Under the pieces are notes generated by a model. That model worked only from the letters and a program-made list of their open reading frames with translations, was not told the DNA's origin and ran no database searches. The position numbers were made by a program, and so were the translations under genes. A DNA stretch of 63,184 nucleotides, counting the filler, from Dimargaris cristalligena (Eukaryota): the NCBI GenBank assembly GCA_003614675.1. It is 11 parts of 11 records of this genome, joined end to end, with 100 filler letters (N's around TTAATTAATTAA, not from the genome) between each part and the next. Parts side by side here need not be neighbours in the genome. Positions count along the whole stretch, not along the records: positions 46,084 to 51,724 come from ML003598.1; 10 more parts are not named here. One strand, written 5' to 3'. Shown here in pieces: positions 1 through 63,184 of this stretch (the stretch's first letter is position 1; every line of letters begins with the position of its first letter).

Positions 1-288
1 CTATATAAGGGTTTGCATTATACGTGTATGGGAAAATATATGGGAAATGTATTTTACACTAGTAATATTGGCCGAATCTAATGGATTTTTCGCTGTACAG
101 CTTGGATGAACTTCTCCCACATTTACCCGGGTCTACCACGGAATTCCTTCACTTGGGCTAGGAATACAATGCCCGGACTGAGAAGTCCCAACCCGCCATG
201 TAAAAAACAAACTAGGTATCCGGGCCACTGATGCAATTGGTAAAATAGAGGGGGGTATATTTAGTAAATTGGTATAGACAGGGTGGCC
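1..288. repeat. Left copy of a long inverted repeat bracketing contig 1 (partner 5401-5691); runs off the contig end
   Basis: Reverse complement of 1-288 aligns to 5401-5691 with two small divergent patches (gggacttctcagt vs gggaggggacagt; a patch near the outer end). Confidence 0.95.
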
Positions 289-360
289 AAAACGGCCTCG
301 AATCAAATGATGTTTTAACTAAGGCTTGCCTTTCCGAAAGGAATAAAAGGGAGTGGAGCA

Positions 361-3300
361 CTACGCAAGGTTGGTGGTAGTGTGGTACGTCCAATCAGGG
401 CCCGGAACCAATGGCCGGTGAAGCACCCCGGCGGCCGTACGGTCGGATTCGCCCGGCGAGCCGACCGCCGGTCCATTGCCCACGGTCTGCACCTGAAGAT
501 TCAGGAGAGCGCAGCGCTCGGGGTCGTACACCTCCCGGAGATGCTGGCGCCAAGGGGCCAGGAGATCGGTCTCTACCCGATCGACCAGGGCGGCTGCGCG
601 GGTACAACTGTCGTTGGTGGTTCCTGGGGTCCGTTCGGAGGACGCCAGTAGGAGCGGCAGAACCTGGCTGAGCTGGCGGACATCGGGCAAAAAGGTCTTG
701 GCCACCTTGTCGACCAACCGGCCCACCGACTCCATGACATACTGTTCTTCGAAGGGGCTGCCCCGCTTGCCCCGCAGCTTATTCTTTTCCTTCTTCCGCC
801 GACTGCGCGCCGTTTTGCCCGAGCGCAGGGAGCCCGAGGTATATTGCGAGGGGACGCCGGTGTATTGCGTGAATCGGGTGATTTGCGTGCTGGCCTCCGA
901 TAGGACATCGATGTTGTCCAGGTCGCCGCCGCCCAGTCCCGCGGCGGGGTCGTCGGTGGGGTGGGTCGCAGGGTCCGCCGGGCGGCGAATCTCACCGAGA
1001 CGTTCCCATTGTTTGGTCCACTGGTCCACCAGGGTAGCCGCCTCCTCCTCGAGTTCTTCAAGGGCCGTCATCAAGCCGGGCTCGAGATGGGTTTCCAGTA
1101 GATCCTCCCGGTTGCGCTGCCGGGCGATACGCATCCCCTCCCACCACTCGCGGCCCTTGACCAGCAGGTTGATGGCCGTTTCCGTCTCGGGGGTGTATTC
1201 CAGGTAAATCTGCGCCGCCTCCCGGTACTTTTGGCGGTCGGCCAGGCGCTGGGCCGTATCCGTGGCCAGCTCGTAAATGGCCCGCTTGGAAAAGTTGGGA
1301 ACCGTGGTCGACAACGCTAGGGCGGTCCGCCACTGTCCCGCCCGCTGGTAGCTCTTCATGGCCTCGAAGCGGTTACCCGCCCGAAGGAAGACGGATCCCG
1401 CCTCGGCGTGTAGGCGCTCGGCGGAGAGGTGCTGGGCGTAGAGATCACAGAGCACGGCCCGGCGCTCGGGGTCAGCCCGGTAAGCGGACAGAGCCGGCTG
1501 GTAAAGCTGGTGGGCCACCACGTAGTCCTGAACCTCCTGGAAAAGACCCGCGCGCGAGGAGGCATCCCCCGCGAGGGCCTGGGCCGCGGTGATTAGGTGG
1601 ACTAGGGCCTCGGCGGGCTGGCCCAGATAGTCGTTAATCTTGAAGCGTCGGTAGGCCGCATCGTAGTTTTGCAGTTCCGTGAGAAAGGCCAGGTACTCCT
1701 TGGGGTCCTTTTGGGACTGCTGGGCCACCTGGAGGGCCAGGGGCAGATCATACACGGCGAGGGCGGCATGGTACACTTTTTCAACGTCCGTGAGGAAGAG
1801 GAGGTACTTGAGTGTGTCCTCCAGCTCGTCCGGGTGGGTCTCCCGCAAGTGGTGCAGCACCAGTATAGCCTCGGTCAGCGAGGTCGGGTTCTTGCACACG
1901 CTGGCCGTGATAATGGTGGGAAGGTACCGGTGGGCATCCGGCCGTTCCTCCAGGAGCGCCTGAATCCGGCCGCAGAGTCGCCGGCGCTTCCCAGAGACAG
2001 CCGCGGAGGCGGCTTTGGGTGGCTCAGCGCGGAGCACGATGGGCACGGGTGGGTACATGGACACACTGACGTTCTCGTCCCGGAGGGAAGATACAAATAA
2101 GTTAAGGTAGTCGGGGTCGTCGATTTGGCTAATGACCTCGGGCAGACAGCGGTCAAACTGGAGGGGTTTATGGTCCACCAATACATTCAGATCGATGCGG
2201 TGCTGTCGCCCTAGTTCAAACGCCCGGCGGTAGTCCTGGGCATCCACCGCCGCGCGCATCGAAGCCAGAACCAGTGCGCGCGGATGGATGGTTTCCAAAT
2301 TACCCCGGGGCATTTCCAAGACCACCGCGGTTTGGGATCCGTTGAGGGCGAAAACCAAGCGGGCCCCCCGTTCAATCCGGCGCTCGCTAAGCGGGTCCAA
2401 CTCGGACTTGTTCTGCTGGGCCAGGGCGATTAAATGGGCCAGGGGCAGACCCACCGGTAGAAGCCGTAGGCTATGGGTGTGGGTGGTGAACATGATAAAA
2501 TGGCGGCCCACAAAGGACGATGTAGCCCCCTTGACGACCAGCTGGTCATTCAAAAAGAGCTCCCCGCGCTCCGACCGGCCCACCAGCAGCCAGTCGGAGG
2601 TGTTGCCCGTGGAAGCCGGCGGAGCGATAACCCGGAGACCGGCGGTGGTCGCGGAGTCCGGGAAAGGGCGCGGGATCACCGTTAACCAAGGGCAGGGTCG
2701 GTCCAACCGGCAAAGGGGGTCGGACCAGGTGACCGCAAGCGGACCGGGGGCGGCGTAGCTGACGGGGTATATAAACCCACGGGTCGTTTGCAAAAACACC
2801 GCGTCCCGTCCCTGGGCCCCGATTAGGCGCAGGGGGGGTCCCGCCGCCGCGGAGTTACCCAGGGGATATTCCGTCCAGACAACGGCGGACTCGGGGGTGG
2901 GGGGAACGGAGGCCCGGAGGAGTACATCGCGGTGGCAACTCACATCACGGCCCAGGGCCAGAACGGTACCGGACCGGGGGTAGACGATTTGGTTAAGCCG
3001 CAGGCGGGGGCCCGGGCCGGGCAGGTGGGCCACGGACGGCAGGGAGAGATCCTGTCGGGTGGCTCCACGGTGCAGAGCATAGATCGCGACCGAGCCCAGC
3101 GAATCGCTCAGCAGCACGGCAAATTGGTCCACCGGTGCCTCGTCCGTGGGTGCCGAACGCAGACTGGCCACGGCGCGCGCCGGGTGGGTCAGGGTTGCGG
3201 TGAGCCGGGACATGGGGGGCGGTACATTGGCCAGGGCGAAGGGGGTGACCTTAAGCTGGGCACCATCAATGACGCAGGCCACCGACTGGCTATCCAAAGC

Positions 3301-4542
3301 GTCGCTGTAGCCAAAGTGCGCTTCGGGGGTCAGCCGCAGGCGGTGCTGGGTATAGGTGGAGGCGATGTGCAGAAGCCCGGCGTCCTCGGGGTCCCAAAAT
3401 ACCGCGCGGATCGGGTCCTGGGGGGCAAAGGTGGGGATGTGCTGGGCCAGGTACCAGTGGTAGTTCTTATCCATCCACACCTGCACATAGCGGTTCCCGC
3501 CCTGTTCGAGGACCACGGCCAAGAGGGTTGAATCGGTGGACCACTGCAGGGAGACCACGTCGGTCCCCTCCGGGATCCGCAGGGCAAACTCGCCGTGGCG
3601 CAGCCCGTTGCGTTCCCAGAAAATGATGTTCTTGCGGTGGGGCAGCTGCTCGCTGGTGGCAATGAGGTTACCGCTGGGCTTCCACGCCAAGGGGCTCTCC
3701 AGGCAGTTGATGGGCTCACTCGTGTTGAGAAGGTCTCCCTCGCGGGAAAAGACCCGCAAAGTGCGGTACGCTTCGTCCACCGGCTCGAGCAGTGAACACA
3801 CAAAGTAGGCGCCGTCGCCCCGCCAGGCGATCCGCGGGAGCCGGTCGTCGTGGGGGGCCAGGCAACGGTTCCGGAAGTCTGGCTTTTGCTGGGCAGCGGC
3901 TTTACCGGCCGTGCCGTGAAATTGGGTCTCTTTTTTACCCCAGCCCACGGACACACCCGCTTCCTGGGCGTCGTATTGGTCAAAGATGTTAAACTCGGCG
4001 AGAACGTCGAAATCCTTGGTCATGAGCAGCACGTTGTGCCGGCCGGTGATGACCACGAGGATTTCGTCGTCGGGGCTCCAGGCGACGGCCAAAATTCCGT
4101 CCTCAAAGTCCCCGACGGGGTCGAGGTTCTCAGGGCCATGGGCCGCCGGGTCAAAGGCAGAGGCGTCGCGTAGTAGTAGAATTTCACCCTGGTCAAAGGC
4201 CATGAATAGGGTGTCCAGCTCAGTGAGGTAGTGGAGGCCAACGAGGCGCGCCAAAGTGGACACGGGCAGAGGTAGTAGGGGGCAGAATGCGGCCGGGGCA
4301 TTGGGGGTGTCCCAGTGGGAGCGGGCCAGCCACAGGGAGGCCCCCTCGAGCACGACGTGGTAAAGGGTCTGGGGATCGCCCCCTGAACAAACGGGCGAGC
4401 AGGTGGCATTGTCCGGGTGCCGTATGGAGGAGGCGGCTAGATCAGGGCTAGGGTTTAAGGCCAACTCGGCCAGGCTGTGGGCGAGGTCCTCGGATCCCCG
4501 GAGGGCCATGGAGCCGTGGGTAAGGATGGTATAGCTGTCCAT
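361..4542 (-). CDS. ELP1: Elongator complex subunit 1 (IKI3/IKAP family), 1393 aa, intronless
   Basis: Family motifs VSVGWGKKETQFHG, WRGDGAYF, WKPSGNLIA, FWERNGLRHGEF, NVPPPM, RRIERGARLV, EMPRGNLETIHPR, AQQSQKDPKEY, and the basic C-terminal RKKEKNKLRGKRGSPFEE. Confidence 0.97.
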   Translation of the reverse strand: MDSYTILTHGSMALRGSEDLAHSLAELALNPSPDLAASSIRHPDNATCSPVCSGGDPQTLYHVVLEGASLWLARSHWDTPNAPAAFCPLLPLPVSTLARLVGLHYLTELDTLFMAFDQGEILLLRDASAFDPAAHGPENLDPVGDFEDGILAVAWSPDDEILVVITGRHNVLLMTKDFDVLAEFNIFDQYDAQEAGVSVGWGKKETQFHGTAGKAAAQQKPDFRNRCLAPHDDRLPRIAWRGDGAYFVCSLLEPVDEAYRTLRVFSREGDLLNTSEPINCLESPLAWKPSGNLIATSEQLPHRKNIIFWERNGLRHGEFALRIPEGTDVVSLQWSTDSTLLAVVLEQGGNRYVQVWMDKNYHWYLAQHIPTFAPQDPIRAVFWDPEDAGLLHIASTYTQHRLRLTPEAHFGYSDALDSQSVACVIDGAQLKVTPFALANVPPPMSRLTATLTHPARAVASLRSAPTDEAPVDQFAVLLSDSLGSVAIYALHRGATRQDLSLPSVAHLPGPGPRLRLNQIVYPRSGTVLALGRDVSCHRDVLLRASVPPTPESAVVWTEYPLGNSAAAGPPLRLIGAQGRDAVFLQTTRGFIYPVSYAAPGPLAVTWSDPLCRLDRPCPWLTVIPRPFPDSATTAGLRVIAPPASTGNTSDWLLVGRSERGELFLNDQLVVKGATSSFVGRHFIMFTTHTHSLRLLPVGLPLAHLIALAQQNKSELDPLSERRIERGARLVFALNGSQTAVVLEMPRGNLETIHPRALVLASMRAAVDAQDYRRAFELGRQHRIDLNVLVDHKPLQFDRCLPEVISQIDDPDYLNLFVSSLRDENVSVSMYPPVPIVLRAEPPKAASAAVSGKRRRLCGRIQALLEERPDAHRYLPTIITASVCKNPTSLTEAILVLHHLRETHPDELEDTLKYLLFLTDVEKVYHAALAVYDLPLALQVAQQSQKDPKEYLAFLTELQNYDAAYRRFKINDYLGQPAEALVHLITAAQALAGDASSRAGLFQEVQDYVVAHQLYQPALSAYRADPERRAVLCDLYAQHLSAERLHAEAGSVFLRAGNRFEAMKSYQRAGQWRTALALSTTVPNFSKRAIYELATDTAQRLADRQKYREAAQIYLEYTPETETAINLLVKGREWWEGMRIARQRNREDLLETHLEPGLMTALEELEEEAATLVDQWTKQWERLGEIRRPADPATHPTDDPAAGLGGGDLDNIDVLSEASTQITRFTQYTGVPSQYTSGSLRSGKTARSRRKKEKNKLRGKRGSPFEEQYVMESVGRLVDKVAKTFLPDVRQLSQVLPLLLASSERTPGTTNDSCTRAAALVDRVETDLLAPWRQHLREVYDPERCALLNLQVQTVGNGPAVGSPGESDRTAAGVLHRPLVPGPDWTYHTTTNLA

Positions 4543-5279
4543 GGCGACAGTGACAACAGCAACGACGAAGGCGTGGGGTCGTCTAGGAGCGGAAGGGAGG
4601 ATGGAAAGTGCTCAAGGTTCCAATGCAAACCCTGCTAAACGAGAAAATACTAATGGAAATGTAGGTTATATTATAGAGAGGGGATTTTCTATCTATCAGA
4701 TAGGCCTTACTGGGGGTTAAGCTAGTCTATATTAAACTGGCCTACCGATATTGTTGGTGATGATGATGATGGCACGTTTTGGTATGGGGAGAGCGAGCGG
4801 GTTTGTCCCACCCACCCAAAGAGCTGGGTGCCACCTTATTGGCTTGATGTTTCATGCTCGTTTAGCACAATAGCCCGCAGCCTGAATTAAGGCCGTGGCG
4901 AAATAGTACTCGGCCCTTGTCGCACTGAACCGGTGTACTCAAGCTTCAAAGATTAGAGCAACTAACGAACTAACCAACTGCTCGTTACTAATCCCATCGG
5001 GTTGGAATTGGCGAACAAGACCCGCTGGCGAACTATTAACCCTTCTCACGTTGAAAGGACCCTTGTCGTCTTTCTACACCACCACTACCACCGCCAGTCA
5101 CTTGACAGCGCCCCCAATCAGGATGAAGGGAGCCCGCATATACCCACAGTAGGTTAGGGAATGGCCCTACAACTCCCAGTTGCTTAACCCCGACATTACC
5201 CTCTTGCTGTTCCGCGTTGCCTGCTTTAGCCAGCCTAACCCTGACCCTCTGGCCTTCCATTTCACTACATCTTTCACCC

Positions 5280-5409
5280 ATGGCACAATCCACCCCGCCG
5301 CTCCTCCAGTTCGAGCCGTACCTCACGAGCTTCGACGCCTCCTTCTGGCAGCGCCTGACGGACCTCAAACTCGACCGTTTCAAACTCAATGACCAGGCCG
5401 TGGCCATCC
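5280..5409 (+). pseudogene. ATG7: 5' end of ATG7 (E1-like autophagy enzyme), about 43 codons, cut off by the repeat starting near 5410
   Basis: MAQSTPPLLQFEPYLTSFDASFWQRLTDLKLDRFKLND matches the Atg7 N-terminal pattern LQF.P..S..D..FW..L...KLD..KL. The frame enters the repeat and stops at 5429. Divergent from ELP1. Confidence 0.8.
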
Positions 5410-5691
5410 TGTCTATACCAATTTACTAAATATACCCCCCTCTATTTTACCAATTGCATCAGTGGCCCGGATACCTAGTTTGTTTTTTACATGGCGGGTT
5501 GGGAGGGGACAGTCCGGGCATTGTATTCCTAGCCCAAGTGAAGGAATTCCGTGGTAGACCCGGGTAAATGTGGGAGAAGTTCATCCAAGCTGTACAGCGA
5601 AAAATCCATTAGATTCGGCCAATATTACTAGTGTAAAATACATTTCCTATATACCTGTTCCCTTACACGTATAATGCAAACCCTTATAAAA
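5401..5691. repeat. Right copy of the contig-1 inverted repeat; likely element terminus TGTCTA at 5410
   Basis: Reverse complement of 1-288. Confidence 0.95.
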
Positions 5692-5791
5692 NNNNNNNNN
5701 NNNNNNNNNNNNNNNNNNNNNNNNNNNNNNNNNNNTTAATTAATTAANNNNNNNNNNNNNNNNNNNNNNNNNNNNNNNNNNNNNNNNNNNN
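5692..5791. other. Artificial 100-nt contig spacer; also at 11477-11576, 17255-17354, 23007-23106, 28757-28856, 34500-34599, 40243-40342, 45984-46083, 51725-51824, 57458-57557
   Basis: Identical N-run/TTAATTAATTAA/N-run linker with stops in all six frames; contig lengths fall monotonically. Confidence 0.99.
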
Positions 5792-8574
5792 TGATTCGAC
5801 CTAGTGGGAAGGTTTTAGTTGGACTAGGGTAAGTGGCATTTAGACTCCTTAAATAGGTGGGTTAACGCTAACAATGGAAGAATGAGACCGGCTAGTTAAG
5901 AAAGTAAAATAGCAGAACATTTAAGAATGAGAAGGGGAAGGGGAAGGAAGGGGTGGGAAAGTTGCGAAAAGCTCTTTTATGCGCCTAAACCAACATAGAA
6001 GACTGCTAACTGTAAAACTAGAGAAGACATCTTCGTATAGGACCGAATAGCCCTTGCGTTTTGACTATTGCTCGTAGGTCCATTGATGGATCATAGTAAA
6101 TACTGCCCTCCATCACTTGGCTTTTGAGTCTAGTATTCGACTGGGTATCAACAACGAAACAACGACGTAGTCGCGATCAAAATTTGCATATTTATATATG
6201 GTGTGAACCGACAAGAATGTTTCCATCCGGCTTATTACGTAACATCATGTGGTTTTATCCATTTTTTATTCCATCCCCGTGAGCTGTTAATGACCAGCGA
6301 ACCTGCGGTCATGTGATCACTCAAACTATGGCCAGCATCATATCGGGGAATCGCGGCTGTATCTTGATTTTAATTGGGCTATTTTTGTTGTATGGGAGAG
6401 GCTCAACCAGCCCATATAACGAAACATCCGTGGGATGAAGCAAATATTGGCTACAAATAAGCCACCCGCATATATGCATATACACACCATTGGAAGCCCT
6501 CTATACAGCCGGGCCTAAGTTCTCCCATTTCTTTTGCCTAACGCATTCCACCCAACCGCAAGCACCAAGCAATGCCACTTTCCGCTCTTTCACTCTTCAA
6601 ACATTCCTTTAAGTTGCTTCAGGAAGACCTTACAATTACTTATCGATTTATAATCCCAATCTTTAAAATATACAAATGCACTGGTATATCGGACTTTTCT
6701 GGATTGGTTTTGCTTGCAATGTCTAGCCAGTTCTATTAGGCAATTTGATACACTTTTTCCATATGCATACCGGCAATTTCAACCATAAACACTCATGATA
6801 CACGTACTCTTAATTTAATGGTATTGTACAATAAGGAAATATTATAGCATTGCATCTGTCTCGCAGTATGCATGTATTGCAAACTAAAACGTCTTCAGTA
6901 ATTAAGCCGCCCCGGAGTTCCAACAATTGGTTGATACGCTCGATTATAACCTGTGCATAACAAATCCGGGGGTATATTATCTAACTAAACCTGGCTCCCG
7001 GGTACCACAGCTACATACCCGCAGTTGATATTTGTAGCATCTTGTTTAGACGCCGACTAGTTGAGCTATGCTACCAAGGGAAATTTATTTATCACCCCGA
7101 CTTATATGAAAATCCAAACCTCACCAATACGAATGCGGTAGCCCCAAAAGGAAAATACAGCAACAACCATGCCATTGGGGTTTCAATAGTTCTCAGAATC
7201 AGTTCAAGGCGATGCCAATGTTAAGCATGCCCTGGATAAGTTAGACATTCGCAGGCCCAGTCAAATATACCAATATTAGGCGGTGTCCAACTTTATTATA
7301 TGAGCAATTCATAGTTTCCAATGCAGCCTATGGCCTGGGTCAAAACGTAGACTGAGAAGGCCAGGCGGATGCCCTCCCACGGTCGAAGAGTAGAGTAGAT
7401 GGGGCTTTAGTATTCGATAGAACAGCTACCTAAGACAAGCGGATCGATCAATTGTGGAATCTTTACTGACGGAATACAGGCGGACTATTTGGAAGGACCT
7501 ATACAATACTGAACACTGTGTTTGGTGTCTATATTGACGACTAGCGTGTGGATACCTAGGGCCAGGAGGATATCGCATTCGGAAAAATGATTATTTTGAC
7601 GGTGGATTGTTGGTTCGGGCAAATATACAGTAGCGGCCATACTATAGTGAAACACTGAAAATAACGATTAGTCTACGCACGAAAGGCTCTACATTTTGGC
7701 ATGGAACTTCGTAAGTCTTTTGGAGACGTACTCGAACCCCAGCTGACGGGATATCAAACAGCGAAGGACTTATTATGTATCCGACATTGCCAGGGGGGAG
7801 TCCGCTAGTTTTCTCACCGCTGGGCCTTTCGCCCACCGAAACTGGGTCAGAATGCTAATCTCCACCCTGTCTTCGCATATTGAAATGTGGCAATAGTCAA
7901 TGAGCATGGCACTGTTCTTGACGGTAGGAGAATGCCCGCGGATTTCTAGTCGAGCAGTTGCCTAAGTAGCACTTGGACGTCGGTTAGGGAAGTCGGCGAT
8001 ACTGGGAATCAGGTCATTGACGATCGTAAGCCACCTTTTGATCTGACAAGCATACGGCCAAGTTGGTTGCTGACTGTGAAGATAATGTTGATCCGCCACC
8101 AAAAATTATGCCTTCGAGTTTGGCTGGGAACTACTTAATAGCCGACGGGTAGGACTAGGTAGTCAAGCTACAGGACAGGCCAGGCTTTGTAATGACCAGT
8201 TGGACGGCATATTCTTCGTCACTTTCCAAGTCGATGGCCGGGCCTACTCGAACCAGGCGATGCGAGGTGCGACACAGCCTGGGGGCTACTGTATTTCAGC
8301 AATTGACATTACCGAGGATAAAAAGACAGCATTCGGCTCTCCAACCAGACCTATCAACAACAACATATAGTCCTATATTCCCCACACCCACCAATTCTTA
8401 GCGACACACCCCTCCGGCACCAAATAATCGCCGCACACTTCAACTCCAGCAGTATCCACCACCGTTCGACCATTCCGCCGCCCGACCACTCCCTGCTCCA
8501 ATACTTCCGGCTTCAAAACCCGACAGCCCTTAGCACACGTTTTGAGACCCGTCAGATTTTTTCGATTCCACACA

Positions 8575-9813
8575 ATGAATCCCAATACACCCCACCAACT
8601 TACTGGCTATTCTATGCCCGACTATCAACCAAGCGAGCTTCAGCGTACTTTCGTAGCCCGGTTGAACCAGTATGCCCGCAATAGGGATGTCCTGTCCTTT
8701 TTTTCGGTCCGTCGTGCCCAAACCCAAGTCTATCGCCCCCTTTGCTTTCAACGTATTCGCGTGGTGACTAGCTCCTCCGATGCCCAAGAAATGCATCGTG
8801 TTCTTTTCAAGTACCGGGACAATATCCACCAGGTCACCCTCGTTTTGGATAGTGAAGCGCCAGCTGACCCCATCTTCTTTGCATTCCTTGGTATTGCCAT
8901 TGACGCATTGCTATTCTTGAAAAAACTGATAATTGAGGTGCGCCATCCCGCCCTCTTGAATAGACTTGTGCGTATTTTGGGGCCGTCTATTCAGCTAGTT
9001 GAGAACTTCCAACTCGTGAGCCCCTCGCGCATGGAGTTCTACACAAATCCAGGGCTCATTTTGGTTCCAGCGAGCTTGCCTCATGGAATTGTAAATGGGA
9101 ACAGAACCCTGGTTCTAGGGGGAAACATCCATTGGTATGTACCTAGCTGGTCGGATGTATTCAACAGTCATCGTAGTCTACGATGCTTAGTCCTCCAGGA
9201 CACGGCCATTTGGCATCTGGAGGATGTAGTCAGGGCCGCTCGGCGGTGCAATAGCTTTGAAACAGTGGTGCTTCGGCGACTTATTGCTAATTCCCCAGTT
9301 GCCCTGCCGGCGCCTCAGGCGGTGCCTTTTAACATGAGCCAGCCAACGGTTGGGTCAATTACAAGCCTAGTTTTTCACGAGGTGGCTCTTGGCAGCACCC
9401 TTTTGAAGAAAGTAATTGACCTCGTTGGGCTTAACCTGCGGAAACTGCGGTTGATTAATTGTACCTGTGACGAGCAGGAAATTAACTACGCACTGCGTTT
9501 CTGTCCGCGGCTGACACATTTCGATTTGTGTCACCGCGATATGATATTCACCAGGGGTTTCATCCCTAGTGATATCACAACAAACAACTTATTGTATATG
9601 CGGATAGCAGTAAACTATGTTGCTATTGCGTGGATTTTTCCGGCTCTACGCAATCAACACAGTTTATCGCTGTTGAGCATATACAAACCGGGCCGGCCCA
9701 TCTGCCGGGAACTCCGCCATGCTCTTCCCCAGTTGAGAATACATTTTCTTTCGACTGAGGAATATAATAATCTCGTTAATCGAGATTACTTGGAACAGGC
9801 CACAGGCGGGTAA
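8575..9813 (+). CDS. Uncharacterised LRR/RNI-like protein (~412 aa), intronless
   Basis: Long ORF from ATG 8575 with LxxLxL repeats (LRCLVLQD, LRKLRLINC, CPRLTHFDL, LPQLRI); AATAAA near 9850 after the stop. Confidence 0.7.
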   Translation: MNPNTPHQLTGYSMPDYQPSELQRTFVARLNQYARNRDVLSFFSVRRAQTQVYRPLCFQRIRVVTSSSDAQEMHRVLFKYRDNIHQVTLVLDSEAPADPIFFAFLGIAIDALLFLKKLIIEVRHPALLNRLVRILGPSIQLVENFQLVSPSRMEFYTNPGLILVPASLPHGIVNGNRTLVLGGNIHWYVPSWSDVFNSHRSLRCLVLQDTAIWHLEDVVRAARRCNSFETVVLRRLIANSPVALPAPQAVPFNMSQPTVGSITSLVFHEVALGSTLLKKVIDLVGLNLRKLRLINCTCDEQEINYALRFCPRLTHFDLCHRDMIFTRGFIPSDITTNNLLYMRIAVNYVAIAWIFPALRNQHSLSLLSIYKPGRPICRELRHALPQLRIHFLSTEEYNNLVNRDYLEQATGG

Positions 9814-11273
9814 TTTTGACTACCCGGCCTGTAATGTGTTATTATTGTAAATAAAATTTGCATTTGATATGTTGTTGTCCTATTATGGTTAAGGGAGTGG
9901 GCGGTCAGTATTTATATCCAAGTGTGATGGGTCCAAGGAAATTGTTTAGAAGAGCTTTTGGTAATAATGTGGCCATAGATCATATTTCGGCAGTGCTTCT
10001 TATGGCATGCGTAGGGGTTGAACAAACGGGATAGTGGTGGCAAGTGGCTTCAAGTGGCGGCGATGGTGTGATTGATTGTCCAGCGGTTCATTTTACTTCT
10101 TATAATATTTGTTGCAAGGCGCTAGACATACGCGGCGATATTTTTCAATGGAATACATCAATTCGAGTAGCCCAGGGAGGTTGGGGAGGTTAGTTAGTAG
10201 GTCGTACAGCGATTGTCTGTCCAGTACGCTTTTATCCCTTATTAAATGGCTCGGTTGGCATACACAATACAATGGGTCTTTATCAAGGCCAGCGCCTCAT
10301 TGACACCCTCCTTTGCCGTTATTCGGAATTTCTATGGAACGGTCTTTCCAACGCACAGTATAGCTTAGACTTCTATTTCGGCCTTATCGGTATATACATC
10401 GTTATTTCTTCACCCAGCTCTTTATTTATAATAGCAGCTTCCGTTACCCTAAGTATGTGGTTCGAATAACTCGATATTATTCTATATACGGCCAGTTTTT
10501 AGAACTCGCCTGCTAATTGACACCCCATTTTATAATTGTGTGACACTGGCCAACCGCCGATTTTACACGACTTCAATTTAATCCTTAGCAATGTCTTAGG
10601 TTAGTGGTGACAGGGCCCTTTTTTAGTATTTCCAACCACTTTCTTGGCGACTGGTTAGAAACCCCCCAAAAAATGGGTAGTCGTAAAGGTGTCATTAAAG
10701 GAGATGCGATACTCCAAAGTGAAAATTATGCCGGAAAATAGATATATAGAAAGCACAACCAGTCATTAAATACACTTGCTTATTCATTTGCCTTGACGTC
10801 ATTAGATCGCGGACATTTTCCAATGTGTAACGATTAAATGTAGCACCACCATTTGTATACATTACGATTATTAACTAATACACTAGGTAGATTTGATTAG
10901 CAATGGCCCCCATCACCCACCGGTTGGTAATTCCTTGTCATTGTTTAAAAGCACAAAACACTACAACATACCACGCTTTCGGACAATACAATACGGTATT
11001 TATAATCTTCTACAATAGCTAAAATAGTGGTTTCGGGGGATAACCACCTGTTAGTAAATAAAGACCTAGTATCCAGAAATGGCAAAGGGAAAAGCAAGGA
11101 AGGCTGTACATTTACACAAAAGTCCATTATTTTCAAACAAAAAAAATGAGGGAAGAGGTGGAGCAACGTAGGGCAAGCATAGGAGGAGTATATAGTAAGT
11201 TAAAAAGGGGTATATATATAAATAGGTGGGCAATTAAGGATCGAAAAAAAAACTAGCCAAAAGGAAGGGATAT

Positions 11274-11474
11274 TTAACGCGGCAGTACGCCATGTTGGGG
11301 TCGAGCCATATCCGGATGTTCGCCGTTGCCCGAGTAGGCCATGCGTTTAGGTTCTGGGGGATATCCGCCGTACGATGAAGAATGGGCCGAGTGATGTGGG
11401 TGCTGCATCGGATGGGGGCAGCGGCTCGTGTGGGGATGCTGCTGTTGCTGTGGATGTTGTTGTTGCGGGTGCTG
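11274..11474 (-). CDS. 3' end of a gene with a Q/H/P-rich C-terminus; 5' part beyond the contig end
   Basis: Open frame QHPQQQHPQQQQHPH...GGYPPEPKRMAY...GVLPR*, GC-rich, followed by AT-rich 3' sequence. Confidence 0.6.
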   Translation of the reverse strand, partial: QHPQQQHPQQQQHPHTSRCPHPMQHPHHSAHSSSYGGYPPEPKRMAYSGNGEHPDMARPQHGVLPR

Positions 11475-11576
11475 ATNNNNNNNNNNNNNNNNNNNNNNNN
11501 NNNNNNNNNNNNNNNNNNNNTTAATTAATTAANNNNNNNNNNNNNNNNNNNNNNNNNNNNNNNNNNNNNNNNNNNN

Positions 11577-11692
11577 TACTCCCCCTTGCTACCACCTCTT
11601 GGAACAGCAAGTCTATCATCACCTTTCCCTTTTTATCACCTGTCTTTTCAAATAAAGTTCAGTTTTCAAGGATTTGAGTTCAGTTCTTTACA
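11577..11692 (+). mobile_element. 3' part of an LTR (family A), ending TTTACA
   Basis: Near-identical reverse-complement copies at 34370-34499 and 57351-57447; contains AATAAA; all three share the ACA/TGT terminus. Confidence 0.8.
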
Positions 11693-13398
11693 CCATTGGT
11701 ATAACAAAAACAAAGGTATAAAAGATATAAATGAACTTATAATTGGGTAAAGGAATAGCTAATACTTGTTGATAGAGTACAGCAAGGGTATAAATGTGGT
11801 ACTCAGAATAATAATCCAATCAGAAATAAATATTGTATAACTATAATAACTTATAAAAAGGAAAACTTAGGCTAGCAGTGCCAATTCTTTGACTAATCAC
11901 CTAAATATGGACAGTGGTTTTCAATTAAAAGAGTAAAAATAAATAGGATAATGCCAAATACTACTATAGCCATTTGGCTATATCACAATAATTTATTATG
12001 GTGTAGGAGATCAAGTATAAAATAATAGGTGTAAATGCCTTATACTCAAACTTAAAAAGACAATAAGGTGGAACCTTTAAAATAACTAAGATAACTGTAG
12101 GCAAAACTGTCAGTACAGTTCAGAAGAATGAAAAAAGAGATGTTTTATTAAGAGGTGTGATTCTTGAGGGTATTTATACTTAGAAAGTGGTTGAAGTTCA
12201 ACTTACGTAGTATTACTACTTGAATTGATTAATAATGAGGAGTTTATGAATATATCTGGCTAATGATAATATTAAATATAAATGCAAGTGGTATTTGATG
12301 TATCTCTTACTTGCTATGATATTGCAAGGCTATAAAATAATAAATCAGAACTTCACTGGTAAAAGGATATAAAAATAGAATGTGATTAATAAGGGAATAC
12401 TATGGTTGACTAAGTGGTCTCAGGTCCTACCACAATATATTTTTATTGTTCAATAGTGGGAAAATACTAAAAATAAAAATTTAAACAGTAATAAACATCT
12501 GGTAAAAATTAGTAGAAGAATTAGTTATCTCAAAGGCAAGAAACAGGGCATCAAAAGTCTCCTTTATTAATGATGGGTGATTACCCCTTATTTATATGTC
12601 TGGAAATAAATCAAGGGGTTAGGGTATTCAGGGGTGATGGAAAGTAGTAGCTGGTCTTGGTACCATTATTAGAATAACCACTGGTGGTCCTGGGGCACTT
12701 GATGTTGTTGGCTGGGAATGTTGGGGATATTGGTGGCATTGCTGGTTTCGATTGAGTTCTGAATAAGTTTGTTCTAATAAACTCAGTGGCTTAGCTGCTG
12801 GGGAGGTCATGGGAACATTTGGTACTTAAGGGTTGGGGATTCTTGTAGGATGACTGGGGAAATCACCAGACTGGTCCTGAGGACATCCTGGTGACCTGGG
12901 CCTGGGAATAGGTGCCACCAAAGTTTGTGGTTCTTAGGGAGGCAGCACAACAATTAGTAATACTATAATGTGACCTATACTAGCTCAATCACATCAGATT
13001 CATAACCAGGGATGGCAACCAAACATCAGATCATTTTATAGATTTTTAAGTTAAGTTTATCAATGGCTGATTACCTGTTAATATCTACTTTCAACTCCTT
13101 AATACTTAGTTTCCCATTCATCAACAATGGTTATACTTAGTTTGCCATTGGCCTTTCTGGCCATGGTTATAATTGCTTCCACACTATTTGTAAAAAAATG
13201 TCAGTAGATATAAGGAGGCACTGAGAGCACACCATAATTAATGACATCTTGGTTCTTATCTTTACTTATACTAGTGTCTTTGCCTGCAGCTATCATTTAC
13301 ATAATAGGTCACCATTCACTATAATTACTTTGTAGTTTGATGACCTCATTTTGGCATCTCATGCATGTCCCAACTAGTGTACTTTATTTTCAGCCCTG
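11693..13398. mobile_element. AT-rich, CpG-depleted block of degenerate repeat relics (family not identified)
   Basis: Almost no CG over ~1.7 kb and no long ORFs; hAT-like TIR words CAGGGATGGCAA (13007) and TTTCAGCCCTG (13388-13398); CpGs resume after it. Confidence 0.45.
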
Positions 13399-14067
13399 TT
13401 GTATTACTTACCCTACTGTTGCATATCACATATATATTTCGAGCCCCTGAATATTTGGTTCATCCTCCAGACTACCAGACTAGCTGGTACTGCGCCTGGG
13501 AGGTTCTTGCCATGGTTCAAGAACTGTTGCCGACAGAGGGATAGTCATCCCACAAAGTACCAGTCAATTTGTTTCTCTGTGGTTCAAACTACCGACCGAG
13601 TTAACCCTCTAATTTTGCCACCAGCAGTCGTCCTATCCGTGAATGTGTCGGCATTTCCAACGGTTATTAGCATAGCCTACTATTTTACCTGCTAATCTAT
13701 TACGAATATGATCAAAAAAAAATAGTACAACGTCTTTACCAAAGTTTGCCCGTGACTGAATAAAACAGACCCTGCGGTCAATAGATGGAGCACTACAGTC
13801 AATATACTCCCAATGGTATTTATTTTTATATATAACGAATTGTGCTAAGAGTTTAAAGGGACTAATAAAAAGTTGAAGGGAAGGCAGTAAAAACGTACCA
13901 ATATCTCATCGATAGATAACTACGGAGCAGGCGGGGTTAATTTGGCTATTGGGAAGTAATACACTTGTGCCGGTGTTCCTCGGATATACGACCTGTTTGA
14001 TATGGCATACTACCGAATGGGTTAGCAGAACCAGTGCTAATAATTGTTGGACCCAGTCTCGCACGCA

Positions 14068-14688
14068 TTAGCTAGTGGTTGAGTCACCACTGATAATTGC
14101 ACCGGCATCCCTGTTAAAACGATAATCACTGGCTTTGGCAGACTCAATGTAATTAAATAAGTCCTTGTCAGCAGGAACATCCAAGTTAAGGACAAAAATC
14201 CAGGGAACGTATGCATCGGGGTCATATTCGAAACCGGTATGGGGCTGGTAATTATTAATATTGTAGGATAAAGACCTCACTGATATCTGAGTAGCGATGC
14301 CAGTAAATACCGCTACGTAGGTCTGTACTAGTGGTATCTTCAAAGCCGGTGTGAATAGGCCATCGAGCGAGTCCCGCGTACGGTACCTATTGAACTCATA
14401 ATCGGCGGCTTCCTTAAAATGTTCTACCAATTTATTTTGAGATTCCAGTGACACCTGGAATGGCAGAGGAGATACAGCCTCGGACGGTAGAGAAGTTTTA
14501 GGTGGTATATGTCGGTCTATGAAGCAGTGTAGCATAATATTTACATGGTCGCGTTTGCGGGGCTTTGGTGTTGAAGGTTGGGTACCATTTTGCTCGGGCA
14601 ACGTCGGGGATGCCTGCGAGTTGCTGGCCATTCCCACAGCCAGCACTGCGGTCAGGCACATAACGGTTACCAAGGTCTGAGGTCTCAT
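14068..14688 (-). CDS. Putative secreted protein (~206 aa), unknown function
   Basis: ATG 14688; signal-peptide-like MRPQTLVTVMCLTAVLAVGMASNSQA; normal CpG content; single exon. Confidence 0.65.
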   Translation of the reverse strand: MRPQTLVTVMCLTAVLAVGMASNSQASPTLPEQNGTQPSTPKPRKRDHVNIMLHCFIDRHIPPKTSLPSEAVSPLPFQVSLESQNKLVEHFKEAADYEFNRYRTRDSLDGLFTPALKIPLVQTYVAVFTGIATQISVRSLSYNINNYQPHTGFEYDPDAYVPWIFVLNLDVPADKDLFNYIESAKASDYRFNRDAGAIISGDSTTS

Positions 14689-15549
14689 GGCGGCTCTCAA
14701 TCAACTTGGAAAGTAGCGGAGGTGGAGGTGGAGATAGAGGGGTGGGAGTTGCTAAAGAATGATAAACCCCCAAAGTGTAGGGTTTAGAGTATCTGACGAG
14801 TAATGGTGTTGGACGGGTAGTCAATCAAGACCAAAGCGAAATAAATGTAATGGGGGTGGGGTACGTTTAGAGAGATGCGCGAGGCACTCACTATTTATGT
14901 GATACTGCTCCACAGCGCAAGTCCCTTAGAGGTTTGGGCAACATAATAAAAGAACTGGATGGCGCTGGCACCCCGTTAATTCATCTACAAAATACTCCCA
15001 CAGGGAGCTGGCCTTTTGCGAGGTATATTTTTATGATGGCCATGCGGTTAGCCATCAGCTGGTTGGCTCCCCCGATTCCTAAACCCGAAAACCCGGTTAT
15101 CAAAGAATATTTGTGGCTCGTCAACCAACCAACCACAGTAGTGTCGGTGTCCAAAAAGAAATAATAACAAAGGTCCCTGTAAGGGTGTGAGCACGTGTAA
15201 CCAATCACCGGCTTCGAGGACGACTGCAGCGGCATTTGGGGAAACAAGGGAGAGTGAAACAGGATTTCTATTACCTAATTAGGATGGTGAAAGTAGGGAC
15301 AGACACTAGTGAAATGCATATGGGTGAAATTCAGTCCAATTGTATAGGATTTTAAATAACATGAGCAACATATCCGGGGAGTACACCCCCCCCTGATCCT
15401 TTATTTCAACTCATGGTACAGATGTGCTCTCTGTAGGAAGTGCTGCAATTTTTTAAGTGTCTTCCATATAGTTATAAAATAAGGGTCAATTTTTAGCAGA
15501 AAAATAGAATGTTTTCACTTTGTTACCACACCCTGTACTCTACATCACC

Positions 15550-15750
15550 TCACTGTAGTGCCTTACCATATACCACATTCCTGGTAGCCCTACATCTATT
15601 TGGAGTTGCCACATAGAGATTGGAGGGGTTAGCCACTCTGGAAAGGGCCACATATTGTTGGCCATAAGAAAATATATTTTGATTAAGGAATACTGCTGCC
15701 TTGGAGAATGTCTGGCCCTGTGACCTATAAATTGTCATGGTAAAGGCAGC
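15550..15750 (-). mobile_element. Helitron RepHel PIF1-type helicase C-terminal relic
   Basis: (AFT)MTIYRSQGQTF..AAVFL...IFSYGQQYVALSRV...TRNVVY matches the Helitron helicase end FAMTINKSQGQT...FSHGQLYVALSRV...NVVY; upstream frame broken; flanks CpG-depleted. Confidence 0.8.
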
Positions 15751-16100
15751 TTAAACATGAAATTACTAGTAGCCTGTAAGTATAGATACAATAGTAGGCT
15801 ATGTATAAATGATACTGAGTTGGTTCTAGCTATATAACCAGGTTCTTATCCTCTGGGGTGGTTCTACCCTGGATATATAGGTACTGGTCTATATATTTAG
15901 TTAGTACTGGGTACTGTAGTCAGTTTAGTATTAACCCTCCTTTAGTATATAGATAGATATAGATAATAATAGTAATAGTAATTGGGCAGGAGTTCCAATC
16001 AATTAAGCACTGATGAGAGTTTGGGATCAGGTGCCTGGAAATGTTAATACTAAGGAGTTACACCTAGGAGTTAGCCTCATACATTTTTACAAAAAACAGT

Positions 16101-16215
16101 GGCTTTATAATATAGATATATAAGGGAAATAGGCAGGCTATGAATTTTTAACTAGTAATATTAGTCTTATCTGGCAGATTTTTTGTTATAAAGCCTAGCT
16201 GAAGCTCTTCCATAT
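16101..16215 (+). repeat. Degenerate copy of the ~144-bp palindromic dispersed element
   Basis: actagtaatattagtcttatctggcagattttttgttataaagcctagctgaagctcttccatat aligns with 58-122. Confidence 0.65.
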
Positions 16216-17354
16216 GTGTGGAAAACAGGCAAAGGATTTGTTTTTTTACCAGCTTTATTAGTCCTGTCCAGTAGAATTTTTGTTATACAGTCTGGTTGAG
16301 CCATTCCCAAATTCTTGGCCTTCTTTTCTGTGTGTTAAAAACAACTTTGATACATTGCTTGGTGGTCCCACCCAGGACATTCCTAATCTCAATCTCAGAT
16401 GCCAACTGTGGCTGATACAAACCAATCACGCTTATGCCAGTGGCACTACTTTCAGCTGATAAAACAGGGCCAAGTAACTGTATCAAAAAGGAAGTTCCAA
16501 GGGGCCTTTGATGGTTTAGCAAGCAGGGTATAGTTGTGTAATGGTCCTCGTGGCCAATAATAAGGCCTGTGTGGTATACAGCAGGACAGGGGGATTTCCT
16601 CCAGTAGTGGTTATCAAAACTAACTGCCCCACCCCCCTATTGTGTACTACCTGGGAGGTCCGGCCTATTGCCAGTGGCCTTTGGGTTTTGCGAGGAGGCA
16701 GTGGCCTCCTTATCAGCATGGCCAAAAGTTGCAGTGACCAGCTCCCTGGTTGTTGAAGATGGGAGGTTTGCAGAGTTAGAGGAGATAGGGGCAGAGTTGG
16801 GTGTCATCATATTGGGGTTACAGAGGGGCGGATGGTTTATAAACCAGATGGGGAACAGGGGGATAAATGAGGAGTGTCAAAGTTTATTGAGAAATAATAA
16901 AAACAAGGAAGTTGATAGTTAATAATTAATAAAAGTTGTTATTGAGTTCAAGGAATATTGAAAATGAGTTTGAAATTTAAATGAGTGATGATTGTTGTTC
17001 CAAATAAGCGGGAATTCACTGGCTACTTATGTAACCATCCTGTGGGCCTTAGGGGCTGCTGGATATAAGGAAAGGGATGTAGAAAAAAGGTCAAGAATAG
17101 AATGCGTTTTAAAAAACTCATTATGTTAATAGAGGGGAAAGAAAAAATTTTCTGTAAAAATATTACTTTCCCCGAAGTAGAAAGGAAAAATTTCCATGTG
17201 AAAACTTGTTTCTCTATCTTTCTCCTTCTTTTATTCCTTCCTACCATCCGACCCNNNNNNNNNNNNNNNNNNNNNNNNNNNNNNNNNNNNNNNNNNNNTT
17301 AATTAATTAANNNNNNNNNNNNNNNNNNNNNNNNNNNNNNNNNNNNNNNNNNNN

Positions 17355-17418
17355 GCCTACTGTTAGAAGCCTACCCCCGAGACTCTTGACGGACTAAGAG
17401 TGGTTAACTCGGGCGACA
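17355..17418 (+). mobile_element. 3' end of an LTR (family B), ending GGCGACA
   Basis: Aligns to the last ~64 nt of the solo LTR at 32367-32916. Confidence 0.8.
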
Positions 17419-17798
17419 TAGATGAAGTCACAGTATATCATTTTATACACTTAAAATATCATAGCAAGTGAGGGATACATTAAACACTACTCACATTTAT
17501 ATTTCACATCACCATTAGTTAGATATATCTGTAAACTCATTATTAATTAATTCGAGTAGTAATACTACATAGGTCGGACTTTAACCACCTCATAAGTATA
17601 AATACCTTCAGGAATCGTAGCTCTTAATAAAGTATCTCTTTTCTCATTTTCTGAACTGTACCGGCAGTTTTACCTACAATTATATTAGTTATTTGAAAGG
17701 TTCGATTTTACTTCATCTTTAATTCAATTGTAAGGTATTCACGCCTATTATTGCTATAGCTATTATATTTACTTTATTACACCATAATATGAATATAA

Positions 17799-17872
17799 GC
17801 TTCTGTGGCGCAATTGGCTAGCGCGTCTGACTGTTAATCAGGAGGTTGGTGGTTCAAGCCCACCCAGGAGCG
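17799..17872 (+). tRNA. tRNA-Asn (GTT)
   Basis: Acceptor GCTTCTG/CAGGAGC, D-arm GCGC/GCGC, anticodon arm TCTGA-CTGTTAA-TCAGG, T-loop GTTCAAG, downstream T-run. Confidence 0.97.
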
Positions 17873-18104
17873 CATTAATTTTTGGTATTTTTACCAAACC
17901 CCGGCGTGATCTGTTTAGCTGTGTGTTTTACTACGCCTTCTTTATAAGGCCTTATAGAAGACTTTCCCTAGTCAATTTGACCAGGCCGTTTTTTTTGGAC
18001 TGGTAACCCCCCCGTCACTCTTATGCCACCTTTCACTATATTTTGTGTTCTCTCTACTCAGGCTTCCACCCTGAACTACCTTTACTCTATACTTTGATAC
18101 TACA

Positions 18105-19291
18105 ATGTCCATCGTTCGACCTTTCATTACGCCATATGGCCCTTGTCGGGGCCTTGGGCAATTGGGCAAGGGCACACCCGTTTTGAATTCCCCTCAATGG
18201 ACCAGGGCCTTCAGTAGCCAAGCTAATCGAACCTATGCCACCACTTCCGGAGGCTCCTCCACTGCCCCTAAAACCGCTTTCCCCGATTCGCCAGTGTTCC
18301 TTGCCGACCCCAATGAGCTACTCAATCAACCTTTGGCCGCTCATACGCGGATCGACTGGACCAAGTCATTTTACGGTTGTGCCACCGAACCGTTCCCGGC
18401 TGAAGTGCGGGATGTGCTACTAGCACCCGTGGATTCTAGCGATGTGGAAATCAAAGTAGACGGGCTCATTTACTTGCCGGAGATCAAATACCGTCGCATT
18501 CTGAATCGGGCCTTTGGACCGGGAGGTAAGCCTAAACGATGGATACACCGGAGTTTAACTGGGGGGGGGCACATGAAATGCCTCAGCTGCCTGGTTTGGA
18601 ATTGCGAGTATTATTAATGCACTTGGATAATATTAACTATATCTATTGAACGACTACGGCAGTTTAATGTTCTACGTTACCTCTCGCTTAGTAATTGCTA
18701 ACAAACGTATGCTTCATTTTTAAATCGTAATAATTTTAATGTTGTAAATATAATTTAGGTTGGGGTCTAGCGCCTCGGGGACCCCATACTGTTGGCCAAA
18801 GTAATATTTCCCGCGAATACGCTCTTATTTGTCGCGGACGATTCGTGTCGCAGGCACGGGGTGAACAGGACTACTTTAGCAAAGACGGAATCGCTACAGC
18901 AGCCGAGGGCTGTAAAAGTAATGCCCTGATGCGATGCTGCAAAGATCTGGGCATCTCCTCCGAGCTTTGGTAAGTTCTAAAAGATTTGGGACGATTATTT
19001 ATTTTTAGTATTGTTTTTACGAGGGGGCAATCGTATTATTACTATTACCTTAGGCTGACTAATGCTTAGTCTGTTGCCTATAGTGGTCTTGCTAACCCGT
19101 ACAACTTTCGTAACATGCTTGATTTTGCCAACTTTTTGGACAACAGGGATCCCGTATTTATTCGCGCCTTTAAGGATAAGCAGTGCGTCATGGAACTTGC
19201 CGAACACGTCGTGAAAAAGACCAAGAAGATGATGTGGCGGCGTAAAGATCGCGAGTTCGAGTACCCCTTCCGCAAGGCGAGCACTAAGTAA
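18105..19291 (+). CDS. MGM101: Mitochondrial genome maintenance protein Mgm101; exons 18105-18525, 18759-18969, 19147-19291
   Basis: [75 protein letters not shown] join in frame across two GT..AG introns; presequence-like N-terminus. Confidence 0.95.
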
Positions 19292-20086
19292 TGGAGGCCG
19301 TTGTTGCCTTGGCTATGTATTGGTCTCGTACCACTACCACCTTGATATTATATTTTGAGGTTTAGCCTAGTTACTTCCCGAAATACTTGGTTTCGAGGGT
19401 AGTTTTAGAAACCGATGGCTTTGAGCGCCTGGTTTACTTCACCTGACTTCCTCAATGCATGTAACAGTCAGTTCAAACTAACCTTAATAAATATCGGCGT
19501 ACTTTTTTAGAATTGCGGCTAATATGTTTAACCGAAAGCCATGCTGGGGCGTATATTTATAGGATAATATATATACTATGTACCCTGATCTAAAGGCCTT
19601 TTGTGGCAAGGGCTGCGTCGACGTTAATGGGGTCTGTGCTACTTTTGGGCTAGGCTGGGTGAGGAATTTCACCCAAATCAAATAGTGAATTGGTGCAACT
19701 CTATGTGTAGACCAATTTTCTAGTATTTGCAGGCGAATCTAAACCACACTTGTCGTTTGGGTCTCCGACATTGGGTGGTCCCTGTGGATAAGAGGTGGTT
19801 GGCCCCCTCCCCAGGTTGTCAGGGCTAGTGCTCGCCTCAACAACTCGTTTGGCCCGCTCGGATTCCAACTGTGCGCTCTTCCAACTTAGTTTACCTATAT
19901 ATTCCCTCATCTTCACTGCCTCCCTTTTACAGTCCCTATTGCTTTATTAGCTCCTTTGTACAACTAGACCTTTCTTACAATATATATCCGTACCCATTTC
20001 TTCATCTTCTGAGTCCTGTCTCACTATAGTCACATTCCCTCGTTTTTCATTGTAAAACATCCTCTTTTTCATTTCCTCCACCCCCC

Positions 20087-21743
20087 ATGGCCGACCATAG
20101 CACTAGCGATGATGATTTTGGCGATTTTGATGACTTTGAGGACTTTGAAGATTTCCAGGACGCCAGCGCGGAGCCAGCGACGCCAACCCACACACAGCTA
20201 GCGAATCCCCTCGCTACCCTCACAATAGCCGCCTCCGTGCCGGCGAGTGACCCCCCAGAGACGGCCGACAGTACCCCCCATTCCAGTGACCCGGGCACCG
20301 CCTCATTGCCCGCTCCCGTAGACTCCGCTACTTCATTACCGCCGACTACTAGTACCCCGGCGGCGTTTGTCCCTCCTCTTTCGGGCCTTTCGCCCGAGCA
20401 GGCCCAGCAAAAATTAGTCGAGGCGTGCCGAAGTGTCACTTTCCAGGCCCTTATCGAGCCGCTAGCTACCCAGGACGCCTCTTTGGTTGCCGACATTCAC
20501 CGGGACCTCCAGGAGCATTTTAACCGCACTGACGATTTTTCGGAAACCCCAAGGTAGGTTTTACCATCCCTCTTCTTTATCCTATGTCCGTATATCTAAG
20601 CACAGTCTATTATGTTATGTGCAACGATAGTATACTCCGAATTTATTCGTCATTTCACCAAGCGGCTTACTGGCTTTCCTGTAGTTATATTTCATCTACC
20701 GTTTATCATAGCCTAACCAACCTCTTTTTTTTTCGGACTATCGAACTATTAATACATCCTCAGAACATCTTTCCGCCGAGTACCGCCGGCTGCGCCGGAC
20801 GATGAGCACTGGTCCCAGATGTTCGAGCACCTTTATACAAAACACCCAACACACCGTACTCAATGGGAAGGGTCCATGTCCGAGGCTGCCTGCCTACGGT
20901 CACTATCCATAAAACGACGTGTAAGTATTCGGGCGACTTGGCCCGTTCGTTGACAGCGTTGCCGTTCTTGAAATTGAGACCCGCATATCCCTATACGAAT
21001 ACAGCGGTATACTGTATGCAAATACAGTGGCCTGAATCACAATTTTTGTTAGCACACCATTAATCCCCCTCCCCGCTTATTATCACCCGGGTATTCAAAT
21101 AATATACCAATAGCACCCGACCCTCAATCGACTTCGAGACTCCAAATCCAATGGACATGGCCCCCACCGGACCAGCCAAGATTCGGTACGTTCCGTTTTA
21201 ATATTTTGAATTAGTAGAGTAATTTCCCCAATACAATACCTGGTCATTTGTGTATACCCAATTCCGGCTCTATACTTGTACCGCATCGTATTATCTCTAC
21301 TATGCAATCGACGGAAGAGGCCCGTCGTCCATTTACGTTGACTGATGACTGATTCACCTCGCTTAATCTTCCAAATTACCCCCTTCACCGCTGCCCTCTA
21401 GCCAGAACTGAATTTCAACCGCCTGGTCCAGGCCGCTCGACAGTTTCGGAAACCGAATGGGGCGCTGGCCATTTGCCTAGCCAAGTATATTGGATTTGGC
21501 CAGCATGGTACACCAGGATCAGCCACCTGTAGCCCGGTGGTTGGCCCCAGTTCACACGAACCTATCGCCAATTTCCCCCTCACCCGGCCGTCCCTAGACC
21601 CCCCTCCCACCACAGCCAGTCCCCCACCACGCTCCGCCTCACCCTCTTGTGCATCGCCGTCCCTCAAAAACCTCTTTGACGGCATCCCGAATCTTTCCTA
21701 TCTGCTAAACGATTTTAACTGTCCTCCAACGGGCCCGTCTTGA
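20087..21743 (+). CDS. Aftiphilin/Laa2-like AP-1/clathrin accessory protein; exons about 20087-20553, 20764-20920, 21114-21185, 21402-21743
   Basis: N-terminal DDDFGDFDDFEDFEDF (gamma-ear-binding FGDF motif), W..M....QWEGS..L.SL block, C-terminal IPNLSYLL; four exons join in frame at GT..AG. Confidence 0.65.
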
Positions 21744-22102
21744 TGGCTGACTTCAGAGGGAAGACCGTCTGGAACTATTGTTTTTCCCCTGTCTAAATTC
21801 ATACATTTGCCATTCATCATCAATAGACTAATTTTGGTGAACTGCAATACCGCGAAGGCGCAATTTAATGATAGGCTGGAAACACGGCAAGATGTATTCG
21901 CTGCCTTACAACGAACTGAATTGGGATGGAACCAGGTAGGCTGGCTTACAGAGGATTTGCGAGAGAATTTGGTGAACCTATTAAAGATGGTAACTAATAA
22001 TAGGGACCAAGGGGGCCACGGAAAAAAGCTCACGTTGAAAGCCGGATAATGGATAGAGTACAAGAAATACAATGTCTGTTTGAATGAGAGGTCCTCGGAT
22101 AA

Positions 22103-22717
22103 TCAGGCCGAGGCACGGTGGGCCAGGTCGTCAGCAGGAAGAAGCACTCGCAGGCGGCTTGCGGCAATCTTGAAGGAATCCTTCAGCGCCGTGGCCATCT
22201 CTTGCTCACGGGTACTGTGGTTCAACCGCTTTTCGAACACCGGCAATATTTCCCGCTTAGTTCGCCCGTCCACGAATATCAAAAAACGGAACCCGTACTT
22301 GTGTTCGTAGGCTCGGTTAAGTTCATCAAACCGGGCGACCAAGAACCGCAACTCGTCAACCGTTTGGCTACCCCCGGCAGTTGGGGGCCGAGCGCCTGGG
22401 GCACCCGGTAAACCGCCGGCCTGTTCGGCTCGGCTCAGTACCGACAGCTGCCCCGTTTCCGTGGTGCCCAAGCGCGGGTGAGCGTTGATAACGCTCACCT
22501 TCTCGTCGTCCGAGAGGGCATGCAAAAGGATGGGTTCGGCCTGTTCGAGAATGGCGGGGTACGTTTCGAAAGGCCGCAAACTGTACAGTCGTTTGCCCAG
22601 GGCCGGGGCGCTCTCAAAGAATAGTCCGACGGTCTGGTTAAAATCCGCTTCGGAGGCTTCGTTGAGTTGCGTCAGAGGGGGCAGAGTTGGAAGGTCCGCA
22701 CGAGTAACTTGAGACAT
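22103..22717 (-). CDS. OHCU decarboxylase (purine/urate catabolism)
   Basis: FFESAP, INAHPRLG, SRAEQ, LNRAYEHKYGFRFLIFVDGR, KIAASRL. Confidence 0.9.
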   Translation of the reverse strand: MSQVTRADLPTLPPLTQLNEASEADFNQTVGLFFESAPALGKRLYSLRPFETYPAILEQAEPILLHALSDDEKVSVINAHPRLGTTETGQLSVLSRAEQAGGLPGAPGARPPTAGGSQTVDELRFLVARFDELNRAYEHKYGFRFLIFVDGRTKREILPVFEKRLNHSTREQEMATALKDSFKIAASRLRVLLPADDLAHRASA

Positions 22718-22951
22718 ACTGGTAGTGCGGGGAATGAAGGGGGGGGTGTCAATAGAAAAAAAAAAGCTGTGGAAATGACTTAAGTTATTAAGTAATATGC
22801 TAATAGTAAGAACCCCAGAGAACGAAGCTTGTCCAATTGTGGTGGGAGACTAGGAGGAAGGGGTCTTCAGGGCTTATACCCACGGACTTCAGTAGCTGGA
22901 GCACCTGCAACAGTATGGTGTAGTCGAATATCAAAAATTAGATAAATGAGA

Positions 22952-23006
22952 TGCCTATTTCCAGAATCGAACTGAAGACCTTCTGCTTACTAGGCAGACG
23001 CTCTGC
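22952..23006 (-). tRNA. tRNA-Thr (AGT), 5' part truncated by the contig end
   Basis: Minus strand: anticodon arm TCTGC-CTAGTAA-GCAGA, T-arm TTCAG-TTCGATT-CTGGA, 3' acceptor AATAGGC-A. Confidence 0.9.
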
Positions 23007-23219
23007 NNNNNNNNNNNNNNNNNNNNNNNNNNNNNNNNNNNNNNNNNNNNTTAATTAATTAANNNNNNNNNNNNNNNNNNNNNNNNNNNNNNNNNNNNNN
23101 NNNNNNCACCTGCACCCCTCATGACTCGACCTATATTGTTATCACTTTGGGAACTGCCGGTGCTAGCAATATGCACTTAGAGTTGAGAGGGAAATTTAAT
23201 AATTGAGTGTATGGGTTCC

Positions 23220-23363
23220 ATATGGGTGAACTTCAACCCAACTGTATAAGATTTTACACAATATATATATGGGATAATATGTGGGAGAATAACTTTTGAC
23301 CAGTAGTATTTACCTCATCAAATGGATTATTCATTATACAGCTTGGATAAACTTCTGCCATAT
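23220..23363 (+). repeat. Complete copy of the ~144-bp element with ~30-bp imperfect terminal inverted arms (MITE-like)
   Basis: Left arm ATATGGGTGAACTTCAACCCAACTGTATAA, right arm TTATACAGCTTGGATAAACTTCTGCCATAT; core homologous to 1-122, 5568-5691, 57558-57669 and 63093-63184. Confidence 0.8.
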
Positions 23364-24818
23364 TCACATGGTGCATGTCAGTTTAGATATATTGGGAACT
23401 GGGCTATGGGTGTAGGCTTGGTCCTGCAGAGGTTGCATGACCAGAACTGCTGAGACTGTAGCTGATTGTGCAATTTCAGGTTTTGCATGTGCCCTGATAT
23501 TTGAATTATAGGAACAGGGACTACACCATGGTATAGGTTGACTAGTTCAACTATGGTAGTATTCTTGTCAGGTGTTAGGCCAGTAGTTTGAGGCCCCTCC
23601 CTTCCAGGACTAAGGCTGGGGTTGGACTCCTTGTCCTCCCCGGGGTTAGCAAGGTCACTGGCCATCAGGTTTGGAGGACTCAAGGTACCTGGGCAAATCA
23701 TGGAGAACTCAGGAAACGGTCCTTCAGCTAGGTGGATCAGATCAGAGCTGTGTTCAGAGGTCGAACTGGGGAACAGCAGTAAATGTTCTACGTGAAAGGG
23801 TCCTACACTCCCGTCATTGGAGTTAGGTACTGGAGGAGCCACAGTGGCTATGTGCTGAAAATAAGATAATGAAATTTAAGAAAACAAAAAATTGACTTCC
23901 AGTTGAAGTCCTTAACTGATGCTGGGTAAAATACTGGATGAAGTTAAAATATAGATATTTATTCTGAATAATAAAAACTTATCTTGAAGATAACTTGCCA
24001 TTTTAAGGGCTGGCTGGGGATACTATATATATGCAAATTGAGGCTATGAACTTAGAGCTATGCTACTACTTTAGGATGTTGCCCTCAGATAGACTGACAA
24101 CCATAAAACCACGAAGGGAAAAACTGGCTGGGTCTTCAAGTTTGAATTTCATACTAAAATAGTTAAAGAAAATGGAAGGTGGAAATACCTCAGATCCACC
24201 AAGGCATTCATAGTTACTGAATAATGATAAGGATGAAGGAAAGCTTCAGCACTGCCCACTTTGTTCCAACATGAGAGGATATTCCTTCCAACTCAGCTAG
24301 AATCATGAACACAAATGATGTGGAAGTAACCATTCAGGCGGCAGAACTGGAAATAGGCAGGGTTGGAAATAGGGACAACTAGGTGGGTGGTTTTCAAATA
24401 AGCATTTGGAGTAGCCACTATTTGTTCAGTGTGTGTTGGCATCGTGCAGTGAGAGGGGATGGCTGGTTATTCCCATGGAAGGAGAAAACCATACCTGCCC
24501 ATGGCAGTACATCATCTGGCACTTATTACAGAAAGCCACCACCACCCCTCTTGATTCTGAAACCCCATATCATTTAAGCAAGGTTATGGACTTCTATACG
24601 CATACTCTGAATGCTGCTCTGACTACCAATATTGAGGCTATACAATGCATGAAACCTGTCATTGCCTGCTTTGCACTCACCCTAACCGCCTAATTGTTTT
24701 CCGAGCAATTCAGAGATGAAGATAGTGAAGAAACCGTGAAGGCTTTCAATGATGTGATCACATTCTTTAATGAAAGGGTGGATTGGCAAGGTGAAGCTGA
24801 ACTTGTAGGCATAGACAC

Positions 24819-25061
24819 TGTTGAGGAATACCATGTCGAAGTTGCCCAGGGCTAATAACCTGGACCACCATAACGAAGTGCATAGCCCCGTCTCTAGACC
24901 GGACTGCGGCGAAGGCCATCGATGTAGAAAATAGGAGCGGCCACTCGACTCGCACTCCTACTCTACCTGAACCTTTAAATCCTCCAGTATAAAAGGAAGG
25001 ATGTTCTCAACGATACAGTATCCCTCAGATGACTCGCACCTCTATTGTACTCCCATTAACA
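24819..25061 (+). mobile_element. Possible short solo LTR (TGTTGA...TTAACA)
   Basis: TG..CA termini with a short inverted repeat; TATAAAA near 24988; 3' part resembles 23117-23140. No TSD found. Confidence 0.4.
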
Positions 25062-25430
25062 AAATCTAGTCAAGGATGGTCACGTGTTTTTACGATTCTT
25101 TTAAGCGTAAATATTTAGAACACCGGGCTACTTGGCGAATAATGATGGGTTCTATCGATTTAGCTCTTAGTCGCCAGCTTATGTGGTATTCTTATTCTCA
25201 TACAAAATTATCTTCAGCAATGGCCAGCACAGACTTATCTATTGACCTTGTCCATTTAACCTTCGCTAATAGTCTCTTACCCTCTTTCCCTGCCTCACTA
25301 AACATTCAGCCGTTTCCTTTGTATAGTGCTATTTCTATCGGCTAACTAGCCTATATGAGGCGCCATTGTGACTGAACACCTCACCCGATTTACTTATCCC
25401 CTCTCTCTTACTCGCCCCCGTGCCCTCGAC

Positions 25431-28195
25431 ATGTCGAGCATTTCCCGAACATCTGTACCCCTGGTCGCCTTGGTGGCTGTAGTGGTCGTGGCTATTTCCA
25501 CTACCTACGGGTTCTATGCTGTGTTCCGACCCACCGGTGGCCGAAGTCATAAGGCAGGTACCGCCCAGCGCCACAGGAAACGGTCCAAGAAACCGACCAG
25601 AAGCGTACCAAAGGCCAAACCCGAGGTTAACCAAGCTAGTCCCCCAACGTCAGCAACTCGCTCTACCCCACTTAGTAAGTTTATTTGCAATAGTTCATTG
25701 CTGGGCCAATGCAATGGGGTTGCTCGCTTGTACTTGTTTAAGACGTATACACCCGTGTCTTAAACGCCCGCAATATAGTAGAGAGGTCTCATACCAACCC
25801 CGATAGACTAAAATAGTTTCCCTGGTACCCCTTTTTTTGTGTGATGCTATCAGACCTTTACCCGCCAGGGCTCAACAATTGCGGTAACACCTGCTTTATG
25901 AACTCTGTCCTCCAGGTAATTGTTAATCGATGCCCTACTCAACTGTCGTTAAATCATGGGCGAACCCTTGGGCCACCTAATATACCCGCTTCCTATTTCT
26001 TATACTTGCCAATAATATGATGTTTGTACAATCCAACCCCATACCAGGCCTTCGCCGCATTACCGGACCTTTATGTTTACCTATGCGTATTCCACTGGCT
26101 GAAGGAATGTGAGCCGGCGTCAAAATATACAACTGGTTCGATGACCTTCACAGCCGATTCGCTAATTAACATTCGCTCCACGGGCTCTTGGAAGAACGGT
26201 GGTATAGTTGAAGCACTCCTTCTAACTATGGCAAGTAAGTAACCTATATTCTGTTATAAACACATCTTTTTATATGCCAAGTATACGGTTGAGCCTCGAA
26301 TGCCAATTGTATGGGATGGTTATGTAGCATCGGGGTTGTAGCCCATTTCGAACAGTTGGCCGAGTGATAAACTAATGGCGATTTATTGATATACCCCCTA
26401 ATTGAATTACGCCTGCCGGTTTGTAGAACTTCAGCGGCCCAGTCGGCATCGAACATCCTTCGTACCCCATCAGATGCTAGCATCATTGAGTAAATCAGCG
26501 GCATGGGTCTCAAGCCGACAGCAACAGGTAGGTTATTAGTTTGATTTATATGGGGGTGCCAGTGTACTATAATAGGAATGAATTAGTATAGTTTGGGGAG
26601 ATCAAGACATACTCAACATCACTCTAATTTGGCCCACTCTGCCTATTCTCTAACCGCATAACCCGTACTTCTTCACTGATGTTAAATAGGACGCGCAAGA
26701 GCTTTTCCAGATATTGTCGACCAATATAGTCTACACTCCACCGCCAAATGAACTACCCTCGTCCCTCCTGGATTTATCAGTATGGTTAGAGACTGCCTCC
26801 GAGCCCCAATCTACTACATCTTTGCGGGAAGGCTCGCTGCGACAGAGCCTGACAACCGCTGGATCTATAGACAGTCTCACTTCCCTGGTGAGCCCTACGG
26901 GTGCGCTAAAACGGTTGCGTAGCCCCTTTGTAGGTACCAGCGCCCAGCGCACGGCCTGTCTCCAGTGCGGGTATACGGCCGCCATCCGCCACTTTACATT
27001 CGATTCACTATCGTTCCACCTTCCCCTCCAAACCAGACAGAGCCTATTGGAATGTCTGTTAACTTATACCCACCTCGACACGATTGACGATTTTAATTGC
27101 CAGCGGTGTTCAGTCTCGAAAACCCTGGCCCAGTTAGAGGAACAGATCCTTACGGAAAGTTCCGCCGCGGACGCTCGCCGGTTAGATCGCACGGGAACTA
27201 AAGGACGCCGCCAGGGCGTTGCCAAAGCCCACCTCGCCAAATTACAAAAGGAGCGGGATACTCTTCTGCGGGCATTGGCGGAGAATAACTTGGAGGATGC
27301 CTCAATGGAGAGTAAGTAGATAATTATTAAATGGTGCCCCACTGTCGAAATGGAGGCGGTTACTCACTGTTAGAGCTACCAAGCATACCATGAGGGCTTC
27401 TTGGGCCTCGTCTTCTATACTTAGCTATTGGCCTATTGCGCAATACTTAAGCATAGGGCTAGGTGATCCCTGCATTATTGACCGATGATCCCGCCCAATC
27501 ATTAAGACCAAGAGACTAAACCTCACATATTTTCTTTTGAACACCATTTTCCATGAACGTACCCCAAAGAAATCGATCTTCTGCGATCTGGAACGTCCCA
27601 GCGACCTACTCGGTGTACCAAGCAGATTATGTTTGCCCGGCCTCCACCAATTCTGTGTGTCCATTTTTCGCGCTCCATCTTTCACCCCTCGGGCCAAACT
27701 TTGAAAAATGATTGCCATGTAGATTTCCCCGAAATTCTGGATTTAACTCCTTTTGTAACAGGACAACTGGAAACCCAGCCCCGACAGCCTCTGACCAAGG
27801 CCCGGTGGGTGCCATCACCATCCACAACCGGCCCTGATGCGGCCACCAGTACTTTTCAATATCGCCTCCAGGCCGTCCTTGTTCACCGGGGAAGCCATTC
27901 GTCAGGGCACTTTATTACCTATCGACGGGCCCGAGTGGATCAGTCAGAACCCAATCCGGCCTTTTACTGGTCCCGTCTCACATTGGATACCCGGCGGGTT
28001 CTGGAAAACTGTGGGGTCCAGCTGGATGGGCCTGCGCCGTCGGATAATGTGCCAAGGGCGTCGGAACAATGGTTCCGCATCTCAGACGAAACGGTGGATC
28101 CCGTAGAGTTACCCCAGGTACTCGCGGCCGGAGATGCCTATATGTTATTCTACGAGCGTATTACACCCCAGGACATGCATTTGCGCTCCGTCTAG
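25431..28195 (+). CDS. Ubiquitin-specific protease with N-terminal TM anchor (USP30/Ubp16/Ubp1-like); exons about 25431-25674, 25854-25915, 26048-26233, 26428-26527, 26690-27311, 27570-28195
   Basis: TM LVALVAVVVVAISTTYGFYAVF; Cys box PGLNNCGNTCFMNSVLQ; QQQDAQELFQ; CxxC pairs; His box VHRGSHSSGHFITYR; WFRISDE; AYMLFYER; GT..AG introns. Confidence 0.9.
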
Positions 28196-28856
28196 TCAGC
28201 CACTTTAGTTGGGTAACGGCATGGTGCTGTATGTGGATTGACCTACTATAAAATGTTAATAAAAAATACAAGCCAACTTATGTATATACAGTATACGTTT
28301 GAGGGCTATTGAGGCTGTGTCCGCGGTCTAGATGACAAGGCTTTCGTCGAGACCTGCATGGTGCAGCTACCCGGCCCTAATTGTAATTCTAGTAAATGGA
28401 TAGAACCATTAATTTTATCCAACCTAGTTGATATAGGCATGGCTGTTTTAGTCGACGGGGTGACAGGTCAAAGAGGTAATAATAGCACCCCCTATTCTGA
28501 TAGAGAGGGGATGTGCGATAACACAGTGTATTCATTATTATCTGATCACTTACTCAGGAAATACAACTCAAATGATTAATAAAATAAGACATGAAATGCT
28601 AAGCGCAGCGTAGAATTGGAAGGGTAATCCTGGCATATGTTGACTGCCAACGACTGAACTAATTGGCTATAACAGCTCCCTCATTCGGGCCAACTTCAAA
28701 CACGACATTACCCTATATTAACTGGGCCAGCCCACCACAAAGGCCAAAGTGAGTCGNNNNNNNNNNNNNNNNNNNNNNNNNNNNNNNNNNNNNNNNNNNN
28801 TTAATTAATTAANNNNNNNNNNNNNNNNNNNNNNNNNNNNNNNNNNNNNNNNNNNN

Positions 28857-28910
28857 CCCTGATAAGGTTATCGGGCTATATTACCTTGTGGCAATAATTG
28901 CAACCACAAC
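28857..28910. repeat. Short hairpin-containing dispersed repeat (second copy ~39405-39458)
   Basis: ccctgataaggttatcgggctatattaccttgtgg vs ccctgataaggctatcaggctatattaccttatgg. Confidence 0.7.
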
Positions 28911-30879
28911 AACAGCAATAGAAAATTGGAAGTACTAAGGATATATCAATCAAACTGTATTAAAGGAAAGAAAATAGCTAGAGACTGGTAGGCACTACTA
29001 AATGGGCCAGTTTAATTAAATAGTATAGATGATAGGGGGTATTTGAAGTGGTTAAATTGACAAGAACTAAAGTAACTAAATAAACAACATAATTGGCCAG
29101 AAACAGGAGATAAAAATATACCCGCTGGGGTATGTTTACCAATGTATACTGCCCAACCCTTGATGAGGAGTACTGTTCCTATCTGGTGGGGCCTAACGAG
29201 TTCGAGTTTCGACTGTAGTCCTATGTTCCAGATAAGCCCATTGATTGCGTATAGTCAAAAATCAGATTCTAAGTAAGCCCCAGTATAGGCCCATTATGAC
29301 AGAAACCAATCCTTCCCCCCACACTTTGTATTTAATTGGCTAAACACCCTATTTAAAAGAGATTCAGATTTAAATTGACAGCCCTGGTGACCATGGCATA
29401 TGTCGGGCATGTTTTAACATTGTTACACTGGAGAGTGGGTGGACTGAAAGCTATAATCCGCCTTTAGAATTCCTATTTACACCAACCTCCTACTCTTCAA
29501 ATAGCATTACGTAATCCTGTCGAGGCCGTATAAATTCGCTTATCTCTTATCCTATATAAATAATAGACACCCGGCGGTCGATAACAAGGGCTTATCTGGG
29601 TAAATAGAACTTTGTTCAACTCTTCTTAAAGTTCACAGACTAGCTGCGTTGTTTTTATGACACCATCTATTAGCCCATTATAAACTACTTACCCCCACCT
29701 TTCTGACTATTAGATTACAATGAAACCTATATCCCTGGACTAAAACTGTCCCTCTGTATACTCTTTATGGGCTCAACATCTCGAGGGCCTATTCGGGTCA
29801 CACCTGGATACAATAGACATACTATATTCTTGGAAGGTACTGAAATTCTTGGACAAGGTGTGGTAAACCAAAGCACTAAACCCACTAACATGTGGATACT
29901 GGCTGGTCAAACTATAGTGGATTTTTTACGGTCTAAATGGCACTGTCTCCAGTAACAATAGGTCAGGGCCTGTGAAATATCCAAATGAACGGTCTGCGTC
30001 TCTTGGCTTGATTTGGTTGAATTGGAAGGCACGCACTAAACCAAAACTGGCGTGCTTCTTCGTACTACAGGATATATTTGTATCAGGTGTACGGCTAAAC
30101 AAAACCCTCGGGATTAGTTCTGTTTACATAATATTGCTGCTTTTACCCACCAGTACCTATTTGGAAGGATTCCATAAGTAACATCGCTGGATGAAATAGG
30201 CACATCGATGTCAAGTAGGATGCAATAGTCACTGAACTCCTGATCCGATTGAAGGGATTATAACAAACGCAGTAAATTTTCGATAACCATGGGAGTGAAG
30301 CGAAGGGATTTCCGAATAATAGTGTGAAAAATCTACTTTGTTAAACATTCCACATCGACTGACAGGTGACCTTGGTCATCGTACGTATAAACTCCCGCGT
30401 AGGGTTCCCTAACGAAACCGTATGATTATGCGATCACTAAATAGGCTAAACCCATTGTTGGTTTTTCTATTTTAATATTAAACCAAGCGACCACAACAAG
30501 GGCTCGTTGGAAGGAACCTATATACAACTTTCAGTCTTCATCGGAAATATAGTGACACAACAAAAAAGGGCATTCCAAAATACCTCTTGACTAGTCACCG
30601 TAGGTGGATATAAATAGGGATCCTTATCCAGCTGGCCCTGCTCCAGTGAACATTGTGCTAAGCTCATTCTCCCCCACACCATTTTCTCGAATTCCGACGC
30701 CTTAACCTCTCGAATTCTGCGACTTCAGTCATTTTATATTGACCCCATACCGTCGGATCCGGATTTTATATCAATAGGTTCATCGTTGACATTCTAGTGA
30801 CGTCCCACTTGTGTTAAAGTATAGCATTTAGGCCACTTTTAGTATAAGCAACTGCCATCTCGATTCAAATGAACGAGTC

Positions 30880-31556
30880 ATGGATGAATTCTCTTCACTC
30901 ATGTACGCCCGCGAGAAGAACAGGTGAGTTGGAAGTCCTTATAAATATACGACTTATTTCAGACCATCCTTTTCATTGATGCACTATTCGTACTACAAAC
31001 ATTGCCATCTCGTAGTACGACTATTATTAATTTCACCATATGTATTGAAATGTACATGATTCTCCTGGTTTTTAATTCCTACCATGGTTTCCAATGCATA
31101 CCCAAAGAAGGACACTATGCAAAGGACAAAATGACTCTTGCTCTACGAAATCAGCAGTTTTTTATGTCCCCCAATATCTCGATTTACGATAATATCACTT
31201 GGGGTAACGTGAACTTCCACAATCGCCCACCTGGTACGGTCGCCCTCCTCATTATACAAGGTATAAATAATACGGATTTATGCCATAACATTTTCGTCGG
31301 GCTTAATTTGGACAAGGATCGAGAATGGCAGATGAGTGACGCCGATTTTTCTGTGCAGCTCCGAGCCATTCTGCATGAGCTCCACCGAGGTAATGTCAAT
31401 GCGGACTTATTTATTATTCCCCCGCACATGGCCACCCGCTTCCGGTACTATATGGGCTTGAGTCGCCTCCGACCCTTGTTGACGGAAATCGGTTTCGAAC
31501 TAACTTCCATATGGAGGACCAAAAGTTTTTTGACTTGGTCCTGGTCACAGCCCTAA
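30880..31556 (+). CDS. Hypothetical protein, probably spliced; exon structure uncertain
   Basis: ATG 30880 followed by a GTGAGT donor at 30924; 184-codon open frame ending 31556; no recognisable domain. Confidence 0.3.
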
Positions 31557-32366
31557 CCAGGCGAGATCCTTTGCCATGGTTCTTTCGTCGATTCGTTTGA
31601 CTCGTGTTATTTACTTGGGAAGAATTGCTCTGTATTAGGAGGACTTGAAACCATGCTGAACACGGTATACTCCCCACTCCATACCTCCCTTAACCATATT
31701 GTCGCTCTTAATAACCAACGGGATTACAAGCGGACTGGATACCACCTTCGCCTGGTACCATCAACGAGGCGCAGGAATTCCACCTTGCTACAGGACCTCA
31801 TTCCTTCATTTATTCTACATAACATATCCATTATAACCTTCTATTTTTATACATCACTAAATACATCTTTTAAGTAGCGTTTTCCAGCATGTTCTGCGCT
31901 GGTTCGACACCTTTATTATTAGTCTGCTTGGCTATATTAAGCTGAGTTAATTCCTATAGTCGAATCTTTAGTTAATTAGCATACATTCTATACACTATCT
32001 ATATATTAACTTGACCTATCAATATATTACTTGGTTATTATCAATAAAGCGCCCTTCGCATCAACTACTTGTGTGTTCATTCCTATTGCTCGACCTAGGC
32101 GTAGGCTGCTAATTACTACTGGGATTATTGCCTACGACAATCAGGACTAAGTATAACATTGCTGGAGGTGCCCACGCAGCCATCAGTGACGCTCCTTTAC
32201 CACTGATGCCCCTGATTTTTACAATAATATTTTAATCAGTGGCTATTTTCCCATTTACAATTATAGAATTAACGGAATAATAGTTATTTAGTGTAATGAA
32301 AAATACCTTTATAATGACAATATGGATAAACTTAAAAATGCTCATATATAATCAAATCATTAATAC

Positions 32367-32916
32367 TGTCAGCCCACCTAATCCCCCCTAAATACAGTAA
32401 TACTGATCATCCCATCCTATCTTGCCTTATTGCACCATATTACCCCCCCTTTGCTATATAACCTACTATATCCAGGTCCCAACACTTCTCATGCAATACC
32501 CCACTGGCTGATCCGATGTTCCTCCTTTCCCAGTAGAGTCCTCCAAAAGTAAGCCCACCCAGTCGAGACTCTAACTCTCACCTCTTCTTTAGTCATCCCA
32601 TTCTCTTAGGGACCTCCCATTCCAAGTGGTCCCTGCGTATAAATAACCAGGCCCCTCTGGGACTAGTTTAGCTCCTCAGCTTATTCCTCACCCCCATAGT
32701 TTACCTCAATAAACTCCCTATATGCTTACCCATTGTATTAGCCAGTAAGTGTGCCTGCTGCATGACCCTTGCATTAGCTTACACCCATCCTTATTTAGTT
32801 AGTACTAACCTCTCCCTAATGCTAGTAGCCCACTTGGCTAAGTCTAAGCCCCACCTACCATTAGAAGCCTATCCCTGGGACTCTTGATGGACTAAGAGTA
32901 GTTAACTCAGGTGACA
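32367..32916 (+). mobile_element. Complete solo LTR (family B), 550 bp
   Basis: TGTCA...TGACA termini; 5-bp TSD AATAC/AATAT (one C>T); TATAAATA near 32638; homologues at 17355 and 32969. Confidence 0.88.
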
Positions 32917-32968
32917 AATATAAAAACTGACCCCAATTGTGTATATTATAGTAATAGAGAATTGGCAG

Positions 32969-33552
32969 TATCACTCAGGTTAACTACCCTTAGTCTGTCA
33001 AAAGTCCTGAAGATAGGTTTCTAACAGTAGGTGGGGCTTAGGCCCAGCTTAATGGGTCACTGGTATCAGGTATAGGGTATGGTACTAACAAATAAAGGCT
33101 ATAGTATATATATGCAAGGGATATGCAGGAAAGTATACTTACTGGTTAGTATAAGGGGGAGTAGGTATATATAGGGTTTATTGGATAAATGAGGGGTACA
33201 AATAAGCTAAGGAATCTAACTGGTCCCAACAGGGCCTAATTATATATATGTAGGGATAACTCCAGAGGGAGGTCCCAAGGGGAATACTAATAAGACTAAT
33301 AGCTAGGTAAATAGGCTGACTGGATAATTGTTATTATCTGGAAGACTCAGATGGCAATTGGAAGGGTCTAAAGGATCAGCACTTGAGTAATTAGTGTAAT
33401 GAAGCAGAGTCTGGGTGGGGGAGGGTTATATATAATAAAGGATAATCCCATGGTATTGGGTGTGACTATGGGAAAGCTAATATGGTACTAGAAGGCCTAA
33501 TATAGTTGAGTGTCTAATCTAGCTAGATTAAGGTAAATTAGATAGGCCAACA
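32969..33552 (-). mobile_element. Second, more decayed family-B LTR in inverted orientation
   Basis: tatcactcaggttaactacccttagtctgtcaaaagtcc... is the reverse complement of the 3' end of 32367-32916; far end approximate (attagataggccaaca). Confidence 0.7.
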
Positions 33553-34369
33553 CAGACCACTGCTTAAAATAGTTTAATTTAGATTTTTAATAATATATCT
33601 AACATTGGCCTTGTAAAACTCACAATTCTTATCCTATTTGATTATTTTGAGTTATTTCAATCATTTATAGTAGTGGCAAAAGTAGTTCTCCAGTAAGGAA
33701 ATCCATGAAGGGAATGTCTTTTCCTTATCATATTCCTTTTATATTATGGAAATATGGTATTACTATGGGTTTTTACAGATAAATTGGTAAGTAAGTGACT
33801 AATAGAAAAATAATCCCTTATAAAGTTATGAAAGGGTACTTAAACCCACCAATTGCCTGACAAGTAAAAGGGAGATAAATAGCATTATCCCTTTTTTTTA
33901 CTATTATATTTTTTTCAACATGAACCTATTCCTAGAACTTATCACCTAGGTTCACTTAGCCACTATGAACCCTCTGAACCCCAGGACCAGTAACACCAGC
34001 AATATCCATTAAATGGACTTGGATAACTCAGCTAATAGTACTATCTGACCCCTTAGTGCTGGCCCAGCACAGCTATATTCTCCACCTGACACATAATATT
34101 CCTACTAGTAGCCATAGTAGGGTCAGACATATACTTGCACAAATTATGCAGCTATACTTTTGGCCAAATGCAGCCTAGGGCATCACTAAATACCAGCAAG
34201 TCTTCCCCTAATGCTAGAAATTTTCATAAAAGGGTGAAGTTGCCCATACCCACACTCTCCCAGTTATATAGGCCTTTGATGAAGTTGATATTAATATAAT
34301 TAGTCCCTTTGTAGTCACCAATACAGGGAACTCTTATGCCATAGTTGCTAGGCTATTTTACTTTGTGGG

Positions 34370-34499
34370 TGTAAAGAACTAAACTCAAATCCTCAAAAAC
34401 TGAACTTTATTTGAAAAGATAGGTGATAAAAGGGAAAGGTAATGATAGACTTGCTATTCCAAGAGGTGGCAGCAAGGGGGAGTATTTATACTTGGAAGT
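34370..34499 (-). mobile_element. LTR family A (partial)
   Basis: Starts TGTAAAGAAC; minus strand has TATAAATA and AATAAA; matches 11577-11692. Confidence 0.82.
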
Positions 34500-34599
34500 N
34501 NNNNNNNNNNNNNNNNNNNNNNNNNNNNNNNNNNNNNNNNNNNTTAATTAATTAANNNNNNNNNNNNNNNNNNNNNNNNNNNNNNNNNNNNNNNNNNNN

Positions 34600-35094
34600 G
34601 TAGCTTTTGAGGGTTTTTGACCAAATTACCCATTATCATGTTCCCTGTGGATAGCAATTATGACCAAAAGGTCGCCTGCCTGAGATTCACATTAAATAAA
34701 ACTCTACTTCATCTGAGCTAGACCCCCTCTTCCATATAATATAAAGACTCAATGTGCATTTTATACCTAAGCACTAAGTGTGTGGATATTTTGCAATGGC
34801 CCACTTTGTGATGGGGGCAAATGGTATGCCGTACAGTGGGGATTTTATAATAGCTCCCCCCATATTGAAATCCCAGTGGAGCTAAAAGGCCAAATGGGGT
34901 CTGATATAAATCAGGTAGACTGTGCTTGCCCTTGTGAACAGCTTGCCACCCAGCAACTTACATATTTTGTCATTAATTTCTGCCCTTATTACACATAGTT
35001 ATGCCCATTAAGAAAGAACCTGGTTCATTATAGATTAGGGAAAGTGATTTATGGTTCACTAATATACAGTATAGAGGCCATTCTAGGCATTCAG
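34600..35094. repeat. Left copy of a 495-bp inverted repeat bracketing contig 7 (partner 39748-40242)
   Basis: Reverse-complement match with at least five differences, all transitions. Confidence 0.95.
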
Positions 35095-36188
35095 CTCATT
35101 TTTAGTAAGATGGTGCTTTGAAATTGGAAATGAAATATTGGGAGGCCTTAATTATACATCTGTGTATTTGGCCACTGGTGACCAGTATCAACATTATGAA
35201 CTCATTTTATTTATATCACTTCCTTCTATTTCTCTTAGCTTAAGCATTATCATACTTCATTATGGAAGGACATTCAACACTCATTATAGACTAGACGCTA
35301 TCTTACTATCTTTGCCAGATCAATCATTGCCGGAAATACCCCGAATACTTAAGCCACATTTAATCTATTACCTTTTGCCCCCCTACCTGCTGGCCTCCTT
35401 TCGACTGTGGATAGCCTTTTTGATTACCAAGTCGCGTAATTAGTAGTGTTTTTTTGCACACCATCTGACTTTAGCCGCCATTATATTCTAGTATCTATTG
35501 GCTAGTTCAGTCCTAATTATTATCGCCACCCCTTATTCTACTATTGTGTCTTAGTTATCACAGATTCTCTCTAAGGTTATGAAAACCAAAGTAGAGAGTG
35601 CCATCAATTACTTTAAATGTACAGAGTTCAGCAGAAATTGAGGCCAAATGGGGAAACTCAACACCGACTTTAGCTCTGGTTTCCGATAAGCCAGTGCCTA
35701 TATCTATGTTCTGGTGGTACGACTAGAGTAATCTGTATTGTGAAGCATTTTAATGGTTTAATTATAGTTTCAGGATATCTTTTCTTTGACACGATGCCTG
35801 TATCATGTTTACTACTGATATATTCAGGTTTCCCGCTTATCCACATTTATATTTCTCATCTAATGGCATCCCCCGCTAGCGTCTCTACCCATATCTGTTG
35901 AGATCCTTCAAGACCAGGACCCAGCAGTACACCACAATCTGCTTCCCCTATTGCATGTTAGCCACATTGACTCACATAAAGGCTAAGATTGGCCCTGTAG
36001 CTATTTCACGTCAAATTTTTTCTCTGGTTTCGCAGAGTCTATAGACTACACAATACAGGCTGGATTCCACTACCGGAATATTGGAACTTCTTTACTTCGT
36101 TTTCACTACCCTTCACTGCCAGTGGCGGACCCTTTTCTTCAATTTCCACCTTTTCTATTCCTTCTTATACATGGTTCACTTGTAAGGC

Positions 36189-37874
36189 ATGGGGCTGTCT
36201 CATGATTGGCTCGATGTAATGGACATCGACGAGGGTTCGGTTCTCAACTCCATTCACTCCAGTATTGAATACTACCGCCGGGTCCGTCCCATCTCCTCTC
36301 TAACCCCATCAGTCGCCCGACCTTTACCACCGGCCCAGGGAGCAGCCGCCCAAACGGAGACCCTCCAACTGCTCTTTGTACTCGACACCAGCTACTTGCT
36401 GGCCCAACTCGGCTTTCTGCGTAAACTATTAGCTGCCGCGCGGCAAAGGACCGGCGTGGGGGTAGTCGTGCCCTGGGTCGTTATTCGGGAATTAGACGGT
36501 CTCAAGGAGGCCACCACCGGCCACCGGTCAGTGGACCGCCAACCCAGTTCGGGGCGAGGTCTCGATGATAGTATCTACAGTGACCAGGTCGTATCCTCTC
36601 GCACCTCCGCTAAAAAGTCGTCAACGGGCATCGGGCGCGCGGCTCGGACGGCCATCGATTTTATCCACAATTCACTGCAACCTTCCGCCGGCTCAGTGCT
36701 TCGCGGCCAACGGGCCACCGAGTACCTGCTGATGGAGAAGCAGAATGACGACCAAATCCTGGATTGCTGCCGCTACTTTGCCGAGATGGCGCAAATTCCC
36801 ACCGTGGTCCTACTCTCCACCGATAAGAACCTGTGCGTCAAAGCCATGATCCATGGTCTTCCAACATGTGGCATCTGGAAAGGGCAACCAGAGGATTTGC
36901 TTTCACATTATCATCATCCTGCACCATCTCATTTTGGCTCGAAACCTCCGGATTACCCGGAGGAAGTACCGGCGCCTGTCTCGTTGACGGCGCCTAGTCA
37001 ATACCAGACCGGCTACGATAACACTATTAATAACGATGCCGACAGTGACGCGATGATGATTGATTCAGACGACGAACCCACCCTGACCGTACCCGAGTCG
37101 CATCCGTCTTTGCCCATCCCTGACTACGTACCCGTCGCCCCTCAAACTCCCACGCCTGCAAAAGGGCCATCCTTACTAGCCCAGCGGCTGGACCAGCTGA
37201 CGGCCATCATTGAGTACATCGAAGATCCCGATCGGTCCCTGCTATCGCATGCCATTAAGTACCAATTTTACATTGACCTCGGCGAAGATTGGGACCACTT
37301 TGTGACCTCTTTTCGTGGCACCCCCTGGACCCTCCGCGACATGTGTGATATTGTACAGCGGTACTGGCAAGGCAACTTCCGTGCGGTTTACCCCGGTCCG
37401 GCCTATCCCGTTTTCGAGCTTCTCAAGCGACAGCACATGGCCTGGCTGGAGTTGCGCAGTCGGGATCCGGTCGAATTAATTGAATTCGAGGAATCCCACT
37501 TGACGATCCCTAGCGACCCCAATGTGAAGTGCGGTGGTCTACCCTCGGTTAAGGAAATCGAGAAGATCACTCCTAACCACCGCCTCTGGAATCGCCCACC
37601 GCCAAACCTCAGTTCAGTGCCGCTGGCCACCCTTATCCAAGTAGTACTGAGCCCGGCCGCGCTCCGCGTATTCCTCGACCACTTGGACATGATGCTGAAA
37701 TTGTGCGACGATGTCACTCGCACCCTTCCTCTCCAACAACGGGACGGTGAAATCCCCTCTAAACTGAATGGATGGTTCCGATCACTGCCGGCCCTGTTTC
37801 TCAATCCCCACGCTCCCACGCGAAGCTATTTGATTAAAGAATGGCGACAAGGACTATCGTTAGATTATAATTAA
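36189..37874 (+). CDS. SWT1: PIN-domain RNA endonuclease, Swt1-like, 561 aa
   Basis: FVLDTSYLL, VVVPWVVIRELDGLK, LRGQ, NDDQILDCC, VLLSTDKNLCVKAMIHG. Confidence 0.88.
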   Translation: MGLSHDWLDVMDIDEGSVLNSIHSSIEYYRRVRPISSLTPSVARPLPPAQGAAAQTETLQLLFVLDTSYLLAQLGFLRKLLAAARQRTGVGVVVPWVVIRELDGLKEATTGHRSVDRQPSSGRGLDDSIYSDQVVSSRTSAKKSSTGIGRAARTAIDFIHNSLQPSAGSVLRGQRATEYLLMEKQNDDQILDCCRYFAEMAQIPTVVLLSTDKNLCVKAMIHGLPTCGIWKGQPEDLLSHYHHPAPSHFGSKPPDYPEEVPAPVSLTAPSQYQTGYDNTINNDADSDAMMIDSDDEPTLTVPESHPSLPIPDYVPVAPQTPTPAKGPSLLAQRLDQLTAIIEYIEDPDRSLLSHAIKYQFYIDLGEDWDHFVTSFRGTPWTLRDMCDIVQRYWQGNFRAVYPGPAYPVFELLKRQHMAWLELRSRDPVELIEFEESHLTIPSDPNVKCGGLPSVKEIEKITPNHRLWNRPPPNLSSVPLATLIQVVLSPAALRVFLDHLDMMLKLCDDVTRTLPLQQRDGEIPSKLNGWFRSLPALFLNPHAPTRSYLIKEWRQGLSLDYN

Positions 37875-38125
37875 TGCAGGACATTTGTTTGATCTCTTTA
37901 CAACGATGACACTTCGAGGTATAAATACCACCAAAGACGCGATACCCTAACCTATATAGCATAATGTATTCCGCAATACCCTCTAGATGAACTTCTTTTG
38001 CATCTACTTCCTTTATTTTCCCGGTCGTCGGTAAAATGCTACTAAGTTGGCCTTACAATCTCGCTTATACGACCCGTACCCTTACGATCCGAGTATATAA
38101 AATAAAAAAAATGAATAATACACAT

Positions 38126-38515
38126 TTACAGTAGGTTACTAATAATTTTGGACGTCCATTCCTGGGCCAATGCGTATGGGTTTTTACCCAGTATTTGCTG
38201 CTCGGCGGTAACGAGTTGCCGCTGGATGGCGGCCAGTTGTTGTTCAACCGTCGCTACAATATGCTCTAAGCCGTCCAACTCGGCAGTTGCCGCAGACAGC
38301 CGGGAAAGGTGGTGGGCCAAGAGGGCGGCTAGTTCGTCCTGGGAATGTTCAAGTGCGACATCATGCCGTTGGACCTGCTCGGCTTGGTCTAACAGGTTGC
38401 GGTCCATGGACCGACCCAGGGCCAGAGTTGCACCGATGGTACGGGTGGGAAGGACATGGGTGTGCAATAGGTTTTGGGTGGCCTCGTCAAGAAGTTGCGG
38501 GTTGGGTGGGGGCAT
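38126..38515 (-). CDS. Small coiled-coil protein, possibly BLOC-1 subunit 4 (Cnl1/cappuccino)-like
   Basis: 129-aa helical ORF (ELDGLEHIVATVEQQLAAIQRQLVTAE) convergent with SWT1; family assignment is a loose resemblance only. Confidence 0.5.
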   Translation of the reverse strand: MPPPNPQLLDEATQNLLHTHVLPTRTIGATLALGRSMDRNLLDQAEQVQRHDVALEHSQDELAALLAHHLSRLSAATAELDGLEHIVATVEQQLAAIQRQLVTAEQQILGKNPYALAQEWTSKIISNLL

Positions 38516-38975
38516 GGTGCAATGAGGTAAATTTCCAACGAGAAAGATGACGTAAACGAACTAAAGAAACCGGAAGCAAAGCTGGCGGGGTTGAACCTAA
38601 GTGGAATGCGTAGACCCCTAAAGCGAATGGGAAGATAAAAAATCACATACTCTTTGGATAAAGGTACCAATCCGTTTTCCCTCCCGCTGGGGGATTTTAA
38701 ATAGGGTTGATGCAATACTATAACTGAATAGGTATGGTAATAAACCCTCCGAGACTTATGAAGGGGGAAAACCACAAAAGTACATCAAACCATGGAATTA
38801 GCAGTAAGTGTTTGGCATATTTTGGCAAATGTTGTTTCCAGGCCTGCTTAATCTTTAATAGTATATCCTGGCTAAACTATTTTTAGTTTAGAAAAGATGA
38901 GGAACATCACCAAAGATCAGTCTTCATCTTTTCCCACCCATTTATAAGCCATTTGATGGCTAGGCCGTTTTTTCC

Positions 38976-39011
38976 AGTATTCCATATTCAATATTCAATA
39001 TTCAGTATTCA
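38976..39011. repeat. Five tandem copies of a 7-mer (consensus AATATTC)
   Basis: AGTATTC CATATTC AATATTC AATATTC AGTATTC. Confidence 0.7.
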
Positions 39012-39747
39012 TAGTTCTTACTTATAACTCGAGGATCTTGTAGTTATAGAAGTCTAGGGCATATCCCCAGACTTAGCACCTTTAAAGCTGCCAACATTAG
39101 CGGCCTTCTTTATTACATTTCATATAAATGCCCATTGGGTATTCTCCTAATAAACAGGCAGTTTTACATTAAGTATAGTTTACCAGTTAGTTATTTCAAT
39201 CCACTGGTCTTGTTCTATCCCTATCATCTATTTGGCCCAAGCCCATTCATTGTGCCTTATCTGCTGTACACTAGAAGGATCCCTGTGTGATCCCCAGTTG
39301 CCCTAGTTGTCCCTATCTGAAGATCAGATAAGAATTATCCCCACTGAGTGTGTGTTTTCCTTAGTTAGTTGGTTTTTCCACCAGACCAAGACTGCTCTAG
39401 TCAGCCCTGATAAGGCTATCAGGCTATATTACCTTATGGTATTAAGTGTGACCACAATGCAAGATACTTAAAATATATTAATCATACAGCCTAGTATAAA
39501 AGTTCAGAATGTAATTCATTAAATATATGTCTGCATAGGACAGTTTTCAATTTACAAAATAAGCAAATGCATAGATTCTATAAAACTATATGAGCCTTTG
39601 GAAATGGATAGTATTAGACAAAAGTGGTATGACAATAGAGTGGAGGCATACCCCCAGTATCAATCAATAGCTATAAGATGGTGCAATTGGGTTCTCTCAA
39701 CAATACTTGATTTCCTATTTCAATTATTCCCCCCCTCAAAGAAAAAA

Positions 39748-40242
39748 CTGAATGCCTAGAATGGCCTCTATACTGTATATTAGTGAACCATAAATCACTT
39801 TCCCTAATCTATAATGAACCAGGTTCTTTCTTAATGGGCATAACTATGTGTAATAAGGGCAGAAATTAATGACAAAATGTGCAAGTTGCTGGGTGGCAAG
39901 CTGTTCACAAGGGCAAGCACAGTCTACCTGATTTATATCAGACCCCATTTGGCCTTTTAGCTCCACTGGGATTTCAATATGGAGGGAGCTATTATAAAAT
40001 CCCCACTGTACGGCATACCATTTGCCCCCATCACAAAGTGGGCCATTGCAAAATATCCACACACTTAGTGCTTAGGTATAAAATGTACATCGAGTCTTTA
40101 TATTATATGGAAGAGGGGGTCTAGCTCAGATGAAGTAGAGTTTTATTTAATGTGAATCTCAGGCAGGCGACCTTTTGGTCATAATTGCTATCCACAGGGA
40201 ACATGATAATGGGTAATTTGGTCAAAAACCCTCAAAAGCTAC
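39748..40242. repeat. Right copy of the contig-7 inverted repeat
   Basis: Reverse complement of 34600-35094. Confidence 0.95.
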
Positions 40243-40343
40243 NNNNNNNNNNNNNNNNNNNNNNNNNNNNNNNNNNNNNNNNNNNNTTAATTAATTAANN
40301 NNNNNNNNNNNNNNNNNNNNNNNNNNNNNNNNNNNNNNNNNNC

Positions 40344-43300
40344 CCGAGCCTGAGCCCTAGTCCCGAAAGCGAGACGCTCCCAAATGCCGGCCTAACAAGT
40401 GGAGCCCAATGCGGGGGGCTCAGTATCCCTGGAGTCACCACTCTGGTGGGATTCGACAAACCGCTGGAATACACGGACGAGGACGCCGAAAGCTTCATAG
40501 AGGAATTCGAGGGCTACGCGATGGCGCGTGGCATGTCGGACCGTGAGAGGTTGCGTCACGTAAAGAAGTTGACACCGAAGAAAGTACGCAATCAACTGAA
40601 GGACCTGTACGAGCCCGGTACGCCGTGGGTGCAGGTCAGAGCGTTCCTCCTCAGGCATGCAGAGAAGAGACGCAACGAGGGGCCGGACCGATGCTACAGA
40701 ACGTTGCAACGACTGGCCAAGAAGCGGCCGCGGGAAAGAGAGCTCCTGCCGTTTCTCCAAGTGTTCGAGGAGGCGGCACGACTAGCCACGGAGGTATCCA
40801 ACGCGGAAAAGGTGAAACTGCTGGAGAAAGTGGTACCCCGCAAGATCCTTGTGCGTACGCTCGACCGTTGTTCCGGGGGAAAGCCGAGATTTGAAGAGTA
40901 CCTCCGTAAACTAACGGAGACAGTATCCCGAGACAAACACCTCCGTAGATCGAAGAGGGAAACCAGCGACTCCGAGTCGGACGGCGACACCGAAATGAGT
41001 TCGGATAGTAGCGATGGGGACTCGTCGGACAGTGACGATGAGCGCCCTCGCAAGAAGCGCGGAGCGCGGGCCACGGCGGCGAAGAGGGTCAAAACGAGTC
41101 AGGTGCAAATCGAGGACCTGACCACGCAGTTTGCCAACATGGAGTCTCGGTTGTTCGACAGACTCAGCGGAATAATGCAGGCCAAACTCGAGAGCACGAA
41201 GCAAAGGGAAGGCATGACGGCGCGTCCCAAGTTGTGCCTCTACTGCGATCAACCGGGACATTTTCGTAGCGACTGCACGGAGTTCTTCGAAGCCGTTGCC
41301 GCGAAGAAACTACGCATTAGCGGGAAGCAGGTAGTGTATGCGGACGGAACGGTAGCCATGGCGCGATTCGGGCAAGGAGGGATCAAGGCGGCACTGAGTG
41401 AGAGAGAGCCGCGCACCACGAGCTCCTCGGTGACTGTATCCCAGATCCCGATGCGATGGGAGGTGATGGGACCGGAAGATCACCCCGCGGTCTGGCAAAC
41501 GGGAACCGTCAAGAAGGGAAAGAGCCCGGCGGGATGGGCTACCGATGCTGTCGTGGAGGACCGCTCACTCGATCCAAAGCGCAAGTTGCGAGCGCCACTG
41601 GGAGATAAGGCCCCAGGGCTCAGTGTAGCGCAGGACGACAGCGACGACGGAGGCATGGAGGACCCCGAGCCGAGCCCGGCGAAACCCATGTTGATGGACC
41701 GCGCGACCAGTGCACCGAGGAAACAGAGGCAACCCGCTAAATTTCACCTGGTGGCGAAAATCGACGAATACAACTCCGACGATCTGGTAATGGAACATTT
41801 GGGTCGAAACAACCTAGGTCTATCGGCCTGGGAGTACTTGGCCATCGTACCGCGAGCGCGCAAACTGGTGCGACAGCATTTGACGAAGCACCGGCAGTAC
41901 GTGAACCGGGAACCCATGGCGCAAGGGGTTCAGGCGGACGAAACTTCCGCATCGGAGTCGGACGAGGAGTGGGCAGAAGCCAGTGCCCACGAGGCCCCAC
42001 CGCGAAGTGCGAAAACGACTACGCGGATTCTGCGGTTACCCACCATGATCATACCGGCCGTCATCGGAGGCGCGCGAACCGAGGTGTTGATAGACACGGG
42101 GTCCGAGGTGAACCTGGTACCGGCTAGGTTGGCTAAACTGCTGCCCGCTGGCACGGTACAGCTCCATCCCGAAATCCCCAAGGTATTCGGAGTCGGCGAG
42201 AGCGCGGTGGAATCAGGGAAGGCCATGTGGGACGTAATGGTCACAACGGGAAAGATCTCTGTCCCGACCAGTTTCCTCGTGGTAAACGACAACCATCAGC
42301 AAACGATTCTCGGTATGCCGTGGTTGGCCTCGGTTGACTGGGTAGTCAGCAAGAGCGAGCGAGGTCAGAAACAATTGGTGGTAACGTGGGAGGGCGTCAC
42401 GGAGCGATTCGCAATCCCCAGTGGACCCAGGACTAACGTCGTCCGAAGTCTCGCCGTTACTACTGGAATTCCGCAGACCCTGGCCGCGAGATACAAACCA
42501 GCTCATAAGAAAGTGCACCCGGTGGCGGCACCCATGCCTGCCGAGTATCAAACGGAGTACCCCATAACGGGAAGAGACATATTCGACGACGTTGACATGA
42601 ACTACTCCGGGGACCATCGACTTACTGATGAAAACACTAGAGCGCTAGTGATCGGTGACGGCGAGTTGACAGACACTGAATCTCACTACTTCCTGAATCG
42701 GCTCAGGGAAGTCGACCAAGTTTTTGCGTTCAATAAGACCCATTTGGGAATGGTGAAACCCGAGTTTGCGCCGCCGATCCGAGTTGCGACCGTGCCACAC
42801 ACTCCGTGGAACTTTAAGCCGTTTGCAGTGCCCCGAGCTATGCACGACCAAGTAGTGGCAATGTTGCGCGACCGACTCGAGTCAGGGGTGATCGAACCAT
42901 CCGAAGGACCGTACGCGAGCCGGTGGTTCACACTGCTCAAGAAAGACGGGAAGAATCTACGGTTCATCCAGGACTTCCAACCGGTGAACGCAGTCACGAT
43001 ACGGAATGCCGGAGTACCCCCGGTGGCTGATGCGATGGCTGAAGAAGTGTCCGGGTGCAGCCTCATCACGAAATTCGACTTATACTCCGGGTATGATCAG
43101 ATTCCCATCGATCCCCGTGACCGTGACATCTTCGCGATCAACACACCGATTGGCCTAGTCCGTATGACGAGGCTACCGATGGGGTGGGCCAACAGCGTAA
43201 GCACATTCCAGAGGGTGCTAACTTCTATCCTACACCGACACATGCCGGATCGGTTGTCCCTGTTTGTTGATGATGGGGTCGTGAAAACCCGAGTAGGGAA

Positions 43301-45899
43301 GGAGGAGGGGGAAAATACGGTGGGCGGAATACGCCGAAAGGTGATACAGCATGCGGACGACGTCGTGGCGGTTCTATCCGATCTAATGAAAAGCGGTCTA
43401 GTGATCAGCGGAACGAAGTCGGCCTTCGGAATGACGAAGGTAGAGGTGTTAGGGTACATGTGCACAACCGACGGGAGATGCCCGACTGAGTCTAAGGTGA
43501 ACGCCATTCTTGCATGGGAACCACCCACCAACGCGAAGGAAGTGCGATCGTTCATCGCGACGTGCGCGTTTCTGCGAGTCTGGGTTCCCCACTTCTCGAC
43601 TATTGCGGGGCCTCTGTACGCGCTAACTCGGCAGCGGACGACATTCCAGTGGGGCCCCGAGCAGGATAAGGCCTTTCGAACTCTGAAGAGCGCGCTCACC
43701 GAAGCGCCCCTCATCAAAACGCCACGGTACGGAAGTGGCGCGCCACCGTTAGTCCTGACGACGGATGCCAGCCCCACCGGAGCGGGAGCTGTGCTGGGCC
43801 AAACAGACGACGACGGCAACCGATACGTGATACGATACGAGAGCTATCTGTTTTCGGAGCGGGAACGGCGGTACGCGCAGATTAAACGTGAATTGTTCGC
43901 TACTTACATGATGGTGAAAAAATTACGCCGTTACCTGTACGGGACGTTCTTCATACTGGAAATAGACGCCCAACCACTCATCGGCCTGATAAACTGTCCT
44001 GACCTACCTGGAGATGTCGCCAGTCGATGGATCGGGTACTTGAAGATGTTCGACTTTGAGATCCGGCACATAAAGGGAGTGGATAACCCCGTGGCTGACG
44101 CGCTGAGCCGGTTACCCGTGAAGCCGTTAGCGACGCCGCCACATACCAGCCAATTGAAGATTTTCGCTCGAGACGACGTACCGCTACCGAAATTGCGACA
44201 CCTGGCCGACGCAGGGATTGATGTAGTAACTCGCGTTGACGTGCGCTTCGAACCCGGAGAAGCCACTCGCGTACCCACCGGGCTCTACTGCACCCCTCCC
44301 GAGGGGACTTACATACGGGTAGCCGATCGCAGCAGCATGGCGCTTCAGGGATTTCGAGTGGGCGGAGGAGTCATCGACCCGGGGTACACTGGCGAAATAT
44401 GCGTCATAATATCGAACGAGACGAATCGAGTCCAAGACCTTCGCCAAGGAGACCGAGTAGCTCAGCTCATCCTAGAGCGCTTCGCGAAACCGGATGTGAT
44501 TCGAGTGCCAAAGGAAGCTATTCTCGGTGACAGAAGGGGGGCGGGTTTTGGGAGTACTGGAGTAAACGTTGTAAAGAGCGTAGTTTTGACGGACCCCGGA
44601 GATTACCTTGGTGTACACAGCGTGAAACAGGCATGTAGACGGGAGGGTGGTGAATTCGAAGCCATTATCCAATTCCTCCAGAATGGCACCTTCTCGGCTG
44701 AATTAACGACCAGTCAACGTGCTGGGATTCGACACCAATGCACTCGTTACCTGCTGAATGAAGGGCTGCTGTATAAGCGAGAGAGGATTGGGTTGCCGCG
44801 GCGAGTCATCAGTGACCCCGAAGAGCGTCACCGCGTAGTGGTCAGCGTGCACGGGGGGCACCCTAGTGGTCATCGAGGCATAAAAGCAACTCACCGCATG
44901 TGCGCGAACAGATTTTTCTGGCCTAACCTCTATAAGGACGTGGAACGGGTCATCCGAACATGCGACATCTGTCAACGAAATCCCCACGGGTCCGTGCAAG
45001 TGCCGCTCAAAGTGACGACGGGATCCACGATCTTCAGCCGCATCGGCATAGACCTTACTGAACTCGAGGAATCAACGGAGGGGCATCGTTACCTTGTCGT
45101 GGCCCGTGACGATTTAACCGGGTGGGCGGAAGCGCGTGCGCTGAAGGACAAGAGGAGTACGACCGTGTACCAATTCCTATACGAAGACGTCGTATCTCGA
45201 TTCGGAATTCCCGGCGAAATCCTAGCCGATCGCGGTGAGCTCTGGGGGAAGGTGGTGGCGCGGGCTGCTCGGCAGGACGGACTCACCCTGAAGTTCACGA
45301 CGGCGTACCACCCTCAGACGAATGGAATGATTGAACGCGGCCATCGGGACCTCGTCAACTGCTTAAAGAAATTGTGCCAAGAACAGCCCGAAGTTTGGCC
45401 CGGGTTCCTACACGCCGCACTCTGGGCTGACAGAACCACCGTAAAAACCACGACGGGAGTTAGTCCCTATCGCATGGTGTACGGTCAAGACTGCACCCTA
45501 CCGTTCGACCTGCAGGAGCACACCTGGATCAGCCTACCCTGGCGCGACGGAATGACGACCGACGAGCTCCTGCGATGCCGAGCCACTCAACTGAAACAGA
45601 ATTCGTGGCTGCGCGAGGCTGCGGGTATCAATTTGGACACAAATCGTCTACGAGGCAAGAAATATTTTGAACGCCGGCACCCCATACGACAGCAAGGGTT
45701 TCAAGTCGGGGACCTAGTCCTGTTGAAAGATACGCGACTCGCGAAGGTCAAGGGGAAGCTCCGCGCCCGTTGGCGAGGGCCGTACGTAATTGCCACCGTA
45801 GTGCATGACGACGTTTACACCCTTAATGAATTAGACGGTTCAACGTTTAAAGATCCTACTGCTGGGGTCCATTTGCGTCATTACTTCCGATCCGTTTGA
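40344..45899 (+). mobile_element. Ty3/Gypsy single-ORF gag-pol, 5'-partial: Gag(CCHC)-PR-RT-RNase H-dUTPase-IN
   Basis: Frame open from the contig start; CLYCDQPGHFRSDC, LIDTGSEVN, KFDLYSGYDQ, LPMGWANS, LFVDD, TTDASPTGAGAVL, ADALSR, dUTPase motifs, H..H..CDIC, IGID / LADRG / MIERGH, WRGPY. Confidence 0.97.
44154..44561 (+). other. In-frame trimeric dUTPase domain within pol
   Basis: All five motifs: AGID, DRSS, GVIDPGYTGEI, GDRVAQL, RRGAGFGSTG. Confidence 0.95.
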
Positions 45900-45928
45900 A
45901 CCGGACGTTCAAATTCGGCCCCAGGGGA

Positions 45929-45983
45929 TGTACTGCCGTGGGCAGGGACGGGTTTCCGCCCTAAGAGTGGGCCTGGTGGATTA
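45929..45983 (+). mobile_element. Start of the 3' LTR of the dUTPase element (truncated)
   Basis: Short purine tract AGGGGA (45923-45928) then TGTAC, 30 nt after the pol stop. Confidence 0.6.
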
Positions 45984-46083
45984 NNNNNNNNNNNNNNNNN
46001 NNNNNNNNNNNNNNNNNNNNNNNNNNNTTAATTAATTAANNNNNNNNNNNNNNNNNNNNNNNNNNNNNNNNNNNNNNNNNNNN

Positions 46084-46402
46084 TCACCACTCAGAGGGAG
46101 GAGGTCGATCCTTTCCATAGTACTCCCCATCTGAGTGATGGAGACCTGTCGGACAACGGCATGAACTACCTATCCCCCCCACTGGAGGAGGACGTCCCTA
46201 CCCCAACGGCACAAGAACAATACCTCTTCTCAGAGGACTAATAATACCCCGCCCGGGTGACCGACTATAGCTCTTTGTCTTCTAAATAAATAATTATTAC
46301 CTTCAATTACTTCGATCTTGTTTTTTACTTCCAACCTGCCCAATTCGGTACTCCCATTATTTCTTTATAGTTACACGGCCCTACTCGGCCTTTATGGTTA
46401 CA
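46084..46402 (+). mobile_element. 5' LTR (partial) of the second Ty3/Gypsy element, ending GGTTACA
   Basis: 319-bp direct repeat of 51406-51724; one difference seen (ttatgg vs ttacgg). Confidence 0.92.
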
Positions 46403-46406
46403 AACT

Positions 46407-46420
46407 TTTATTTAGAAGAC
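46407..46420 (+). promoter_or_regulatory. Putative self-priming primer-binding site
   Basis: TTTATTTAGAAGAC, 4 nt after the LTR, is the exact reverse complement of LTR 46277-46290; no TGG tRNA-type PBS. Confidence 0.75.
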
Positions 46421-46434
46421 CTTAATATATAATT

Positions 46435-47322
46435 ATGTCCTCCATTGAACCAACCCCCCGTGCTCCCACTCAACGACGGATCAGCAACCCACCTTTTGCA
46501 CCCCAGCATGGGCTCCCCTCTGGTGCACTAGACACCCTGATGAAGAATGTCAAACCCTTCTCAGGCAAACCACCGGGCCCTACCTGGAACTCTTGGAAAC
46601 TGTCTCTCAGTGCAACCATCCAAGACTACTACCCCCAGATGGCCGCTGGAGCCCAGTTTCGCTTGACAATTGCCCTACTACAAGATGATATCCGCGACCT
46701 GGTAATCAAATCCGGCAAAGACACCACCGATGATTTCGAGGACTTCATGAAGGCCACCTACCCAATCTCACTATGGGCTGAATACTACGATATGGCATTG
46801 CACTCGGGGACCCTCTTCAAGGGGAAGAACATTTACATTGCCTGCTCCATTGCCAGTGATGCCGCCTGGCAACTTGGAGGAACTAGCCACTGGTGCACCC
46901 AGGTTACAAAAGCCTTGCTTGCCGAGTTTCGTACCCATCTGGAACAAGCACCCCATGAGTTGTGGAACTTCACTGAGTACACGGCAGGGAATATGCCTGA
47001 GCATTTTAAAGCTATCACGCAGGCAGTACTGGCCAGTCAAGCCCGTCAGGCTGCTATTAGGACGGCACCGGGACAGGGTCCACCTTTCCAAGAAACTCGT
47101 GAAGTGGCACACAAAGGTACTAGGGATCTCAGCCCACCGTCGACAGAATCAATTGTGGCAGCAGTACTTGCAGCTCTCCAAGAAAAACCCCCGATGGGTA
47201 ACACAGATGGTCGAAGCAAGAATCGTCGTCGTAAGGATCGCCAAGCTAAAGTAATGGCAGAACTACGAGCTGAGAATGCCCAACTCCAACAGGCTGCAAA
47301 TAACCAACCGGGAAAAGCCTAG
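46435..47322 (+). CDS. gag: Gag, 295 aa, no CCHC knuckle
   Basis: Lies between the PBS and pol; VKPFSG...W..W capsid-like pattern; basic C-terminus. Confidence 0.85.
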   Translation: MSSIEPTPRAPTQRRISNPPFAPQHGLPSGALDTLMKNVKPFSGKPPGPTWNSWKLSLSATIQDYYPQMAAGAQFRLTIALLQDDIRDLVIKSGKDTTDDFEDFMKATYPISLWAEYYDMALHSGTLFKGKNIYIACSIASDAAWQLGGTSHWCTQVTKALLAEFRTHLEQAPHELWNFTEYTAGNMPEHFKAITQAVLASQARQAAIRTAPGQGPPFQETREVAHKGTRDLSPPSTESIVAAVLAALQEKPPMGNTDGRSKNRRRKDRQAKVMAELRAENAQLQQAANNQPGKA

Positions 47323-47340
47323 AGGTGGTAAAGACCCCTC
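47310..47340 (+). promoter_or_regulatory. Putative -1 ribosomal frameshift signal
   Basis: G GGA AAA heptamer in the gag frame; pol is in the -1 frame; hairpin GAGG(T)GGT-AAAG-ACCCCTC starts 5 nt downstream. Confidence 0.75.
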
Positions 47341-50300
47341 CAATACTAGCGGCAATTATTCCTAATAAACCCAGTATTTACCCCTTTACCACCAAAGACA
47401 TCAGTTCACATTGGAGACTACTACAAGAGGCAGCACTCGGCGGAGTCAAAGTTAAGGCAGCAGCAGACCAAGGGGCCTCGACCAGTATCATCACTCGGGA
47501 AGCAGCTACCCGCCTACACCTTAAGATCAACCAACAGGTACGGCCCCATCTACGGGCATTTGGGGGACATAGTTATGCCCCCTCACTAGGTACGGCACGG
47601 GCACGATTTTCCACATCGGAATCATCCAAAAAACGCTGGGTAAAGTTCACTGTTATCGAGGTTGTAGCTGATATTGACGCCTTAATCGGCCGCCATGATT
47701 TAGATGCTCTGGGCCTTGATTTACGACCACCACCTGATCCGACACCAGCTCCCCAAATGGCTACCCCCTTAGGCCAGTCCGAGCTACCTAAAGTTACCCA
47801 AAGGAAAACCCTGGAACCTAGGGGATTACCAGCAGGAACCTTTACCCGAATAAATCCTCACACAGACCTAGAGTTTAAAAGGGCTAATGATCAATACCCC
47901 CTCCCTACCCAGGAAAGTGTGAGGTCGAGACTAAAGGAGCAGCTCCCGTGTGCCCTAAGTAGGAGATCCCTCCTGAGGGAGCTTATGACTGGAGCTCAAT
48001 CTCTTCGAGAGTACCCTCCAAGTTGTCCACCCCCATGTCTACTTAAGCCAATAACTCCCCCTCTGAAACCAGAGGCTAAACTCCTGTATATCCCTCAGGC
48101 CCCCAGGAGCCAGGCAGACCGGGAGTTTATGGATAACTACATTAAGACTCGCCTCCAATATGGAGTAGATGAGCCAGGTTTTGCCCATGCTAACCTGCCG
48201 GTCTACAGCTTACCAAAGCCCAATACCGATGCACGGAGAGTGATCTTAGATGACAGCCAAGGAAGCACTATCAATATGCACTCCTTAGGAATGCAGCTTC
48301 CTAAGCTTCATGAAGTCCGATCCTTTGTATGTGATGCCAAATTAATCACCAGTATTGATTTAGCCTCCTATTTCACGCAGATTAGGCTGGCAGAAGAAGT
48401 CCGGGACTTCTGGACCTTTGATGGTGGGTCCAATGGCCGAGTTCGGGCAGCCCGCCTGGTCCAAGGCAATAGCCAAAGCCCTGCAATAGCACATGCCCTC
48501 CTTATGCATGTGTTCAACAGTATTCCTGACTTACACGGCCGCTTATTAGGGTATATTGATAATATCTACCTGAAAAGTACGAATGGCAATGTCAGAGAAC
48601 ACATTCACGATATTGGCAAACTTGTTAGAAACCTTGCACTATGGGGTCTGACGATTAATATGTCTAAGAGTGAATTTGCGGGCACAAAAAACGTCGAAAT
48701 CTTAGGTTACCGCTGGTCACAAGATAACAGCTGGTCTATCCCAGATCACTGGGTGGCTGACCTCCAACAGCTACCAATGCCCCAAACAGTCAAAGAAATA
48801 CAACGTCTAACTGGTGGCATCAATGCCATATCCGCACATCTCCCATGGGCAGCCGCACTCCTGGCCCCCTTCTACGCCCTAACTGGACTTCACAGATTAA
48901 CCAAGCAGCACCTATCTGATCTCCAACCTCATTGGGAGGGGTTAAAAGAAGCCCTCTTAGACACCCAGCACCTCTATGAACCGAAGCCTGGAGAACCTCT
49001 TACCCTCCGGGTGGATGCAGCAGAGGCAGGAGTAGGGGCTGTATTACTAGCCCACACTAGTGATCAAAAGGACCAGGTAGTAGCCTACTTCAGCAAAGCC
49101 TTTGATGGCCAACAGGGAAGGCGACACCCTGGATTTCGTGAAGCATGGGGCCTAGTTAGGGCAGTACGCCACTTCTATACCTACTTAGATGGTGCAACTA
49201 ACTTAAGGATTGAGGTTGACGCTACTACTGCCTTAGGGCTCTTCAACCACAAGGACACCTGTCAGGCCGATGAATTGGCAGGGTTTCGCATAGAACTGGC
49301 TAAATTAGGAATTCATTCGTACATGATCCACCACCGGCCCGGTGAGATGCACCTTACAGCAGACTGGTTATCACGGGCCCTTCACCGCCAGAGACCCCGC
49401 AAACCTACAAAACCCAAGGTTGAGACTATTGCTGCCGTTGAAATCATTACCAGGGAAAATACTGTTAGTAGTGATGGAGGGGAGGCAATTGATATCTCCC
49501 TAACCTCCGACGATGAAGATAACAACTCAATCTCAGACCCAGCAGAATTTCGAGGCGAGTCCACCATTAGGGCAGCACTTCCCACTACCTGGCGCTGGTC
49601 CATTACCATGGAGGATCAGAAGGGTGATACTAAAATAGGGAGCTGGTATAATCTTTGTCTTCGCCGAGACTCTGAAATTGGTAGGGAGGACCCCCTATTT
49701 ACCGAGGTTAACGGCATGGCCATTCGTAATGGGCTTCTCTGTCAGTTAACTCCGGGAATATTGCCCGGTACCATGGGCAGTTGGGTCCCTCTAGCCACAA
49801 CCCCGATAATGAAAGAGGCTATAGAACACTGGCATGTAGAACTCTGTCACCCAGGTAGAGAACGACTCTTAGCCTTTGCCCAAACTCGTTTATCACACCC
49901 AGCACTCCGAGAGTCCATTGACCAATTCACCAAGACCTGCCACACATGCCAAATTAATGCCATCGCCACTATCCGTAACACTCCTCGATCCACTACCTAT
50001 GGTGACCGGAAACCAGGTGAACACCTCTATCTCGATATTGGCTACATCGGTCAAGTGGGACCAGATGAGGAGACCCAATTCCTCATCATCGCCGATGCCG
50101 CCAGCCGTTTTTACCAGGCCATACCCTTACTACAGTCTACAGCCTCGGACATAGTTGAGGGCTTACGTGATGGCTGGATAGGTACCTTTGGGAAACCCCA
50201 CTTAATCACCACTGATAATGGCCCCCAATTCACGGCAGACATCCTTAAAACCTATCTGGACCATCAAGGGATTCGGCACATATTTTCTTCTCATAGTCAC

Positions 50301-51563
50301 CCTATTTCAGAACTGGCAGAACGATATGTGGGATTGTTAAAAAACTCACTGAGGAAATGCTGGAGTCAATATGGAACCACCGAGGGTTGGACACGCTATC
50401 TCCCTAAAATCACTGCGGCACATGCTATCATACCAGACCCACATACTGGTATCTCACCATGGATGGCGCTTAAGGGAATCGAGTCAACAGTGGACATGTC
50501 ACAATTACTGCTCCATCCCGAGACTGAGGGAGGGCTGGAAGGAGTAGCACATTGGGCCATTAATCAAGCTAAGGAACGTCGTACCCGCGTCCGAAAACAA
50601 GCCATGGAACGGCACAATCAATATGTTACTAGGAGGCAGTATACTGCCGGTCAACTGGTCACTGTCAAGGTAGTACCTAAACCAGCTAACTTAGCTAGTC
50701 GGCCAGAGCGAAGGATGGGGCCATTCCGAGTCTTGGAGCGAGCCGGCCTGTCATACAAACTATCAGACCTCGATGGAAACCCCCGACCCCGAAACATTCA
50801 CGGTGATCTACTCCTCCCTTATTATGTAAGTAATAGCGATGGAGATACCCATTCTGGGGAGATAGAGGTAACACTAAACGGGCCGAGACCATTACCTCCA
50901 GATACCGGTGATGGAGAGGGTCAGAGCAATATCATAGGGGACGCAAATGATGAAGACGAGGGCGGCAGAAGTGACGAAGACCAGACTAATCACACCAACG
51001 GACCCCGAAACACTGGGAGCGATGAAACGGACATATCACCAAGAAAGCCGCGATCTCCAACTGGTAACTCAGAAGATGAATATAATAGCGAAAGTGAGGA
51101 TTTGGAGGAAGAAACATATCAATGGTTCACCTCTGAGTCGGACTCGGAATATCTATCAGATATTTGCCCAGAGCAGACGCCACTGGACGTACATACCCAT
51201 GGCACCAAGAGACAAGCTTCACAGTCCCCTACATTGGCTGAAGCATCTCACCCTACTCGCCAAAGGCTACGCGAGTCGACCAGTCCCACTCTCCTAGCAT
51301 TCCCGCATCTTCGGGAAAAGCTGAACCAAGAGGTCCGGGATTCACAAGTCATAACTTCCGAGGATGAGGAATTGCCCTGGAGTATTGTGCAACCAAGGGC
51401 GACCGTCACCACTCAGAGGGAGGAGGTCGATCCTTTCCATAGTACTCCCCATCTGAGTGATGGAGACCTGTCGGACAACGGCATGAACTACCTATCCCCC
51501 CCACTGGAGGAGGACGTCCCTACCCCAACGGCACAAGAACAATACCTCTTCTCAGAGGACTAA
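47310..51563 (+). CDS. pol: Pol (PR-RT-RNase H-IN plus ~240-aa acidic tail), highly divergent
   Basis: ADQGAS..IGRHDL (protease); SIDLASYFTQ, LVQGNSQSP, GYIDN, ILGY (RT); RVDAAEAGVGAVL, TADWLSR (RNase H); H..HPG..CHTC, LYLD / TDNGPQF / AER (integrase); MGPFRV. Confidence 0.92.
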   Translation, partial: GKSLEVVKTPPILAAIIPNKPSIYPFTTKDISSHWRLLQEAALGGVKVKAAADQGASTSIITREAATRLHLKINQQVRPHLRAFGGHSYAPSLGTARARFSTSESSKKRWVKFTVIEVVADIDALIGRHDLDALGLDLRPPPDPTPAPQMATPLGQSELPKVTQRKTLEPRGLPAGTFTRINPHTDLEFKRANDQYPLPTQESVRSRLKEQLPCALSRRSLLRELMTGAQSLREYPPSCPPPCLLKPITPPLKPEAKLLYIPQAPRSQADREFMDNYIKTRLQYGVDEPGFAHANLPVYSLPKPNTDARRVILDDSQGSTINMHSLGMQLPKLHEVRSFVCDAKLITSIDLASYFTQIRLAEEVRDFWTFDGGSNGRVRAARLVQGNSQSPAIAHALLMHVFNSIPDLHGRLLGYIDNIYLKSTNGNVREHIHDIGKLVRNLALWGLTINMSKSEFAGTKNVEILGYRWSQDNSWSIPDHWVADLQQLPMPQTVKEIQRLTGGINAISAHLPWAAALLAPFYALTGLHRLTKQHLSDLQPHWEGLKEALLDTQHLYEPKPGEPLTLRVDAAEAGVGAVLLAHTSDQKDQVVAYFSKAFDGQQGRRHPGFREAWGLVRAVRHFYTYLDGATNLRIEVDATTALGLFNHKDTCQADELAGFRIELAKLGIHSYMIHHRPGEMHLTADWLSRALHRQRPRKPTKPKVETIAAVEIITRENTVSSDGGEAIDISLTSDDEDNNSISDPAEFRGESTIRAALPTTWRWSITMEDQKGDTKIGSWYNLCLRRDSEIGREDPLFTEVNGMAIRNGLLCQLTPGILPGTMGSWVPLATTPIMKEAIEHWHVELCHPGRERLLAFAQTRLSHPALRESIDQFTKTCHTCQINAIATIRNTPRSTTYGDRKPGEHLYLDIGYIGQVGPDEETQFLIIADAASRFYQAIPLLQSTASDIVEGLRDGWIGTFGKPHLITTDNGPQFTADILKTYLDHQGIRHIFSSHSHPISELAERYVGLLKNSLRKCWSQYGTTEGWTRYLPKITAAHAIIPDPHTGISPWMALKGIESTVDMSQLLLHPETEGGLEGVAHWAINQAKERRTRVRKQAMERHNQYVTRRQYTAGQLVTVKVVPKPANLASRPERRMGPFRVLERAGLSYKLSDLDGNPRPRNIHGDLLLPYYVSNSDGDTHSGEIEVTLNGPRPLPPDTGDGEGQSNIIGDANDEDEGGRSDEDQTNHTNGPRNTGSDETDISPRKPRSPTGNSEDEYNSESEDLEEETYQWFTSESDSEYLSDICPEQTPLDVHTHGTKRQASQSPTLAEASHPTRQRLRESTSPTLLAFPHLREKLNQEVRDSQVITSEDEELPWSIVQPRATVTTQREEVDPFHSTPHLSDGDLSDNGMNYLSPPLEEDVPTPTAQEQYLFSED

Positions 51564-51724
51564 TAATACCCCGCCCGGGTGACCGACTATAGCTCTTTGT
51601 CTTCTAAATAAATAATTATTACCTTCAATTACTTCGATCTTGTTTTTTACTTCCAACCTGCCCAATTCGGTACTCCCATTATTTCTTTATAGTTACACGG
51701 CCCTACTCGGCCTTTACGGTTACA
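50867..51724 (+). mobile_element. 3' LTR; 51406-51724 shown by repeat identity, start at 50867 inferred
   Basis: PPT GGGGAGATAGA (50856-50866) then GGTAACACTAAACGGGCCGAG, an imperfect inverse of the LTR end CTCGGCCTTTACGGTTACA. Confidence 0.65.
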
Positions 51725-51824
51725 NNNNNNNNNNNNNNNNNNNNNNNNNNNNNNNNNNNNNNNNNNNNTTAATTAATTAANNNNNNNNNNNNNNNNNNNN
51801 NNNNNNNNNNNNNNNNNNNNNNNN

Positions 51825-52325
51825 TACCCCGCCGACGGGGGTCCGATTTCGCTTCCCACCGCGGGGGGGGGGCATGGGTGGGGTCGCTGGGTGCGGGTGG
51901 GGCAGCGCGCTTGGGGGTAGTACGGAGTCGTGGGTATCGGTATGCCAAGCAGCGCCCAGGGCGTCCTTCTGGGCCTGGAGGGTGGAGGTCTTGAACACCT
52001 TATCGAACATGGGGCGGCAGCAAATACAGAAGTTGGTTTTGCTGCAGTGGCAGGGGTTAAGGAGCGAGGAAATGCCCGTCTTGGACGCCGAATCTTCCGA
52101 AAGCTTCCTCCGCTTCGGGTCGTCACCTTCCTCCGGCGAATCGCAGACGCATTTGTTGTGGGTCTTGCGGACCCGGCGGTTTTCGCGGCACTTCTGGCAC
52201 TGGGTGGTGGGGCGGCCCTTGCGTTTGATTTCAATGAGGTCCCGGGAGGTGTGGGTGCAGGTGGAGGCCCGGTGGCCCTTGATGCACTTGGCACAGGCAA
52301 ACTTCTTTCCGTCGATTATGGGCAT
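51825..52325 (-). CDS. Copper-fist transcription factor (Ace1/Mac1/Haa1/Cuf1 family), 3'-partial
   Basis: MPIIDGKKFACAKCIKGHRASTCTH...KRKGRPTTQCQKCR...HNKCVC; second Cys cluster CHCSKTNFCICC. Confidence 0.93.
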
Positions 52326-53307
52326 TCTCGAGGGGCGGAGGTGGGCATGGGAACGACTGAGCGAATGGTACGAAGCAGCCCGGCTAAACTAAGTAACCAC
52401 AATAAATGAAATAAAGAAAAAGGGAAACCGACACTCAAAATAGGGAATCGCTGCAATGCGCGAGGTCGAGAGGGGAATGTAGGGTAAAGGAGAGAGGAGT
52501 TAGGGTGAGCCTAAAACGAGGGAATTAATCTAGGGTCGGGTGAAGGGGCCAGTGTGAGCTAGTTGGGCGAGCCGCCTCTGTGGGGTTGACGGCGGGTGCG
52601 GGGAAAATGGGAGCCAATAGCGTCAGTGAGAGAGAGGAGTGGCCGGGGGGTGGTGGTGACGTTTTCAGTACCGGAATTAGGTTAGTTTAAGTGCGGAAGG
52701 GGTATTATGGGCTAGCTGAAGTGAATAAGAAATAGTCTATTTGGTTAATCGGGGCCAGATGTATAAATATAAATATACAGATATAAATAGCCGACCGGGT
52801 AAAAAGGGGAATCAGACCGGTAAACTGGGGGCCTCGTGCAGCTGACGTGACGGGGTGAAATAGAACAAGAGGGGTTAGGGACGGCTGGAAGGCCGACGGC
52901 CCCACTCTTTATACTCGCTCGGTAACCCAAATGTGAGGCCTTTGAGCGATGGACAGAGGGGAGGGTATGAAATGGCGCTTCTTCGCACTGCACATCCCTC
53001 GTAATCTCTTGGCCCGGGGCCGATCCGCAAAAGGGTTTTAGCACCCCACGAATGGTTGGCTAGATTTGCGCACGCCAAGACCGAGGGCAGCGCATGAGAA
53101 ACAGTGGATCCTGTCGACGTAGTATTGGACGAGAGAGAGGGTCCTTTATGAACGGCTCAACCTTCTTCCATTAGGAAAGCGGTCCTCACTGAGCCCCCCA
53201 GCCAATCAGAGGGCCCCTGGTTGTGGTCATTACAAGCTGCGAGTTCCAAACCAAAACAACTCCAACCGCCAAACTCCGCCACAGTCCGCTTCAATCAATA
53301 CCCCCCT

Positions 53308-53336
53308 CCACACACACACACACACACTCTCTCTCT
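53308..53336. repeat. Compound (CA)n(CT)n microsatellite upstream of the kinesin gene
   Basis: cacacacacacacacacactctctctct. Confidence 0.85.
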
Positions 53337-53493
53337 ATCAGACTGTCTGGCTATATGCACCACTGCGTCTTTTTTTTATGCCTGGGTTGATCTGCCTATA
53401 TGCTTCTTCGAATTCCTTAATTGCAACCACCCCTTCTGTTCTGATTTGGCTTTACCTCGTTTCCTATCGCTCTCCTAAACCACCGTCCCCAGA

Positions 53494-56102
53494 ATGGTAG
53501 TTGATCTAAGCGGCCTTTCGAACAAGGCCAAGAACCCCGTGGCCCCGCCCAGCGGCCTGCCTACCCTTCGGCGTCCCTCCGCCATTCCCGCTCCCACCGC
53601 GGGTGCCCCCACCGTCCTTCGGCCCCCGTCCTCCTTACCCAGAGCCCCGCCTCCCGCCGCGATAGCCGACTCCGCCAGCAACCCCGCGAGCGACACTTCG
53701 GCCGGGAAGAAGCGGAAGGTCATTGAAAGCCCCGTTGCCACTAACCGCATCCAGCGGCTCAAGTTGACTGCCAGTCCCTACCGGCGGGCATCCATACGGT
53801 CGTCCCTTCGCATCAAGAACTCCCCCCGCATGGCCCGTGCTGTCCTGGGTGCTCGCAAACCGCTGGGCCGGACCTTGGCTAACCGCACCACCGTAACCCC
53901 TCTGACATCGGCCGCCCACACCGCCGCTAAGCGATCCCAGACCGCCCTTTCCAAACCCGGATCCACCGCCGCCATGACCCGTTCCTCCGCCCCGCGGCCC
54001 GGTGCCCCTTCGCTAAAATCAACTGGCGCCTCTAACCCACCCGCATCCACCGATGGTCTAGCCCGGCCGAAGCCCAAGCCCAAGCGCAACGCCTGGGATC
54101 TCAAAGTAAGTTAATGTGGATCTTATCCGGATATATTGACCCGGATCAATGTCCATCTGATCTCGGTGGGCCCGAACTTCTTTGGTCCATGGCCTCCAGG
54201 GCATGCCTTGCCCCCTATCTAAAGCGCTGTTCTGCCTGAATGGCCAATTTATTGAACCTTCCGGCCTGGCCTTTCCCATGGAGACCACGGACCACTAATG
54301 ATTAACACATTCCAATACCGCATTGATGTCTATATTATGTTGACCATTCACTTCTCCAGGGGCGGCTTCAGGATATGGAGGAGCACGCGTCGGACCTCGC
54401 CCAGCAGCTCAAGGAGAACACCGATCGCATGGGCGCCCTCCAGTCCCAGCTGGACTCCAGCGGGGCCAAAATCCTCGATTTGGAAACCTCCGGCCAGAGT
54501 CTCCAGTCCGCCATACTAGCCAAGGAGCAGGAAAACGCGTCACTAACTCGCCAACTCGCCGAGCTGCAATCTGCGATGGATCAGGTCAAGCAGGTCCACG
54601 ACCGGGAGGTGGCCCAGGTTCGTTTCCAGTATAGCGAGCAAGTGGCGGGCCTCGAAGCCTCCCAGGCGGGGTTACAGCGCGAACTCCAGGGCCTTCAGGA
54701 GGATCTGCGGCTCACCGAAGAGAGCCTACGCCTGCAGCGTGACGAAAACACCCAGCTCAAGGGTACCATCGCCCAGCAGTCCACCACCTACGAGGTCCTT
54801 GAGGGCACGTGCCAGGCCCTGCGCCGGCAATTGAGCTCCACCGAAGACACCCTGGCCCAGAGGGAGGCGCGGATCGCCGACTTGGAAGTGCAGCTGGCTG
54901 CCTCCCACGACTTGACCGCTGACCTTGAGGCCCGCCTCCGCGACGAGGAAACCACCCGGCGCCGTCTCCACAATACTATCCAAGAGCTCAAGGGCAACAT
55001 TCGGGTGTTTTGCCGCGTCCGCCCCATCCTGCCGTCCGACGGCCTCGCAACCGCTGACGGTGCCCCCGCCTCCGACTCAATGCCCCATATTCGCTATCCG
55101 GAACCCAATGAAATTGAAATCATCCAAACTACCGAGTCCGCCTCTAGTGGCAAGACTACCGCTAAAGCGATACCCTTCAGCTTCGACCGCGTTTTCCCGC
55201 CCCGCACCGATCAGTTGGCGGTTTTCGAGGAAATTGCCCAGCTGGTCCAGTCCGCCTTGGATGGCTATCCCGTCTGCATCTTCGCCTACGGCCAAACCGG
55301 AAGCGGCAAGACACACACCATGGAAGGGCCCGACCACCCCACTGAGGCCACCATGGGTATGATCCCCCGCGCAGTGCGCCAGATTTACGCCGGCGCCGAA
55401 GCCCTCAAGGCCAAAGGCTGGGTCTACACCATGGAGGGCCAGTTTTTGGAGATTTACAACGAGGCCATCCACGACCTGCTCGTGGAGTCCCCCGCCTCTT
55501 CCGCCGGCGGCAACGGCACGAGTCCCAGCGGAGGGGTCAGTACCCGGAAGCACGAAATCCGGCATATCACTGCAAGTAAAACCATCGTGACGGACGCCAC
55601 CTCCGTCGTCATGGACTCGTCCGACCAGGTCCACACCCTCCTCAAGCGGGCGTCCAAGAACCGGGCCGTGGCCGCCACCAACTGTAACGAACGGTCATCC
55701 CGCAGTCACAGCGTGTTTACCCTGCGTTTGACGGGCCGTAATTCGGCCAGCGACGAGGTGAGCGAGGGGGTCCTCAATCTCATTGACCTGGCTGGTTCCG
55801 AGCGACTTTCCCAGTCGGGCTCCACCGGGGACCGCCTCAAAGAAACCCAGGCCATCAACAAGAGCCTGAGTTGTTTGGGGGACGTTATTTACGCCATTGC
55901 CAACAGGGACAGCCATGTGCCTTACCGGAACTCCAAGTTAACCTACCTACTGCAGAACTCGCTGGGCGGCAACAGCAAGACCCTCATGTTCGTCAACATG
56001 TCGCCGCTGGCGAACAATCTCCAGGAAACCCTCTGCTCATTGCGGTTCGCCACCAAGGTCAATTCGTGCCACATTGGGACAGCCCGTCGCAACCTTAAGT
56101 AA
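53494..56102 (+). CDS. KAR3: Kinesin-14 (Kar3/KlpA/KIFC1-like); exons 53494-54105 and 54360-56102
   Basis: Splice restores AWDLKGRL; coiled coil; LHNTIQELKGNIRVFCRVRP, FAYGQTGSGKT, NERSSRSH, LIDLAGSER, HVPYRNSKLT; C-terminal motor. Confidence 0.95.
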
Positions 56103-57350
56103 CCCGCCAGTCGCTTTTTATTTTACGCCCCCACTTCGCTTGGACATGTGGTTATGATCAGTGCCCTGTGGGCCATTCGGCCTGACCCGTTTTTCCTTTT
56201 CATTGTCCTGGCGCCCCCTTGTTATCCCCCGCCACCCACTGATGCGCCATGTTCGCTGGGTTATAACCCCCTATTCCTATAATATCGATTTGCTGTAAAT
56301 GTCATTCCCGACCCATCCACCACTCCCACCTTTATAATTTATACAATAACCATTTAGTAGTATACCACTCTCCATAGCATTATGATTCAATATCATTTAG
56401 TTTATCCTTGCGCTTTGGACAATGTCCGCTTTTTCTGGAGATGGTGAGTGACGGGGATCTGGGCCAATGCTGCCCCTCCCGATCTTTCGCAAAGCGGCAC
56501 CTTTTTTTTCCATCTAGTATCGTAGCTATAGTGTTCAAGAGTCAGGCCAATGCCGGGGTCTCATTGCCCGAATTCGGGATTGGAGTCATACAATTGACGG
56601 GCCAGAACTGCCAATGGAGAGGCTATGGTAATATTGCCACGGTGATGGACGGTCTCATTAGGACGAAAGGGGGCCAAGGCTCGATTCCAATAGTACACAG
56701 GTCGGGCAGATATTGAAATGGTTCTTGTGCACTAACAGCCTTATACACGAATTTTAGCAAACAATGAGAGGATATGGCCTCAGGTAAATGGGGGAGGCTG
56801 GGTAATGTTGAGTGGAACTTGAGTGGTAATAAAATGAGCTTTTCACCATTACAGGTTGGTTTCTATGGAGAATGTGCCATTGAGGGAGGCAGCCCAAGTT
56901 CAATGAGTAAAGTATCTGATAACAATTATCCATTTGTAGTACAGGGCAGCTCCATGTTCAACACAGTGGGCTGGGAGAGATGCAAGGTTGGCTTAGCACC
57001 CATCTCAGGCTGCTTCAACACCTTGGTGCAGGGCCCCAACATCAAAGGTTTCAGGATGTTTAGGAATATGGATTGGGTGGCATCAGGGGCACTGAAACTA
57101 ATGGTAGATGAAGGGTATAAACATAGGAAATAGAATAGCTGAAGTGCTTAAAATAATACTAGTAATAAAAATAAAGTTTTATTGAATATGGATAATAGAT
57201 TCAAATAGAGCATGTCAACTTCATTTGGTAGTAACTCTGCTACTTACTCCATAAAATTCCATCATTTTAATATGCAAATTCAGATACTACAGAAAATGCT
57301 AGCTATAATGTCGAAGTAGGTATAAAAAAATCGGTAGGAAGCTATGATGG

Positions 57351-57447
57351 TGTAAAGAACTGAACTCAAATCCTTGAAAACTGAACTTTATTTAAAAAGA
57401 TAGATAATAAAAGGGAAAGGTGATGATAGACTTGCTGTTCCAAGAGG
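57351..57447 (-). mobile_element. LTR family A (partial); similarity stops just before a new TGT at 57449, possibly a nested insertion
   Basis: Matches 34370 onward and 11577-11692. Confidence 0.8.
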
Positions 57448-57557
57448 CTGTATAATGNNNNNNNNNNNNNNNNNNNNNNNNNNNNNNNNNNNNNNNNNNN
57501 NTTAATTAATTAANNNNNNNNNNNNNNNNNNNNNNNNNNNNNNNNNNNNNNNNNNNN

Positions 57558-57669
57558 AAAAATCCACTTGATGAGGCAAATACTACTGGTTGAAAATAAA
57601 CATCCCACCGATTTTCCCATACACATATCAGTTAAACCCTTATACAGCCAAGCTGAACTTCACCCATAT
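57558..57669 (-). repeat. Partial copy of the ~144-bp palindromic element
   Basis: Ends TTATACAGCCAAGCTGAACTTCACCCATAT; 57568-57617 is identical to 63135-63184. Confidence 0.85.
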
Positions 57670-58819
57670 CCTCTCCCCCTTCTCTATATTATATACCCCT
57701 ATTATTATCCATCTTTTATATCGATATGTTTTGGCCCGAATTCCTGTATGATGACTGGGTTATAATTCACTCTCTACCGTAATCAGCGCGATGTGTATGC
57801 CTACGGCGTTTAGAAACGCACTTTATGATGTCTTTTTATATGCTTGAATAAATAAAACAAATACTTTAATAATCCGTGCCGTTTCGGCCAGTATGGAAGT
57901 ATGATGGCCTTACTAGACAATGGTAATTGAAGGCTGGACTATTGTAGTTAAGTGAATTATAGAGGTGGCACCTTTCCCCGCTGGAGTTGGTTTCCAGCGA
58001 TATATTTACGAGAAATCCAGGTACGGTCTAACGGCCCTCCCCAATATGCCTTATACACCACCCCTTTTAAAATAATTGTCGTATAGGAAATGGGGGTCTA
58101 TAAGAACGCCCCGCACTATTTAGATTACAATGTAATAACGCTGTCCATCACCAATTTCAGTAACTGAGATAGCTCGAGTCAATATTCTCGACCATAATAC
58201 ATTTATTACAGACGGTTAATGGGCAATCATCATATATATATATACTATGTATCGTTCGTTTTCTAGTTGGCGGGCGCTATTTCCACCTGGTACATATACG
58301 CAGTCTAGCGGCGAGCTTTCTTGGTGGGAAGGGGCCACTGATACAAATCGATAAATTAAATTGTATTGGCATTTTTGACTTTCCTACGAGTTTACGGCTC
58401 AATCCCCGCTGGGCCATGTGATAAACCAACCTCCGCCTTCTTGACTGGCTATTCAATTTACCCTTTTTAGCCTCCTTAATACTACCCAGTGCAACGAGTA
58501 CCCAGAACACCGCTATTACCCAGGTTATGTCGATGAATACGCTACAAGATGATCGCACATAAAGTGCCTGGGTTAGGCATATACAAAGAAGGCCGCTTAA
58601 AGTAAGCATCCCTAAAAACTAAAAAACTGTATTTAGCCATATTAATTCACTTCTTCGACCCTGTAGAACAGTTGTATTAGGATATCATTGTGAATAAGAT
58701 CGATTGACTATATTAATAGGGCGATTAATGGCATGTGTAAAATACCGACAGGCTAGTTCAATAAAATACGATAGGAAAATAATTATGCGAATACAAGGGA
58801 GAAGGAGATGGGGGGGGGA

Positions 58820-60407
58820 CTAGTCACTCATTAGTTTTACCAAGTCGGCGTCATCCACCTCCGGTTTAGTTTCGGCCAAATTCTTGAACTTGGCGAACAA
58901 GCACTTGAAGTTCTCCCGCGAAATACTGGTGTAGCCCAACATATTAAGTCGGGACATGAGAGCGGTCCGGCCACTCTGAGCGGACAGGATGAGGGCGTCA
59001 CTGGTGGCGCCCACGTCGGCGGGATTAAGGTATTCGTAGGTCATCCGATTCTTTAACATGCCGTCCTGGTGAATCCCGGACGTGTGTCGGAATACATTGC
59101 GTCCCACCACGGGTTTATTGGCGGCCAGGGCCATGCCGCTTTGGGCAGAGACCATTCGGCAGACCCGCGTTAGGAGGGGCGTGTTGAGGTGGTGGATGGC
59201 ATGGTAATGGGCGGCATGCGTGGTGAGGCACATGGCCACTTCCTCCAAAGCGGCGTTGCCGGCTCGTTCGCCGATTCCGGTCAGGGTTACATCCACCACG
59301 GTGGCTCCTGCCTCAATACCCGCCAGGGTGTTGGCGACTCCGAGGCCCAAATCATTGTGCGTATGGACTCCCCAGCGCGCCTAAGAAATCCACAGTTAAA
59401 GACCAGGAATGACAATCCCAAAAAAATAATACGGGAATAACCAAATTAGGTGTTAGTGATATGGGGCTAGACGGATACGCTCCAGTATGAATGCTGGAGC
59501 ACATGGGACGGCTAAAAAATAGACGTTCCCCCGAAAGCCAGTCGGTGAAACCGTATCCATCTTGGAACGGGTGGGGTCACCTGAGGCTGGATCGATCGCC
59601 CCCAGCACCCTGTTTAAAAACAGGATACGGCCATGCGGCTCAACAACACGGGGGCAGGCTGATTCAGTTTATTTTAACCGTCCAGAGCGGCATTAGCATA
59701 CGCCAATAGGGGTGAGAGGGGGACGGTGTTACAATATATTGCACATCAGGGGCTCCCCTGCAGCTTACCTTCTCGGAATTAGGTGTGCGCTCGATACAAT
59801 GCTTGACCATCTGGTGAAACTCGGCCGGGATACAGCTCCCCACGGTGTCCGTAATTACCACCAGATTGGCACCCTCATCGATCGCAGCTCCGAATACCTC
59901 GCACAGGAAGTCCGGGTCGGTACGGCCCCCGTCTTCGGCTCCAAACACCACTTCCGGAGTCAAAGTCCGGGCCAGCCGAACCCCTTCCCGTACCCGACGG
60001 ATGCATTCGTCGCGGGAGATGCGGAGCTTGTGCTGCAAGTGAATATCGGACGTGGCGATAAAAAGGCGGAGTTGGCAGCGGGGGGCGTCGCGGATGGCCT
60101 CAAAAGTGCGCAAAATATCGCTCTCGATGGTCCGGCACAGCGCGCAAATCATAGCGGGTTGGCCAATGTGCTCGCGGTGGGTCATGTGGTTGCCGACCTC
60201 GCGGGCAATGCGCCGGCAAGTATTGAAGTTCTGTTCCGAAGAGACGGGAAAGCCGGCCTCGATCATGTCGACCCCCAGCTCCGCTAGTCCCCGGGCGATT
60301 TCCACCTTGGCGTCGGGGGTGAATTGGACCCCGGGGGCTTGTTCGCCGTCCCGCAGGGTGGAATCGCCGAACAGGATAAGCTTGGGTTCCGCGTTATTAG
60401 ACAACAT
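58820..60407 (-). CDS. 2-isopropylmalate synthase-like (bacterial/plant LeuA type) DRE-TIM enzyme, 399 aa, no C-terminal regulatory domain; exons 60407-59769 and 59380-58820
   Basis: DSTLRDGEQAPG, EAGFP, FIATSDIH, AEDGGRTD, DTVG, HTHNDLG, GIGERAGNAALEE, NKPVVGRNVFRHTSGIHQDG; phase-0 GTAAGC..TTAG intron. Confidence 0.9.
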
Positions 60408-63092
60408 ACTTACAATACAAGGTTGAGTGAGGGGGAGTGCTTGGTTTAAGCCGCAAAACCCAGAACACTAATAGGTAAGGAAGCTAATGGGTGATGGGCA
60501 GTAACGGAGACGAATATTGAGGAGTGTAGGTACCTAATTGAAAACCTAAGGAGTAACAAAGCAACCTGCTTGACATTTTAGGAAGGGGGGCCGGGTGCAT
60601 TATATATACAAGCGAGAGGGTATGTAACCCTCGCCTAAAGCCAACCTCTGTACGTCCCTAGCGGTGGACATTGGGGTAGAGAATTAAATAGGGGGGTAAA
60701 CCACACGGTTTAGCTCCCAGGTTAACCATGGGCGATCCTTCTCCACGATATTAGATTGACCAACCTACACAAGGCTCTGAGTAACCGAACCTATGTAGCG
60801 CATGCTGTTCCGTCACCGGGTGCCGGAGCACTATGACGCCGACTCAGCCGCACAGATGGCTTGCGCTGTGCCTCCCTCCCCCTTGCATGGTTGGTTCTGT
60901 AGCGAGCTATCCAGGGAAGAAGCCGCTTCTCCTTTTCCTCATATTATCTTGTGGAGTCACCTCTTAACTTTTCCGCCGGCTTTTGAGAACAATGGTCTAC
61001 ACCTAAGTTCATTATTCCGGAGCATAACCATAAAGAGGGGGGGTTCTTTTTTTGGGGGGGGGGGCAACCACCACGAGTATGGCTTGGGAAACCAGTATTT
61101 GGTTAATAGTTGAGATGACCAAGGGGTGCGGATACAACTGGCGCAGCGCATTTGGAAACTTAGCCTAACATATCCTTGCGTGGCCCTAACCCGGTATATG
61201 ATATAGGTGGTGCTGGCAATCGTAGCACTGCCCTCAACTATCGGATCAGTAAAGAAGTACGGGGCATTACTGGCATCGAAATGGACTCTAGCCGCTAAAA
61301 TAGTGCCTAGGAAGCTGTAAGGCCAAACCGGACCTTTGTAGGGACACGCGGCGGTCCTTTGTGCGCACGGCATACCTATATTTATCCAACTACTCGATAT
61401 ACAAATTAATGTAAGAGTGGCAATGCAAGCTGTCCCTTTATTCATCTGAGTCTACACAATATCCGGTTTCAGGCGTGGGTACAGTGTCCGGGTCAGATGG
61501 TTCATTTTACAACACCACCCCTCGTAGTATTCCAATCATCGCGTTTATTGAGTTACTTAATACAACAATAAAATTACACTACAGTATAGAGCTGATTATT
61601 GTGACCCAATATGCCCAGCGAAACGAGACACTATCCAGGAGTAAGTCCCGATTATTATAATACCTGAATAGCACACAATCCCTTTTCGGAATCAGTTCAC
61701 CCGGGAGCTATGGATGCCAAGGTCGTATCTACCGAGAAGCACTAACATAAATAAGCCGTGTTTTTGTCTGAACGAATTTCGATCGGGTGATGGAGATGGA
61801 GATGGCCTTGGACGGGTCTGCGTTTAATTACACACCCCTCCCTCGGATCAAAATTACCGCTATATTTCACCAACCGGCCCCATGTCCAACATGGAATTGG
61901 ACTATTCATATTGACTAATACATGTGATTCACAGGAGATTATTTCTAAAAATAACCTGAATTCCGATATATTACATGGTCTCCTCCGAAAATATTCAATA
62001 ATTAAATGAATTGAATTGAGAGAGAAAATAACGCATTTCAACTTGCAACCCTCAGGGGGGGCGAACGGTCCCGGGTTTGGATGATCCCTTATCTCGACCA
62101 ATGAGAACGCTCCATCTAACCCCCTCACTATAGCGGCCCCTTCAGAACAAGCAGCGAACGGTAGTTGCTCTATCCAGACACTAGAATTATAGACATAAAA
62201 AGGAGTAACGACTTGGGTACTCAAAAGACCTTCATGTTTCAGTAAAGTACTTATTATAATTACAATCTTATTCTCAAAACCCTACTCAGTATTATTGGTT
62301 ATCTGTCCCCACTCGGCACCCCATTACAAACTGAGTCACCTCGTCAATTTACGAATCATTTGCCTAGATGTCCCGGCTCATCCCCACTCCATTACAATTA
62401 GTAACTCTAATCCTCATGAATTTCAACCACAGTGGCTATGCAGGCGAATCACACCCACCCACTAGGGTTGCTGAATTTCCTCCCTCCCCCTTCCTAATAT
62501 ACCCCCCTATCGGTTGGTTAGCCCAATATGGCAGACAATTAGGGGGTACCAACACTGCCATAAGCCACATGGACAAGTAAATATGTCTCTAATGACTGGA
62601 CAAGCCCGAGTTGAGAGATGCCAATAATGTGAGCCAAAGCTACATTAAACCTTGTGCCGGTATGGCTATTAAAATAGCAACTGTCGGGCTCACTCGCTAC
62701 GCCTGCAAATTTCCCTGGATGTTACATATTTTGGGAGGAAGTGTGGATGGGGGGGGAAGATGGCTGATTGGAATGTATGAGTGTGTTGCATGGACAAGTT
62801 CTCAATTTACTCCTTTTCAGAGGCAATAGCTGTTTCCCTTTAACTGAAGGCTAAGAGCTATATTTCTTGCAAAAACCACCCTCCCCTCCTGTACTGCCCG
62901 CCGCTGCTAGGCACTCCAAAGCACATACCATACGATAAGTGTCGTTCAGGTATAGGCACTAACCGGTTGGTGAAGTATCCACATCAAGTGCTGTTCGTTG
63001 TTATAAATATATGGCATTCCTAGTCGGAGAAAAACTATTCTGTATTTATTTAAACATAAGTGCAATAATCGTACCACTGGACTTATTTATGT

Positions 63093-63184
63093 ATATGGGA
63101 GTAGTTCAACAAGGCTGTATAACGAAAAGTCCATTTGATGAGGCAAATACTACTGGTTGAAAATAAACATCCCACCGATTTTCC
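63093..63184 (-). repeat. Partial copy of the ~144-bp palindromic element, same orientation as the 57558 copy
   Basis: Starts ATATGGGAGTAGTTCAACAAGGCTGTATAA; 50-bp identity with 57568-57617. Confidence 0.85.

Follow-up and report, generated by a model that had tools for sequence, protein, structure and literature searches.

A perfect 14-nt complementarity between LTR and leader suggests Tf1-like self-priming in a chromodomain-less Ty3/Gypsy-type element of Dimargaris cristalligena

The window analysed here, a stretch of 63,184 nucleotides from Dimargaris cristalligena (GenBank assembly GCA_003614675.1), consists of 11 contigs, each about 5.6 kb long and separated from the next by an N…TTAATTAATTAA…N spacer, and the element described below coincides with one of these contigs (46084-51724, 5641 nt; record ML003598.1). 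The contig opens and closes with a terminal direct repeat of 319 nt (46084-46402 and 51406-51724), the two copies of which are identical at 318 of the 319 positions, with a T at 46395 facing a C at 51717 as the sole mismatch. Between the repeats lie a gag-like ORF, which matches no Pfam family and in which no CCHC knuckle was seen, and a long pol ORF that overlaps it in the -1 frame, with a canonical slippery heptamer (G GGA AAA) placed in the overlap (Table 1). The frameshift announced by the first-pass annotation, which had been made from the sequence only, is therefore of the canonical -1 type. The same layout is found in L001, a metagenome contig carrying a relative of this element, where T TTA AAA, one codon and TAG follow each other at 943-955, just as the corresponding signals do at 47310-47322 here.

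According to Pfam, the pol product contains, in this order, a protease, a reverse transcriptase (RT), an RNase H, a zinc-binding integrase domain and an integrase core. Its best relative of solved structure is the Ty3 Gag-Pol protein 7q5b (E 1.6e-26), with 4ol8 as a further match (E 5.8e-18), and the alignment to 7q5b also served for comparing the acidic positions of the RNase H domain, where the Ty3 residues D, E, D and D, which we take to be the catalytic ones, all find an acidic counterpart. Two active sites depart from what is usual, as had been claimed: motif C of the RT reads YIDN, and the active-site triplet of the protease is DQG (within 47430-47450, pol residues about 43-50), the relatives having DTG, DLG or DPG at this place. 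The residue that follows the active-site Asp of the protease is, in fact, unusually variable among the relatives. The description of the element as chromodomain-less holds as well, given that PF00385 was matched neither in pol at E<=0.1 nor, even at E<=10, in its C-terminal 356 residues, and that none of the eight nearest full-length relatives tested (8/8) has a chromodomain either. Judging from its LTRs, its gag, the order PR-RT-RNase H-IN and the fact that Ty3 is its best solved relative, the element is a Ty3/Gypsy-type LTR retrotransposon.

Table 1. Coordinates of the features of the element, counted along the whole window
Feature	Position	Strand	Basis and remarks
5' LTR copy	46084-46402	+	319 nt, ends …GGTTACA; 5' boundary is the contig start and uncertain
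TATA-like word TAATAATA	46239-46246	+	Read directly; putative promoter role
Proposed self-primer	46277-46290	+	LTR 14-mer complementary to the post-LTR site; proposed start of R; pair probabilities 0.905-1.0
AATAAA hexamer	46285-46290	+	Canonical poly(A) signal word within the 14-mer; read directly, putative function
Spacer AACT	46403-46406	+	4 nt, between LTR end and proposed primer-binding site
Proposed primer-binding site	46407-46420	+	Perfect reverse complement of 46277-46290; without TGG
gag-like ORF	46435-47322	+	ATG at 46435, TAG at 47320-47322
pol ORF	47304-51563	+	1419 aa; Pfam order PR, RT, RNase H, IN; last 158 nt lie within the terminal repeat
-1 frameshift heptamer G GGA AAA	47310-47316	+	One codon upstream of the gag stop
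RT motif C (Y-I-D-N, not YxDD)	48552-48563 (pol 417-420)	+	Read directly and by alignment
RNase H domain	48933-49256	+	Pfam PF17919/PF17917; four acidic positions align with Ty3 D, E, D, D
3' LTR copy	51406-51724	+	Direct repeat; ends at the contig end
Pure polypurine run AGAGGGAGGAGG	51415-51426	+	12 nt, read directly; 9 nt inside the repeat
14-mer copy in the 3' LTR	51599-51612	+	Word search of the window

The limits of the LTRs deserve a comment, since both ends of the repeat are contig ends and no flanking DNA is seen, so that the boundaries are deduced from the point at which the assembly breaks off and from the CA at the end of the repeat. Position 46402 is taken as the 3' end of the LTR because the assembly stops there, because the CA is canonical and because in other repeat contigs of the window, too, the terminal repeat runs right up to the contig end. 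Less confidence attaches to the 5' limit. The repeat begins with TC rather than TG, pol continues for 158 nt into it, and the only pure polypurine run lies inside it, so that this run can be considered as a plus-strand primer only on condition that the true LTR begins after the run. Three further contigs of the window (1-5691, 34600-40242 and 57558-63184) end in terminal repeats of their own and appear to be further repeat elements assembled from end to end: one carries an inverted repeat of about 297 nt (4-298 and 5395-5688), another an inverted repeat of 543 nt that reaches the exact contig ends, and the third a 60-nt direct repeat at either end.

Downstream of the 5' LTR, a leader of only 32 nt (46403-46434) separates the repeat from the gag ATG. 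Direct comparison of the sequences confirms the central claim of the first-pass annotation, namely that the word TTTATTTAGAAGAC in this leader (46407-46420) is the exact reverse complement, over 14 of 14 nt, of the word GTCTTCTAAATAAA inside the LTR (46277-46290). When up to 2 mismatches are allowed, the 14-mer is matched three times in the whole window, once in each LTR copy and once, on the minus strand, in the leader. The TATA-like word that had been noticed some 30 nt upstream of 46277 is also there: TAATAATA overlaps the pol stop codon (TAA, at 46239-46241 in the 5' copy), and 30 nt lie between it and 46277. A U3/R border near 46277 would fit this arrangement, because the TATA-like word stands 30 nt upstream of it and an AATAAA just inside the proposed R.

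The leader contains no TGG between the LTR and the gag ATG, again as claimed, which leaves no place there for the 3' end of a tRNA to dock. The absence of a tRNA-type site does not by itself dispose of host RNAs, given that priming at 46403-46425 might be the work of a tRNA half, of a fragment from inside a tRNA or of some other small RNA, in which case the match to the LTR would have a different cause, and half-tRNA primers are indeed known in copia lineages according to the published survey of plant elements (PMC6317226). The single tRNA of the window (Asn-GTT, with CCA added) pairs with the leader over at most 5 nt, an Rfam search of 46084-46600 matched no family at E<=1, and the 14-mer is A+T-rich. 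Words of that composition are unlike most nuclear tRNA stems. As the site moreover matches the own LTR of the element to an extent far beyond chance, we regard priming by a host RNA as quite improbable.

How far beyond chance the match lies was evaluated in two ways. In the first, words starting 0-12 nt past the LTR end were compared with the whole 319-nt LTR in search of perfect complements, against a background of dinucleotide-preserving shuffles: a complement of at least 14 nt appeared once in 20,000 trials when both parts were shuffled, and in none of 20,000 when only the LTR was. In the second, the same geometry was applied empirically to the whole window, on both strands and at every second position (58,356 tests), and matches of at least 12 nt were confined to two loci, the 46277/46407 pair and a palindrome near 32860-33030. 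The latter is the perfect 15-nt inverted core of a long imperfect palindrome that extends over 32600-33285 (716 aligned nt, 68%). The complementarity is thus a real signature, far beyond chance, and on this point the shuffles and the window scan bear the first-pass annotation out.

These same tests weigh against the idea that chance or the assembly produced the pairing, for example through a walk round a collapsed repeat in which the true LTR would be 46276-46402 and the 14-mer its 5' tip. The idea has some appeal, inasmuch as both limits of the repeat are contig ends and the TGT at 46276-46278 would form, together with the ACA at 46400-46402, classic inverted tips. Nevertheless, contigs from four independent runs, out of five DNA runs belonging to two studies, cover this stretch of the element (one of them, record 21 of run X5, spans 46374-47337 with 3 differences), and in other contigs of the window the ends likewise coincide with terminal repeats, as fits an assembly that breaks off at the limits of elements. 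The short 127-nt LTR (TGT…ACA) was judged unlikely in its own right, given the lack of a purine tract before 46276 and the reasoning on contig ends just set out. Altogether, an origin of the pairing in chance or assembly appears very improbable.

At the RNA level, the two words form a stem of considerable stability. The minimum free energy structure predicted for 46277-46440 contains the 14-bp stem (-28.4 kcal/mol, z -4.14, with 0 of 200 shuffles as good), its pair probabilities ranging from 0.905 to 1.0. Setting the 5' end of the RNA at 46084, 46150, 46200, 46250 or 46265 gives a stem probability of 0.999 in each case, so the pairing cannot be used to locate the start of transcription. The stem could also be understood as a regulatory structure of the leader that would mask the AAUAAA of the 5' R copy (46285-46290) and so prevent premature polyadenylation, while some other RNA serves as the primer. 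The last six bases of the 14-mer, at its 3' end, are precisely AATAAA, the stem is very stable and the pairing partner is unique to the leader (two of the three matches in the window being the LTR copies and the third the leader); since 46407-46420 follows the 5' LTR and is found nowhere else, the hiding would be restricted to the hexamer of the 5' R copy. However, this explanation would leave the element with no recognisable primer-binding site, the leader lacking TGG, and would have the partner sitting exactly where a primer-binding site is expected. Masking and priming are, besides, mutually compatible, and the former is no substitute for a primer. A stem devoted to masking, with priming left to another RNA, therefore seems unlikely.

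The best reading of this Ty3/Gypsy-type element is probably that its minus-strand cDNA is self-primed in the manner of Tf1, because a stem of 14 bp at an offset of 4 nt falls within the published in silico rule, which calls for complementarity over 10 bp or more, beginning 0-5 bp past the 5' LTR (Neumann et al. 2019, PMC6317226). In Tf1, according to PMC7175516, the first 11 nt of the RNA pair with the primer-binding site, and RNase H cuts between nucleotides 11 and 12. Transposed to the present element, transcription would start in the 5' LTR at or near 46277, approximately 30 nt past the TATA-like word, and the first 14 nt of the RNA would fold back over a loop of 116 nt to pair with 46407-46420, 4 nt past U5. 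The RNase H of the element itself, whose domain and acidic residues are in place, would then cleave the transcript at the duplex's 3' edge, generating a 14-nt RNA with a free 3'-OH that the RT could extend through U5 and R, and the resulting strong-stop product would be transferred to the copy of R in the 3' LTR. We infer the start site, the RNase H cut and the priming step from the sequence.

Self-priming of the same kind has been proposed for Tj1 (PMC4600332) and for Tosmo1-3 and Tcry1 (bioRxiv 10.1101/2022.12.06.519325), and the element shares several traits with these and with Tf1/Tf2 of Schizosaccharomyces pombe. None has a tRNA-type primer-binding site; the site that follows the CA-ending LTR is complementary to a word of the LTR located about 30 nt downstream of a TATA-like word; a CCHC knuckle is missing from Gag; and the order of the domains is PR-RT-RH-IN. 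The differences are also worth detailing. The duplex has 14 bp here and 11 bp in Tf1. Furthermore, Tf1 requires two duplexes in addition to that of primer and primer-binding site, in a three-duplex “pretzel” (same preprint), whereas here the best flanking duplexes between the stretches adjacent to the primer-binding site and the LTR downstream of the primer (-8.9 and -3.9 kcal/mol) are no better than chance, 257 and 795 of 1000 shuffles, respectively, being as low. The self-priming advanced by the first-pass annotation consequently stands in part: the signature occupies the position of a primer-binding site, the published rule covers it and the acidic residues of RNase H have aligned counterparts in Ty3, but the three-duplex structure that Tf1 needs is unsupported. 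The elements of fission yeasts have a single ORF or an in-frame stop, according to that preprint, whereas gag and pol are joined by -1 frameshifting in this one. The chromodomain, a defining feature of the Tf1/sushi group, is absent. Finally, motif C is YIDN and the named relatives of the element all come from Kickxellomycotina, which also sets it apart from Tf1/sushi.

Self-priming has been predicted widely in Tf1/sushi elements, from fungi to vertebrates (PMC4600332, PMC6317226, bioRxiv 10.1101/2022.12.06.519325), and a survey of plants predicts it, by the rule applied above, for Tcn1-clade chromoviruses as well as for TAR elements of the copia type (PMC6317226). These plant elements belong to a different kingdom and to different clades, and the predictions show that the signature is limited neither to fission yeasts nor even to Ty3/Gypsy. 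The mechanism is therefore not new, and any novelty would have to be looked for in the lineage that carries the signature.

A point of comparison of a different type is Ty3 itself (Saccharomyces cerevisiae, Metaviridae), to which the element is linked by the structure match of pol and by the aligned acidic positions of RNase H, the identity being low. Ty3 is tRNA-primed and uses +1 frameshifting. Regarding motif C, the YIDN of the element departs from the F/YxDD consensus of Ty3/Gypsy RTs, and a change of the second Asp to Asn has been printed, as YVDN, for intact-looking BEL/Pao elements of nematodes, Cer7-Cer12 and Atlas virus (in passages of PMC554778 and PMC9094657 that do not deal with priming), which belong to the Belpaoviridae, that is, to another superfamily and to hosts of another kingdom. 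A literature search on the YxDN motif C returned relevant reports that all deal with BEL/Pao, and one on YIDN in reverse transcriptases returned no paper.

The search for relatives was carried out at the protein level in two ways. A word-indexed search, in which 7,998 candidates were scored, gave 24 proteins at E<=0.001, five of them from Coemansia and 40-54% identical, all others being at most 30% identical. An exhaustive search brought 30,861 proteins within E<=0.001, of which 427 reached E<=1e-30. The best match, 77% identical, is a protein of Dimargaris cristalligena, and further relatives come from Coemansia species, from Ramicandelaber brevisporus and, as two full-length proteins of about 30% identity, from metagenomes. 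Out of 173 homologues, 87 could be aligned across motif C, and 25 of these 87 have N at its fourth place (YIDN in 18, YVDN in 5, YINN in 1 and HIDN in 1).

For a quick maximum-likelihood tree, 171 homologues matching RT-RNase H were considered and 86 were dropped (fewer than 330 query residues covered, or a segment outside 300-560 aa), the 85 that were kept forming, together with the element and L001, a set of 87 rows. In this tree, the N-bearing rows constitute a single clade of 11 rows with an SH-aLRT of 100 and a stem of 0.74 changes per column, apart from 75 other rows, unnamed or loosely named Ty3/Gypsy-like sequences that include the chromodomain bearers P0019 and P0023. The named members of the clade are from Dimargaris, Coemansia and Ramicandelaber, all of them Kickxellomycotina. 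On the evidence of this tree and of motif C, the element belongs to a well-separated Kickxellomycotina clade characterised by YIDN.

DNA of the relatives was sought in genome contigs and in viral contigs, where none was found, and L001 (1 of 412 candidate stretches, with 55% RT identity) is the sole relative with DNA. Its motif C is also Y-I-D-N (about 2260-2271). The contig starts just 164 nt before the gag ATG, and those 164 nt contain no perfect complement of at least 10 nt, a result that, with the contig cut so early, weighs neither for nor against a conserved pairing. Two peculiarities of L001 can be added, an in-frame stop inside the RT just upstream of YIDN (2236-2238), and a host DNA that is very A+T-rich, with Asn-rich proteins.

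Is the lineage a new one? The literature on LTR retrotransposons of Coemansia or Kickxellomycotina, surveyed by titles and abstract openings, held nothing pointing to these elements, and the clade is separated, with an SH-aLRT of 100, from the 75 nearest other sequences. The lineage that carries the signature thus appears undescribed, and the corresponding suggestion of the first-pass annotation is best qualified as plausible. It is tempting to go one step further and to picture self-priming in a Ty3/Gypsy lineage outside the chromodomain-bearing Tf1/sushi group, confined to Kickxellomycotina and related metagenome sequences and equipped with a Y-I/V-D-N RT, in which the duplex would double as a mask of the 5' poly(A) signal. 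We hold this wider picture only tentatively and consider it rather doubtful as a whole. If true, self-priming would have arisen more than once in Ty3/Gypsy, or would far predate the Tf1/sushi group, and would do without the “pretzel” of Tf1.

Self-priming has so far been tied mostly to Tf1/sushi chromoviruses, and its clear signature in a fungal clade that is deeply separated and lacks a chromodomain would broaden the known spread of the mechanism. In addition, a plain 14-bp stem would provide a second and structurally simpler system in which to ask what RNase H needs for making a primer, and the clade would constitute a natural test of whether an RT with a YxDN motif C is active in a high-copy element. 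Basic understanding would be left unchanged; the annotation is useful, and the evolutionary point modest.

The independent DNA runs also give an idea of the copy content of the family, as many of the copies are diverged: contigs less than 90% alike make up 28 of 50, 23 of 42, 25 of 49 and 24 of 49 in the four runs, and one run contig of 1797 nt covers 46395-47054 at about 81%. Contigs of three of the runs (X1, X2 and X5) match the element as far as the pol stop and then continue into unrelated sequence, at 46243 or 51565. As these contigs diverge after the pol stop, sister subfamilies that share the end of pol and differ in the interior of the LTR are suggested. A second and distant element bearing RT and integrase lies elsewhere in the window, at 42744-45500 of the contig 40343-45983, with 27% and 24% identity to the present pol over 469 and 221 aligned positions, respectively.

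What the first reader, a model, noticed from the sequence alone, without database searches (positions are those of the whole stretch)
58820..60407. LeuA-type synthase that stops just before the leucine-feedback domain
Seen: 399 aa ending ...EVDDADLVKLMSD*, with no convincing further exon. Known: zygomycetes and chytrids use the plant/bacterial IPMS type rather than Leu4; plant MAM synthases arose from IPMS by losing this domain; fungal homocitrate synthase has LREGEQ and HKAG, not seen here. Several usual residues differ (LRLF for IHTF, VVFGAED, ITDTVGS). Inference: a feedback-free paralogue with altered 2-oxoacid specificity, convergent with MAM.
Basis: partly seen in the sequence, partly recalled or inferred. 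Interest (0 to 1): 0.6.

Follow-up and report, generated by a model that had tools for sequence, protein, structure and literature searches.

The report
Fungal LeuA paralogue without leucine-sensing domain
This is a real two-exon gene of the mycoparasitic fungus Dimargaris cristalligena: an extra copy of the first enzyme of leucine synthesis that has lost its leucine-sensing tail and rebuilt its substrate pocket, much as plants did to make glucosinolate and aroma enzymes.

Summary
Minus-strand exons 60407-59769 and 59380-58820 are joined by a 388-nt GT..AG intron. They give a 399-aa protein identical to NCBI models RKP33728.1/KAJ1979055.1 of Dimargaris cristalligena.

It has the HMGL-like barrel and the post-catalytic subdomain but no LeuA_dimer domain. 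No trace of that domain lies anywhere in the window.

The same species also has a canonical 561-aa LeuA with the domain, so this gene is an extra paralogue.

It belongs to a fast-evolving clade found only in Dimargaritales, with three copies each in D. cristalligena and Tieghemiomyces. A second short clade occurs in Dimargaris, Tieghemiomyces and Dispira.

All metal and catalytic residues are kept. The positions that set substrate preference in plant MAM synthase and IPMS are all changed: H to R114, E to V154, S to G156, N to V184, P to T186.

Best reading: a leucine-insensitive 2-oxoacid:acetyl-CoA condensing enzyme with a new, unknown substrate. It is convergent with plant MAM, CMS and IBMS.

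Interest is moderate.

The parts
59769..60407 (-). Exon 1, codons 1-213 (ATG at 60407-60405). Encodes the N-terminal two thirds of the HMGL-like TIM barrel, including LRDGEQ (R19, D20), R114, V154, G156, E158, V184, T186 and T188.
59381..59768 (-). Intron, 388 nt, GT..AG, phase 0.
   Evidence: sequence. The joined exons equal P0003. The junction aligns without a gap to relatives. No Rfam family was found in 56000-63184.
58820..59380 (-). Exon 2, codons 214-399 plus TAG (58822-58820). Encodes the rest of the barrel (H219, H221), the post-catalytic subdomains (H317 in GIHQDG) and the natural C-terminus ...LVKLMSD.
59162..60371 (-). Region encoding the Pfam HMGL-like domain (aa 13-286); it spans the intron.
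   Evidence: 262.7 bits. Coordinates were computed from the exon map.
58865..59110 (-). Region encoding Pfam HCS_D2, the post-HMGL subdomain (aa 304-385). The protein ends 14 residues later, where full-length relatives continue into the linker and LeuA_dimer domain.
60066..60068 (-). Codon of Arg114. This position is His in canonical LeuA and Val182 in BjMAM1-A. Arg was not seen here in any of the 150 nearest cluster representatives.
59850..59858 (-). Codons V184-I185-T186, which replace the canonical N-[IL]-P of the NIPDTVGY strand (Ala253 and Pro255 in BjMAM1-A).
59940..59948 (-). Codons V154-F155-G156, which replace the canonical E-F-S (Glu223 in BjMAM1-A; Gly229, invariant in MAMs, in AtMAM1).
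56103..58819 (.). AT-rich, repeat-bearing non-coding stretch between the stop codon and the convergent kinesin gene. It holds no regulatory-domain coding sequence.

Best explanation
The gene encodes a regulatory-domain-less descendant of the fungal (plant/bacterial-type) 2-isopropylmalate synthase LeuA. It arose by duplication of the LeuA gene in the Dimargaritales lineage. It then lost the C-terminal LeuA_dimer (leucine-binding) domain, evolved several-fold faster than its parent, and was duplicated again. It most likely still catalyses the Claisen-type condensation of acetyl-CoA with a 2-oxo acid on a divalent metal held by D20, H219 and H221. R19 and T188 would hold the oxo acid, and E158 and H317 would act in catalysis. 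It would not be inhibited by leucine. Its side-chain pocket has been rebuilt (R114, V154, G156, V184, T186, S191, T220, D243), so the preferred substrate is probably no longer 2-oxoisovalerate. A larger or differently charged 2-oxo acid is more likely, which would make this the entry step of a chain-elongation (homologation) route in specialised metabolism. Shown here: gene structure, domain content, existence of the full-length paralogue, conservation of the clade, and which residues are kept or changed. Inferred: activity, lack of feedback, changed substrate and pathway role.
For: Gene model: one search shows it is identical to P0003, which is deposited under one RKP (RKP33728.1) and one KAJ (KAJ1979055.1) accession.

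Domains: HMGL-like and HCS_D2 only in P0003, P0004, P0005 and P0417. The species' P0168 also has LeuA_dimer.

NCBIfam: P0003 falls below all 12 listed cut-offs, and P0168 passes NF002086 and TIGR00973.

No regulatory-domain remnant lies in the 63-kb window.

Best solved relative: the regulatory-domain-less plant MAM synthase 6E1J, E 9e-100, aligned over residues 12-397.

Catalytic residues: the BjMAM1-A residues named in PMC8468904 (Arg89, Asp90, Thr257, His288, His290, Glu227, His388) map to R19, D20, T188, H219, H221, E158 and H317 by the alignment. They are kept in all six clade members.

Specificity residues: the four BjMAM1-A substrate-preference residues (Val182, Glu223, Ala253, Pro255) map to R114, V154, V184 and T186. 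In the 26 other rows these positions are H 26/26, E 26/26, N 26/26 and P 26/26. The Ser equivalent of G156 is S in 25/26. None of the six clade members keeps any of these.

Among the 150 nearest cluster representatives, position 114 is H in 134 and R in none.

Of 205 columns at least 90% conserved in 32 canonical rows, 10 are fixed to a new residue in all six clade members and 43 are diversified. These cluster at 112-117, 154-160, 181-191, 217-220 and 240-247, the barrel strands that carry the pocket positions named above.

Clade: monophyletic at 100/100. Each genus's three copies are monophyletic. The Dimargaris-Tieghemiomyces path is 0.86 in the short clade against about 0.24 for the full-length orthologues.

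Fungal origin: the insert motif is shared with fungal LeuA. The Tieghemiomyces short and full-length genes have consecutive accessions and share a longest-contig length. The top non-clade hit in the library of 1.84 billion representatives is Dimargaris full-length LeuA (51%, 419.7 bits). The AU test does not reject a sister relation to Dimargaritales LeuA (p 0.555).
Against: There is no biochemical or expression evidence.

The window shows no neighbouring isomerase, dehydrogenase, aminotransferase or NRPS gene. The nearest genes are a kinesin and a copper-fist factor.

Truncating bacterial IPMS abolishes catalysis, according to the titles of Huisman et al. 2010 and 2012, seen only in reference lists. 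Loss of the domain alone therefore does not guarantee an active enzyme.

Leu90, which faces the substrate in IPMS (PMC12961565 Table 1), is retained. Activity on branched-chain oxo acids is therefore not excluded.

One paralogue (P0005) has LRDGAQ and Asn instead of Arg114.

The tree cannot place the clade. The AU test also fails to reject grouping with the 10 bacterial rows (p 0.439).
Confidence: 0.6

Rival explanations
1. It is still an isopropylmalate synthase acting on 2-oxoisovalerate. It would be a feedback-insensitive isozyme that lets the fungus overproduce leucine or leucine-derived products, like tomato IPMS3 or the banana splice isoform.
For: Its best family matches are all LeuA models. 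All catalytic residues and Leu90 are retained. Plant precedents for feedback-free IPMS forms exist (listing and abstracts). In PMC6603273 IPMS enzymes are said to keep nearly identical specificity despite moderate identity.
Against: H, E, N and P at the four MAM preference positions are each 26/26 among the other rows, and the nearby Ser is 25/26. All five are replaced here, and they differ among the paralogues. The 11 short Mucoromycota models that keep the canonical pocket show what a merely shortened LeuA looks like. The species already has a canonical LeuA.
Confidence: 0.17
2. The short copies are catalytically dead or decaying duplicates under relaxed constraint, or have some non-enzymatic role.
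For: The clade evolves about 3.6 times faster than the full-length orthologues. It has lost a domain that bacterial IPMS needs for catalysis (titles in reference lists). The gene lies in a repeat-rich, gene-poor stretch. P0005 has lost the Glu of LRDGEQ.
Against: Frames of 399-425 aa are intact in ten clusters across three genera. All seven catalytic and metal residues are kept in all six R-type proteins. 89 of the 205 strongly conserved columns are unchanged in all ten short proteins, and 10 new residues are fixed across both genera. This points to purifying selection after the change. The changes concentrate on pocket strands rather than being spread evenly.
Confidence: 0.12
3. It is an annotation or assembly artefact: the gene really continues into a regulatory-domain exon that was missed.
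For: No RNA evidence could be obtained. Twenty masked 44-nt runs of N lie in the window, two of them about 1.3 kb downstream of the stop.
Against: No regulatory-domain signal was found in any frame of the whole window. The protein is deposited under one RKP and one KAJ accession as the same 399-aa sequence. Six clade members and four members of the second clade in other genera end at the same place. The masked runs are too short to hide a domain of about 130 aa.
Confidence: 0.03

Closest known systems
Canonical LeuA / 2-isopropylmalate synthase of the same fungus (P0168, RKP38653.1, 561 aa) and of other zygomycetes (the Phycomyces leuA type, PMC2904702)
   Same: Same fold, same catalytic and metal residues, and the same fungal insert EVG..M..RE..G. 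It is 51% identical, and it is the likely parent gene.
   Different: The window's protein lacks the LeuA_dimer domain and fails the NCBIfam cut-offs. It has R/V/G/V/T where LeuA has H/E/S/N/P, and it evolves about 3.6 times faster.
Plant methylthioalkylmalate synthase (BjMAM1-A, PDB 6E1J; AtMAM1)
   Same: It is the best solved match (E 9e-100). Both derive from IPMS by duplication, lost the regulatory domain, and were remodelled at the same pocket positions. This includes the Ser-to-Gly change that is invariant in MAMs.
   Different: The origin is independent: a fungal clade, not Brassicales. The residues differ (R114/V154/V184/T186 against V/E/A/P), and an Arg in the pocket has no counterpart in MAM. 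The substrate is unknown.
Other regulatory-domain-less IPMS derivatives: apple citramalate synthase (cluster of P0265, among the 150 nearest representatives), tomato IPMS3, patchouli isobutylmalate synthase, banana splice isoform
   Same: The same evolutionary route from primary to specialised metabolism through loss of feedback control (listings and abstracts only).
   Different: These are plant lineages, and their pocket signatures differ (P0265 reads YCTVETTYCEA at the 11 positions tabulated).
IPMS-like enzymes of amino-acid homologation feeding NRPS products: fungal echinocandin homotyrosine pathway and cyanobacterial HphA
   Same: These are LeuA-family condensing enzymes that add acetyl-CoA to a non-leucine oxo acid for a peptide natural product (PMC7778625 passages; PMC12961565 passages and Table 1). 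D. cristalligena carries a lineage-specific expansion of 27 NRPS genes (PMC6784888 passage).
   Different: No sequence comparison with those enzymes was made here. The pocket residues differ from HphA (A/D/A/M/S against L/V/G/V/D at the five tabulated positions). No gene cluster is visible in this window.
Second short LeuA clade of Dimargaritales ('FMW' type: P0389, P0243, P0417, P0418, P0419)
   Same: Also 411-425 aa, without LeuA_dimer, ending at the same boundary and found in the same fungi. It groups with the window's clade at 100/99, although the tool warned of long-branch attraction.
   Different: The pocket is different: F-[LM]-W-G-E-V-A-S-C-E-E. Identity to the window's protein is 48%.

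Membership tests
LeuA / 2-isopropylmalate synthase, bacterial-plant type (TIGR00973, NF002086) | HMGL-like TIM barrel with R-D metal/substrate motif, HxH, catalytic Glu and His | tested here: met
   Pfam PF00682 scores 262.7 bits. R19, D20, E158, T188, H219, H221 and H317 align to the BjMAM1-A residues named in PMC8468904.
LeuA / 2-isopropylmalate synthase, bacterial-plant type (TIGR00973, NF002086) | C-terminal LeuA_dimer allosteric domain (PF08502) | tested here: not met
   Absent from P0003 and present in P0168 at 389-540. No remnant was found in the window.
LeuA / 2-isopropylmalate synthase, bacterial-plant type (TIGR00973, NF002086) | Whole-protein score above NCBIfam equivalog cut-off | tested here: not met
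   NF002086 scores 464.8 against a cut-off of 532, and TIGR00973 scores 436 against 598.7. The full-length paralogue scores 695 and 636.2.
LeuA / 2-isopropylmalate synthase, bacterial-plant type (TIGR00973, NF002086) | Canonical substrate-pocket residues (L, H, E, S, N, P, Y at query positions 90, 114, 154, 156, 184, 186, 191) | tested here: not met
   Only L90 is kept. The others are R, V, G, V, T and S.
LeuA / 2-isopropylmalate synthase, bacterial-plant type (TIGR00973, NF002086) | Condenses 2-oxoisovalerate with acetyl-CoA and is inhibited by leucine | not testable with these tools
   Needs an enzyme assay.
MAM-synthase-like, i.e. an IPMS-derived specialised-metabolism synthase (works-like comparison) | Paralogue of a retained canonical IPMS, regulatory domain lost | tested here: met
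MAM-synthase-like, i.e. an IPMS-derived specialised-metabolism synthase (works-like comparison) | Substitutions at the substrate-preference positions (BjMAM1-A 182, 223, 253, 255; AtMAM1 Gly229) | tested here: met
   All five positions are changed, and G156 matches the invariant Gly of MAMs. The other residues differ from MAM.
MAM-synthase-like, i.e. an IPMS-derived specialised-metabolism synthase (works-like comparison) | Member of the Brassicales MAM clade | tested here: not met
   It forms a Dimargaritales-only clade (100/100) with fungal features. It is a convergent analogue, not a member.
Homocitrate synthase (TIGR02146 LysS_fung_arch; TIGR02660 NifV) | Score above the family cut-off | tested here: not met
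   254.5 against 413.55, and 289.4 against 462.9.
   The query has L/V/G/V/D. LRDGEQ is present and LREGEQ absent.
Citramalate synthase (TIGR00977) | Score above the family cut-off | tested here: not met
   193.5 against 450.

The most novel reading that the evidence does not exclude
Dimargaritales mycoparasites may have built a family of leucine-blind 'gatekeeper' synthases from the ancestral plant/bacterial-type LeuA. D. cristalligena has at least four: three Arg-pocket copies and one aromatic-pocket copy. These would start 2-oxo-acid homologation routes supplying non-proteinogenic (homo-)amino acids, or alkylmalates, to the lineage-specific expansion of 27 NRPS genes used against their fungal hosts. 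Arg114 would select an acidic or aromatic side chain that no characterised LeuA-family enzyme binds in this way. If so, this would be the first chain-elongation pathway of this kind in early-diverging fungi and a third independent invention, after plants and cyanobacteria/Ascomycota.
Probability: 0.22. Interest if true: 0.7.

Novelty: new variant of a known kind. Interest (0 to 1): 0.5.

Why it matters
Loss of the allosteric domain plus re-lining of the same few pocket positions is the textbook route by which plants turned IPMS into MAM, citramalate and isobutylmalate synthases.

Finding the same route taken independently, and repeatedly, in an early-diverging fungal order shows that the path is highly repeatable. 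It also provides natural variants, including an Arg-containing pocket, for engineering 2-oxo-acid elongation.

It flags a likely specialised-metabolism entry enzyme in Dimargaris, a mycoparasite noted for an unexplained NRPS expansion.

It also warns that all these genes are currently named '2-isopropylmalate synthase' in the databases. Counting them as such would mislead metabolic reconstructions of leucine synthesis in these hard-to-culture fungi.

Tried and rejected
Whole-genome search for paralogues and for LeuA_dimer: no genome is held for this window. Paralogues were found through the protein databases instead.

RNA evidence: no RNA holder was listed for 58300-60900.

Earlier scan notes: none fit this genome or topic. 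The two word-sharing notes concern other genomes and did not bear on this gene.

First tree: the careful search for 41 rows by 536 columns did not finish, and only its quick tree was seen. It was replaced by careful trees on the catalytic part alone.

Placement of the clade: AU tests rejected neither a sister relation to Dimargaritales LeuA (p 0.555) nor grouping with bacteria (p 0.439). Fungal origin therefore rests on the shared insert, the intron, the apparent gene adjacency in Tieghemiomyces and best-hit ranking, not on the tree.

Recent bacterial HGT: considered and judged unlikely for those reasons, but not excluded by the AU test.

Homocitrate, NifV or citramalate synthase identity: rejected on cut-offs and pocket residues.

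Biosynthetic cluster in the window: not seen.

Rfam in and around the intron: nothing found.

Low-scoring tblastn pile-ups at about 15500, 50500 and 54000: all had E above 0.4, consistent with chance.

Literature: no paper in the library holds both 'Dimargaris' and 'isopropylmalate'. A broader search for IPMS with zygomycete taxon names listed 10 of 630 papers, none of which held the enzyme term.

Not attempted: structure prediction, homodimer prediction and the ESM Atlas. The 9e-100 match to a solved structure already fixes the fold, and those tools return no pocket geometry.
Full report
WHAT IS THERE

On the minus strand an ATG at 60407 opens a 213-codon exon that ends at 59769. A GT..AG intron of 388 nt follows (59768-59381, read). 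A second exon of 186 codons runs from 59380 to a TAG at 58822-58820.

Joined in a script, the exons give 399 residues identical to database protein P0003. That protein is deposited as RKP33728.1 and KAJ1979055.1 of Dimargaris cristalligena. The junction aligns without a gap to every relative examined. Most 300-nt bins within the exons have GC of 0.57-0.62, against 0.28-0.47 downstream of the stop.

The window is clearly fungal nuclear DNA. It holds ELP1, MGM101, an OHCU decarboxylase, a PIN-domain protein, a copper-fist factor, a kinesin and two Ty3/gypsy elements.

DOMAINS AND THE MISSING TAIL

Pfam finds HMGL-like (13-286) and the post-catalytic HCS_D2 subdomain (304-385), and nothing else. 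The best NCBIfam models are all bacterial-type LeuA, matched over profile positions 5-383 of 516. The protein stays below every curated cut-off: 464.8 against 532 for NF002086. It is also below the cut-offs for NifV, LysS, citramalate synthase and the short archaeal and Leptospira IPMS models.

The tail is not hiding nearby. tblastn with 103 full-length relatives gave 48 HSPs that start beyond query residue 370, the best at E 0.07 at 25344-25532, and no cluster downstream of the stop. A profile built from the last 170 residues of 273 full-length proteins was run over 2578 six-frame segments. It matched only exon 2 itself (16.6 bits, from the overlapping last helices). The next hit had E 2.6, and the positive control scored 181 bits.

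IT IS A PARALOGUE, NOT THE ONLY LEUA

A search seeded with the Smittium homologue returned canonical full-length LeuA proteins with PF08502:
- D. cristalligena: P0168, 561 aa, and P0235, 577 aa.
- D. verticillata: P0173.
- Tieghemiomyces parasiticus: P0172.

P0168 carries LeuA_dimer at 389-540 and passes the LeuA equivalog cut-offs, scoring 695 and 636.2.

A CONSERVED, LINEAGE-SPECIFIC FAMILY

The closest relatives of the window's protein are two more D. cristalligena proteins (P0004, 399 aa; P0005, 401 aa) and three T. parasiticus proteins (404-410 aa). All lack PF08502.

The T. parasiticus proteins each occur as near-identical pairs. This fits the probable non-haploid state reported for that assembly (PMC9866270 passage).

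In a careful ML tree of the catalytic part (32 rows, 399 columns), the six form a clade with 100/100 support on a 0.75 stem. Each genus's three copies are monophyletic. The Dimargaris-Tieghemiomyces path is 0.86 in this clade against about 0.24 for the full-length orthologues, so the clade evolves roughly 3.6 times faster.

HMMER against 1.84 billion cluster representatives found only one cluster of this type, represented by P0008. The next hits were Dimargaris full-length LeuA (51%, 419.7 bits) and Coemansia LeuA.

A second short clade came to light. It comprises P0389/P0243 (D. verticillata and another Dimargaris record), P0417 (425 aa), P0418 (Tieghemiomyces) and P0419 (Dispira simplex). 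P0417 is a Dimargaris protein also held in EukProt, so I take it to be D. cristalligena; that is an inference.

This second clade ends at the same boundary and groups with the first at 100/99. The tool warned that long branches meet there.

ORIGIN

The trees cannot place the family. The AU test does not reject a sister relation to Dimargaritales LeuA (p 0.555; that tree is in fact 0.06 log-likelihood units better). It also does not reject grouping with the ten bacterial rows (p 0.439).

Other evidence favours a fungal duplication:
- The gene has a spliceosomal intron.
- The clade carries the eukaryote/Chloroflexi insert in its fungal form (EVGPLMEGRE.IG in the Tieghemiomyces copies), whereas Chloroflexi have a version one residue shorter.
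- In T. parasiticus a short copy and the full-length gene have consecutive accessions (KAJ1914872.1 and KAJ1914871.1; likewise KAJ1919222.1 and KAJ1919223.1) and the same longest-contig lengths. This suggests a tandem pair, though it is an inference.

THE ACTIVE SITE

The best solved match is the plant MAM synthase 6E1J (E 9e-100, residues 12-397).

PMC8468904 (passages and figure legend) names Asp90, His288 and His290 as metal ligands, Arg89 and Thr257 as substrate contacts, and Glu227 and His388 as candidate catalytic residues. By the alignment these correspond to D20, H219, H221, R19, T188, E158 and H317. All are kept in all six clade members.

The same paper names Val182, Glu223, Ala253 and Pro255 as the residues that guide substrate preference. 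They correspond to R114, V154, V184 and T186.

In the other 26 rows, these positions are H, E, N and P in 26 of 26. The neighbouring Ser is present in 25 of 26. [quoted passage not shown] The six clade members keep none of these residues and differ from one another at three of the positions.

Among the 150 nearest representatives, position 114 is His in 134 and Arg in none. The canonical 11-residue signature occurs in 45.

Of 205 columns at least 90% conserved in 32 canonical rows:
- 89 are unchanged in all ten short proteins.
- 10 are fixed to a new residue in all six R-type proteins.
- 43 are diversified, in clusters at 112-117, 154-160, 181-191, 217-220 and 240-247.

This is the pattern expected for retained chemistry with a rebuilt and still diversifying pocket. 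It is not the pattern of random decay.

INTERPRETATION

The most likely reading is a leucine-insensitive acetyl-CoA:2-oxo-acid condensing enzyme whose substrate is no longer 2-oxoisovalerate. I give this 0.6.

The replacement of E, S, N, P and Y by smaller residues enlarges the pocket. The Arg could pair with a distal carboxylate or stack on an aromatic ring. That is speculation.

The protein is not a homocitrate synthase by the tabulated HCS residues or by the family cut-offs.

A link to the 27 lineage-specific NRPS genes of D. cristalligena (PMC6784888 passage) is attractive. It would be analogous to the IPMS-like step of homotyrosine synthesis (PMC7778625 passages) and to HphA (PMC12961565). 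Nothing in this window supports it, because no pathway genes lie nearby.

Rivals, with my confidence in each:
- An IPMS with unchanged substrate but no feedback: 0.17.
- An inactive or decaying copy: 0.12. This is supported by the fast rate and by reports that truncated bacterial IPMS is inactive; I saw only the titles of those papers in reference lists.
- A missed exon: 0.03.

COMPARISON AND NOVELTY

The kind of event is well known in plants: MAM, apple CMS (its cluster, P0265, is among the 150 nearest representatives), tomato IPMS3, patchouli IBMS and banana isoforms (listings and abstracts).

The background fact that non-Dikarya fungi use the plant/bacterial LeuA type is in PMC2904702.

No paper in the library holds both 'Dimargaris' and 'isopropylmalate', and the databases label all these genes simply '2-isopropylmalate synthase'. 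I therefore rate the finding as a new variant of a known kind. It is an independent fungal instance, with an Arg-bearing pocket not seen among its nearest relatives and with a family expansion in mycoparasites. Interest is 0.5.

LIMITS

No whole genome was held. No RNA run was listed. No DNA of the paralogues was available for dN/dS or for intron comparison. Supplementary tables of the cited genome papers were not opened; they may list gene-family counts that bear on the expansion.

Noticed in passing
window 46084-51705: A Ty3/gypsy retrotransposon (ORF 47304-51563 with RT, RNase H and integrase) is bounded by 300-nt direct repeats at 46084-46383 and 51406-51705. The repeats are 100% identical, so the insertion looks very young. 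The repeat ends abut masked N runs, so the LTRs may be longer.
   Followed up: partly
window 40299-45899: A second gypsy-type polyprotein ORF of 1866 aa carries a dUTPase domain (aa 1294-1421) between RNase H and integrase. This is an unusual accessory domain for a fungal LTR element.
   Followed up: no
window 57558-57617, 63125-63184, 5600-5659, 23299-23363; also 57342-57447 vs 34361-34466: Copies of a dispersed repeat flank the LeuA-like gene on both sides (97% identity over 60 nt, cut off by a mask and by the window end). Weaker copies lie elsewhere. The gene sits in a repeat-rich, gene-poor stretch.
   Followed up: partly
window 58811-58819: A run of nine G (C on the coding strand) starts directly after the stop codon. 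It lies 3' of the stop, so it cannot affect the reading frame.
   Followed up: yes
window, 20 runs of 44 N in pairs about every 5750 nt (e.g. 57458-57501, 57514-57557): Regularly spaced masked stretches, 880 N in all. None overlaps the gene.
   Followed up: yes
database proteins P0421, P0424, P0425, P0428, P0429, P0432, P0433, P0435, P0447, P0485, P0228: Eleven Mucoromycota gene models of 402-415 aa also lack LeuA_dimer but keep the canonical pocket. The eight that were put in the tree nest inside the canonical Mucoromycotina (Mucorales-plus-Bifiguratus) LeuA clade. Several genera share a C-terminal ...HVEL. They may be real shortened orthologues or a shared annotation habit at a conserved intron; this was not resolved.
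   Followed up: partly
database proteins P0061 and P0126 (Smittium mucronatum, OLY85313.1 and OLY85314.1): A separate, recent (79% identical) short copy lies next to the full-length LeuA by accession and contig length. Its pocket is nearly canonical, with L to F and S to G. This looks like an independent, earlier stage of the same process, or a truncated duplicate.
   Followed up: partly
database protein P0005 (third D. cristalligena paralogue): It has LRDGAQ instead of LRDGEQ and Asn instead of Arg at position 114, so it may differ in activity from its two sisters.
   Followed up: no
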